Below the pieces are notes generated by a model. It saw only the letters and a program-made list of their open reading frames with translations. It did not search any database and was not told the origin of the DNA. From Stegostoma tigrinum (lineage: Eukaryota), in contig NC_081391.1 of assembly GCF_030684315.1 (NCBI RefSeq), positions 4,554,048 to 4,618,047 on the forward strand: a DNA stretch of 64,000 nucleotides. The letters run 5' to 3'. Made by a program: the position numbers and the translations under genes. Positions 1-64,000 of the stretch are shown piece after piece (positions within the stretch are counted from its first letter, which is position 1; the number at the start of each line of letters is the position of its first letter).

Positions 1-1280
1 ACTCCCACAGCTACCTAGAATACACCTCCTCCCACCCACCCTCCTGCAAAAATTCCATCCCCTGTTCCCAACTCCTCTACCTCTGCCGCATCTGCTCCCA
101 GGGTGAGGCATTCCACTCCCGCACATCCCAGATGTCCAAGTTCTTCAAGGACCGCAACTTCCCCCCGCAGTGGTCGAGAACGCCCTTGACCGCGTCTCCC
201 GCATTTCCCACAACACATCTCTCACACCCTGCCCCCGCCACAACCACCCAAAGAGGATCCCCCTATTTCTCACACACCACCCCACCAACGTCCGGATACA
301 ACGCATCATCCTCCAACACTTCTGCCATCTACAATCCGACCCCATCACCCAAGACATTTTTCCATCCCCACCCTTGTCTGCCTTCCGGAGAGACCACTCT
401 CTCCGTGACTCCCTTGTTTGCTCCACACTGCCCTCCAACCCCACCACATCCGGCACCTTCCCCTGCAACAGCAGGAAGTGCTACACTTGCCCCCACACCT
501 CCTCCCTCACCCCCATCCCAGGCCCCAAGATGACTTTCCATATTAAGCAGAGGTTCACCTGCACATCTGCCAATGTGGTATACTGTATCCATTGTACCCG
601 GTGTGGCTTCCTCTACATTGGGGAAACCAAGCGGAGGCTTGGGGACCGCTTTGCAGAACATCTCCACTCGGTTCGCAACAAACAACTACACCTCCCAGTC
701 GCGAACCATTTTAACTCCCCCTCCCATTCTTCAGATGACATGTCCATCATGGACCTCCTGCAGTGCCACAATGATGCCACCCGAAGGTTGCAGGAACTCA
801 TATTCGGCTTGGGAACCCTGCAGCCCAATGGTATCAATGTGGACTTCACCAGCTTCAAAATCTCCCCTTCCCCCACTGCATCACACAACCAGCCCAGCTC
901 ATCCCCTCCCCCCACTGCACCCCAAAACCAGCCCAGCCTGTGTCTGCCTCCCTAACCTGTTCTTCCTCTCACCCATCCCTTCCTCCCACCTCAAGCCGGA
1001 CCTCCATTTCCTACCTACTAACCTCATCCCACCTCCTTGACCTGTCTGTCTTCCCTGGACTGACCTATCCCCTCCCTACCTCCCCACCTATACTCTCCTC
1101 TCCACCTATCTTCTTTTCTCTCCATCTTCGGTCCGCCTCCCCCTCTCTCCCTATTTATTCCAGAACCCTCTCCCCATCCCCCTCTCTGATGAAGGGTCTA
1201 GGCCCGAAACATCAGCTTTTGTGCTCCTGAGAAGCTGCTTGGCCTGCTGTGTTCATCCAGCTCCACACTTTGTTATCTTG
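1..1280 (+). mobile_element. Penelope-like element, 3' part (RT C-terminus, Cys-rich linker, GIY-YIG endonuclease, terminal repeat); probably Neptune-type
   Basis: ORF 170-955 contains FPCNSRKCYTC...FTCTSANVVYCIHCTRCGFLYIGETKRRLGDRFAEH (GIY-YIG). A C-rich tail and a terminal repeat shared with other copies in the window follow. The Cys-rich RT-EN linker is a known Neptune-clade trait. Confidence 0.9.
1184..1216 (+). ncRNA. Minimal hammerhead ribozyme motif in the PLE terminal repeat (CpG-decayed)
   Basis: CTGATGA(1186-1192)-A-GGGT-CTAG-GCCC-GAAA-C-ATC. Core boxes and helix II are intact; sibling copies have CGTC where this one has CATC. Confidence 0.7.
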
Positions 1281-1395
1281 TATTTGCCCTGGTGTCAGAC
1301 CAACGTTTATTCCTCAACCAATAGCACTAGCAAACATAATCTGACAATTATTGCACTCCAGTTTGTGGGAGCTGGCTGTGTGCAGACTGGTTGCA

Positions 1396-1746
1396 GGGCA
1401 GCAGGGTGGCTCAGTGGTTAGCATAACTGCCTCACAGCACTGGGCACCCGGGTTTGATTCCGATCTTGGGCGACTGCCTATGTGGATTTTGCACATTCCC
1501 TCCATGTCTGCATGGGTTCCGTCAGGGTCCCCTCCCAGGTTTCCTCCCACAGTCCCAAGATGTCAGGTGAATTGGTCATGCTAAATTGCTCATGGTGTCC
1601 AGGGATGTGTAGGTTAGATGGGTTAGCCATGGGAAATACAGGGATAAAGTAAGGGGTGGGTTTCGGTGGGATGCTGTTTGGAATGTTGGTTAGACTTGAT
1701 GAGCCAAATAGCCTGCATCTGCTCTGTAGGGATTCTATGATTCTAT
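1396..1746 (+). mobile_element. tRNA-derived SINE, HE1-like (V-SINE), inserted into an older SINE
   Basis: Box A-like TGGCTCAGTGG, box B-like GGTTTGATTCC, core TTTGCACATTCCCTCCATGTCTGCATGGGTT, tail GGGATTCTATGATTCTAT. GTTGC occurs on both flanks. Confidence 0.75.
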
Positions 1747-1819
1747 AGTTGCTACATCTCCTACACTACAACAGTGAAAGCACTTTTAAAGATCTCCGTG
1801 AGGAAGTTTTAAACAAGAA

Positions 1820-2465
1820 TGTAAATGTATTGGAAGCAGCTTAGAGAAAATTTACCAGACTAATACCTGAGACAAGTGGATTGTGTGATGAGGAAGGTTT
1901 GGACTGATTTGGTTTTTATCTGCTGGAGTTTAGAAGGTTGAAGTAATCTGATTGAAACATTGAAACATATAAGATTCTGACGGGTCTTGCCATGGTAGAC
2001 GGGGAGAGGATGTTTTCTGTTAAGGGAGTATTTAGAACCGGGGGTCACTGTTTATAAATCAAGAATTCATTCATTTAAAACAAATGAAACAAAATATTTT
2101 CTGTCAGAAGGTGGTGAGTGTTTTGAACAAAATAGTTGAAAGTTTTGGAGAAAGGAAGAGGAAAGCCGCTTAATGAAACAGTGATTGAAAGTGAAGAGGG
2201 TTATTAATGAAGTGTGCAGAAATATGTGACCATTGGCAACTCTCAGTGTTACTGAGTTATGGGAAGGTGATAGGCTTAATTATGTAGAATATCTGGTGCA
2301 GGAGCAGGCCAGTCAGTCCAACCAGTGCATGCTCATATTTATGCTACACTTGAGGAAAGCAGGAATGTGGATTTGAGTTTGCCATCAGATCAGCCGTCAT
2401 CTTATTGAATGACTCAAGCAGGCTTGAGGGGCTGAATGGCCTACTCATGCTCCTAATTTGTATGT
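1820..2465 (+). mobile_element. Decayed CR1-type LINE 3' fragment
   Basis: Matches the 3' end of the 16070-18885 LINE type (GGAGTTTAGAAGG...ACATATAAGATTCTG; tail ATCAGCCGTCATCTTATTGAATG...GGCTGAATGGCCTACTC). Confidence 0.65.
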
Positions 2466-2664
2466 TCATTGGCTGTAAAGTCTTTGGGGCGTGAGAGTGT
2501 CAAATCTTTTTATTTGTGTTAGAGTCTGAGATGAGTGATTCTCACTGTGTTTATATATTCTTGCTCTTGCTCAGTAACTGCTGTTGTCCTGTGAATTGTT
2601 ACAGTGGATAATTTCTTAAAGGCTATGACATTTATTAACTGCACCCTCTTGCTTTTGCTTTTAG

Positions 2665-2745
2665 ATGGATACAAAGTTTTACTCACAAAAAGATGAGTCG
2701 AAGTTTTTCACTAAATGCTCTCGAGTGGCTTCAGAAACCAACAAG
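2665..2745 (+). CDS. Candidate phase-0 exon (81 nt) of unidentified plus-strand gene: MDTKFYSQKDESKFFTKCSRVASETNK
   Basis: Pyrimidine tract ctcttgcttttgcttttag before, AAG|gtttgt donor after. Length is a multiple of 3, the frame is open, and the xD..F.S...K| layout matches the downstream exons. Confidence 0.55.
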
Positions 2746-5700
2746 GTTTGTACTCATATGAGAAATGCATTGAAGATTCTTGTCTCAATAAACCTGGGGG
2801 TCTCAGCACTGCCCAGTGTGGTAGTTGGATCACAAATTCTCCAGGGTGGCCCTGGAGTTTCCAGAAAGAGAACATTAATCTTCAGGAGGCTCTTATGAGC
2901 AACCAGACCCCCTCCAATCCCAGCAGAAAAATCACAGGAGCACATGAAAAATGCATAATGTATTCCATTCATTTTCTTTTAACACTTTAACTTATTCTAA
3001 AAGTAGTTCAGATAGGAAGAGGAAACCATATAATGAGGCAGAGTGATTGAAAGTAAGAGGGTCATGTGATAAAGTATCCAGGATTATAACCAACAGAAGT
3101 TGACCTTGATGCTGAGTTATGTGGAGAGGGAACGTTTCAAGCTTACAGAATATTTGGCACAGATATTGGTCATTTGGCCTCACTAGTGCATGCTGCTGTG
3201 TATACTACGTTAAAGTATCCATCTGTCTGTTTTCTCACCTTAATCTAGTTTCAAACTGTCCCAATTGTCTTCTTTCTCATAGGCTTGACTAGATTCCCCT
3301 TCAATGAATCTAAACTATTCACTTCAAACATTTCATCTGGTAACAAGTTTCATGTTCTTATTACTGTTCGGGTGAAGAGGTGTTTTACAATTCCCTGTTG
3401 GATATTTTGGTGATTTTCTTATATCAATGGCCTCTAGTTAAGCGCTTTTTGACAAGAGGAAACAGTCTCTTTATATCCACTGTATCAAACCTTAAACCAT
3501 TTCAAAGATCTCAGTTTGGGTCACTTACAAGCCTTCTGATTTCATGAGGGAAGGGACCCAAGCCAAGGATTCTTTTGCTGATATGCATTGACCATGCAGT
3601 TCTGATCTACTGAGCTAAGCTGGAGTAGCAGTAGGGGAAGGTCTCATTTGATCTCAATGCCTGTTTTATATGAAGATGAAAGTCAGCTATTGATCATCTC
3701 CATTCCTGTTTACTGACTAGTGAGCTGAGACGGGATGTACTTGAATGAACATTTGGTGATGACAAGCTTAGAAGGCCTGTGATATCTGACCTGTGGTATA
3801 TGTGGTTGGATTGTCTTTTGACTACCATAGCCTCCCACCTGTAAGAAACACCAGTTGGATTGGGTGCAGTCGTAATGGGCCGAATGACATTTTTATGTAT
3901 TATATCAGTTTATGATTCCAGGTGCCCCTCTGAGCATTTAATGAACCCTGTCTTTGAGACAAGAGAGAGGAAAAAGGGATGAAAATAAACAATTAGTGTT
4001 TTTGTTTGCAAAGGCTAATGAAAGCAGAAAAAGCAAAAGATGATAACAATGAGTTAAAAGAAGACCAGATAAGAAAGATCTTTAACCCGTTTTGCGCTGA
4101 GAGCCAATAGACTGTGAAACTCATTACCATATAAGTTAGCTGAGGCAAATAGTGTAGAGATATTTAAGTGAAAGTGAGATATGGGATGAATGAACTTTTT
4201 TTCTGTGCTGTAAATTCTGTGTAATTCAAAGTATTATCCAGTATTAAGAAAGCCACCAAATGTAAAGTTGAAATAGGTTGGATTTGACTTGTATGTTAAA
4301 TTGGCAGGAATCTTTAAATTGGTTCAACTCTGAGAACCCAACATTGAAGGGCAGGTTTGTCACAATGGTCTATTTGACAAAGGTCTCCTTTGCATTATCA
4401 GTGTAATATATACATTAGCATAGCCTATAATGTGTCTTGTCCTAGGATCCCCAATGCTATAGCAGCTGGACACTTGGGAGATATTCACATTATCAAGACA
4501 ATCATCCCCCAATTTGATAAATGAGACTATTCTTATATTCTTACAATCTTGGGAGAGTTCAAAGTGCTTTTGAAATATAATAGTTCCTGTAAGTTAGGAA
4601 ACACTTGGCAAGGCCTTGAAAAAAGCAAAAGCTTAATGACCGAATCATCTGTGTTTTGTTGTTGTTGCTTAAGTATTGGTTCAGCCAGTAGGAAGAATCA
4701 TCCCACTCTTCTTCAAAACAAGTGCCATGGGGTGTTTTACTTACACCTGAAAGAGCAGATAATGTCTTGTTTTAACATCTCATCTTTGACAGAACAGCAC
4801 TCTCCCAAGTTAGGTTCTTGGGGCAGAAGCAGTTATACATTCAGATATTTATAATTAGAAGTTCATGAACTGTTAAACCTGGACCCTTCTTGGTTAGTAT
4901 CTCTTCTGAGCAGACTCTCTCTGCTGGCACATGTGTGACTGGAAGCCTCAAGTGGACAAAATACATATTGCAATTTTCAGTCCATTATACCTCATTGTCA
5001 GCCTGGATTGTGAGAGCAAGCCTCAGGCGTGGGGTTTGAACTTACGGTCTATTGTCTCAGAAATGTGTATTATCTGTTGACCCACAGAAATACAATCAAG
5101 CCTCATACAGAAGCACAAATTTAATCCATCTGACTTTTAGTGGGAAACCAAGATGCATGATCGAGTGCCACAGTGCACAAGGATCGAAGGGAATAGAATG
5201 GAGAATAATGTCCACATCATTATAAATGCTGTAGATTGTAGGAAGGATGGAACATTAAGGATAGTGAGGAATTCTACAGCTTTGGATTCTGGGATTGGCT
5301 GTACAATGTTAATACCATTTCCTTCAGGCAGGTGAAAGATTTGGAAGAGAAGAATCAAAAAGCAGTGTCAGATATCTTCGATCACCCCTTCAAAATGGCA
5401 AGGTCAGTAATCTCAGATCATGTGTTGTAGACAAGTTCTATTTAAACCAGTGGGAAGCTGTGCAAGAAAATGTCCCACAGACAAGCTTGCGATTCACAAG
5501 TTTGTAGGAGATTAATTCAGTGGGTAAAATGCAGCTCATTTTTATTTTTGGAATGTGTCAAAAAACTGCAAACATGCTCTGTTTAAAAACAGAATGCTTC
5601 TCGAAAGTGTTTTTAATTCTTTTCCTTCTGACAAAATTTCACCGCCTCCTGAAGTCGTTGATTCCATCCTGTCAAATCCACTTTGTACCTTGCCCAACTA

Positions 5701-5924
5701 AAGTCTAAATGACAGAGATAAGACTTTCATTTGCATTTTATCTGTTTACAACTTCAAGATACCCAACTTGTTTCACAGGCAATAAAGAACTTCTGAAGTG
5801 TCGCCGCTGTTGTAGTGTAGGGCAATGCAGCAGCTAATTTGTGCACAGCAAGCTTCCACAGCAGCAGTGATCAAATCAGGTATTGCAATGTTTGCATGAT
5901 GTTGGCTAAAGTAGTAAATCCACG

Positions 5925-7390
5925 TTCCAGTCCTACTCGGGTCCTACCCACGGCTCTTCTGCCAATGCATCAATTACATCATTGATGCTGCTTCCCTCCC
6001 TTGTCTGAACTTGGAGAAAATGATCAATTTTGCCTTCAATTTCCAGCCTTCCCTTGCCTTTACCTGATGCATCACAGACTCCTCCCTTGCCTTCCACAAC
6101 ATCTCTGTACCATTTCTGGGATAGGCTGGCCACTGATATCCATAACAAACCCACTGACTCCCACAGTTATCTTGTCTATACATCCTCACACCCTGCTTTC
6201 TGTAAAGACTCCATTCTATTCTGCCAGTTTCTCTATCTCCGTTGCATCTGTTTCAATGATGCCACCATCCACAGGGGTCCTCAGATATGTCTGCCTCTTT
6301 CCTAAACTAGGCTGAGCTGTGTTGGACCCATATCCTGTACTTGTGCCGTCGCTCCTTCCCTTCCCTTCCACAAGAATGATAGGATCCCCCTTATCCTCAC
6401 TTCCCACTCCACCAGCTCTGCATTCCAAAGGATCATAAGCCATCATTTCTGCCACCTCAAGCGGGACACCAAGGCCAGACTATGTTACTCTCCCCTCCCC
6501 TCTCGTCAACATTTTGCATGGACTGGACCCTTTGGGACATTATGGTTCACTCCTCCTTCACTCCCAACACCTTGCCACAACCCAAGGCACCCTCCCATGC
6601 AATGGCGAAAGGTGCAGCACTTGCCTATTTACCTCCTCCCCAAGGCTCCAGGTAAACCTTTCAAGCAATTTCTCAACACTTCATTTCAATCTATCCTGCT
6701 GTCTTCACTACTCACAATGTGGCCTTCTCTACATTGGCGAAATGAAGCACAGATTGGCTGACCGCTTTGCGGAACACTTGTGTTCTGTCCGTAAAATTGA
6801 CCCTGAGCTTCCAGTGTACTGCCACTTCAACATACCACCGTATTCATGTGCCAATATTTTCTGTCTCAGGCCTGCTGCAGTACTCAAGCAAGGTCATGTA
6901 AGCACATCTTCCTTTTAGGTACCTTAGAGTCTTCAAGACTCGAGTTTAACAATTTCCCATCATGAACTTCTCCTTCCTTGTCTTTTACCTCCTTACACGA
7001 CCCCATGCTGTTATGAAATGAGTTGTTTTCAGTATAGCCAACCAATTTTCAACTACTCATAGTCCCCATTCTCACCTATCTAGTTTCTCTTCATCCCTGG
7101 CTTAATATTAACTATCCCTTTGCCTATCTTATTTTTCTTCTCGGTAGGCTCCATCTCTACTTGTCTGTTCATTCTTTGCCAGATGCGCACGCACATGCAC
7201 ACCCGACCCCTCAGCTGTTGTCATCAGCATAAATACTACCTTTTCCTTGCTGCTTCTAGTTCTGAAGAAAGGTCACTGGCCTCGAAAGGTTACCTCTGTT
7301 TTCTTTGCACAGATGCTGCCTGATTTGCTGAGTTTCATGAGCAAGTTCTGTTGTTGATAGTTTCCAGTGTCTGCAGTTCTTTGTTTTATT
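5925..7390 (+). mobile_element. Old, degenerate Penelope-like element with terminal repeat
   Basis: Remnants TDIHNKPTDSHSYLVYTSSHP and CGLLYIGEMKHRLADRFAEH. Decayed hammerhead-like AGTTCTGAAGAAAGGTCACTGGCCTCGAAAGGTT near 7258-7291. Confidence 0.8.
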
Positions 7391-9067
7391 TTAACTGTCG
7401 GAGATTGGGTGCGGGGCACACCTCCCTTTCACTTCTTCAAATATTTCCATGTGATCATACTATTTAACTGCCATGTAGAGGGCAGTTTGGATCTAATTTT
7501 AAGTAACTTTGATAGTGCTGTGTTCTGTCAGCCCTGGTCCGTGAGTCTAGATTAAATGATCTGGACTCCACAGTGTTACTGGAACCTATGATGGTCTGAG
7601 TTGGGGGCACAACTGATGAGTCAAGTGAATAATTATGTGAGTGTAGATGGAATAGTCATTTACAAGTGTCATCACATAGGAGCCCGACACTGTTCTAGTT
7701 TGATGTCCAGTGGAGTTGTTCAGCTGTGCTTATGAATGAAAACACTGCTTAATTTGCCAAAATGTTTATCCTCTCTAATACACTGGCACTGAGCCAAATG
7801 GTGGCCCCCATCTGCTGCCTCAAGACCATTGAACATACACAGGCTGAGCATTTTGGGTGTTTGGGTACTCTCAGCAGCATTAGATATTCACAATTGCAAG
7901 GCCCAAGTCCAAGCAGTTTCTAAATATCCCTAAAGCTGTGCAAAGGCTGTGTGTAAATGTCCCTCTGGTGCCAGAGTATAGAACTTTGGTAAAGCAGAAC
8001 ACTTGTAAAGTGCTTCACAGTTTTGACAGCTTCGTTACCTTGTTCTTTCAATAGTGAACATGAATCCTTGACCTCTGTGCTAGTTTAAGAATTTTAATGA
8101 TTTTACAGCAACAGCAACTCTCAGGTATAAATCTCTTTTAATGTAGAAACTGTTCCAAGGCACTCTGCAGGAGCCCAGTCACACAAAGGTCACTACCAAG
8201 CCAAAGAAGATACTGGAAGAACCAGCCGAAAGCTTGGCTAAAGAGGTGGGTGTCAAATGTTTTAAATGGGAAAGATCGAGCAGAGGAAGATAAGTTTAGG
8301 AATCCCTGAGGTCACAGTCCAAACCACTGAGGGTGTGGTTGTCACTGATGGGCTGAAAGGGATGGAGCATGGAATAAAAGGTCAAAGTTGGCAAACCTTG
8401 TAAGTGTTGAAGAGGGTGATAGAGCTGGAGGCTGTCAGAATGAAACAGCACTGATCACAGAATGGTTACAGCACAGAAGGAGGCATCTGGCCCATCATAC
8501 CTGTTCCCTTAGAGATAGCTGCTCAGTTAGCTCCATTCTCCTGTTTTGTCTGCGTATCCCTGTAAATCTTACAAGTTTTGACGTTTGTATCTCCCTTCAG
8601 AAATTTAGTATTAAATCTGTTTCCACCCATCCACCTCTCCCTTACAGCTTCTGAAATCCAGAATATAATCACCCTGTATGTTAAAAAAAAACTCATCTTC
8701 CCTCTGGTACTTTTATCCTCAATTGGTGACTTCTAATTGTTGATCTTTCTGCCAATGGAGACAGCTTTTCCTCATTTACTCTATCAACAGTTTGAATATC
8801 TGTGTGAAATCTCTTAATTTTCTCTGCACTGGTGTAGTTAAGCAACAATGATCAATAAGTGAGGTAAGAAGCGGTGCTGAATAAAAAAAAGTCAAGGCTT
8901 ATACATCTTAAGTGGGAATCCAGTGATCTGGGAGAGTTATAGCAGTATTGGCACATGGATGTGGTGATGACAATGATGCAATGGTCAAATGGCTCAGAGA
9001 GAGCAAGATAGAGTGAGTTGGAAGAGGATCGAGAGTCCGTGTTACTCTGAAGGAGTCCTGTACTGTA

Positions 9068-11402
9068 TTGTTACATAGATAGAAGGAACTGCTGACACTG
9101 GAGAATCTGAGATAACAAGGTGTACAGCTGGATGAACACAGCAGGCCAAGCAGCAACAGAGGAGCAGGAAAGCTGACGTTTTGGGTCTAGACCCTTCTTC
9201 AGAAATGGGGGAGGAGAAGGGGATACTGAAATAAATAGGGAGAAAGGGGAAGGCAGATAGAAGATGGAGGCGCATAGAAGATGGATAAAGGAGAAAATAG
9301 GTGGAGAGGAGACGGACAGGTCAAGGAGGTTTGGTTGGAGCCAGTAAAGGTGAGTGTAGGTGGGGAGTTACGGAGGGGATAGGTTGGTCCAGGGAGGATG
9401 GACAGGTCAAGGAGGCGGGATGAGGCTATTAGGTAGGAGATGAGGGTGGGGCTTGAGGTGGGAGGAGTGGATAGGTGGGAGGACAGGTTAGGGAGGCGGG
9501 TATGAGCTGGGTTGATTTTGGGATGCGGTCGGGGGAGGGGAGATTTTGAAGCTTGTGAAATCCACATTGATACCACTGGTCTGCAGGGTTCCCAAGCAAA
9601 ATATGAGATGTTGTTCCTGCAACCTTCGGGTGGCATCGTTGTGGCACTGCAGGAGGCCCAGGATGGACATGTCATCCAAAGTGTGGGAGGGGGAGGTGAA
9701 ATGGTTCGCGACGGGGGGGTGCAGTTGATTGTTGCGAACCAAGCGTAGATGTTCCACAAAGCAGTCCCCAAGCCTTCACTTGGTTCCCCCGATGTAGAGG
9801 ACGCCACAATGGGAACAGCGGATACAGTATACCACATTTGCAGATGTGCAGGTGAACATCTGTTTGATGTGGAAGGTCTTCTTAGGGTCTGGGATGGGGT
9901 TGAGGGGGGAGGTGTAGGGGCAGGTGTAGCACTTTCTGCGGTTGTAGGGAAAGGTCCCGGGGGTGGTGGGATTGGTGGGGAGTGTGGAGTGGATAAGGGA
10001 GTCACGGAGAGAGTGGTCCCTCTGGAAAGCAGATAAGGGAGGGAAAAATGTCTTTGGTGGTGGGGTCGAATTGAAGATGATGGAATGTCAGATGTTGATG
10101 CGTTGGATCCGGAGGTTGGTGGGGTGGTAAGTGAGGACGAGGGGGATTCTGTTATGGTTGTTATTGTGGGCGGGGGGATGTGAGGGATGTGTTGTGGGAA
10201 ATGCGAGAGACACAGTTGAGGGCGTTTCCGACCACTGTGGAGGGGAAGTTGCAGTCCTTGAAAAATGAGGACATCTGGTATGTCCGGGAGTGGAATGCCT
10301 CAACTCGGGAGCAGATGCAGCGGAGGCGAAGGAATTGGGAATAGGGCATGGCCTTTTTGCAGGAAAGTGGGTGAGAGGAGGTGTACCCTAAGTAGCTGTG
10401 AGAGTTGGTAGGCTTGAAATGGATATCGGGTTCCAGGTGGTTGCCAGAGATGGAAATAGAGAGGTCCAGGAGGGAGAGAGAGGTGTCAGAGATGGTCTAG
10501 TTGAACTTAAGGTTGGGGTGGAAGGTGTTAGTGAAGTGGATGAACCGTTTGAGCACCTCGTGGGAGCATGAATCGGCGCCGATGCAGTCATCGATATAAC
10601 AGTGGAAGAGGCCAATGCAGCTTCGGAAGAGGGATTGTTCCACGTAACCTACTAAGAGGCAGGCATTGCTTGGTCCCATGTGGGTGACCATGGCCACCCC
10701 CTTTGTCTGTAGGAAGTGGGAGGAATTGGAAGAAAAGTTGTTGAGGGTGAGGACGAGCTCAGCTAAGCAGATGAGGGCGTCAGTGGAGGGGGACTGGTCG
10801 GGCCTGTGGGACATGAAGAAGCGAAGGGCCTTTAGGCTATCTGCATGGGGAATGCAAGCGTACAGGGACTGGACATGCCTGGCAAAGATGATTTCTTGAG
10901 GACCAGGGAATCAGGAGTTTTGGAGGAGGTGGAGGGCATGGGTGGTGTCACGGACGTGGGTAGGGAGTTCCTGGACCAAGGGGGAGAAGATGGAGTCGAG
11001 ACAAGTGGAGATAAGTTTGGTGGGGCAGGAGCAGGCAGAGACAATGGCTCGACCAGGGCAGTCAGGTTTGTGGATTTTGGAAAGGAGATAGAAGCGGGTG
11101 GTGCAGGGTTGAAGCGATTGATGTCTCAGCGGCAGTTGAAGATGAAGAGATCGAGAGAGGGTAGGAGGCCTTGGGGTGGTGTCCAGGAGTACGGGGTGTG
11201 TTGGAGGTGGTGGAAGGGGTTAGGCTCAAGATTAAAGAAGTAAGCGCCAAGGCGACGGAAAAACTGTTCAACGTCCAAGTGTGAGCGGTATTCTTTGATA
11301 TATAGGTGGAGGGGGACAAAGGTGAGTCCTTTACTGAGGACTGACCGTTCGCCATCAGTGAGAGGGAGATCTCGGGGGATGGTGAAGATCCAGCCCTGCC
11401 AG
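9068..11402 (-). mobile_element. Penelope-like element, long frameshifted copy (N-terminal region, RT, GIY-YIG, terminal repeat)
   Basis: Minus-strand fragments LTLNNFSSNSSHFLQTKGVAMVTHMGP, CYIDDCIG, PYSQFLRLRCICS and PVANHF...LIFCLGTLQ. Terminal repeat has a hammerhead motif at 9173-9204 with GAAA mutated to AAAA. Confidence 0.9.
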
Positions 11403-12119
11403 GAATCTTACTGTCCCTTACCGCCTGTCAGTGGAGGGTGTTGTAAGGATTTAAAAGTTATGAACAAAGTTATGTACAAGTGTTATGAACATACCTACTT
11501 TGATCATCAAGTCTCAGGGCCTCAAAAGGCACAGACATTACCTACTGCACGAGAGGAACACCCTCACATGTCAAGTATACTATCCTATTTAAATAACGGG
11601 TCATGAGGGCCTCTCAGGCATAAACTGTGCTTATAACAAATGGATAGCTCCTTGATGAATGTTGTTACCACTCACTATATCGGCAGAAATATCACTCCCG
11701 CTGCCCAGCTGCCAGCTCAGTATTGCAAAGATGAGCAGATCAGGGGAACCGCTCCATATAAGTTACTGTATGAGTGCGCTATAAGTTTACTGATACTGAA
11801 TTTTTGAGTTCTGATGATAACTCCGTGTTTTTCTTCACAGATGCTGCCAGACCTGCTGAGCTTTTTCAGCAGCTTTGTTTTTGTTACAAATTTACTGCTT
11901 TGTTAGTCACTTCAATTTCTGTGCGTTTAGAGGTATTTCATTCTTCTATGGAAATCATTTCCAGTTATTGAAAAAGAACATGACTCTTTAAACTATTTCC
12001 AGAAAGCTGCAGACTGTGCTCAACTGCATTGTTCAAATCCAGAACCTTACATGCAAGTGGCTAGGTTCTTAGCTAAGGAGCCACTTTTACAAAATGAATA
12101 TGTAATTTTGAAAAAAACT

Positions 12120-12500
12120 TTCTTTATCCTTTGATGAGATGTGGGAATTGCTGGCATTGTTGCCCGCTCCCAAACACCCTTAAACTGACTGGCATTGCTA
12201 TGCTATTTCAGAGGGCAGTTAAGAGGTAACCACAGTGCTGTGGGTCTGGAGACACATGTAATTCAGAATGATTAAAAATAGCAGATTTTCTTCCCTGAAA
12301 GATATTTGTAAACAACATGTCTGTTTTCGTCAATGATAGTTGCATGGCCACCACTGCTGAGACCAGCATCTGATTCCAGATTTACTGATTGAATTTAAAT
12401 TCCACCAGCTGTGCTGGGATTTGAATACGTGCCCCTGAAGCGTTAGCCCGGGCATCAGGAATTATTAGTCTTAGTGACATTGTCATAACCACCACCATCT
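12120..12500 (-). mobile_element. SINE-like repeat, second family (related copies near 21620-21910, 22740-23080, 24825-25195, 33860-34200, 55630-56000)
   Basis: Recurring blocks such as GAGGGCAGTTAAGAG..AACCAC, GGGTCTGGAG.CACATGTA, GCAGATTT.CTTCCCT and GAATTTAAATTCCACCAGCTG. Family name not assigned. Confidence 0.55.
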
Positions 12501-12560
12501 CCCCTGTTTTAAGTGGCAAAGGTCATTATGCGCTATTGGGCTGGGACAGGAAGGGATCAA

Positions 12561-13020
12561 GATTAAGACCATAAGACATAGGAGTGGAAGTAAGGCCATT
12601 CGGCCCATCAAGTCCACTCCGCCATTTAAATCATGGCTGATGGGCATTTCAACTCCACTTCTCTGCACTCTCCCCGTAGCCCTTGATTCCTTTTGAGATC
12701 AAGAATTTGTCGATCTCTGCCTTGAAGGCATCCAACGTCCCGGCCTCTACTGCACTCTGCGGCAATGAATTCCACAAGCCCACCATACTCTGGCTGAAGA
12801 AATGTCGTCTCATTTCAGTTTTAAATTTACCCCCTCTAATTTTAAGGCTGTGCCCATGGGTCCTAGTCTCCCCGCCTAATGGAAAAAACTTCCTAGTGTC
12901 CACCCCTTCTAAACCATACATTATCTTGTAAGTTTCTATTAAATCTCCCCTCAACCTTCTAAACTCTAATGAGTACATTCCCAGGATCCTTAGCCATTCA
13001 TCATACGCTAAACCTACCAA
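12561..13020 (-). mobile_element. CR1-type LINE, young 5'-truncated 3' end
   Basis: Nearly identical by eye to 16075-16521. Encodes YSLEFRRLRGDLIETYKIM...WNSLP and ends in a short-repeat tail. Confidence 0.85.
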
Positions 13021-13870
13021 GATTGTCAGCCATGAGTCAAGAGTAAAAAAGTGGAGATGAGGGATTACCAGATCAACCATGAATTCATTCAGTGGTAGAA
13101 CAGACTCATGGGCTGAATGGCCTACTTCCTGCTGCTACATCTTGTAGTCTTATAAATGCCTATAGATGGTGGAATGATGGCAAAGCTGTTCTGGAAAACG
13201 AGAATGACCCAGATTAATCTCTAGAAAGGAATAGCTGAGGCTTGGGGTGCAATATTTCCACTTTTTGCTCATCAGTTGTTGTTTCTCAGGCTTGGCTTGA
13301 GGTTTACAGGAGCCGGTTTAGTCATTTTGTTCTTGATTTGGTATGCCCTATTGGTGGGAGCTGGAAGGAACTGAGAGGCTGGTGCTAATATGCAGCATCC
13401 CAGTAATATTTCAATCCGAGCCCAAGATTTAGGCCACTCCTAGTTAATCTTCACTATATTTTCATGAGCTGGAAACTAAATGTAAAACTCAGAAAGAGGA
13501 TCATGGCATGTAAACATTGAATGGTGAGCCCAGGAATTATTGCCTATCCCTGTTGCCCTGGTGAGGATGGTGGTGAGCAGCCTTTGTGAACTGCTACAGT
13601 CCATTAGGGCTAGGGACATCCAACACGCTGCTAGGGAGGGAGTTCCAGGATTTTGACCCAGATGACAGTGAAGGATTGGTGATATAGTTCCAAGTCAGGA
13701 CGGTGTATGACTTGGAGAGGAACTTTCAGATTGTGGTGGTCCCTTGCATCTGCTGCTCTTCTCCATTTCAGTCACAGAAAGAGAAGCAGGAGTAGATGAG
13801 TGGTGCTCACTCATTCTGTGCTGATGAGCCACACAGACCAAAACCAACACAATGATAGATTTTGGAAAAT

Positions 13871-14168
13871 NNNNNNNNNNNNNNNNNNNNNNNNNNNNNN
13901 NNNNNNNNNNNNNNNNNNNNNNNNNNNNNNNNNNNNNNNNNNNNNNNNNNNNNNNNNNNNNNNNNNNNNNNNNNNNNNNNNNNNNNNNNNNNNNNNNNNN
14001 NNNNNNNNNNNNNNNNNNNNNNNNNNNNNNNNNNNNNNNNNNNNNNNNNNNNNNNNNNNNNNNNNNNNNNNNNNNNNNNNNNNNNNNNNNNNNNNNNNNN
14101 NNNNNNNNNNNNNNNNNNNNNNNNNNNNNNNNNNNNNNNNNNNNNNNNNNNNNNNNNNNNNNNNNNNN
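13871..14168. other. Assembly gap (298 N)
   Basis: Run of n characters. Confidence 1.
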
Positions 14169-15500
14169 GTCATTAACCACCTGCATAGATCTCATGAAGG
14201 GGAAAGTAAAGGAGGAGGTTTGGATGGGGAAATGGGGCCTAAGAGTGGATGAATGATGTGGGGGCAAGATGGAAAGGGCTGAGTGAAGTGGGTGAAGGAG
14301 CATTGGTTATGATGGGGCTACACTGAGAGGCTGTGTAGGAAAGTGGAGCTAGGGAGTGGGTAAAGGAAGTGACCATCAGGATTGAAAAGGGGTATGTTAG
14401 AGCAGGATGGGGTGGGGTAGGGTGAAACTGTGGGTTCGGGAAAGGAACCATCGGCCATGATGGGACACATTCCAGAGGGATTGAGGTCGAAAACCAGCTG
14501 GGAGCAGCTCAGGGCAGTACTATACATGCCATCTGAGGTTAGGCAGGGCTCTCTAGAGTAAGGATGAGGCACTTAGAATATTAATTTACCAACATACCTT
14601 TTCTGAATCCTTATGCGAAGCAAGACAAAGGTGGGCCTGAGGAATCTGGCTGGTCCCACTTGGCCAGTGGTGACAGTTGGCCGTTTATGGTCTATGTGTT
14701 GGTCACCTGATATGGACCTAACCATCTGTGCTTCTCTATGAACAGTTAACCTTTAAGGAGGTTAACCTGCTTTTGTGCAATATAGCTGGATTGGGATCAT
14801 TAATCATGCTTGCAGTGAATAGCGCAATCTTCAAAGTTTTAATGTAAAACATTTTAAAAAGGCAAAAGCTCATGTTTCAGCCTGAACGTTGACTTTTCTG
14901 CTCCTCAGATGCTGTCTGACCTGCTGCGCTTTTCCAGCCTCACACCTATAGACTATGTAGTTATTAGTTGTGGGAACTCTATGAGGAGCTGTAATTCATC
15001 TACCAGGAAAGCCAACGTCATATCAAGTGTTCTGGTGAACCATATGTTGGCCAACCACATGTCCACAGGTTGGCTCCCCTACTCTTCCTGTGAAGGGTCA
15101 CAGGTTTGAAAAGTGCTATTTAAGAGCTTTGGTGAGTTACCACTTTGCATCTTGTGGATGGTACACAGTACTGCCCCTGTGCCTTGGCAGTGGAGAGATA
15201 GATACTGAAAATGATGGATGGGCTGGAGTCAGGTCTACAATTACGCATGCACTGCATTTTCGTGGATGTTATTGTGTCATGTTGGCAGATAGGCAAGCAA
15301 AGGAAATAGGAGATAGAATACTCACTGCAGAATTCCCGTGTTCTTGTAATCATAGTCTTTAAATTGCTTGTCCAGTACAGCGTTTGGTCAGTGGTGCTAG
15401 TATACCAAAATGTTGACACTGCTGAATATGGTCTGCTAATAATTCCCAATAATAAATCTAAGTGATATTGAGGTGTAAAATTCTGTTGCCTTTTTTTCAG

Positions 15501-15575
15501 TTGGACTACAGATTTTCCTCACAAGATCAGAATTCCCATACAGGATATGCACAGTCCAGCCCAAAAAGAGACAAG
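15501..15575 (+). CDS. Candidate phase-0 exon (75 nt) of unidentified plus-strand gene: LDYRFSSQDQNSHTGYAQSSPKRDK
   Basis: Strong acceptor ttgcctttttttcag, donor AAG|gtcagt, open frame. Shares xD.RFS...NS...QSS...DK with the 84-nt exons. Confidence 0.65.
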
Positions 15576-16069
15576 GTCAGTACTTTATCATTGAGATATA
15601 CCTGGTGGAAACATTGGGAATCATCGAATCACAGCGTACAAGGAGGCCACTCAGCCTGTTGTGCCCTTTACTCTCTGTTCTTGTTATTTACAAAGACAAC
15701 TAGCTAGTTCTCAGTCTTAACTTCTCCCTGTAACGCTGCAACTTTTTATTCTCTTAAGGTAATTATCCAATTCCCTTTTGAAAGCCACCTTGGAACCTGC
15801 CTTTCCCTACGTTGTTAGGCAGTGCCCTCCAAATGATAACTATTTGCTGTATAAAAGTATTTTTCTTCATTTTGCTGTTGTATCTTTTCCCAATCAAATG
15901 TGGCACCAATGAGAACAGTTTCTCCCTGTCAATTTTGATCAAGCCTTCATGGTTTTGAACATCAAAATGAAATCTCCTCACAGTCTTCAGTTTTCTGAAG
16001 GAAACAGTTGCAGCTTCTCCAATCTTTCTCCATTGCTGGTGTCCCTCATCCCTGGCACTATGCTCATAT

Positions 16070-18885
16070 ATAAGACATAAGACATAGGATTGGAAGTAAG
16101 GCCATTCGGCCCATCAAGTCCACTCCGCCATTTAAATCATGGCTGATGGGCATTTCAACTCCACTTCCCTGCACTCTCCCTGTGGCCCTTGATTCCTTCT
16201 GGGATCAAGAATTTGTCGATCTCTGCCTTGAAGGCATCCAACGTCCCGGCCTCCACTGCACTCCGTGGCAATTAATTCCACAAGCCCACCACTCTGGCTG
16301 AAGAAAATTCGCATCATTTCCGTTTTAAATTTACCCCCTCTAATTTTAAGGCTGTGCCCACGGGTCCTAGTCTCCCCCCCAATGGAAACAACTTCCTAGC
16401 GTCCACCCCTTCTAAACCATACATTATCTTGTAAGTTTCTATTAGATCTCCCCTAAACCTTCTAAACTCTAATGAGTACAATCCCAGGATCCTTAGCCGT
16501 TCACCATACGTTAAACCTACCATTCCAGGGATCATCTGTGTGAATCTCTGCTGGACACGCTGGAGGGTTAGTATGTCTTTCCTGAGGTGTGGGGCCCAAA
16601 ATTGGACACACTATTCTAAATGGGGCCTAACTAGAGCTTTATAAAGCCTCAGAAGCACATCGCTGCTTTTATATTCCAACCCTCTTGAGATAAACGACAA
16701 CGTTACATTCGCTTTCTTAATTACAGACTCTACCTGCAAGTTAACCTTTACAGAATCCTGGACCAACACTCCCAGATCCCTTTGTACTTCTGCTTTGTGA
16801 ATTTTCTCACCATTTAGAAAATAGTCCATGCCTGTATTCTTTTATCCAAAGTGCAAAACCTCACATTCACTCACATTGAATTTCATCAGCCATTTCCTGG
16901 ACCACTCTCCTAAACTGTCTAAATCTTTCTGCAGCTTCCCCACCTCCTCAGTACTACCTGCCTGTCCACCTATCTTTGTATCATTGCCAATCTTCGCCAG
17001 AATGCTCCCAGTCCCTTTATCCAGATCACTAATGTATAAGGTGAACAGCTGCGGCCCCAACACTGAACCCTGCGGGACACCACTCGTCACCGGTTGCCAT
17101 TCTGAAACAGAGGCTTTTATCTCAACTCTCTGCCTTCTGTTAGACAGCCAATCCTCAATCCAAGCCAGAGCTCACCTCGAACACCATGGGCCCTCACCTT
17201 GCACAGCAGCCTCCCGTGAAGCACCGTATCAAAGGTCTTTTGGAAGTCTAGGTAGATAACATCTACTGGGTTTCCCTGGTCTAACATACTTGTTACCTCT
17301 TCAAAGAATTCCAACAGGTTTGTCAGGCACAGCCTCCCCTTATTAAATCCAATGTGACTTGTTCTAATCTAACCCTGCACTTCCAGGAATTTAGAAATCT
17401 CATCCTTGACAATGGATTCAAGAATTTTACCAACTACCGAGGTTAGGCTAATTGGCCTATAATTTTCCATCTTTTGCCTTGATCCTTTCTTAAACAAGGG
17501 GCTTACAACGGCAATTTTCCAATCATCTGGGACTTTCCCAGACTCTAGTGACTTTTGAAAGATCACGACCAAAGCCTCCGCTAGTTACTCAGCCACCTCC
17601 CTCAGAACTCTAGGATGTTGCCCATCGGGGCCAGGAAATTTATCAATTTTTAGACCTTATAGCTTTTCTAGCACTTTCTCTTTTGTAATATCTACCATAC
17701 TCAACTCTGCCCCCTGACTCTCCCTAATTGTTGGCATACTACCCATGTCTTCCACTGTGAAGACTGACGCAAAGTATTTATTAAGTTCTTCAGCTATTTC
17801 CTTATCTCCCATCACTAGCCTTCCAGCATCAGTTTGGAGCGGCCCAATATCTACTTTTGCCTCTCGTTTGTTTCTTATGTATTGAAAAAAGCTTTTACTA
17901 TCATTTCTAATATTACTGGCTAGCCTACCTTCATATTTGATCCTCTCCTTCCTTATTGCTCTCTTTATTATCCTCTGTTTGTTTTTGTAGCCTTCCCAAT
18001 CTTCTGATTTCCCAGTGCTCTTGGCCACTTTATAGGCTGTCTCTTTTTCTTTGATATATTTCCAGACTTCCTTTGTCAGCCATGGCTGTCTAATCCCACT
18101 CCGGATAATCTTTCTTTCCTTTGGGATGAACCTCTGTACTGTGTCCTCAATTACACCCAGAAACTCCTGCCATTGTTGCTGTACTGTCTTCCCCGCTAGG
18201 CTCTGCTTCCAGTCGATTTTCGCCAATTCCTCTCTCATGCCCCTGTAATTACCTTTATTTAACTGTAATAGCATTACATCCGATTTTGCCTTCTCTCTTT
18301 CAAACTGCAGACTGAACTCTACCATATTATGATTGCTGCCTCCTAAGTGTTCCCTTACTTTGAGGTCTTTTATAAAGTCTGGTTCATTACATAGCACTAA
18401 GTCCAGAATAGCCTGCTCCCTTGTGGGCTCCATCACAAGCTGTTCCAAAAAGCCATCCTGTAAGCATTCCATGAAATCCTTTTCTTCGGATCCACTGGCA
18501 ACATTATTCACCCAATCCACCTGCCTATTGAAGTCCCCCATGATCACCGCGACCTTGCCTTTCTGACATGCCCTATCTATTTCTTGGTGCATCTTGCACC
18601 CCTGGTCCTGATCATTGTTAGGAGGTCTGTACATAACTCCCATTATAGTTTTTTTGCCTTTGTGGTTCCTCAATTCCACCCACACAGACTCCACATCTTC
18701 TGACCCTATGTCATTCAGTGCCGAAGATTTAATTCCATTCTTAACTAACAAGGCAAACCCACCCCCTCTGCCCACCTCTCTGTCTTTTTGATATGTTGTG
18801 AATCCTTGGATGTTTAACTGCTAGTCCTGAACTCCCTGCAACCATGACTCTGTGATGCCTACCACATCATAATCATTCAAGAGGA
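16070..18885 (-). mobile_element. CR1-type LINE ORF2 (APE endonuclease + RT), 5'-truncated, frameshifted
   Basis: ORF 17657-18775 has GVMYRPPN, IMGDFN, PTREQAILDLVL. RT fragments ENYRPISLTSVVGKILE, YLDFQKTFDTV, SGVPQGSVLGPQLF. 3' tail of TCTTATG-like repeats. Confidence 0.92.
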
Positions 18886-20890
18886 TCTTTTTTCCACGAT
18901 CCTTGGATCTTTACTGCCTGGAAAAGGTTATAAGCTCTAGTTGAGGCCAAATCAGTATTTTATGAATGTTCATCATTTCCATGGCTAATGTACTATATGC
19001 TTCTACGGCATCTAAATCTCAAGATCCAAATGCCACTGTAACTACTTTCTCAACCTGCCCTGCCACCTTCAGTAATTGCATACGCATATTGCTAGGTCAC
19101 ATTGAGGGCTCTTTCAGTGCAGTGGTATTGTCCCTACCTTTGAGCCATTCAGCCCAGCTTTCAAATCCCACATGCTAATGTGCATTTTCACACCTCTTAA
19201 CATGTCAATTAAAAATACATCATCACAGGAAGTGATATAATGTCACATGATCTTTAATGAGCAGTTGTAATGTCATGTTCCTACCTCTGGGCTGGAAGGT
19301 CTGAGTTCAGTATCCACTTGCTCCAGATGTTTGTCATAAATTGTCCAAACAGGTTGACTCAAAATATCTACCCCACGTTTCTCTGCTTCTTCACCTTCTT
19401 AAGAAATTGTATCCTTTGTTTTATGTTCTAACTCCTCTTACACCCCCCACAATAAGTCACTCCCACCTTATCAGCACTAAATTTAATCTGCAACATTGCA
19501 TCAATTAATCAATGCTGCCTTGAAGTATAACACAGTGTCTCCTCATGGTTCATAGTATTTCCAGATATCCAGGTCATAAGCACTGAACAAGTAAAGCCGT
19601 GGTCCTTTTTCTAGGCATCACAACAGGGAGAGCCTCATCATGTATCTTCACAGAGTAATTTGTCACCACAATTGGCTGTTTTCTGTTTTCACATGCAACC
19701 CTATTTATGCTGCCACCTCTTTTATCCCAAGGATTTCAGTGTTACTAATAGGTCTGTGTGTGTCACATTAACAAGCCTATCTGTAACTTTACCAATAAAA
19801 AACTTAAGTCAGTTAATCATGTTGTCTTTACTAAATTCATGTTGGCTTTCCCTAATTGATTTACACTTGTCCATGTGACTGTTAATGCTGTCTGTGATTA
19901 CAGCTTCTAAAATCTTTCTCACTGACCGGTTAAACTAACTGTTCTGTACTTGCTGGGCTTATCCTTATACTCTGTTGGAGCAAAAACATTTGTAATTCTC
20001 TAGTCTTTTGGCACCACTTCCGTATCTAAGGATGAATTGGAAGGTTGTATCCAGTGCGCCTGTTATTTTCATTTTTATTTCTCTCAATGACCTAATGCAT
20101 TTCATCTGGCCCTGGTACATAATTAGATTTCAGTACAGCCTATGTTTCTACTAATTCTGTTTATCAAATTTTAGCTATTTCAGTGTCTCAAATACCTTCT
20201 TTTTCACTATGACTTTGGTGATGTCTTCTTCCTTGGTGAAGATAGATGCAAAGTAATCATTTTATACTCAACGTATACCATCCACATACAGGAGTTGGAC
20301 GTCTTTTTGGTCCCTAATCAGCCATACCCTTTCTCATACTGTTTTCCCAGAGACAGAACAGTTCCTGCAATATGAGTACTACAAAAACAGGAGGAGGACT
20401 GTGGTGCAGTGATAGTAACCCTACATCTGGGCCAGAAAGTCTAGGTTCCAGTTCTAACTGTGCTGGAGATGTGCCATTCCATGCCTGAATAACTTGATTA
20501 AAAATAGCTACTACAAAAGCAAGGGAGAGGCAGGAAATTCTGAGATGAGTAACTCACATTTTAGACCCCCCGACCAGTAACAAACCTGTCCACCATCTGA
20601 GAGGCACAAGTCAATAGTGTGATAGAATGCTGTTGATTTGTCTAAGATGAGTGTGGCTTTAATAGCATGCAACATCAGTCTGGAACAAAGTTGCCTAATT
20701 GGTACCTTGTCCACCAACGTAAATACTCCTCCCTTCTGCCACAATCACGTTAATGAGTCAGTGTGCACTGTTTACAAGATGCACTGAACAACTCATCCAA
20801 ATTTCTTTGGCAGTGCCCCCTGTCCCAAACCCATGATTTCCATCATCTGGAAAGACAAGGCCAGCATGGGGAATAACTCCTCCTCCCCCG

Positions 20891-20891
<1 letters not shown>

Positions 20892-20962
<71 letters not shown>
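20892..20962. repeat. (CA)n microsatellite
   Basis: Perfect CA run of about 70 bp. Confidence 0.98.
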
Positions 20963-20964
<2 letters not shown>

Positions 20965-23900
20965 CCCCTCTGGTCTCAGCCTAACAGCATCGTGCTGTAC
21001 TTATGCATGCGAAACGAGAAACTAAACTTCACTATCTCAAAGACAACTAGGGATGGGTAATAAACTAATTACTCCCATATCTTCACAATGAATACAACAA
21101 AATACATTGAGAAGCAGGCAGTTCATTATTCATTTGTATTTAACTTCAGTTGCAGAAATAGTTGAAAATCTTATACTATGATTGAATATAATGAGAAGTA
21201 AGCTTGCCTCCATCTGTCATTCAGGTAGATATAATTTTCTGTCCACTTGAAGAACAGAACTCTTACACTGGATATGTCAGCGCTTATTCCAGAACTGATA
21301 GGGTCAGTATTTTCACTTTATTTCCTATTTTAAATGAGCCTATTTAAGAAATAAAAGACTTGCATTTATATAGTGCTTTAACATACCTCAGCACATTTTA
21401 AAGCACCTTATGCCTGGTGAAATATGCTTGGTACATAACAACTATTGTGATAAATGTGGTGGCAGACTCCCATAAACTGCAAGATGATATGGGCTTTTGG
21501 ATGTTAATTGAGGGAGAAATATTGACCAAGGCATTGTAGTGTCCACATGAGATGACAGATACTAAGGCTGCTTCTGCCCTCCAGGTGAACATTTCATTCA
21601 AAAGACAGCCCCTGTGACAGTAGGAAAGAAATGACAGTGGGAATGTCATTAGGCGGGTTATTGTTCTGGGCTAATGGGTTCAAATCCTAGTAGCTGGTAG
21701 AGTTTGAACTCGAGAAAAAAAACTATGGAATTTAAATAAAAGGTAATTGCTCGTGTAACAATTCTCATTAAAAACCCATCTGCTTTACCATTGATGTCTA
21801 GGGATGGTAATCTGCCATCCCATTTCTGACTCCAGATCCTCAGCAATGCTGTTGACAGTTAACTGCTCTGAGGACAATTATGGATGGGCAAAAATCATCC
21901 ATGAAAATGTTTTAAAATGTCCAGTGCTGTGCTGCCAAAGTGCAAACAGGTATATCGTACTCAAGTCTCTGGAATGGAACAGTCTGAACTCTGAGCTATG
22001 ACTAATACTAATTGTTGGATAAATGAACATGCAAGAACAACTAAATTAAAACCATTATTATGATGAAATGGAGTGAATTCAGAATCCTGATCAGTATAGT
22101 TGGGCAGTTTAGTGTGTCCCTCTATGAAGGAGAGTTTTGCCTTTTATTATCTGCTTTTTGGTGTGTTGGTTAGATGTACCTTAAAGCTGTTTGACTGCAT
22201 AGGGCATTGCATCCCTGACTGATCCTGTACTTCCCATATTTACAGCAGGATAGTGATCAGAAGTAAGGGACCTAATTATTTCATACTCTTCATTGAATAA
22301 TTCTATCTTTCCTGTAACCCTTGAATTGGCTGAATTCTTCTAATTTGTCACCCAATAAGATGAAATCTTTCTGTTCACAATGGTTCTCTTCTGTATTGCC
22401 TGACTAGTTGCATTGTAGTCAGGCTGTACAGAACTGAACCTATCTGTTTTTGAAGCCCTTGATGTCCTGCTTGCTTTCATGATTGGACTACCCTATGCAT
22501 TTCTGAAAAGCTTTCTTCCTTCTACTTGTCATAAAATGAAGCTCATCCAAAACTCTGCTGCTGGTATTTTAACTCTCACCAAGCCTTGTTTATTCATCCA
22601 CACCCCGTCCCCATGCTTACTGACTCCTGGTCCAGCAATGCTTCACATTTAAAGCTTTCATCCTTGTTTTCAAATTCGTCCATGGCTTGAGAGCAAGCCA
22701 GGAGGAAAATTTACAATATTGCAGAGACTTACTCATGAAGTGATGTTGTCATAATGTCACTCGTCGAGTAATCTAGAAACACAGGCAAGTCCTCTGGGGA
22801 TGTTAAATCACATCCCATGTGGCAGCCAGCAGAATTTAAAATTCTGTTCATAAATTCTGAATCAATAATTTGATTATTTAATGTGACCATGAAATTATGT
22901 TTTTAAAATAAATCTGGTTCATTAATGCCCTTTAGGGTAGGAAATCTGCAATCTTTATCCAATCTGACCTATATATGACTCCAGAACCATGGCAATGGAG
23001 TTGACTCTTAATGCCTGTAACAGTGTGAAATGGCAACAAATATTTGCCTTGCCAGGGATGCAGACATCCAGTGAAAGAAATTAAGTGCAATATTCTCCTA
23101 TTTATTATCCTTTGTACTAGACCTGACAAAGTGTCTAATCAAATAGAGTTGTGTGGCCCACAACCATGTTTCAGTACTCCCCAAATGACATTCTCAGGGG
23201 GTACCAAACTTGATCTGGTTTTCCTGAGAATTGTCAATTGTGGCTGATTCTATTCCTGGAAGTTCCACTGCATGGCCTAGCACCCTCTGACCTCCTGCCC
23301 TCATGCTCCCTCCTATCCCCACTGGCCGTCCATTCTCAGGACGCAGCACCTTCCCAGCCAATTGGAAAGCCAGAAATTTTTGCTTGATTAGTTCATACTT
23401 AACTTTCAGTCAAAATGCCCTTGTCTTTCCCAACCCCCAATGTTTTTATGACCGACAAACAAAAGTGTTGTAATCAAATTACTATTTTTGATGTGACACC
23501 TACCCACCTCTTTGCAGTACTCTCCTGAAGGTTAATTTCATATTGCTGGACAGAGTGGGCATCCTTCAGCGTTGGCGACCTGTATTCTCATGTAGCATAG
23601 TCATTTTTCAACAAGACTTGCAATGTCATTCTGGCTGAATGATCCCTACCTTCCCAGTCTATTGATGTAGTAATATCACTGATTTATTTGGTTTGTGTGT
23701 TCACTCCTTAAGTTTTTTGGAAACATATTCCTTGTGAGTAACTTCAGATCCTGTTCATAACATTTTTCACAACTTGCCTTACAATGTACATAGATATTTC
23801 TTCTGGGCTGAGGTTTAGTTAATCTAGAGACTGTCCTGGGTGGATTTCTTGAGGATCTGGTTTGCATTTTCACAGGTTAGCCATGTCTCTGTGCTGTGGA

Positions 23901-24617
23901 CATTTCCAAGCAGATTCCCAGCAGTGTATCGCAATACGTCCTCCCGTATAATTCACCAGACTGTGCAAGTGTATTGTTATTTGACAGGGGATCTCACCAC
24001 TGCTCATCATCTTATAATGTTGTATGCCAGCACTGCTAACATATTATGGGTAAATTCTGTGCCACCAGTCCGTTTTACTGATTTTTGTCGCGTTACTAAT
24101 GCTTTGTAGGACAGAATTCCCACATAATACCTTAGGCAGAATATAGGCTTTGTCTTGGGCAGACAGTAAAGTTTCTTACATACTGCCTAGCGGCTATATA
24201 CATTACATCAGAGATGTGCACAGCAGAGTCACTTGGTATGTGGAGAACTGATACAGCACTCTGAAGAATTAGAGAACTGGTTAGCTCCTCCCCGGAAGAG
24301 TCCTTTATATCCTTGAGCTTAGGCAGGATATTGTTAACTTGTTCAGATCCTAATTGCCTTTTATAATACATACCTCTCCACACAGTACCAGTGTATCTCT
24401 CCACGCTTTCCAGTGTGTTATACCACACAGTGCCAGTGTGTTACACCATATTTTACCACCATATCACATTGGGCTGTCCCACCGTAGCTTACTAGCCTAT
24501 ACCACTATATCTCACTGGTCTGTTCCCATGTTCTTCATTGCACCGTGTCTGTGCACCTCCTCGCTCAGTATATCTCACCCTGTCTTACAACTATATATGC
24601 TTCTTGTTTTATTGCAG

Positions 24618-24701
24618 ACTGACAGAGGGTTCTGAGGTAGAAACTTCTGAAACTCACTGAAGAGAGATATCCATCTCCAGACTAATGATAACTGTGATAA
24701 G
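24618..24701 (+). pseudogene. Inactivated copy of the 84-nt repeat exon (pseudo-exon): TDRGF*GRNF*NSLKRDIHLQTNDNCDK
   Basis: Acceptor ttgcag is kept and the copy aligns without gaps to 35869-35952. It has two in-frame TGA codons, and the donor reads AAG|gaagga instead of GT. Confidence 0.75.
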
Positions 24702-25219
24702 GAAGGACCTTGGGATGTGGGTGACATTGACAAGTCTGTATTGACTATCTGTCAACAGTTAACCTGAGGAAGTGGATCTGTTTCTTTATGAAACATTGTA
24801 CTCCATGTGTTGCATGGGCGGAGATGGTGTTATAGTGACTGGAACTCTGGAGACTCATAGCTAACACTTTGGGACGCTGGTTCAAATCCCATGATTGCAA
24901 CTCAAATATTTTAAATGCTATCAGTAAATCTGAAATATAAAGCCAGTCTCAGTAATGGTGACCATGACAACTGTCACCAGTTGTAAGAAGGTTCATTAAT
25001 GTCTCTTTAGGCAAGGCAATCTGCCATCCTTACCCGGTTTGACCTACATCAGACTCCAGACCCACAACAATGTGGTTGACTTTGAATTGCACTCTGATAT
25101 CCCTGAGCAAGCCACTCAGATTAGATTCACATAGGAATGCGCAACAAATGCTAGCCTTGCCAGTGATTCACACATCCCATTGTGGCAATAAAATGTTATA
25201 CTAGCTGTGATGTTTGAAA

Positions 25220-25945
25220 GGTCTGTGGCGTTGGGGCTAATGTATTAGCATGGATAGAGGATTGGCTAACAAATAGAAGACAGAGTTTGAATAAGGGGGT
25301 TTTTTCAGGATTATAACCTGTGTGCCACTAGGATCAGTGGTCAGGTCACAATTATTGATCATATATTAATGACTTGGAAGAGGAAAGTGTATAGTTTTGC
25401 ATTTGCACAAAAATAGATGCAAAGTGAAGTTTGAGGATAACACAAAGAGTTTGCAGAGATATATGGACAGGTTAAATGAACAAGTAAGAATTTGGCAGAT
25501 GGAATATAATGTAGAAAATTTGAAGTTATGCACTTTTGTTGGAAGCATGGAAGAGCTGACTTGTATTTAAATGGTGAAAGACTGCAGAAAGCTAAAACAC
25601 AGTGGGATTTGACAGTCCTCAATCATGAATCACAAAAAGCTAGACCCAGGTTTAGCAGGTAATAGGGAAAGCAAATGGAGTGTTGAACTTTGTTTCAAAG
25701 GGAAGAGAGTATAAAACTAGGGATGGGTTGTTAAAATTATTCAAGGCACTCGTCAGATCGCAGCAAGAATACTTTTGGTCCCATTACCTAAGGAAAGATG
25801 TACTGACATTGAGGCAGTCCAGAGAAGGTATGCTAGTTTGATTCCAAGTATAGATAATATGTTTTTCAAAGAGGTTGGGTGGATCAGGTCTGTACTCAGT
25901 GGAGTTATAATAATGAGGTGACCATACTGAAACGTACAAGAAAGA
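25220..25945 (+). mobile_element. Decayed CR1-type LINE RT fragment
   Basis: Similar to the RT region of 16070-18885 in the opposite orientation (ATATTAATGACTTGGA, TGGCAGATGGAATATAATGTAG). Confidence 0.65.
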
Positions 25946-25962
25946 CTAGATCTTGGTCTGCT

Positions 25963-26540
25963 GTGATCTTGGACAGGTCAAGGAGGCGGGCTGAGGTTAG
26001 TGGATAGGGGCTGGGGGTACGGCTTGAGGTAGGAGGAAGGGTTAGGGAGGCAGGGACTAGCTGGGCTGGTTTTGGCATGTGGTCAGGGGAGGGGAGACTT
26101 TGAAGCTTGTGAAATCCACATTGATACCCTTGGGCTGCAGAGTTCCCAAGCAAAATATGAGATGCTGTTCCTGCATCTTTCAGGCAGCGTCATTGTGTCA
26201 ATGCAGGAGGCCCAGGATGGACATGTCGTCCAAGGAGTGGGGGGGAGAATTGAAATGGTTCGCGACTGGGAAGTGTAGTTGTTTGTTGCGAACAGAGTGT
26301 AGGTGTTGCACAAAGCAGTCCCCAAGACTTCGTTTGGTTTCCCCGAGGAAGCCACAATGGGAACAGCGGATGCAGTATATAACATTGACAGATGACCTGT
26401 CCGTTCTCCCTGGACTGACCTATCACCCTCTAACTCCCCACCTACATTCACCTTCACTGGCTGTACCCCGCCTCTTTGACCTCACCCTATCTTCTCCTTT
26501 ATCCATCTTCTATCCGCCTCCCCCTGTCTCCCTATTTAGC
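25963..26540 (-). mobile_element. Penelope-like GIY-YIG fragment (minus) joined to an inverted tail fragment (plus, ~26392-26540)
   Basis: Near copy of 9400-9830, followed by TGACCTGTCCGTTCTCCCTGGACTGACCTATC in the opposite orientation. Confidence 0.8.
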
Positions 26541-26544
26541 CCAA

Positions 26545-26697
26545 AGATGGGCAGGCTAGGTGGATTGGCGATGCTAAATTGCCCGTAGTGTTCAGGGGTG
26601 TGTGGGTTATAGGGGAATGGGCTGGGTGGGATGTTTCAGGGGGCGGTGTGGACTTGTTGGGCCAAAGGGCCTGTTTCCACACTGTAGGGAATCTAAT
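26545..26697 (+). mobile_element. HE1-like SINE 3' fragment
   Basis: GGATTGGCGATGCTAAATTGCCC...GGGCCTGTTTCCACACTGTAGGGAATCTAAT is homologous to the 3' half of 1396-1746. Confidence 0.7.
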
Positions 26698-26699
26698 AA

Positions 26700-27812
26700 T
26701 TCAGAGCGTAAATACTCTCAGATAGAGAAGGAAGGTTTGGCAGTAATAATTAGAGCCAGGAAGTTCTACCAGTATCTTTACAGATGTAAATTCCTAATAA
26801 TAACAGACCACAAAACCATGCTAGGTCTACTTAGAGAGGACAAGACAGTGCAGCCCATAACTTCAGCCTGAATTCAACAATAGGCTCAAATATTTAAATG
26901 TGTGTGATTACACATTGAACACTGTCTAGGAAGCCAAGTAGCAAATGCAGAATGCATTGAGCTGCCTCCTGCTGGCAGATACCTCACTGATAATACTGCC
27001 ACGGGAATAGTCCATAGTGGTTTTAAATTTTTTGGATACACTTCCTGTCGCAGCTGACAGTATCAGACTGTGGAGGTGGAAAGATTTAGCCCTGGCAAAA
27101 CTGAACCAGTTGGTGGTGATGGGGGAAGTCCAAAGAACCATCACAGCCAGAATGGAAATCTTTTTGAACCAGAAGAGATCAGATCGCAGTAGAGAATGAC
27201 ATATGATTATGAGGAGCAAGAGTGATTGTCCTGACCAAAGGATCACTGCCTGAAACTGGCTGAATTCCACCAGGATCATCCTGGGGATTCCAAAATGAAA
27301 ATGTTGGTGAGGAAATACGTCTGGTGGCTAGGATGGAATGCAGACATAGTCATGTTGGTAGGGCAGTACCCAGAGTGCCAACAAGGACAAAAGTTACCCC
27401 AGCAGCACCCCCACATTAGTGGAAATGGCTGGGTAAACCCTGGACTCGTTTATACATTGACTATACAGGTCATTTCATGAATTCAATGTTCTTAGTCATT
27501 GTGGACACCCACTCAAAGTGGATGGGTGTGCATAGAGTTCAGTCATCAAACATGGGGACAGTGATAGAAAAACTGCACACATTTTTTGCAATATGCAGAC
27601 TCCCGGAAATGTTGGTCAGAGATAACAGTCCATCATTTAACAGCAGGGAATTTGAGCACTTCCTAAAGTTAAATAGTATTTTTCATATAAGAACAACTCC
27701 ATACCATCCATCATCTAATGGTCTGCTTGAAAGAGCAGTCCAAATTTTGAAGGCAGCCCTAAAGAAACAGTCTACAGCTTCACTAGATACCAAACTGTCC
27801 GGGTTCTTATGT
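26700..27812 (+). mobile_element. Ty3/Gypsy LTR-retrotransposon pol remnant (RNase H + integrase)
   Basis: ERKYSQIEKEGLAVI...FLIITDHK (RNase H). H..HPG...MKMLVRKYVWW...ECQQ (degenerate HHCC). FLVIVDTHSKW...DNSPSF...TTPYHPSSNGLLERAVQILK (integrase core). Many stops; no LTRs seen. Confidence 0.88.
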
Positions 27813-27814
27813 GA

Positions 27815-30800
27815 TTGTTTAAAAAATACTGTTCTTTTCTCCTTCCTTCCAAAATGAGGAACTTCACATTTTCCTATATTGTACTCCACTTGGCAACTTT
27901 TTGCCCAATTACTTTACCTATCAATATTTCTCGGTAAATTGTGTCCTTCTTACCACTTGCTTTACCATCTATTTTTGAGTCATCTGCAAACTTGGCTACA
28001 GTACATTCACTTCCTTCTTCCAAATCATTAATATATATTGTAAACAGCTGTGGGTCTCAGCACTGATCCCTGTGGAACACCACTAATTACAGCTCACCAA
28101 TCTGAAAAAGAACCCCTTTCCCCACTGATGTTTCCTGCCCATTAGGCAAATCTCTTCTATGCCATTATACTACATTCAGCCCCATGGTTAACAACTTAAC
28201 CTTTCGTGAGGTACTTTGCAACATATCTATTAGTTCCCCTCGATTCACTCTGGTTCAGACGTCCTCGGAAATCTCTAATAAATTAGTCAATTATAGTTCC
28301 CTTTATGCTTTCCTTAATAATCGATTCCAATATTTTTCCTGTGATAGATGTTAGGATAATTGGCCTATAATTATTCACTTTTTGCCTCCGTCCCTTTTCG
28401 AATAGGGATGTCACATTGTCAGTTTTCCAATCCTCTACTACTTCTCCAGATTCCAAGGGTTTTTGGAAAATTACAACTAATACATCCACTGTGTCTGTAG
28501 CTTCTTTTTTTACTTTTTTGCCTTTAGCCCTATTAGTTTGCCTAATACTTGTTCTTTAATGATGGTGATGGTACTTAATTCCTCCCTGTGCTCTTTAGTA
28601 TTAATGGTATGTTTGAAGCATATTTCACTGTAAGGATTGATACAAAACAGCCTCCAGCTTCATCATCCACCAACCCTGGCGGTAGCCCGTTCTTATCTAC
28701 TAACCAAAAACCACAAACCTGACTGCCTCGGCTGACCCATTGTCTCTGCCTGCTCCTGCCCCACTGAACTTTTCTCTGCTTACTTTGACTCTATTTTCTC
28801 CCCCTTGATCCAGGAACTCCCCATCCACGTCCGGGACACCGTCCACACCCTCCACCTCCTCCAAGACTGCCAATTTCCTGGACCCCAACGCCTCATCTTC
28901 TCTATGGACATCCAATCCCAGTACACTTGCATTCCCCACTCAGATGGCCTAAAAGCCCTCTGATTCTTCCTCTCCCACAGCCCCAACCAGTTCCCCTCCA
29001 CCAACACCCTCATCCACTTAACTGAACTCGTCCTTACTCTCAACAACTTCTCTTTCAACTCCTCCCACCTCCTACAGACAAATGGGAACCTGCAAGGGCC
29101 CAAGGTATGTCTGCTTCTTTGTAGGATACATGGAACAGTTCCTTTTTCACAGCTACGCTGGCACTATCCCCACTACATGTATGACTATATCAGTGCTGCC
29201 TCATGCTCCCACGAGGAGCTTGAATAGTTCATCAACTTTATTAACACTTTACACCCCAACCTTAAGTTCACCTGGACCATCTCTGATACCTCTCTCCTTC
29301 TTGGACCTCTCTGTCTCCATCTCTGGTGACCACCTAAAACCGATATCTATTTCAAGCCCACCAACTCCCACATTTAACTAAACTACACCTCTCCTCAACC
29401 AGCTTCCTGCAAGAATGCCACCCCTACTTCTAATTCTTCCGCCTCCACCATGTTTGCTCCTAAGATGGGGTGTTCCACTCCCACAATTCCTAGATCTCCT
29501 CTTATTTCAAGGACCGCAACCTCCCCACACCACCTTCAGTGGTTGAAAATGCTCTCGACCACATCTCTTGCATTTCCCGCACTTCTGCCCTCACATCCCC
29601 TCGCTGCAACAAAAACAAAGACAGAATTCCCCTTGTCCTTATGTATCACCCCACTTACCTCTGGATTCAACGTATCATTCTCCACCACTTCCACTACCTG
29701 TAATCTGACCCTACAACCAAGGATATATTTCCCTCCCCACCCCGTCTGCCTTCCGAAGGGAGTGCTCTCTCCACAACTCCCTTGTCCGCTCCACACTCCC
29801 CACTAGCCCCACCACCCTGGCATCTTTCCCTGTAATCGCAGGAAGTGCAAAACTGCCCCTACACCGCCCCCTCATCTCCATCCAAGGAACCAAAAAGACC
29901 TTCCACAGCAAACAGAGGTTCACCTGCACATCCGCCAATGTGGTCTACTGCATCCGTTGCTCCCGATGTGGATTCCTCTACATTGGTGAGACCAAGCGGA
30001 GACTCAGAGACCGCTTTGTATAGCACCTGCGTTCTGTTTGCGACAAATGACAACACCTTCTAGTCGTGAACCATTTCAACTCCACCTTCCACTACCTGGA
30101 TGACATGTCCATCTTGGGCCTCCTCCAATGTCACAATGAAGCCACCCAGAACCTGAAGGAGCAGCACCCCATTTTCCGCCTTGGGAGCCTACAACCCAAA
30201 GGTCTCAAGGTGCTCTTTGAGACAGTAGGAACTGCTGATCTGGAGTCTGAGATAACAAGGTATGGAGCTGGATGAAAACAGCAGGCCAGGCAGCATCAGA
30301 GGAGCAGGAAAGCTGACATTTCGGTCCAGACCCAAAAGATCAGCTTTTCTGTTCCTCTGATGCTGCCTAGTCAGCTGTGTTCATCCAGCTCCACATCTTG
30401 TGATCAATGTGGACTTGTTTCAAAATCTCCCCACCGCTGGCCTCATCCCACGACCAACCCTCCCTCTCATTCCCACCTCCTTGACCTGACACAACCTGCC
30501 CATCTCTCTCCCCCTCCTCCCACCTCACTGACCAATCCCCACCACTCCCTACCTGCACTCACCTATCAGCGTCCCACCTACCTTCCCCAGCCTCAACCCT
30601 CCTCTGTCTATTTATTTCAGAGCTCCATTCCCCCTCCCCCATTTCTGAAGAAGGGTCCAACCCGAAATGTCAACTTTCCTGTTCCTCTGATGCTGCCTGA
30701 CCTGCAGTGTTCTTCCAGCTCCATACTGTATTATCTCAAAATATTTGTTTAACTCCTTTGCCATTACCTTGATTCCCATAACTTTCTGCCCAGATTTATT

Positions 30801-31110
30801 TTCTCAAGGTCTATGTTTACTTTGACCTCTGTCTTCTTTTTTTTAAAGAATCTCATTGTCAGATTTTATTATTCCTTACTAGGTTGCTGTTGCAGCTTAT
30901 TTTCTCTCTCGTTGTTATTTTTTTCATCCTCCTTTGCTGGATTCTGAATTTGTCCCAGTCTTTGGGCAATCGAAGATTTTTAGCCTCTTTCTATGCTTTT
31001 TCTTTCATCTCAGTACTCCCATTGACTTCTTTGGTTAGCCATGGTTAGTTTATTCCTCTTAAAATCTTTCTTCCTCACTGGATGTATTTTTGCTAAGAGT
31101 CATGAATTAC
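27815..31110 (-). mobile_element. Old CR1-type LINE (27815-28647 and 30738-31110) split by a Penelope-like insertion
   Basis: EDWKTDNVTSLFEKG...NYRPIILTSITGKILE. Sequence before 28648 and after 30737 rejoins into a stretch homologous to ~17750-17800. Confidence 0.75.
28648..30737 (+). mobile_element. Penelope-like element (RT to GIY-YIG) with an internal inverted terminal-repeat fragment (~30220-30335)
   Basis: Homologous to 56780-58766. Hammerhead motif CTGAAGA-AGGGT-CCA-ACCC-GAAA-TGTC at ~30645-30671. Confidence 0.88.
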
Positions 31111-32085
31111 CTCTTTAAATTCAAGGCTGAGGTTGACAAATTTTTAATGTGGAAAGGAATCAGGGGTCAGGGGAAAAGGCAGGAAAATGGACCTGCAAAT
31201 TATCAGATCAGACACAAACTCGTTGAATGGTGGAGCAGACTCGATTTGCTGCAATGCTTACTTCTGTTCTTACAATTCATGGCATCAGGGGAGTTATATG
31301 TTCCTGACCCAGGACAATGAAGTAACTGCACGATCTGTGTTCCATTCGGCATTGTATGTGAGATAAAGGTGCCCTATGACGCTGCCAGTGGCAGAGTTTG
31401 CTGTGGGAATAAATTTAGTGCATTGATGCAGACCCTCATTTTGATAATAGATGCCATCGGAATAAAAGGAATGATCTCCAGTACTTCCTGTTACTCGTTT
31501 GCAGAATTTGACCACATCCTCTACACAAATCATTCCCTTCTTCTTTCTGCTTCCCTGCTGTCTCCCCAGATCTTGGTTTACTGCTTCCAACCCTTTGCTT
31601 TTCCTCAATGCAACCGGGCATCAACCTGGAAAGTTAACTCTGCCTAATTTCTCCAGAGATGCTGCTGCCATTCGGCAGCTGATGACATTTAAGATGAGTC
31701 GACAAAGAGACATTGTTCTTTTTTATGAAAGGATTAGGAATGAAAAGGTATAGACTTAAAATAATTGGCAAAAAAGCAAAAGTGATATGAGGAAAAACAT
31801 TTTCATGCACCAAGTGGTTAATGCACAGCCTGAGAGTGTGCTTAAGGCTGGGCTAATTGAGCTATTTGAAATGGAATTAGACAATTACCTGAAAAGGAAG
31901 TATGTGCAGAGTTATGGGGAGATGACAGGAGAATGGCACCATATGAATTGCTCATTAGGAGAGCAAGAATAGCTGATGTTCTCCTGTGCTGTGACAATTT
32001 TGTGATTCTGTAATCTGCTGAACATTTCCTGGGTTTCCACTTTTTCTTCCTTTCAACATTTTTTTTGCTTCTTGTCCCATTTCAG

Positions 32086-32169
32086 ACTAGTAGAGGATTC
32101 TCAAATAGAACCTCTTCAGACTCGCTGATCAGAGATCTCTACCTACAGACTAGCGACAAGCACAATATG
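32086..32169 (+). CDS. 84-nt phase-0 repeat exon: TSRGFSNRTSSDSLIRDLYLQTSDKHNM
   Basis: Acceptor cttcttgtcccatttcag, donor ATG|gtaagc. Frame 0 is open; frames 1 and 2 hit stops. Confidence 0.75.
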
Positions 32170-33363
32170 GTAAGCATGTTTGTGTATTAACCCTTGAGAT
32201 AAAGCTGATGCTGGCCAGTTGAAAATGGCACTTACTGATCACTGGCAGCTGTATTGCTGCAGCAGTTTCTGTTTTCAATTGAGTTGGAAATGTTGACAAA
32301 ATTTTAAAGTTCAAATCAACGCTAGGTCTCAGTGAGACTAAGAGATGAGTCTCAGAAAAGATCGGCCTGTCAGTATCAAGAAAGGAAGATCAAGCAGTAA
32401 TAAATCAGCAGTCCATTTTTTAAAAGCTAGTTTCATTTCTCTTGTGGACTAGTTTGCTCTTCTACTAAGTGTTGGAGTTGAGGTGTGAGTTTTCCAAACA
32501 CTGAATTCTAAAGCCATTTATAGACTGCATCAGAATGAATTCTTGCACAACAGAGTTCTCCAGAACCTGACTGCAAACTGCTTATTCCTTTGCCCTGTTA
32601 GAGTTGCTGGCTGGTTTTTGTTGTTTAGTTAATGGTTCTGAAAGGGTTAATGACAAAGACTGCATTATCCTCCACCCAGTTTCATCTTAGAATATCATAG
32701 ACTGTAGACCTATGACCACACATTAAGAATGTCTGAGTATTAATGTAACTTGTACCGAATTACTAACATGCAATAAACTGCATCTTGTTAAAATGAGAAC
32801 CACTTGTTGGTAAGGCTCAATAGTGGTTGATCCCTCATCACTGTAAATCCATAAAAGCTTTAAGATCCAATCAAGGAAAGAGGACTGGTAGCAGCATCCT
32901 TTTATGCTTAAATGCCATAGATTTCTGTTGCTGGCATGGAGTGTTATTCCAATTGGCGAACATGTTGTCAATGCCAGCTCTGCTCTCTGTGCAATGATGT
33001 GTGTGCTTCTCTGATGTTGACATCCATTGTTTTCACATGTTATTCCCTGTTTTAACCATTAATGCATGAATAGTGGCTAAGGAAATAAATTATACCCACC
33101 AATCAAAAATACCCACTCCTGGCATTTCATCAAAGTTATAAACCTTAAAACTGGGTGAAGTTCACAATGTGAGTATGAATGTTGAGATCACTTCCTGCAG
33201 TAGTGGCCTATTTGTCCTTCATTAACAGACAGTGTCGGTCGGTGCTGTCAAATACAATTAGCTCCATTTACAGTCACTAGAAGAAGCTAAGGAATGGAAA
33301 AATCAATAAGTGTCCTGTTCTCCAAACAGTTATAAAACTTGTTTTCTTTTTGCTCCATTACAG

Positions 33364-33447
33364 TCAGATCGAGGATTCTCAAGTAGAATGTCCTTGAACT
33401 CAATAAATAGAGATATTTATCTGCACGCAACTGATAACAATGATAAG
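33364..33447 (+). CDS. 84-nt phase-0 repeat exon: SDRGFSSRMSLNSINRDIYLHATDNNDK
   Basis: Acceptor tttgctccattacag, donor AAG|gtaaga. Open in frame 0. Confidence 0.75.
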
Positions 33448-34749
33448 GTAAGAGAATTTTTGTGTTTCTTCTTGGAATTTGATTGACACTAACAAGGTTG
33501 CATTAGAAACCTAGATACAGAAGTAAGTCAAGCAGCCCCTTGAGTCTATGCCACTAAACAGCTGGTTATTGCTGGTCTTTAAAACTCCAAAAACCTGCCT
33601 TTGCCCCTTATCCCTTGAATGCTTTGCTTAATAAATAACTGTTCATCTCAGGTATAAAATTAACAATTGATTTCACGTTAAATCTGTTAAATGGTTCAGT
33701 TCTGAAGAAGAGTCATAGCGGATTCGAGACATTTGCTTCATTTCAACACAGATACTGCCAAATCTGCTGAGTTTCTCCAGCATTCTCTGTGGTCATTTCA
33801 GATTTCCAGAATCCAGAATATTTTGCCTTTATTGGAGGCCAAAGAATGATGGCTGACCTTCTTATTCATTCATGGGGTGTGGGTGTCATTGGCTAGGTCA
33901 GCATTTACTACCCACCCCTAATTGCCCAGAGGGCAGTTAAGAGTCAGCCCCATTGCTGAGCGCCTGCAGTCACCTCTTTGCGAGACTGGTAAGAATGGCA
34001 GATTTCCTTCCCCAGAGGGCATAAGTGAACCAGATGAGGTTTTGCAACAATGAAAATCGTTACATGGTCACCATTAGGCCAGCCTTTTTCATTCCAGATT
34101 TTTATGCAATTTTCATTTCGCCCAGGATTGAACAAATGAATCTAGGACATTAGCTAGGGTTTTTGGATTACCTTGTCCAGTGATGCTACCATTACTCCTC
34201 CATGTTCCTTAATCATTGAAATGTATAAGACCTTGATCAAATGCAGGACAATGGATATTAGGAAGATGATTCTTCTGGTGAAGGAGACTAGAACTAGAAA
34301 ATACATATTAATCATAAAAGAGGTCTCTTTGACACCGAGATCAAGAGAGTTTTTTTTTCTCTCGAAAGGCCAGTAGCGGTGTGAAATTCAGTCGTCCAGA
34401 AGGCACAGGATATTTAAAATTATCCAAGATGGAGTTAGATACATTTTTGATAAAGGAGTTGAGGGTAATTGGGAGCGGAAGGAAAGTGAAGAGAGATTAC
34501 AAATAGATTATTTATTGTGTTATTGGGGCAGGCTCAAAAGCTAAACGGCCTGTTCTTTTTAAGCCCTGTATTCCTATGAGTTAATTGTTATATTTTATTT
34601 GCATTTAATATGTTTGCTTGAGTTAAATTCTGCCTTAGAGAGCTATTATAATAAGATGATACAGTTATTAGGGGTCACCTGCTGGACGTACGGCCTTCTG
34701 AGTCTCCAAGTCTTTGACTTAAATGTAAAAATATGACAGAAAGATGGTA

Positions 34750-34845
34750 GAGATAACAAAGCATAGAGCTGGATGAACACAGCAGGCCAAGCAGCATCTT
34801 AGGAGCACAAAAGCTGATGTTTTGGGCCTAGACCCTTCATCAGAA
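34750..34845 (-). mobile_element. Solo PLE terminal-repeat insertion with hammerhead motif and 13-bp direct repeat
   Basis: CAGAAAGATGGTA at 34737-34749 and 34841-34853. Insert matches 1184-1278 in reverse; the GAAA box is mutated. Confidence 0.8.
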
Positions 34846-35868
34846 AGATGGTAATTCCTTGAGGGGGAAATGAAAGGCCAGGAAGACTCTGATTGATTGG
34901 CTGGTATTTTTGTGGGCTATGAAAGGATTTGTGAGGTTTGAGTCTTATTGAGAGATTGGGTGTGACAAACAAGGGCAGGTACAAAAGTTGTCCATTTTCT
35001 CCTCAGCTTTGGTAGCTTTTAATATCCCTGTTAGAACCATGGTGTTGAATTTTTCAATAAGACCCTTGATCTCATGCACTCCCTAGAAGCTACTCGCACC
35101 AGGTCACCTGCTGTCTGTCACATCTCCTCCATGAGCTACACATTTTATATAAAAGAAATGCACTTGGTTTGTACTGAGCTGGTCTGATTGAAATCAATCA
35201 ACTGTCCATTGCTAATTACCCTGAATAGGGTTCGCTGGGCTGCTTTTTTGAACTGTAACAGTCCAGGTGGGTGTTGGTGGATTCATCCTGGCATTTGGAG
35301 TGATAACGGAGGAGCTGTGTGATACATTTCCAAATCAGGATGGTGGGGACTCAGAAACTAATTCAAAGGCAGTTGTGCTGTTGTGATTTCTGTGAATGAG
35401 GTTGCAAGACTGGGAGGTACTCTGGGAGTGAGTTTAATAAAATACTGCAGTGTCTCCTGCAGACAGTATAGCAGACAACAGCACCATTAACTACAGGCAC
35501 TAATTTGAGTTAAAACGCCTTAGATATATTCCAGGAAGATGAACCTCATAAGTGAACCAATATAAACAGCATGTCTCACTGTTAAGTGTGAAACCCCTGC
35601 AATCGTTCATCTTTCTTAAAAGTTTCAAACTGCTCCTAATTTTGGGCCTAGACTTCATCAGTGTGATTTCTGGGAATTCTGTCACATGCAGTGAGAATCT
35701 GCAGGCCCTGCAGTCCACTCTTTATCGAGAACCTTTTTGGATGCTGCTTGTACTCTGCCCTGTTGGCTCTGCTTGCTGTTAATTGTTGGAAGAAGCTGTG
35801 AAGTGAAAACATAAATAGACTGTTCTCCAAACCTTTAAAATACTTATTTGCTTCCTGTCCCATTACAG

Positions 35869-35952
35869 ACAGATCGAGGATTCTCAAATAGAACCTCCTC
35901 AAACTCATTGAGCAGAGATGTCTATCTACAAAGTAGTGATAACTGTGATAAG
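35869..35952 (+). CDS. 84-nt phase-0 repeat exon: TDRGFSNRTSSNSLSRDVYLQSSDNCDK
   Basis: Acceptor cttcctgtcccattacag, donor AAG|gtgaga. Frame 0 is open; frames 1 and 2 hit stops. Confidence 0.78.
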
Positions 35953-37098
35953 GTGAGAGCATCTTAGTTTTTGTTCTGTAAGTGTGATTGTTATTGACAA
36001 GGCTGCATCAGGAACATTGGAAAGGAGTCACACCACATCCTAAACTCCCCAACCACTAGAGATAGCAATAACAGCTTTATCGCATCCTTCCCTGGTTGTT
36101 CTGCAAAGTCTTCCTGAGATAGCTTCTGGAACACCTATGGTCTGCGTTGTAGAGTTTTCAGAATGGAAGTTCGGTGGCTGACATTCCGGCTCTGCTGGAT
36201 AAAAGTGAAAATTACTAACATAGACCTGTTGTAGTATCCAACACTATTCCCCAGGCTTCCTCTTTTTGTGGATGTGGATTTGGGGGCCTGCCAGGCATCC
36301 AGTTAGTCATTAAGAGCCTTGCTAACCAGGGTTAAAGGAGGTTATTTGAGATTTTTCAGTCAGCCTTCAATATTCCAGCAACACATGGGAGCCATACAAA
36401 CAGTTGGCATTCATCCAGTCTAAGATGCCCTGGGAAGGTTAACAGATATTCCCGGCCTCCCTGTGTGTCAGTGACCATGCTGTCACTGGATTCCCTTCTC
36501 CTGACTGTCCTCTCCACCACCTTCTGCCCCTCATCTGTTTTATGTTTAGATTTTAAAATCTTGTTGAAAAGATGCTTCTATATTGAATCCCCCCAACGGT
36601 TACCCCCTGCTGCTTCTTTCAGCCCTGAAGGTCTCCCATTGACCCATGTGTTTTGAAAGCCCACCAGGCACTCTGAATAGGACAGGAAACTTGGATCTGT
36701 GCTATTTAATTGGACTCTAGTATCAAAATTCCAAAATATTGGTTCACCTCTGTGGTGGCTTTCAAACCCAGGAGCAGTCCCAAACCCTCATTCCCAACTG
36801 CTATTCCCTCCATTCCACCAGCATTCCTATCCTTGAAGTGAAAATGCGACTTTAAGTTTCTGACCCAGCAACAATGAAGGGCCACTGCAATACATCTCCA
36901 AGTTGGAATGGTAAAGTTACCGCACATAACAAGAGTCACCAGGTCCTGAGCCCATTCTTCATCTAGAACCTGTTTGGATGCCATTGTTCTTCACCCTCTT
37001 GGACCTCCTTGTAGTTGGTTGTTAAAAGAAGCTATGAAATAAAAACAGGCAGTTCTCCAAACCTTTAAAAGACTTGTTTGCTTCTTGCCCCCTTGCAG

Positions 37099-37182
37099 AT
37101 AGGTCAAGGATTCTCAAATAGAACCTCCTCAAATTCATTGAATAGAGATGTACATCTACAGAGTAGTAACAAGCCCATCAAG
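37099..37182 (+). CDS. 84-nt phase-0 repeat exon: IGQGFSNRTSSNSLNRDVHLQSSNKPIK
   Basis: Acceptor cttcttgcccccttgcag, donor AAG|gtagga. Open in frame 0. Confidence 0.75.
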
Positions 37183-39814
37183 GTAGGACTATATTTGTAT
37201 TGTTCCTGGTGTGTGATGTGGCAATGTACCCTTGATGTCCCAGCCCTAAATATCCTAAATATTTTGTACCTCCTCCTGGCTGCACTGCAGCTTGTGTGAT
37301 GGTTCACTGAATGCTTTATCGTGGGGAATACCAGGTTTCTGACTCAATGACAATGAAGAAATGGCATGAAATAACTCCATGTCAGGATATCATGTGACTT
37401 GAAGAAAACTTGGAGATGATGGTTTTCTCGTGGTATTGAAAGGTAAAGATTGCAAGTTGGAAACTGTGTTGATGAAGCTCTGTTCTTCGCAGAAGTGCCC
37501 TCTCATAAATAGAGACAAGGAGTGTTATAGTCCAGAAAGCTAGTTAGTGGAGGATAGACGAAGCCATTCATTACACACTTGTCGATTTATTTGCAGAATT
37601 CGATGTTTTAGAAAACTCTAGAGTTTTAGACTGTGTTTTAGGGGCTCAAGTGAATCTCAAGCTCATATCCACCACCTGCATTTATTTAAACACAATTGGT
37701 ATGTAACTAATGCAGTAAAAAGAGAGTTGTGTTAAATCTTTATAGATCACAAATAGACTACTATTGGAGTATTCTGTCCAGTTCTGGACCCCACGCTTAG
37801 GGAAGGTATCACGTGCTCAGTGAGGATGCGGGTTATAATGGTGCTAGGGTTGAAGGACTTACATATAAAAACTGGAGAAGGTGGGATTGTTCTTTGTTTT
37901 ATTCATTCGCTTGCTTCATTCATTGCTCGCTGGGCCATCATTTATTACCCATGTTTAATTGTCCTTGTGAAGGTGGTGGTGAGCTGCCTTCTTAAACCAC
38001 AGCATTACTTGGAGAGTAAGTAGACCCCCACATTATTAGGGAGGGAGTCCTAGGATTTTGACCCAGAAGCACCATATCAAGGGTAATGTATCTCTAAGTC
38101 AGCACGAATGGCTTGGAGAGGATCTTGCAGGTAACTGCCCCCCCTTGTCCTTTTAGGTAGTGGTGATTGTGGCTGGAAAGTATTTTTTTGGAGCAAAGAT
38201 TTTGGGTGATTTCATAGAGGTGTTCAGATTGATGAAGAGTTTGAATGGAGTTGTAAAGTAGAAGCTCTTCCAATGGGAGAAGTGTTGGTAACCAGAGAAT
38301 GGAGACTTAATATAATTTGCTAAAGAGCCAGAGGTGAAGGTGAGGAGAATATGTTTAACCCAGTGAGTTGTTCTGTGCTGAAACATGCTCCATAAAGTGG
38401 ATTCATTAATATTTTTTAAATGGAGCTGAATAAATATTTGAAAAGGAAAGATTTGCAGAGTGATTTGGTAAATGCAGTGGGCTGAGGCTTTTTGCGTTGC
38501 TCTTTGAAAGAATCAGCATAGGCACAATGAGGCAAGTAGTCTCGTTCTGTGCTGTATGCTTCCTCATCCCTGAGCGTGGAACAGTGAGGGTGCAGGGACA
38601 GTATAGGTTGGGTGGAAAACAGGAACCAGTTTCTATTTCCTCCCTGATTGGAGTCAGATCTCCATTGTTGTCATTATATCGTAATCCCAAATGATGACTT
38701 TAACTCACTAAACTTGTTAATCACTCCCATGCCGTTATAAATGTGAGCTCCAAACACTCTGCATTAGTCCCTGTTTTGATCTCTCCTATTTTGGAATGAA
38801 TCTTTATTCACATGCCATTTGTTCCAGTTAACCTTGATTCTTTGATGCTTAAACCTGGTTCCCTTCACTCTATCAAATTAATTTAAACACTCCCTTACAG
38901 CATAGTTAACTTCTGAGTGAGAGTTCCAACCTCCCACCTTGTGCACGTCTTGCCCACCCCAGGAATCTGCAACAATTTGTTCTGCACCTTATGTTCAACT
39001 AGCATTAACCAGATGGATTTTGTAGTTCCCGTATTCACTGGTACCGTGGCACTAAGAGTAATCTAGATATCACTGTTTTTGACGTCCTACCTTTCAGTTT
39101 CCTGCATGGACCTCATCATCTGTGTAACACCCTTCAACTTCCTGCAGAATACCCATCCACTTAATTTCATCCTGTGATCTGTTTTGGTTCAGGAAATGTT
39201 TTTTCAGCAGAGCCTTGTCCTATCTTTTGTGTAACTCTGATGTCCCACAAATGTGAGCAGTTCTACAGATGCACATGCATCCAGATGTTAATCAGCATGT
39301 GACTTTGGAGACAATCCAGGGGTGTGACCAGCTCCTGGGCTCCTGTTTCTCCAATCTGGTATTCAACTGCTTAAACTCCTTCAATATCTGTCCACACTGT
39401 TTGTCACCATGTGAAGCGTGATCTTTGGTCACTATACTCCTTTCTTTACAGCCATTTTGTGAGATCCTTCACCCATTAGGGCCTCTTCTAATTACTGTAT
39501 GGTTGCACTTCCCTCAAGGGGGTTCGAGTTGTATGGTAACATTATATGTTGTAGTCTAGAGTTATAGATTGTGATAGGTGAGGCTGTAGCTTTCTAGCCA
39601 CCGTGTTGCAAGGATTTGCTGATTGATAGTACCCTGTTTGGCCATGTTGACAACCTTCCTTTGCCATCAAGACCTAGGGTAGGACATGAACTCAGATGTT
39701 CTGGATCAGAGATAGGGAGTCTCCCCACTGTGCAAAATTGCAACAGCGTAAAAGGCTGTCAACAGAAGTCTGTCTAATTATTCACTTTCCTCATGCATAC
39801 ATGTGTACATACAG

Positions 39815-39861
39815 ACTGATACGGAAAGGCAGAGGGACACACAGACCGACTAGTTTCTAAG
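39815..39861 (+). CDS. Candidate stop-containing exon of the repeat-exon gene: TDTERQRDTQTD* (TAG 39851-39853)
   Basis: Starts acag|ACT GAT like the other exons and has a strong donor AAG|gtaaga 8 nt after the stop. The acceptor pyrimidine tract is only moderate. Confidence 0.4.
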
Positions 39862-41362
39862 GTAAGAAGAATGTCCTATGCAAGGAGATTGAGTAAACTA
39901 GGACTATTTCCCTTGCAGTTTAGAAGAAAGAGGTGATCGAATTGAAATATGTAAAATTCTGAAAGTGCTTGCCAGGGTAGATGTTGAAAAAGTGCTTCCC
40001 CTAGGTGGGCAATCAGGAACTCAAGGTCAAATCTCAGATTGAGGATTCAGTTGTTTAGGACTGAGATGAGAAATGTCTTCACTCAAAGAGCTGTGAATCT
40101 TTAAAATGTTTTGCCTCAGAGGATTGTGGATGCTCAGTCTGGAGAGAAAGAGCAAAAGGTTTGCGAGTATTAATGAAACGTCATGTTTGCTGACAGTAGA
40201 ACTCCAATAATGATTGCTGATTATTTCCGATTGTACATGAAAACATGCATGCCTGCAATATTAAGCTGATTTTTAAAAATTAAGTTCTCCTCCTTAATTT
40301 AACACTATATTTCCCTTACCCAGTATAATCTTGTATCAGACTTATTATTTATGGGTATTTGCCACGCTTTGTTGAAATATATTTGAGAGTTGTTGCTGTT
40401 AGTCCCTGTACCTAGACAGTTTTAATGAAATTACAGGATGTGAGGATAGTGTTGGACGGTGCTGTTGAATTTGAAGAGGAGCCATCGTCTTGATGAGAAT
40501 CAGAGGAAACTTCAGTGGCCAAATGCTTCCAGGGCTTTTGTCTAAGTATTGAGTGACCACGAACTGGAATAGGGATGCACATTCAATACACACTTGCAAA
40601 AGGGAATTGGACACATTTTGAAGGACAGCAGGTTGAAGGATTACACGGAAAAGGTGGGAGAGGTGACTATATGTTGGATAGCTGTTTCAAAGAGCCAACA
40701 TCATCACAATTGTTTGAATTGTCTCCTTTGTGCTGTATCACTCTCTATTTGCCATGAAATAGCAGAAATCTGTGAACGTTGTTTAAGCCGTTAAGTATTT
40801 CAACTATGTTTCATTATATTCCTTTATGCTATATTTTTTGAGTGTATGAAGGATATTCGGCCTTGCTTCATAGTTCACCCTTTTAACAGAATTGGCCTCA
40901 CTGATCTCCTGTAATGACATTACCTTTGGAAGTGGCCCATGTGGAGCGTATCTTGACTGATACATACTTTTCCTGTCCTGAGCCTGTGCAGTTTCATCCT
41001 ATTTATGGATGTTTGAATTCCACAGTCCTGAGAAAATAACACCCTCTTCCAGCCTTTGCTGTTATTGACTTCAGGGATCTTTATCAGAGAGTCTCCATTT
41101 ACACCTCTAGCTCCTGACGCTGAATGTTATGACAGTTAAAATTGTTTTAAGAGGTTTTGTTGTGTAATAATGTTGCTGCATTCAGCCAATTGGAAGTCAG
41201 AGCTGTCACCAGAATACCAGCTAAATGAAGGCCAACCATGATTGTGAGCCTTATCAAGTTGTCTTATCTTCCACCACTACCTTTCTGTAACAGAAACATG
41301 CATGCAGTGCCGTTTTTTTTAAAAGAAACAAATCTGCACAATCAGTTGATGATATTTAACAA

Positions 41363-41368
41363 TTTATT
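41363..41368 (-). terminator. Polyadenylation signal (AATAAA) for profilin-3
   Basis: TTTATT on the plus strand, 44 nt past the PFN3 stop codon. Confidence 0.65.
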
Positions 41369-41411
41369 TTAATGCAAATTTGTAAATTCTCTGAAAATCC
41401 CACCCTACACT

Positions 41412-41825
41412 TTAGATGCCCCTCTGTTTCAGATAGTTGGCCACTTCATGGACCTTCTTATTGAGCGCTCCACCATGAACACCCTTTTTGCCCATCACAA
41501 ACACCATTGTCTTGATGGTTTTCCCGATGCAGATGCTCTTGCCTTGACCGCCCTTCATCCTCACATCCATCACTCCATCATTGTTGACCATGAGGTTGTC
41601 CCTGATGACAGAACATTTCTTTCCCCCGATGGTGATGCCAGTTTGTAAGAAAGCCTTGCGATCCTGTCCTGTTAACATGCTGACCTCCTGTGGGGAGATG
41701 GCAGCCAGCACACCTCCGGGTTTTGAAGCCCAGACGGACTTGTTGTCAGCATGGCCCACAATGGCAGCATCTTCCACATTCTTATCCTTCAATATACTAT
41801 TGATGTAATTCTTCCAGTCAGACAT
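41412..41825 (-). CDS. PFN3: Profilin-3, intronless, 137 aa
   Basis: MSDWKNYI...AIVGHADN.SVWAS.PGG.LAAISPQEV..LTG.DR..FLQ.G...CSVIRD.L...MGKKGVHGG.LNK.VHE closely matches mammalian PFN3 as recalled (also 137 aa, single coding exon). A at -3 and an in-frame TAG two codons upstream fix the start. Confidence 0.93.
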   Translation of the reverse strand: MSDWKNYINSILKDKNVEDAAIVGHADNKSVWASKPGGVLAAISPQEVSMLTGQDRKAFLQTGITIGGKKCSVIRDNLMVNNDGVMDVRMKGGQGKSICIGKTIKTMVFVMGKKGVHGGALNKKVHEVANYLKQRGI

Positions 41826-41927
41826 CCTCTACTTAATCGAAGATTGTTTTCAAGCACAAACTAGTATCAGTCCTGTCTCACCAGCGGCAACGTGATACTG
41901 TGAGAGGATTGCACAGTCCTGGGGCTT

Positions 41928-41995
41928 TGTGACATCAGTGAGTGATGTCACATCCTACATTGACATGGCCTTGGCATCGCTGCAGAATGACATCA
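41928..41995. promoter_or_regulatory. Cluster of three CRE-like TGACATCA sites upstream of PFN3
   Basis: TGACATCA 41930-41937, TGATGTCA 41943-41950 and TGACATCA 41988-41995, lying 105-170 bp upstream of the ATG. Confidence 0.6.
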
Positions 41996-42819
41996 CTCTT
42001 TATGAGTTCATATCTTGTGTTCTCCTGGTGGTTAACATCTTTGTGATTCAGCAATGATCGTAGCATTTGAAGATTCATTCTGTTCCTTGAGTATCCTTTC
42101 AATTAGTAAAATTCTTCTCCCTTCCATCCTAAGAACATAGGTTTTAGGAGCAGAATTAGGCTTTCAGTCTTTCAAGCCTACTCACTTATCCAATAAGAGT
42201 TAGGTTAATCTGTTTGTGGTCTCAGCCACATCCCCTCTCTGTTTTCCAAAAATCTATCTAATTCTGCCTTAAATAACTTCAATGACACAATCTCCACCAC
42301 TTTCTGAGGAAGAGAATTCCTCAGATCTACAACCCTGCGGAGAAAATATTATCCTTATCACTGCTTTAAAAGATCCTTTGCCAGCCCTTCTTCTACTAAA
42401 GATCCTGACCTGAGCTGTGACATATTCCCCTTAATATATATGTGTCCCTTTCTCCATAAACGCATCGTGGTTCAGGATCCTTTAACTATCATAAGCCCTC
42501 TGCTGTTCATACTCTTAAAGATACTTGTTCCTCATTCCCCTTTTATCGTGAAGTCCATTGTGACCCTAGCAAAGTTGTCTCTGATTATTAGGTCATCTGT
42601 CATACATTGGTAATTCCAGTGTGCATACGTTACATATCAGAAGCAGGAGGAGCCCTTGTGAAATCACTGCCATTCATCTGTAACCTGAACACTCTAAAAT
42701 GCACTGTCACTCATACTGCACCCTGACTCACACAGGCTAAAACTTAAACTGCAGTCATCTGATCTCTTTGGACTCAATGGATTTACATGTGCTGGCACAA
42801 CCCCAAAATAGCTAACAAC

Positions 42820-43990
42820 TCCACAAGCCACATGACATCAGGTTATAGTTCAGCTGGTTTATTTGAAATAACAAGCTTTTGGAGCGCAGCCCCTTCCTCA
42901 GGTGCAGTGGATCAGAAGAGCACACACACACAGAATTTATATGCAGAGAGATAAAGGGCTAAGAGAATAAAAGATCATACAGTTGGTATGAGTGGAGTGT
43001 CAGATAATAATTCTCTGCAGATGACCAAGAGTGTTAGATGGTGATTAAAGTGTCAACAACTGAATAACCAGCAAAGGGATGATTTATAATCCGATTAAAT
43101 GAAGCAGAGAGCTAATTACAAAAAATTAAAAATAAAGTGGTGCTGGAGACAAACTAAACTCAAATAACATGATAGGTATAAGAGTCACATGCTGAGGGTC
43201 CAACCAAAGTAAGTAATAATCCAAAACTGTACAAACTAATTAAGGTAGAGAGAGCATAACAATTTATCAAGGCGTTGCTGTCAAAACAGGACACGAAGGA
43301 AGATTTTACAGATACAGAACAGTGTAGTGGAGGTCACCCGTAGCACAACATGAATTCAAAATCACGCTTGAGGCCATCTTCATGGGTCTGGAACTTGGCT
43401 GTCAGTCTCTGCTTGGCAATTCTGCGTTATTGTGTATCTCAGAGACTGCCTTGGAGGAAATGTTTGCCCGGAGATCGAAGGCTGAGTGTCCTTGACTGTT
43501 GAAGTTTTCACCGAATGGGAGGGGACATTCCTGTCTGATGATTGTTGCGCAGTGTCCATTCATCTGTTGTCATAGTGTAACTTTATCTCGCCAATATACC
43601 ATGCCTTGAGGCATTCTTGCCTACAGCGTATGAGATAGATAACATTGGCAGAGTCATTTGAGTTTCACATGGTGGCTGGTGTTCCCATGTATGATGATAG
43701 TGTCATTTTGATGATCTGACGTGCCTTTCAGAGGTTACCATGACTGGGTTGTGTGGTGTTGTGTTCAATGTTGTCCTGAAGGCCGTGAGCAATGGCCTGT
43801 TTAAAGTTTGACGATGAGAAGTGGCGAGATGCTCATTGCCATCAATGACATGTTGAAGGCTGCAAAGAACATGGTGTAGATTTTTCACTTTGGGGAAGTA
43901 CTGGACGATGAAAGGCACTCTATTGATCTTACCTGTGTTTGTTTTCTGAGGGGGTCATTGCGTTTTTTTTCTCTGTGGCATATCTAACAA
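42820..43990 (-). mobile_element. Second Penelope-like family, GIY-YIG 3' fragment with terminal repeat
   Basis: Minus strand reads DSANVIYLIRCRQECLKAWYIGE near 43590-43655. Hammerhead-like CACCTGAGGAAGGGGCTGCGCTCCAAAAGCTT at 42873-42904. Confidence 0.75.
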
Positions 43991-44171
43991 CACCAACGTG
44001 GAGTAAAGGCCTGTGGAGAAGGTCACTGATATGACACTGTAGGATATCAACGTAGATAAGTGTGAACTAGTAGAAGGAACAGGAAGACACATTAACCTTT
44101 GTTAATAACTGTTCAACTGGAGTAGAGGAACAGTGGAATTTGGGGAAATGCAGATAAACAAACACTGAAAG

Positions 44172-44270
44172 TCCTGAGGAAGGGTCACTCAACCTGAAAT
44201 TTTATTTCTGATTTCTCTCCACAGATGCTGCCAGACCTGCTGAGCTTTTCCATCAGTTTCTATTTTTGTA
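44172..44270 (+). mobile_element. Solo PLE-derived short insertion with hammerhead remnant and 8-bp direct repeat
   Basis: ACTGAAAG at 44164-44171 and 44271-44278. Insert begins TCCTGAGGAAGGGTCACTCAACCTGAAA. Confidence 0.7.
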
Positions 44271-44309
44271 ACTGAAAGGAGCAGCCCAGGTTAATAAGGA
44301 TATTGTCTA

Positions 44310-44715
44310 TAAGAGAGTTTAGAAAAATGAGAGGCGACCTTATTGAAATATACAAGATTCTTCGGGGACCTGACAGGGTTGATGTGCAAAGTTTACTACC
44401 CCTTGTGTTGAGTCTAGGACCATGAAGCATAATTTCGGAATGAGTTCACCAATTTAAGACATTTGAGAAAGAATTTTTCTTCTGTCAGAAGGTAGTGAAT
44501 CTGTGGAAATCTTTGCTGCAGAGGGTTTTAGAGACAGGGACATTAAGTATAATCAAGGCTGAGATGGACGGATTTTTAATCAATAATGGAATCAAGGGTT
44601 ATGAAAAAAATGAAGGAACGTGGAGTTGAGGATTATCAGATCAGTCACTATCGTATTGAATGGCGAAGCAGACTTGGACTGAATGGTCTACTTCTCTTAT
44701 GTTTTATGGTCTTAT
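44310..44715 (+). mobile_element. CR1-type LINE 3' fragment
   Basis: GAGTTTAGAAAAATGAGAGGCGACCTTATTGAAATATACAAGATTC through to the tail TGAATGGTCTACTTCTCTTATGTTTTATGGTCTTAT. Confidence 0.75.
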
Positions 44716-47700
44716 TAATAAAGCAAACAGGGTCATACTTCATTTATTGAGAGACAGGTTGAAAAGCAGACATATTATGTAGGAACACCACCACCTGCAA
44801 GTTCCTCTCCGAACCACTGTCCATCCTCTTGGAAATATAGTGCCACTTCTTCGTTGCCCCACCCTGACACCATTGTAGGAGTATGACCACCAGATTGACT
44901 GAACTCACCACTACCCTGTCAAGGGTAAGTCGGGATGAGCACTGAGTGGTGGCCTAGCCAGCGTCACCCAAATCCCATGAATGAATAAAATGTAAGTCCT
45001 GCTATTCATATCATTATCATTTGTGAGTTTGCTTATTTGTGCAAAACATTCTATGCACGTTTCAACCTTCGTGACTCCCACTGTTTGTTTATCTGTGGTT
45101 TTCAGAAACATTAGAATAAAACTTGGAGAAAATGCCAAAACAAGTGAAAATGAGTCTAAATAAATGTTTTTTAAAAACTAACTTATGAAGGGTGTTCATG
45201 ATATCCTGCATTGTATTTACCAGATTAAAACGTTTGCAGTTTGTGTATGGTTTGTCATGTTGCTCCCTCGACTGTTTACCCACGGTGTCCATTGTTGTTC
45301 CAATGTAGTACATAATTTAGTAAAGATGTGTCACAAATTTTATATGTTTATTTCCTTAACTAGCATTTCCAGATGGATATTGTTATATTTATGAAAACAT
45401 TGATTTTAGGTGTCAGTTCTCTTCAGCTACATACTGTACATTTTTGAATATTTGGAACCTATTCAAATGACTCTCATAAAATATTTTCAGGTTTTCCTGG
45501 AACATAACCTCCTGAGAACGGAGTGACTTTATTGTTTGAACTTGTGTTTTAGCTTTTTCAATCATACTTGAAACAATTAATATAAAAAGGGTATAGAGGG
45601 ATGGGAAAAAGTGCAAAGATTTACCTGAATGATGCTAAAACTGACGTGTTTTATTAGCCAAGAAAGATTGCAAAATTTAGACGAAAGAAGAATGTGAGAG
45701 GTAGTGTGATGTTTAAGATTCTAAAAAAGTGGTTTGATATGATAGTTGTAAAGAAGATGTTTCCATTTGCGGTGAAAGACCAGAACCAAGGGCCATAAAG
45801 GTAATAAGTAAAAATTTGGTTTTCACATTACGATGAGGTTAGTTAATCTTAACTAAACGTGAATTGCATTTAAAGCAATAGCTTAAAATAACCACAATTT
45901 AGAACTGATAAAATTAAGAAAAAATTAGCAAATTTCCAAATTGTCCTTCAGGCACCTTTCCAAATAACTGTTCAAGCAATATTAACTGCATTAAAAGCAA
46001 GCAATGTCAATTGAACAAAATCTTTATAGCATTGTAAAAAGGCTCAAACACATCTGAATGGAGGTGTAGTCAGTGACAGCAGAGTGAGCACTCACGGCCT
46101 TAAAGAGTCCTAAACCCCTGAGACTTGGATCAGGACTAAGTGGCAAAATCACCCCTTTCGTCCTCCTATATACGTTCATAGACTAATTTATATTTTTCTT
46201 CTATTCATCATTTTTGATTTTTGGTTGGCTGTTACCTGACCCCGTTCTTTACCAATTCAGAATCTCAAAGTTGAAGAAACCGGTACTGAGCTTGTTGAAC
46301 AGATTGAATGAGGGTAGATTTGATCCAAGTTTTCAAGATTACAATAGGAGCTTAAATCTTGAGGCACAGTGGCAAGTGCCCCCACCTCTGAGCTAGAATC
46401 TCCAAGCTCGAGTCCCACTCCAGGACTTGATGGTCAAGAAGGGAGTGTTCACAATGGGGCTAAACACAGTGAGTCTCAATCTGAAAATCCCTCTGGCATG
46501 CCAGTGGTAGGTGATAAAAGTGGGAAAGATTTCCAGAAGGAATAGCACCATATTACAACATGCATATAAAAGTATATATTGATACAGAAACTTGGATGTC
46601 CTGGGGTAGCAGAACCCAACACAAGCTGATGAAAGGCTTAGAAAGGTTTGACGAAGTTGTTCATATTAGCTGATTGTACAAGGATGAGGAGACGCAGATT
46701 GTGGGCTTTGATGAAGAAACATGAGGGGCTAACCCAATTGATCTGCAGAGAGTAGGCATGGATTTGATGGGCTGAACAGTCTACTTCAGTGTTTTGGTGA
46801 CTGTTATTGGTAACCGATGTCTGTGCTCAACCCTGTCACCTCCTGCACAATTCTTGACTTTTCCCTGTTTTTGTAAGGGAAGGATGAATGATATTGTGAA
46901 AGGATTCCTGGCTGCTCATTCAAGAGACTCTGCACCTTTCCCAGGTTACCCTCTGGAGCTGCAATGACTTTCTCTTACTGGTGATTTCCAAATTTCACAG
47001 TCCCTTAGTCCGTGGAGGTGAAATTGGATTATATACTCTGCTGACTCCTGCCACTGCTGGTAACTTAGTAGTGGCGGTGAGAGCTAAGATCACTGGTGCA
47101 GTGAGGCGTGTACCTCTGTGTCTTAATGTTGGTGAGTAGCTGCAGTCCCAGCAATGATCATCGCTCCTGCCATGACTGAAGAGGTGCAGGCCGTTTGGTT
47201 AATCAGCAATCTAGCAGGTGGATCTTCCTCACAGTTGGGGGTGCAAATCTCACTCGGGCTCAGTTAACACCTGATGATTGTCTCTGCCCCAACATTCTCA
47301 ACTTTATTTCAACTTGAATCATTAACTCTGTTTTCTCTCTATAGATACTGTCAGACTTGCTGAGTTTATCCAATTTCTGATTTTTGTTTGTTTCACATGT
47401 TCAGCATCTGTAAGTATTCACTTAGTAGTTGACAGATTCTTCTTAAACAAGGGAATGAAATGTTATCAGGGCATAGGCAGGAATATAGATTTGAGGTCAC
47501 AATAAACTCAACCATGGTCAAATTGAATGACCAAGCATTATTGAGGGGTTGAATGGCCGACACTTGCTCCTAATTTGCATGTTCATATGTTTGTGAAAGA
47601 GAAAGTGGTGGCAAAAGTACTTTTTAGGAGTTTGGTAACTTAGATGTATGGGTGTCCCCAAGACACTGCTGCATTTAATAACAATTTATTTAACTTCTTT

Positions 47701-49479
47701 TATCTCCATTGGCTGTCTATGGTCACCCACATTGATGAGTTGTCTGGTCTTCTGCTGTAAGACCTATAGTATCAGCTGGAGAATGGGGTCGGGGGGACAG
47801 TGGTGGGCAGGGGTGGAATTTCACATGGTTAGTGGTGGAGCAGGGGTATGGGGAAATGTTAATGTATTGGAGGCAGGGTGAGGAGGTGATCAGAGTAGTG
47901 GTTAATTGAGGTGGAGGGGCATGTTTGTTGGATTGAAAGGAATGGTGTTCATTTGGCTGAAGATCAAAATGATCAATGAGGGGTCAGACGTTGCAGGTAA
48001 GTAGGAATGTGGGAAGGATGAGTTGAAAAGGTGTTTTGGGGAAGGGTAATGGTGGCTTGGCATCCGGTGCTTAGTTAGGGGCCAAAAGCATGTAAGGCAA
48101 ATTGAGTGAAAAGGCAAAAGTTTTGATCCTTTTAGTAGCTGAGTTATTCAAGGCAGGCCTAGGTTAAACTTAAAATTTTTACCACTTATTTGCCTTCCGT
48201 TAAATGTTCACGTCAGCTGGTGTTCATATTTATTGTTTCCACATTTTAACCTTGCACAAACTGAAAGCAGTTGATTTTTTCGTGGTAAAATTTCTCTTCT
48301 GCAAGTGCTTCTGTAATTACCCCTTTCATCTTTGACTTTTCTAATTGATTCCATTGGCTTCCATCCCATTCCTCAAACTTGCAAAACATCACGTCTAAAT
48401 ACACTTACTTTTCTTTTAAAAATGCTTTAACTTGCCAGAGCTTTGTCCTGTAAATGTAATCTAGGGCAGCATTAAAGAATCTAGCACAAAACTGCCCCAG
48501 GACATTTACATGGGTCTCTCAGGTCCACCTGTGTCCATTACCAGATATATCATTGAAAAATACAAAACACATTTCATGTAAAGCTACATCTTCTGCCTCA
48601 CATTTGCAATAACAAACTTAGACAATTTGTCAAACTTCGATTGTATTTCAGATGATGTTTTTATTCCAACATGCAACTTTTTTAAAAGCAGGCTGCAGGA
48701 CCTGAATTGAAGACATTAAAATGTTTTTTAATATATCCAGACCCGAAAAGTCAGCTTCCCTGCTTCACTGATGCTGCCTGGCCTGCTGTGTTCATCCAGC
48801 TCGACACCTTGTTATCTCAGACTTCAACATTGGCAGTTCCTACTATCTCTAGCCTTGATATGTCACCTTAGAAAAGCTTTAATATCAACGATGTTCCAGA
48901 CACAGATCTTGCATTGTTGTTTGTGGAGAAACTATGTTAACCTCGACACAGTATTGCTGTAAAAGGACTTCAGTGGTTATAAATGTGCTTTGGGTCATTA
49001 TAAGATAATGCATGAGTGTAGAAAGTATTCACAAGAATAGTTATAGGGATGAGAACTTACCATAATGGGGGACCTGTGATCATTTTCAGACTTCTCCTGG
49101 TGGTACCCATTGCTGGAATTTTGGTGCTGCCTGGAGTCATGGAGCTGCTTGCTAGTCAATCCTGAGGGCAGGACTTCCTTCCCCTGCAGGGATGGAAAGC
49201 AATGCTGTCAGCTAATGTAGCCCACTTGCAGTGAGTTATGGCTATGAGGTGATGACTTCTTTCTGGTAGGGTTGGGAGAGAGGAGGCAGTCTTTGATCTC
49301 ATCATTTGGAAAGATTTCACATGATATCTCTTGGACCAACGTGGAATGCCATCGCCTACAATTCTGTCCATGCACTGTGCTGCACCTCTCAACAGGTAAC
49401 TTAAATGTCATCTATAAATCTGAAAATACAATTTTTGGTAATCTTCTGCATGAACTGAATATTGTGAAAAACTGAGGCC

Positions 49480-50256
49480 ACAGAACAGATTCCTGCGGGT
49501 TCAGAAATTGAACTGGACTCGTCATGTAAGTATAGTGGTTACAAGAGCAGGCCACAGGCTACAAATGCTGAACAAGTACTCACTTTCTGTTTACCCAAAG
49601 CCAGTCCAGCATCTTCAAGGCACAAATCAGCAGTGTGATCCATTTGCCTGGATTAGTGAAATTTTAATAGCACTCAGGAATCTTGACACCAGCCAGGACA
49701 AAGCACCCTGCTTGACACCACATCCACAAGCACTCAGTCTCTCTATTACAGCTGCTCAGTAGCAGCAATGTGTACATCTACAAGATGCACTGCAGAAATT
49801 TGGAAAAGATCCTTCAGACAGCACCTTCCAAACTCATGACCACTTCCATCTAGACAGACTTGGATAGCAGAAAAATGGGAATGCTACAACTGCATGTTCC
49901 CCTCCAAGCCAATTGTCATCCTGACTTGGAAATAGAATTTAGAACAATGCAGCGCAGAACAAGCCCTTCGGCCCTCGATGTTGCGCCGACCTGTGAACTA
50001 ATCTAAGCCCCTCCCCCTACACTATCCCATCATTATCCATATGCTTATCCAAGGAAATATACCTATGTTCCTTCCTTGTCGCTTGGTCGAAATCCTGGAG
50101 TTTCTTCCCTAATGGCATTGTGAATCAAACTACAGCAAATAGTCTGCAGCGATTCAAGATGGTAGCTCACCACCACCTTGTCAAGGGCAAGTAGGGCCAG
50201 GCAATAAGTGCTGGGCCAGTCAGCAAGGCTCACTTTCCATGAGTGAATTAAAAAAG
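49480..50256 (+). mobile_element. LINE 3' region of a different family, sharing its tail with the second SINE family; interrupted by a minus-strand fragment (~49935-50055)
   Basis: Blocks TACAAGATGCACTG, CCCCTCCAAGCCA, TCCTGACTTGGAAATA and CTCACCACCACCT recur near 13540-13760 (minus), 20600-20880 and 44780-44990. Family not named. Confidence 0.5.
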
Positions 50257-50570
50257 AAATATTTGTTATAACATGCCAAACAACTTCCTTTCTTCCTAAA
50301 CTTTGCTTCCCAACACTCAACCTTGAAACTTGTTGTGTGAATTAAACTAATTTCTTTCAATAATCAGACATCTTGTGGTTCAGTGGATAGTATCTATGTC
50401 TCTTTGCCCAGGAGTTCCAGGTTTGAAGCCCGCTGCAGGAACTGGTGGACAAGGAAGGTGCATTTGGAATGCAGCCAAGTAGGTTGGGTATACCCAACAG
50501 AGATTCCTAGTCAACCATGTGAAAGAAAGAACATTGAAGGCTTACATTCACTACCAATACCTCCAGGCTA

Positions 50571-50754
50571 CAGAAACCAAAAGAACTGCAGATGCTGTAA
50601 ATCAAGAACAAAAACAAAGTTGCTGGAAAAGCTCAGCAGGCCTGGCAGCATCTGTAAAGGAGAAAATAGAGTTAACGTTTCAGGTCCGGTGACCCTTCCT
50701 CAGAACGCTTTCTGCCAGGGCTGCTAAGCTTTTCCAGAAACTTTGTTTTTGTTT
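50571..50754 (-). mobile_element. Short PLE-derived insertion with inverted duplication, hammerhead and 11-bp target-site duplication
   Basis: CCTCCAGGCTA at 50560-50570 and 50755-50765. About 42-bp imperfect inverted repeats (~50605-50648 and ~50712-50753) flank the ribozyme. Confidence 0.85.
50671..50706 (-). ncRNA. Intact minimal type I hammerhead ribozyme motif
   Basis: Minus strand GTT-CTGAGGA-A-GGGTC-ACCG-GACCT-GAAA-C-GTT-AAC. Helix I GUU/AAC, CUGAnGA box, 5-bp helix II, GAAA box, palindromic ACGU helix III, GUU cleavage triplet. Confidence 0.8.
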
Positions 50755-53084
50755 CCTCCAGGCTAATATGTGTGTGTAAAATTATATGTTCCTGCAGGAA
50801 TAATGTGTAATGCAGAACCTTCCAGAAGTCTACTATAAACAGTATCCATATCCCTTATGAACTATGGCCTCCTGGAAACGTATTACTGGATGGGTCTTAC
50901 CAAATCCATGCTGACTCTTTCTGTTCACCTCAGACATGCCAAAATATTCAGTCACTATCTCTCATTATAGATTCCAGCAATTTTCCTACAACTGACAAAC
51001 TGTGCTTTCCTAGGGCTGAGTCTTCCAATCTCTGAAACTCTTCCAGGTTTGGGACCGTTTCTGGGCCCAAAACTGGCATGTTCCATTGCGCTGCACTCCT
51101 TCTCGTTAATACAGGAGAGGGATACCAAATAACTTGCACTTTCACTGTACAGTTATTGATATTATTGGGTGTTAGATTTTCCATGAGGCGACATCTGGGA
51201 ATAGACCACACAGTCAGGGACACATCTTTTGGCATGACGGGACATTAAATCCTCAAATTCACTCTGAACTTCTGGTAAAATTTGCCCCAGGCCATCACCA
51301 CTGTTTTTCATTTCTAATAAGAAATTGCTAATCCAAAGATGTAATTGTCCAGATTTGAAAGTTTCCCAACAGCACTTCTTGTTTTGACAAAGGTAAAATC
51401 CTGCAGCTGCTGAAAACCTGAAATGAATACAGAAAGTGTTGGGGAAATTCAAAAGGTCTGGCAGTGTCAGTAGAGAGAGAAACAGCGAATGATGGCCTTG
51501 CAGCAAAATTTTAGGGAGTGCAATCACTGTCATAAAATAGAAAAGGCTTAAACTAGGTTGTGCACAGCAAGGTCCCATAAACAACATTTGATAAATGACT
51601 AGATAATCTCTTTGTGATGTTGATTGCAGGATAAATGTTGACCTGAACACCAGCAAGAACTTCCTGCTCTGATTGGAAGTAGTGTCATAGGAATGTTTAT
51701 GTCTATCTAACAGGGCAAGTGGGTTTACTGTTTTGCTTAAAAGATGGCTTTTATAATGCTGTACCATTCCCACAGATCGTAAGAGCATAATAATTTGGGA
51801 CAGGATTGGCCATTCAGCCCATCAAATCTGCTTCACATTTCAATGAAACCATGCCTGATCTGATTTACTCAACTCCATTTTCCTGCCTTATCCCAATAAT
51901 TGGTTCTTGATTCTTTTACTGATTAAAAATCTGTCTATCTCAGTCTTACATATATTTAGCGAACCAGTCTTGTCGGACCTGTGTGGTAAAGAATTTCACA
52001 GATCCACCACCTTCCGAAGAAGAAATTTCTCCTCATCTGTTTTACATGGGAAACCCTTGACGGTGATTATGCTTTCTGGTCCTAGGCCCTCCCATGAGGG
52101 GACATAACATTCCCACATTTACCCTGTTATGTCCCCTAAGAATTTTGTTTATTTCAATAGGTTTCCTTTTGTTCTTCTAAATTCTAATAAATATAGGCTG
52201 CACCCACTCAACCTCTCACTATGAGAAAATCCCACCATACCCATAATAGTGAATGTTTTACCACAGGACTGCGTTGGAATGTCAGCCTGATTTTGTGCTG
52301 TGGTCCTAGAGTAGGACTTGACACCATACCTGTTACTTAAAGGTGAGAATGCAGTCAGTTGTACCATCTGCAACATGCCCGCCTATTTCTTTTGTCTCGC
52401 CACTCCCCAGGAGAAACAGAAACAGTTAGGTGTAGGAGATCTACCACTCTGAAAATCTATAATTTTCTCTATTATCATTCTTCTAATATAATTGAGAATT
52501 GAATCCATTAACTTACCTTAAAATGTTTGTAGGAAGTTGAGGGTGATCTTGGAGAGGCTTACGAAATTAGGGGAGTAGATAATGTAAATGGCAGGATTTT
52601 TCTCCCTAGGATGGGCATTCAAGACTAGGGGTCATATTTGTGAGGTGAGAGGAGAAAGATATTGAAAAGGGCAGGAGGGCTGACTTTTTCTTACACAGAG
52701 AGTGATTCGTGTGTAGAATGAACTTTCAGAGGAAGTGGCATATGCGAGTACTGGTTAAATACATGAATAGAAAAGGTTTGGAGGGATATGGGCCAAGTGC
52801 AGACAGGTAGGGCTAGTTTAGTTTGGGATTATGGTTGGCATAGACTGGTTGGACTGAATCGTCTAGTTCCGTGCTGTAAGACTCAGTGACTGTATGAAGG
52901 CATTGCTACTATTGCAAGTATTTTAAAGGGCCAATACCTCCCCTTCGATGCCAGATTTTTCAGAGTTGGTTTGACTGAGGGCCCCTTTCAAATGGAAGCT
53001 GGGACGTTATTCCAAGATTTTGGGAATGCCTTTGAAGGCAGTGGACTGGCTCAAACCAGGAATCATCTTGCGCTATTTCTGACC

Positions 53085-53212
53085 TTTTTGCATTCTGTTG
53101 ACTCACTACACACAGCTTTTCGTATTCCATTGACTCACTACATAAACTGCACTGTCACCACATACACCTTTTCATATTCCATTGACTCACTACATAAACT
53201 GCACTGCCACCG
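53085..53212. repeat. Short tandem triplication carrying three TGACTCA (AP-1 consensus) sites
   Basis: TGACTCACTACA at 53099, 53131 and 53183. The last two copies share TATTCCATTGACTCACTACATAAACTGCACTG. Confidence 0.8.
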
Positions 53213-54146
53213 TTGTGACTGTTGAATAGATTTTAAAGAACCATTGAACAAAAGATCCATTCATAATTTCCCATTCTGTTAAAGCCACTGTTTAAAAAAC
53301 ACTCCACGCACTACAACCCAACAGTAGCGTCAGTTGTTCAGATGTTTTAAAGTTTTGATACCTGAAGCTGCAAGACACTTGAAACTGCTTAAGCTTCTTT
53401 AAACAAATGTTGTGAAATTGACTACAGAGTGTCGACAGCCAGCATTGTCTGTCAAGCAGGAGTTTAGATGTTTCAGCTCTCTAATGGTTGTCTGGGCTCT
53501 CAGCCAAGCCTCAATATATATATGCACCCTGGCTTTCTGCTTGACCTGTGTTGGTGCCAGCCTTTCCTTTTAATTTGATGTTGCTGGAAATTAGCACTTT
53601 GGGATCTTCTGAAATCATGAAAGGTGCTAAGTAAATGATAAATAAATAATAATATTTTAGAATCATAGGATTGTTGTTGCACAGAAGATGCTATTTGGCC
53701 TGTTTATTTTGAACCAGTTCTATTACCTAGTTCTAATCTCCTATCTTTTTCCCAAATCCCTAAATAACATCTTTGAAATAACCATCCAGTACCCTCTCAG
53801 ATGCCACAAATCAAGCTGTCTCCATCACATTTCCAGGCTGTGGATACCATACCTGAACTACTCACAGCCTGTTCATGATTTTGAAAACCTCTACCAAATC
53901 TTCTCTCATTCTTCTTCTGTCCAAAGAGAACTGTCCTAACTTCATCAATCTGTCCTCATAACTGAAATTTCTCATTCCTGGAGTCATTTGTGCAAGTCGC
54001 TTCTGCACTCTCTAATGCATTCCCATCTTTCCAAAATGATGCACCCACAACTGTACCCAATATTCTAGCTAGGGTATTGTACAAATCCAGCATCACATCC
54101 CTACTATAATATTCTTTGTCCTTGTTAGTAACTGCTTTGAGTCTAG

Positions 54147-54325
54147 GGACCTGGAGGTCCTGCTGGACGGATTGGTGCAGAGGCAGGGTCAGCAGAGGAG
54201 ACCACTGAATCAGACTATGCCACTCTGGTGCAAAGGTTGCCACCTCGGTTAAAATAGCCTCAACCATCTGGAAGAATGCCCAATTGTGTAGAAGGAGGAT
54301 CAGTGATTTTCTCTGCTCCACCAGC
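54147..54325 (+). mobile_element. Harbinger-like Myb/SANT DNA-binding ORF remnant
   Basis: Reading across one frameshift gives LEVLLDGLVQRQGQQRRPLNQTMPLWCK/VATSVKIASTIWKNAQLCRRRISDFLCST. This fits the W..VA..V......T..QCRK...DL pattern of Harbinger Myb/SANT proteins; recognised by eye only. Confidence 0.5.
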
Positions 54326-56779
54326 AATAACTGCCACCATCTTCTTTCCTATACCTCACACTTATTACTGCTATTCAATTACTGTATCTACCTCCCACCA
54401 AGATTCATGCTCTACCACTCTCAATGTTGTCGGTAATGTCATCCCTCCCTCACTGTCACCTACTCCCACACCGACACCACTGATCCTGCATGCACTCTGT
54501 GCTGCCTACTCACTCACTTGGCTCCCATCACCACTTGTGCCAAAAGTAACAGCCGTGTCAGGAACCTTTATCTCCCTTAATACCTGACTCTCTCATTCTA
54601 GGAGAAAAACAGCCCAAAGGAGTAGAAAGAGTCAATACAGATGGTGGGCTGCCTCACATTTGGCTCCTCACTCTTTGTATTGAGAGGATCCTGACTGTAA
54701 CCACCCTTTGTGGCTAACTGACCATGTCCAAGCCCCTGGACTGGCATCAGAGGTTGCCCTTGACTTACTGTGCTGAGAGCCCCTGACTGAAGGCTTTATC
54801 TCCCTGACTTAGGATTGCTGACAGCTATAACAAGCTTCCTCGCCTTGTGTCTGTGCCAAATGACAAGATGAGACAGCAGTACTGTGAGCCTGTATCTCTA
54901 GCTAAAAAGGTAAAAAGGCAGGGCAATACAATGAAAGGCAGAGATTCTGTGACGATACAGGTCGCTCAGAGTGAGTGTGGGCTATGAGACCAAGTAAAGA
55001 GCCTGAAGATGCAACTTGGTCCGGTCCTCTGCAAGGTGCAGTGTCCTTCCTGTAGCATTACAGTGTAGTTGCTAGTGTAGCCCAAGGTGTGCTATTGAAG
55101 TGCTGAGGCTGAAACGTATTGAATTTCAGCATCCATTGTCGTGGGATGCATGTGGCTGGTGCCCGTGGAACATGCCTTGAGATGTTGGGGTCTCTTGTCC
55201 AACATGGAGGTCTTTTGGAACAAGCATCAAGCTGAATTCACCAGGTACTCACATTGACTTCTGAGTTCTCATGACATCTTGCTAGTATGGCATGTTTGGT
55301 AAGATAGGAAACTGAATATTACTGAGGCCAATAACAAAATGGTTAACACTAACAATCCCCCTTAAATTGGCAACTTTCCATTGCCTAGTAAGAAACTCGC
55401 TACACTGCTTGTCAAAAGCAAAAAGGATAGAACAAGTAGCTGCCGACGGTGATATAGGTCTCACTGAACTTGTCCGCTTCTGTCACAAATCTTACCATAG
55501 CCCATGTTGCTCGTAGACCTATAAGATTCTGCACAATATAGCTTCGCATTAAGCAGCATTTTTGATTGACTGGCACGAACCATTCCTGAACATGCCAAGT
55601 AACAAAGTTTTTAGGTGTAGGGTTTTCTTTGGGATATGATGGGACATGGGCACAGTTGGCAAAATCAACATTTGGGGCCTATCTCTAATTGCTGTTGAAA
55701 TGAGTGGCTTGCTGGGGCAATTGAAGAGGACATTGCTGTGGATCTGGTGTCACATGTAGGTCACGAAGGTGACAGAAATCTTTCTTGGAAGGCCATTAGT
55801 GAAATGGATGTTTCTTTTTATTTAAACTTTAGATGATAGTTATCATTGTCACCATTACTGAGGGGACTGGCTTCACGTTCCAAATGTTATTAGGTGCACG
55901 TAAGTTCCACCAGCTGCAGTGGTATTTAATCCTGTGTTCCCAGAGGATTAACCTGACCTCTGGTTTACTAGCCCAGTGCCATTAGCACTATTTCACTCTA
56001 CCACCACTTTGCTTCAGAAAGCCAATCTGATGTTCCATGTAAAGCTCGAACCAGCTCTTGTGGAAGGATATGAAAATTACAGATGCCTATTTAAAGTAAC
56101 TGTTTTTTGCAACTAGCCACTCTAATCTCTGAATTAATGTATTAAAGCTGTTTTTGGAATCCCGCTGCCATTATAGTTTCAGATTGTTTCTTATTCCTCA
56201 ATCGTAACCATTTGCTCTCCTCTGATTGTTTTTTTTCTGGCTTGCTGATGTTGTAATAACAGCTCTGACAGGCAGGCCTACCCTCCTCTACATCCAAGCA
56301 CCCCAAAGCTGGATTTTTCAGATGGGTGTGAAATGGGTTTGGAGAGTGTGATGGAGGGAATGGTTTGGGTGCTAGTTCGCAGAGGGCAGTGTGGCATTGA
56401 GGTGGGCCACTGTCATTGGCAGATGGAGCAGGTGGGTTGCCTAACTGAGAAAGGGGGACCATTAAGGGAGGTGTAATTGCCTTATCCTAACAAACTCCAT
56501 TCACTTCTATGGCTCATGTGGTCTAACTTGCCATACTTTGCTTCTGACCCTCACTTCCTGCCTCAAGAATGGTGACTATGTGAGAAGCAGCCTTAAAGTG
56601 ACCATTAAACGGACAATTTAAGATACGCATTGGGGGCATGAGGCGGGTGGACCAGAAGACATGTGTTTTAGGCCACATTTCCATACTCCAGTAAAATCAC
56701 TGACAGGTTGAAAATGGGTAGGTTGTCAGGGGAAGGATACTGACACGCATCTATGCCTCCCTCCCCTCACCATGATAGA

Positions 56780-58766
56780 TAAAGACCACCAAACCATCAT
56801 CTCCCAAACCACCCACAACCTCTTCACCTCAGGTGACCTCCCACCCACAGCCTCCAACCTCATCGTTCCCCAACCCCGCACCGCCCATTTCTATCTCCTT
56901 CCCAAAATTCACAAACCTGACTGCCCTGGTTGACCCATTGTCTCTGCCTGCTCCTGCCCTACCGAACTTATCTCCACCTATCTTGACTCCATTTTCTCCC
57001 CCTTGGTCCAGGAACTCCCTACCCACGTCTGTGACACCACCCACACCTCCACCTCCTCCAAAACTTCCAATTCCTTGGTCCCCAACACCTCATTTTCACC
57101 ATGGACGCCCAGCCCCTATACACCTGCATTCATCACGCAGGTGGTCTAAAGGCCCTCCACTACTACCTGTCCCTCAGGCCCGACCAGTCCCCCTGCACTG
57201 ACACCCTCATCCGTTTAGCCGATCTCGTCCTCACCCTCAACAACTTCTCTTTCAATTCCTCCCACTTCCTACAGGCAAACGGGGTGGCCATGGGTACCTG
57301 CATGGGATCAAGCTATGCCTGCCTCTTTGTAGGTTACATGGAACAATCCCTCTTCCGTAGCTACACTGGCCCTAAACCCCACCTCTTCCTCCGTTATATT
57401 GATGACTGTATTGGCGCCGCCTCATGCTCCCATGAGGAGCTTGAACAGTTCACCCACTCATCAACACCTTCCACCCCAGCCTTAAAGTTCACCTGGACCA
57501 TCTCTGATACCTCTCTCTCCTTCCTGGACATCTCTGTCTTCATCTCTGGCAACCACCTGGAAACCGATATCCATTTCAAACCCACCAACTCCCACAGCTA
57601 CCTAGAATACACCTCATCCCACCCACCTTCCTGCAAAAATGCCATCCTGTATTCCCAAATCCCCCACCTCCACTGCATTTGCTCCCAGGATGAGGCATTC
57701 CACTCCCATACATCTCAGATATCCTTGTTTTTCAAGGACTGCAACTTCTCCCCCTCAATGGTCGAGAACACCCTTGACTGTGTCTTTAGCATTTCCCACA
57801 ACTCATCCCTCACACTCCCTCCCCACAATAACAGCCAAAACAGAATCTCCCTTGTCCTCACGTACCACCTCATCAACCTCCGGATCCAAAGCATCATCTT
57901 CCGATACTTCCGCCATCTGTAATCCGACCCCACCACCAAAGACATTTTTCCCTCCACGCCCTTGTCTGTCTTCCGGAGGACCACTCTCTCCGGGACTCTG
58001 TTGTCTGCTCCACGCTCCCCTCCAGCCCCACCACACCTGGCAATTTTCCCTGCAACCGCACATCTCCTACTGTGGTATACTGTATCCGCTGGTCCTGTTG
58101 TGACCTCCTCTACATCGGCGAAACCAAGCAGAGGCTTGGGGACCGCTTTGCAGAACACTTACACTCAGTTCACAATAAACAACTGCACCTCCCAGTCGCG
58201 AACCATTTCAACTCCCCCTCCCATTCCTCGGACGACGTGTCTATCGTGGGCCTCCTGCGGCGCCACAATGATGCCACCCGAAGCTTGCAGGAGCAGCACC
58301 TCATATTCAGCTTGGGAACCCTGCAGCCCATTGGTATCAATGTGGACTTCACAAGCTTCAAAATCTCCCTTCCCCTTACTGCATCCTAAAACCAGCCCAG
58401 CTTGTTCCCGCCTCTCTAACCTGCCCTTCTTCCCATCTATCCCTTCCTCACACCTCAAGCCCCACCCCCATCTCCTACCTACTAACCTCATCCCACTCCA
58501 TTGACCTATCTCCTCCATAACTCCCCACCTACGCTCACCTTTACTGGCTCCATCCTCTGCCTCTTTGACCTGTCTGTCTCCTCTACACCTACCTTGTCCT
58601 CTATCCATCTTCTATCTGCCTCCCCCTCTTCTCCCTTTTTATTTCAGAACCCCCTTCCCCTCCCCCATTTCTGAAGAAGGGTCTAGGCTGGGAACGTCAG
58701 CCTTTGTGCTCCTAAGATGCTGCTTGGCCTGCTGTGATCATCCAGCTCTACACCTTGTTATCTCAG
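56780..58766 (+). mobile_element. Penelope-like element (RT + GIY-YIG + terminal repeat), frameshifted
   Basis: ORF 57101-57922 has QANGVAMGTCMGSSYACLFVGYME and FLRYIDDCIG. ORF 58072-58389 has VYCI...LYIGETKQRLGDRFAEH. Mutated hammerhead motif at ~58671-58700. Confidence 0.92.
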
Positions 58767-60073
58767 ATAATCCAGTTAAACCTGCAAATGATGGATAGTG
58801 GCTTGACTTCTCTTTTCTAGCTCAAACTGGAGCTTCAGTACACCTAGTGTATCATCTCCAAATATGTATTTTTTTCTAGTTTCTACCTCTATCTCCAAAC
58901 TGGATGGTTGGGGACAGTGAAATTCTTCCCCATCTTTCTGAAGCATAACTACCTCCCAGTCAGCACCAGCTGGTCTCTATACAAAGCCTCCGGTCATACC
59001 GTTAGAACTGAATCTGAGCCTCACATTTATTCCACTGACTGTTTATTCTACTGTCTGTGTATTTGTATCTAAAGATCTTATTTAGACAAGAAACATGCCA
59101 TCCTCTCCAAGTGGTGCCTGAACACTGCAATTGACCCTCTGTAAACAGGTTAATGTTTTAACTGTAAGATCTGTATCACTGTTTGTGGGCTGAATTCTTC
59201 CCTTATCCCTGTCTTAAAACTAATTATTACTGTTTCTGACTGACATCCCACTCTTGTCTTTCAGTTTAAAGTCCTGTTTATGCTCCTCTGTATTTTTTCA
59301 CTGGAATTCTCTTGGGCTAGGTTTGGTACAGAGATGAACTTCAGTTGACTTTAATTTTTCCAGCGTGCAGATTCTGCCTGAGACAGTTTAATGAAAGCCT
59401 GCTTTGTCCTTCCTGTCTGCAGTGGGTGGCTGTGCCAGCTGGAATGATCTGCATGAGCCAAGTGAGACTGACGGCAGTTCCTACTATCTCTGAGACTGAC
59501 TACTAGCCAAGATTCCTGGAGGGAGCGGTGCCTAAGCTTGCTCTGTGCCCATCAGGCAAAGTCAGGGTCGGGTTGGGTTGGTGTCAAACACCCAGGGTTT
59601 AATGACTGGTTTTGTACCTGGAGTGTCCCGCACCAGGGCTTTTGACAAGCTTGTAGTTGGAATCTGATTAGTGGGCAGATCCAGGAAGTGGAAATTGCCC
59701 CAGCATTGCTTGCCTAACTAAGACCTTTAGACACAAACTCTAATGGATTTCCTGTCAATGCCAATCTGGATGGAGCCACTATGACGGTAATGTGTAACTC
59801 AGCTTTCAGTGCACATAATTGTTTTTTGCTTTGCTGCTTCAATTGGAAAGTTCCAGTCAAAAGAGCTGATGGTGCCTGTGTATGAGTATGTTCTCTTCCT
59901 GACTGGGGGTTCTCTTTCTGACAGTGCATCTGCTCTTTTTCTTACTGTATTTGAGTGTTGCCTGTCTTTTTGTTCTCTTTCTGACTGCATTTTGGCCTGA
60001 TAGCTTTCTCACTGCATTTGGGTGTTTTTTTTTATCTGAATGAGCATTCACTTTATGACTAAGTGTTCCCTTT

Positions 60074-60080
<7 letters not shown>

Positions 60081-60132
<52 letters not shown>
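60081..60132. repeat. (TG)n microsatellite
   Basis: Perfect TG run of about 52 bp. Confidence 0.98.
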
Positions 60133-60134
<2 letters not shown>

Positions 60135-60359
60135 CCTCTTCTGGCCATTTGTTCCTTCACTGGCTGCCTCCTCCCTCACCGGCTGTCATTTTTCTGTCTC
60201 TGGTGTCATTTCTCTCCCTGCCATGTCTCCCTGGCTACCTGTGTGTGTGTCGTCTTTCTGTCTGTATGTGCTCTTTTTCTGACTGCAATTGTGTCTGTTC
60301 TCTTTCTGGCTTTGTGTTCTCTTTCTGACTGCGTTAATGCATATTCTCTTTCTGACTGG

Positions 60360-61455
60360 GAAGAGTGCCCTGCAGTCAGCATTGCAGTGAAGCCAACATG
60401 TGTGGAGCGAACCTGGGGATAAACGGCAGCAGTGCTGCTTCCCAATAAGAGTTTGAATGGCAAGGTCCAGATCGAGCTCAGTCGGAGCAGTAGCAACAAC
60501 ACAGAGGAGCAAACCTTCAGTGAATCCAGAGGCAAAGTTCCTCAAATGGGCTGGCTTAAAATGGGTTCAAAAAGTGACGTGAGCAAGCAGAAGCAGCTGT
60601 TTTGGATGATTAAGGGTGAGTATTTGTACTATTTTTACAACTTATACTAGTTTGTAATATCTTTATTTTGAGTTTCTCATTTGTAAGGGCAATTGAGCAG
60701 ACAAGATGGATGGGCCCGGAAGTAATTAATATTTTATTTTAAGTTCAGGTTAGTTTAAAGCAGATAGCCATAGAAGGATAGTTCAAGACTGTGGTGTGCT
60801 GCTCCTGCTCTGTGGGAAGTTGGGAGCAGAATATGTGCAGGAAGTGTTTCCAGCTGCAACTCCTGTAACTTCAAATTTTGCTGCTGGAGAGGCAGCTGGG
60901 GATACTTTGGGGTACCTGCAAGGCTGAGAATGATATGGATAGCATGTACAGAGAGATGATTAGTCCACAGATATGTAGGGAATGGGTAACCACCAGGCAG
61001 AGAAGATGACTAGACAGGCAGTGCAGGAGTGTCCTCTGTCTATTCCCCTGCAAAACAGGTGTACTACTTTGGGTACTGTTGGGGGGAAGGGCCTCTCAGA
61101 GGAAAACAACAGCAGCAAAACTTGTCGCACCACGGCTGGTTGTGCTGTATGGAAGAAGAGGAATAATTGTGGGAATGCTAATATAACAGTGCATTCAACT
61201 GTTACATGATTAGACAGACGTTTCTGTGGCCACAGACAGGACTGCTGTCCAGGTTCTAGGGTCAAGAATGTTTCAAATCGGCTATAGGACATTTTTGGGT
61301 GGGAGGGTGAACAGCCGGTAGTCATGGGGATGAGATCCTAAAAGCACAATATAGTGAATTCAAAAGCAAGTTAAAAAGTCAGACCTCAAATGTAATGATC
61401 TTAGCTTTACTAACAGTGCCATGTGCTAGCCAGAGCAGAAATAGCAGGATATGAG
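60360..61455 (+). mobile_element. CR1-type LINE 5' region / ORF1 remnant inserted in the minisatellite
   Basis: Remnants VCCSC and CRKCFQLQLL (zinc finger/leucine zipper), SIPLQNR, and DRRFCGHR...PGSRVKNVSNRL*DIFGWEGEQPVV (esterase-like ORF1 region of CR1 elements). Confidence 0.7.
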
Positions 61456-64000
61456 TGCGTGTTCTCTTTCTGTCTGTACTTTTTTCTCTGATGGATTCAT
61501 GTGCGTTCTGTTACTGTCAGTGTGTTCTCATTCTGACTGTGTGCTCTCTTCCCTTATGCATTTGTTCAAGTTCATTTTTGTTGCATGTTCTGTATCTGAA
61601 TATGTGTTCTCTTTCTGACTGTGAATTGCCTTTCTGACTGTGTGATCATTTTCTTACTGCAAGATCGCTTTCTGACTGAGTATGCCTTTTCTGGCAGTGT
61701 TCTCTTTCTATTTACATTTGTGAATGTCTTCACTTTGTTTGCATGTTCTCATATTGTTTGCATGTTCTCATATTGACTGCGTATTCTCGTATTGAGTATA
61801 TGTTTTCTTTCTAACTCGTTATTTTTCTGACTTCCTCTGTGCATGATTTCTTTTTGATGGTGTGTTTTCTGTCTGACTGTGTCTTAACTCTCTGACTGTA
61901 TGTTCCCTTTTTGACTGTGTGTTATCTTTCTGACAGGGTGTTCCTTTTCTTTTTTTTTCTGACTGAATTTGTACATTTTCTCATATTGAGTGTGTATACT
62001 CAATTTTACTGCACTTCTGCAAGTCTGTGCTTGTACTGATTGTGCACTCTCTTTCTGACTCTTGTATTTCTGACTTCATTTGATGTGATCATTCTGAGTC
62101 ACTGTGCTTTGTCTGATGGTGTGTGCTTTTCCTCTGTGTGTTTCTCTTTTTGTCTGCATGTTATCATTCTCACTGCATCTTCTAGTTCTAACTGAGTGTT
62201 GCATTTCTGACTGTGTGTTGCTGTGTGTTGTCTTTCTGACTGTGTGATCTCTTTCTGGCTGTGTGTTATCTTTTCTGGCTCTGTGTATGATTTCGGAGTG
62301 TGTTCTCTTTCTGACCCTATTTGTTTGTGATCTCCCACTGAGGCCATGTCATCTATCTGATGGTATGTTCTTTTTCTTACTGCGTGTTGACTTTCTTGAC
62401 TGCACATTCTCTTTCTGATGGCGTGGTCTCCTTCTGACTGCGGGTTCCTTTTCTGACTGTGGGTTCCATTTATGAATGTACTTTCTGACTTTCTGTGCAA
62501 TTTGTTTCTAACTGTGTGTTCTCTGCTGAAGGTATGTTCTTTTTCTGACTGCATGTTATCTTTTTGATTGCCGATGAAGTTTCAGACCGTGTGTTACCTT
62601 TCAGATTGCATTTTTCTTTCCAATCGCATGTTGACTTTCTGACTGTGTTCTCTTCTGATTTGTACGTTATTCCATTTTGTATATTCTCATTTCTATTGGG
62701 TGTTTTGCAATGGACTGGGTGTTCTTGTATTGAGTGCCTGTTTTCTTCTGACTCATGTGGTTTTAACTTCACTTGCATATGATTTCTTTCTGATGCTGGT
62801 TGTTCTTCTGCCTGTTTATCTTTCTGACTGTGGAATCAAGTGTTGTTTTTCTGGCCGAGTGTTGTCTTTCTGACCATGAGTTGTCTTTCTGATTATGTAT
62901 TCCCTTTCTGTCTGCATTAGTGCATGTTCTCATTTGACTGCATGTACTCATTTTGAGTGTACATTCTCCAGTTGATAGTGTATTCTCATTTGAAGTATGT
63001 CCTTTTTTCTGACTAGTGTTGTTTTTCTGACTTCATTTTGCATGATCTGAGTATGTGTTCTCTTTTTTGATATGCTTGTGTGCGCTAACCTCCTGCCTGC
63101 ATATTCTCTTTCTGACAGTGTTCTGTTTCTGACAAAAGTTACCTTTCTGTTTGTGCATTTGCTTTCGTTCTGTGCATTCTCTTCCTGTCTGCCTTTCTGT
63201 TTGGCCTCTTTCTGACAGTCTGATTTCTTTTTGACTGCCTGTCTGTCCTTCTTCTAACCGCTTTTTCTCCTTCTGACTGCCTGTTCCTTTTTTGACTGTG
63301 TGTTGCCTTTCTGAGTGTGGGTTCTGTTTCTGAGTTTATTTGTGTGTAATTTCTCTCTGAGTCTGTGTTCTCTGTCTGAAGGTATCTTCTATACTGACTA
63401 TGTGTTTGTGTAAATCGTGTGTTGCCTTTCTGACCAAGTGTTGTCCCTCTGATTGTGTGATCTCTTTTAGTCTGTGCTTTCGTGTGCTGTCTTTCTGAGT
63501 GTGTGTGCCTGTTCTGTTCGGCCTCTATCTGATCGCCATTTCTCTTTCCGATTGTGCAGTGTCTTTCTGACTACATGTTTCCTTTATGTCAGTTTGATCA
63601 CTTTCTGGCAAAGTGTTCCCTTTTCAATTGCATGTTCCCCTTCTAAATGTGTATTCTCTTTTTTTTTACTGTGGTATTGTCCATTCAGTTTCTGTCTGTG
63701 TGTTTATTTTTAGACTTCATTAGTGGATGAATTCTTTCTGAGTGTGCATTCTCTTTCTGAAGGTGTATTCTCTTTCTGATTGCGTGTTCCTTTTCTGACT
63801 TTGTGTTCCTTTTTTGACTTTGTGTTCTCTTTCTGATTCCATTTGTGCTTGATCTGCAACTGAAGCCCTGTCCTCCATCTGAAGGTGTGTTCTTTTTCTG
63901 ACTGTGTGTCTTTTTTCTGGCTGCATCTGTCAGTGTTCCTTTTCAGACTGCATTAGCATCATATGTTTCTGACCTTTTCTGCCTGTTATCTTCCGAACTG

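Follow-up and report, generated by a model that had tools for sequence, protein, structure and literature searches.

Zebra-shark TRIOBP has a tail array of 28-aa repeats encoded one exon per unit

TRIOBP is an actin-organising protein and its human gene is a deafness gene, with loss of the R1/R2 repeats underlying the human deafness DFNB28. TRIOBP is described as intracellular and actin-binding (PMC7663296), R1/R2 form the actin-bundling part of the mammalian long form (PMC7663296, PMC9544205), the R1 unit has about 24 aa (PMC7663296) and both repeats are encoded within one large exon 7 (PMC9544205). For other proteins it is reported that skipping of one repeat exon lowers the F-actin binding of cortactin (PMC5482648), that titin PEVK varies in length via exon duplication and splicing (PMC6469411) and that tandem duplication of symmetric exons is characteristic of disordered regions (PMC3632108). 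Here a 64,000-nt stretch of the zebra shark (Stegostoma tigrinum) genome, referred to as the window, was analysed for five 84-nt units, which are exons of shark TRIOBP (long form), four of them intact and one dead. The gene is known; its exon-per-unit array is an undescribed variant.

The five units all lie on the + strand, at 24618, 32086, 33364, 35869 and 37099, each directly after a pyrimidine tract and AG, as a preliminary description of the window had reported. They are listed here with the intron flanks that were duplicated alongside the exons.

24618..24701, + strand: dead copy (pseudo-exon) with two stops and the donor lost; 22/28 identity to whale-shark unit 1
32086..32169, + strand: intact phase-0 TRIOBP exon encoding a 28-aa unit; XP_059496808 aa 546-573; 27/28 identity to the whale-shark orthologue
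33280..33363, + strand: intron flank co-duplicated with its exon; homologous to the flanks preceding 35869 and 37099, with indels
33364..33447, + strand: intact phase-0 TRIOBP exon, 84 nt; aa 574-601 of XP_059496808; 24/28 to whale shark
35694..35868, + strand: co-duplicated intron flank; pairs with about 36932-37098 at 78% across flank and exon together
35869..35952, + strand: intact phase-0 TRIOBP exon, 84 nt; aa 602-629 of XP_059496808; 26/28 to whale shark
37099..37182, + strand: intact phase-0 TRIOBP exon, 84 nt; aa 630-657 of XP_059496808; 28/28 to whale shark

A GT donor and an open frame 0 are found in four of the five (32086, 33364, 35869 and 37099), with translations exactly matching the peptides previously quoted, and apart from frame +1 of 35869 no other frame of the units reads free of stops. 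The copies share 62-79% pairwise identity. On an approximate splice-site matrix made for this analysis, not a published one, none of the five acceptors and four donors falls below the 99th percentile of AG/GT sites across 264 kb. The exons align without gaps and gaps occur in the upstream flank common to 33364, 35869 and 37099, in agreement with the earlier statement that the flanks have indels and the exons none. Growth by duplication of symmetric phase-0 exons, also proposed earlier, is supported. The introns around the units are crowded with retroelement debris.

Such debris filling the introns would suit a unit that is itself a dispersed repeat or transposon fragment without relation to splicing, an outcome that the preliminary description named as refuting its reading. 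A genome-wide DNA search (3.2 Gb) gave five matches from five candidates, all at one locus and in one orientation, and the locus is at single-copy depth in contigs of four public runs; together with the strong splice sites and the orthologous in-frame units in 18 species, this makes that explanation negligibly probable. The copy at 24618 is interrupted in frame by two TGA stops, shows GA where GT is expected, and is missing from 6/6 zebra-shark long isoform models, while its orthologue is intact in whale-shark and bamboo-shark models. These lesions are not an assembly error, since the contigs of the four public runs, which are of unrecorded kind and from one study and confirm genomic letters only, cover the copy with zero differing letters. 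The comparison of synonymous and non-synonymous change among copies that had been proposed gave pS 0.52, pN 0.22 and dN/dS 0.30, pooled over six non-independent copy pairs, indicating purifying selection; the joint probability of four copies all retaining an open frame together with their two splice sites under neutrality is 0.002-0.02.

The RefSeq protein XP_059496808 (triobpb, Stegostoma tigrinum) matches the four intact exons letter for letter, and its exon map runs from an ATG 71 kb upstream of the window, where the N-terminus had been expected, to PH-domain exons 72 kb downstream, with 99 kb between the final unit (37099..37182) and the PH exons. The four units are already annotated in the isoform models XP_059496808-813, and the earlier view of an unrecognised protein is therefore unsupported, as the exons belong to TRIOBP. 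A profile of the four exon peptides searched against 1.84 billion representatives gave five matches at E<=0.001, of which four were cartilaginous-fish proteins of the TRIOBP locus and one (P0004), an unrelated, unnamed low-complexity S/K-rich repeat protein covering profile positions 10-24 only, was dropped. In trees built on PH plus the last 260 aa, and on PH alone, with a midpoint root placing MPRIP on the opposite side, nine chondrichthyan and seven TRIOBP rows were separated from eight MPRIP rows with 100/100 support. Pfam PH was present in the orthologues and the PH start was TRIOBP-like, unlike that of 32 MPRIP-type rows. BLASTP of the shark N-terminal half against gecko, frog and chimp TRIOBP N-termini gave E values of 7e-35, 1e-14 and 2e-14, the possum N-terminus was likewise matched, and the shark protein shares with TRIOBP an N-terminal Cys motif, an ESGYFS motif, an anchor motif, a TRIOBP-type PH domain and the C-terminal region.

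In some species (whale shark, S. canicula, basking shark, thorny skate and sawfish), the N-terminal half is annotated as an “uncharacterized” gene of its own that ends past the repeats. This annotation, and the 99 kb between array and PH exons, would fit exons of a separate novel protein, possibly secreted and glycosylated. That origin is very improbable given RefSeq models joining unit exons to PH exons in zebra shark and in ten or more other species, the homology of the N-terminal half to tetrapod TRIOBP N-termini and the lack of a strongly hydrophobic segment (highest 19-residue hydropathy of the protein 0.98). Because the N-terminal half aligns with gecko, frog and chimp N-termini, even a short form is TRIOBP-4-like. 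The N-R-T sequon was correctly noted in three of the four intact units and occurs in 20/33 units from eight species; the glycosylated spacer suggested from it is unlikely, since TRIOBP is cytosolic (intracellular: PMC7663296), and the shark protein combines a PH domain with the low hydropathy maximum given above.

Other identifications were tried. None of the 4/4 exon peptides matched a Pfam family at E<=1 (cortactin, tau, nebulin, LRR and others), and in the orthologues no family covered the repeat region. An exon of 84 nt is LRR-like in size, and an LRR identity was rejected on the zero Pfam match. Searching PDB sequences with the profile of the unit gave a single match (E 1.7), which was rejected, and an ESM Atlas search with the Heptranchias array returned no usable match and carries no weight either way. 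The nearby profilin, which we took to indicate synteny with the SLC34A1 neighbourhood, led to no assignment, both Na/Pi-cotransporter matches being on other contigs.

The four intact units form the end of a ten-exon run, all intact and phase-0, encoding the tail ahead of the PH domain. Five more of its exons, absent from the preliminary description, lie in the window.

2665..2745, + strand: 81-nt upstream exon, phase 0; aa 410-436; not clearly similar to the other unit types
5328..5402, + strand: 75-nt upstream exon, phase 0; aa 437-461; probably of the second repeat type; absent in isoform models X2 and X5
8147..8245, + strand: 99-nt upstream exon, phase 0; aa 462-494; sequence unrelated to the repeats
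15501..15575, + strand: 75-nt upstream exon, phase 0; of the second repeat type
21225..21302, + strand: 78-nt upstream exon, phase 0; of the second repeat type; absent in isoform model X3

Shuffle z-scores were about 4-14 within the upstream repeat type and about 3-13 for the 28-aa type against two upstream exons; between the types they were mostly <3, so that a common origin is unsupported by this measure. The zebra-shark genome holds two dead exons.

The unit was present in 18/18 cartilaginous-fish species examined, with 2-5 copies each, copy number being altered by duplication and exon death, and in 0/120 bony-vertebrate long TRIOBP/MPRIP proteins, where the best score of the shark-unit profile was 2.4 bits. 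By these comparisons the repeat tail was found only in cartilaginous fishes among the vertebrates compared, whose 88 TRIOBP-type proteins left out gar, bichir, teleosts, coelacanth and lungfish. Frog and gecko TRIOBP bear other repeats, differing from the shark unit, and the tail has thus gained repeats several times independently. Isoform models have five, four or three units in Chiloscyllium plagiosum (n=9), five or four in C. punctatum and three, two or one in Hemitrygon (n=10), from which we infer that units are spliced in and skipped. The earlier proposal that skipping tunes unit number is supported by the Chiloscyllium and Hemitrygon models; those of the zebra shark do not show it for the four intact units, all of which are retained in 6/6 long isoform models; the predicted junctions 32169/33364, 33447/35869 and 35952/37099 occur in all six of these, a model-based agreement. 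Unit number is also constant in the models of six other taxa (two Mobula species, Narcine, Rhinoraja, Hypanus and Callorhinchus), which likewise speaks against tunability.

The shark protein resembles TRIOBP-4/5/6 in gene, disordered tail and TRIOBP-type PH domain, and differs in lacking R1/R2 and in having an exon-per-unit array past the anchor motif. R1 and R2 motifs were found in 0/17 chondrichthyan proteins, the sharks, rays and chimaera examined having neither, as against 83/84 and 84/84 mammalian-type proteins for R1 and R2, respectively. R2, and R1 where found, lay upstream of the anchor motif in 75/75 mammalian proteins with a detected anchor (the pattern missed 9/84), whereas the shark array lies downstream; the mammalian proteins examined continue for 306-509 aa past the anchor without the shark unit. 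Both are S/T/R-rich disordered repeats of similar unit length in the tail of the same protein, without sequence likeness (best 2.4 bits), the mammalian ones in a single large exon and the shark ones in an exon per unit. R1 is also far more basic: the chimp R1 region has a pI of 11.8 with 54 K+R to 22 D+E over 260 aa, and the four-unit array a pI of 9.6 with 16 K+R to 12 D+E over 112 aa.

Over 33 units from eight species the pattern R-G-F-x-x-R-x4-S-x-x-[RK]-D-[VIL]-Y was conserved (R3 in 30/33, G4 in 29, F5 in 29, R8 in 32, [RK]16 in 33/33, D17 in 31, [VIL]18 in 31 and Y19 in 26). We tentatively favour, at somewhat less than an even chance, a multi-site, splice-tunable F-actin-binding array. 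In this scheme the tail is built from one phase-0 exon per repeat directly ahead of the PH domain; each 28-aa unit would, by analogy, be a weak filament-binding site, binding strength would be set by the number of unit exons spliced in, and filaments would be cross-linked by serial units on a protein that oligomerises via its C-terminal coiled coils, as R1 does in mammals. Supporting this are the absence in sharks of R1/R2, which bundle actin in mammalian long TRIOBP, the variation in unit number among isoform models and the precedent of cortactin, also an actin-binding protein, in which an exon skip removes one repeat and F-actin binding drops (PMC5482648). Cortactin is another protein with another sequence, the shark unit has no Pfam match to it and shark actin binding is putative. 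Against the role stand the much lower basicity of the array, its lack of homology to R1/R2 and position on the opposite side of the anchor motif, and a rate of evolution no slower than that of the non-repeat disordered parts, with units freely lost.

The main rival, which we consider less likely, is a length-tunable, PEVK-like disordered spacer between the conserved N-terminal motifs and the PH/coiled-coil part, in which the sequence would be of little import apart from frame and disorder. The tail is predicted to be disordered, AlphaFold2 assigning the array no secondary structure at a mean pLDDT of 40, and giving low confidence throughout the whale-shark orthologue. The array shares 81% identity with bamboo shark (N-terminus 86%, PH 94%) and 39% with skate (PH 88%), its divergence equals or exceeds that of non-repeat disordered parts of the same protein, and units are frequently gained and lost. 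Symmetric tandem exons are also usual in disordered regions (PMC3632108), and titin PEVK likewise consists of many short exons gained or lost between species and spliced to change length (PMC6469411). PEVK is, in contrast, a very large, elastic array rich in Pro/Glu/Val/Lys, and the shark tail has about ten exons, 1% proline in its unit and a fixed aromatic/charged pattern. Conservation of these positions from sharks to skates and the dN/dS of about 0.3 among copies argue against a spacer, and the unit pattern exceeds what a plain spacer requires.

A further, improbable alternative, the phospho-array suggested earlier, is that each unit would dock a non-actin partner under the control of phosphorylation (kinase substrate or adaptor-binding site). 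It would account for the S+T content of the array (28%), the near-invariant R8 followed by S/T-rich residues and the occurrence of one or more R-x-x-S/T in 32/33 intact units, but such motifs are frequent by chance in S/R-rich sequence (0-3 per unit), no Pfam family was matched and the best solved-structure match had E 1.7. The two RxxS motifs per unit claimed previously were not recovered in every unit, R-x-x-S/T counts in the intact units being 2, 1, 2 and 1.

Should the F-actin-binding array perform the R1/R2 job, it would be a natural convergent replacement and a new actin-binding motif with a valency readable off isoforms with one to five units; were it only a spacer, it would be a neat but unremarkable example of turnover among symmetric exons, in the disordered part of a gene that is already annotated. 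A broader extension is doubtful, namely that the TRIOBP tail gained actin-gripping arrays at least four times, with one exon per unit only in cartilaginous fishes, and that these would have a new F-actin motif whose valency, and with it the stiffness of actin bundles in hair cells or electroreceptors, is set by splicing and exon birth and death. The arrays counted here are mammalian R1/R2, a short frog repeat, a gecko repeat of roughly 34 aa and the shark array.

The 84-nt units, which the preliminary description had assigned to an unrecognised protein, almost certainly belong to TRIOBP. XP_059496808, the RefSeq long triobpb (TRIOBP) model of zebra shark, maps exactly to the assembly with its ATG at -71310 and PH exons from +136370 (signed coordinates are window-relative, in the flanking assembly); it includes the four live units at 32086, 33364, 35869 and 37099, and these exons are already annotated. 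A profile of the four exon peptides searched against 1.84 billion representatives gave five matches: four are proteins of catshark, giant manta and, twice, thorny skate, whose records read TRIOBP, MPRIP-like or uncharacterised, and the fifth is an unrelated repeat protein, which was set aside. A second search retrieved eight proteins from 256 candidates, all from sharks and including zebra-shark triobpb. In a tree of 24 rows, nine chondrichthyan proteins grouped with seven tetrapod TRIOBPs to the exclusion of eight rows of the type of MPRIP, a related protein (100/100), so that the “MPRIP-like” labels on some records are wrong.

The units in the window, each preceded by a pyrimidine tract and AG as first described, are (start position):
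24618: dead copy
32086: live copy
33364: live copy
35869: live copy
37099: live copy

The GT donors and peptides quoted for the live units were recovered, and the exons aligned without gaps in contrast to their gapped common upstream flank, again as proposed. The copies share 62–79% identity, and an approximate splice-site matrix made for the analysis places the five acceptors and four GT donors in the highest 1% of sites. Homology between 35869 and 37099 reaches ~170 bases upstream of the exon, which indicates that exon and flank were duplicated as DNA. The 24618 copy carries two TGA stops and a donor reading GA; contigs of four runs (one study) covering 21000–25077 differ by a single letter, at 22494, so this damage is real. 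Neither DNA nor protein profiles revealed a further copy, whether in the window or across 264 kb, and a genome-wide search, which yields lower bounds, gave five candidates, every one at the TRIOBP locus.

The units form part of a longer series in the protein tail, as follows:
Downstream of the exon that ends at -14486: an unbroken run of ten modelled exons, each starting and finishing in phase 0, of 87, 81, 75, 99, 75, 78, 84, 84, 84 and 84 nt in order
-2566 to -2485, plus strand, outside the window: a second dead exon, 82 nt long and out of phase, with affinity to the 28-aa type encoded by the 84-nt units

The phase-0 exons sort into the 28-aa type, a second type of 22–26 aa and unrelated singles. 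In shuffle tests the 28-aa type was linked with two of the upstream exons, and the two types were not linked to each other. The two dead tail exons of the zebra-shark genome, 24618 and -2566, have intact counterparts elsewhere: the former in whale-shark and bamboo-shark models, the latter as a 29-aa unit in bamboo-shark, basking shark and Heptranchias models. Compared with the whale-shark orthologues, the dead 24618 copy agrees at 22 of 28 positions and the live units at 27, 24, 26 and 28. The whale-shark orthologue, 724 aa long, was modelled by AlphaFold2 from 18 rows; mean pLDDT was 40, and the model has a pair of short helices located at the anchor motif (a conserved motif of the TRIOBP tail); this low confidence is consistent with disorder, without proving it. 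Exon 1 (-71310 to -71158) encodes an N-terminal Cys/His motif, a possible metal-binding knuckle, present in shark and gecko TRIOBP, common to MPRIP and found in diverged form in chimp and possum TRIOBP.

The unit was present in all 17 chondrichthyan species of the main comparison and also in the ray Hypanus, with 2–5 copies. Most of the chondrichthyan proteins scored had gone into the round-2 profile, making their scores circular; the chimaera, left out of it, has two units with weak scores of 11.7 and 13.2 bits. Units correspond position by position among carpet sharks. In Heptranchias, three compared units agree at 24–27 of 28 residues and in basking shark two agree at 27/28, a within-species likeness that points to renewed duplication or homogenisation. 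Across 120 long bony-vertebrate proteins (the best 120 of 1587 matches; 88 TRIOBP-type, comprising 84 mammalian, three gecko and one frog, and 32 MPRIP-type), the top score was 2.4 bits. The TRIOBP-type members of this set are all from tetrapods, and for ray-finned and lobe-finned fishes the apparent restriction to cartilaginous fishes is drawn from the two homology searches.

The comparison among live copies that the preliminary description had proposed gave pS 0.52, pN 0.22 and dN/dS 0.30, pooled over six non-independent pairs with ~18 synonymous sites each. In a neutral simulation, four copies retained frame and splice sites with a probability of 0.002–0.02. Skipping of units, also proposed, is seen in annotated isoform models of C. 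plagiosum (5, 4 or 3 units), C. punctatum (5 or 4) and Hemitrygon (3, 2 or 1) and is not seen in zebra shark, where all six long models examined keep four units and skip upstream exons instead; these are annotation models. Five of the six zebra-shark models have two extra exons between array and PH exon, at +106321–106452 and about +123030–123125. The residues at the end of the second are those with which the whale-shark short isoform begins, so this exon may be the first of the short form and the joined array–PH models may be artefacts.

Human TRIOBP carries the actin-binding repeats R1 and R2, encoded in exon 7, with a consensus that differs from the shark unit (PMC7663296, PMC9544205). R1/R2 motifs were found in none of 17 chondrichthyan proteins, and mammalian R1/R2 lie upstream of the anchor motif (75/75 where found) whereas the shark array lies downstream. 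By eye, one frog TRIOBP shows a short S/R-rich tandem repeat near the N-terminus and three gecko proteins a ~34-aa S/R-rich tandem repeat after the anchor, neither matching the shark unit or R1/R2. Unrelated repeats have thus grown recurrently in the TRIOBP tail.

The favoured, though tentative, reading of the shark array is a splice-tunable, multi-site F-actin-binding array, in which multiple units would provide putative binding sites and splicing would adjust their number. This reading draws on the known job of the host protein, on sharks lacking R1/R2 and on a residue pattern fixed across 33 units; modest basicity (pI 9.6 vs 11.8 for the chimp R1 region), fast divergence and easy loss argue against it. 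A length-tunable spacer is a plausible but less likely alternative, and a phospho-docking array is somewhat less likely again. Counts of R-x-x-S/T gave 2, 1, 2 and 1 in the live units, against the two RxxS motifs claimed for each. The suggested glycosylated spacer is unlikely for TRIOBP, which is intracellular, carries a PH domain and has no strongly hydrophobic stretch. Cortactin (PMC5482648) and titin PEVK (PMC6469411) are architectural analogues of the shark TRIOBP array, and the origin of symmetric disordered exons by tandem duplication is known as a general phenomenon (PMC3632108). Both zebrafish TRIOBP genes are tabulated among hair-cell-enriched deafness genes (PMC5939014). No description of the array was found among the papers listed on TRIOBP in sharks or elasmobranchs, hair cells and MPRIP paralogy, a search that left most subscription papers outside; the host gene is known and annotated, and the lineage-specific repeat architecture is apparently undescribed.

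Other elements at the locus are:
41412–41825, minus strand: intact intronless profilin gene, 137 aa (Pfam E 2e-31)
L001 776–1466, plus strand, ~28 kb before the start codon of TRIOBP: second, inverted profilin copy, 94% identical to the first
59800–64000: degenerate 19-nt satellite, in the same long TRIOBP intron as the profilin
1–1280, 9100–11400, 16800–18800, 25600–30800 and 56800–58800, both orientations: broken LINE-like retroelement fragments within introns

The LINE-like fragments showed very high depth in run contigs, and low-complexity translated matches suggest that the satellite runs on downstream to about +90000. The intact profilin, which we take to be PFN3-like, has profilin-2 and -1 as its nearest solved structures; the upstream copy is no longer intact, with a frameshift beyond residue ~115 and ~250 bases inserted near its end. 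The intact gene is nested antisense in the TRIOBP intron downstream of the array, placing an actin-monomer binder inside the gene of an actin-filament binder.
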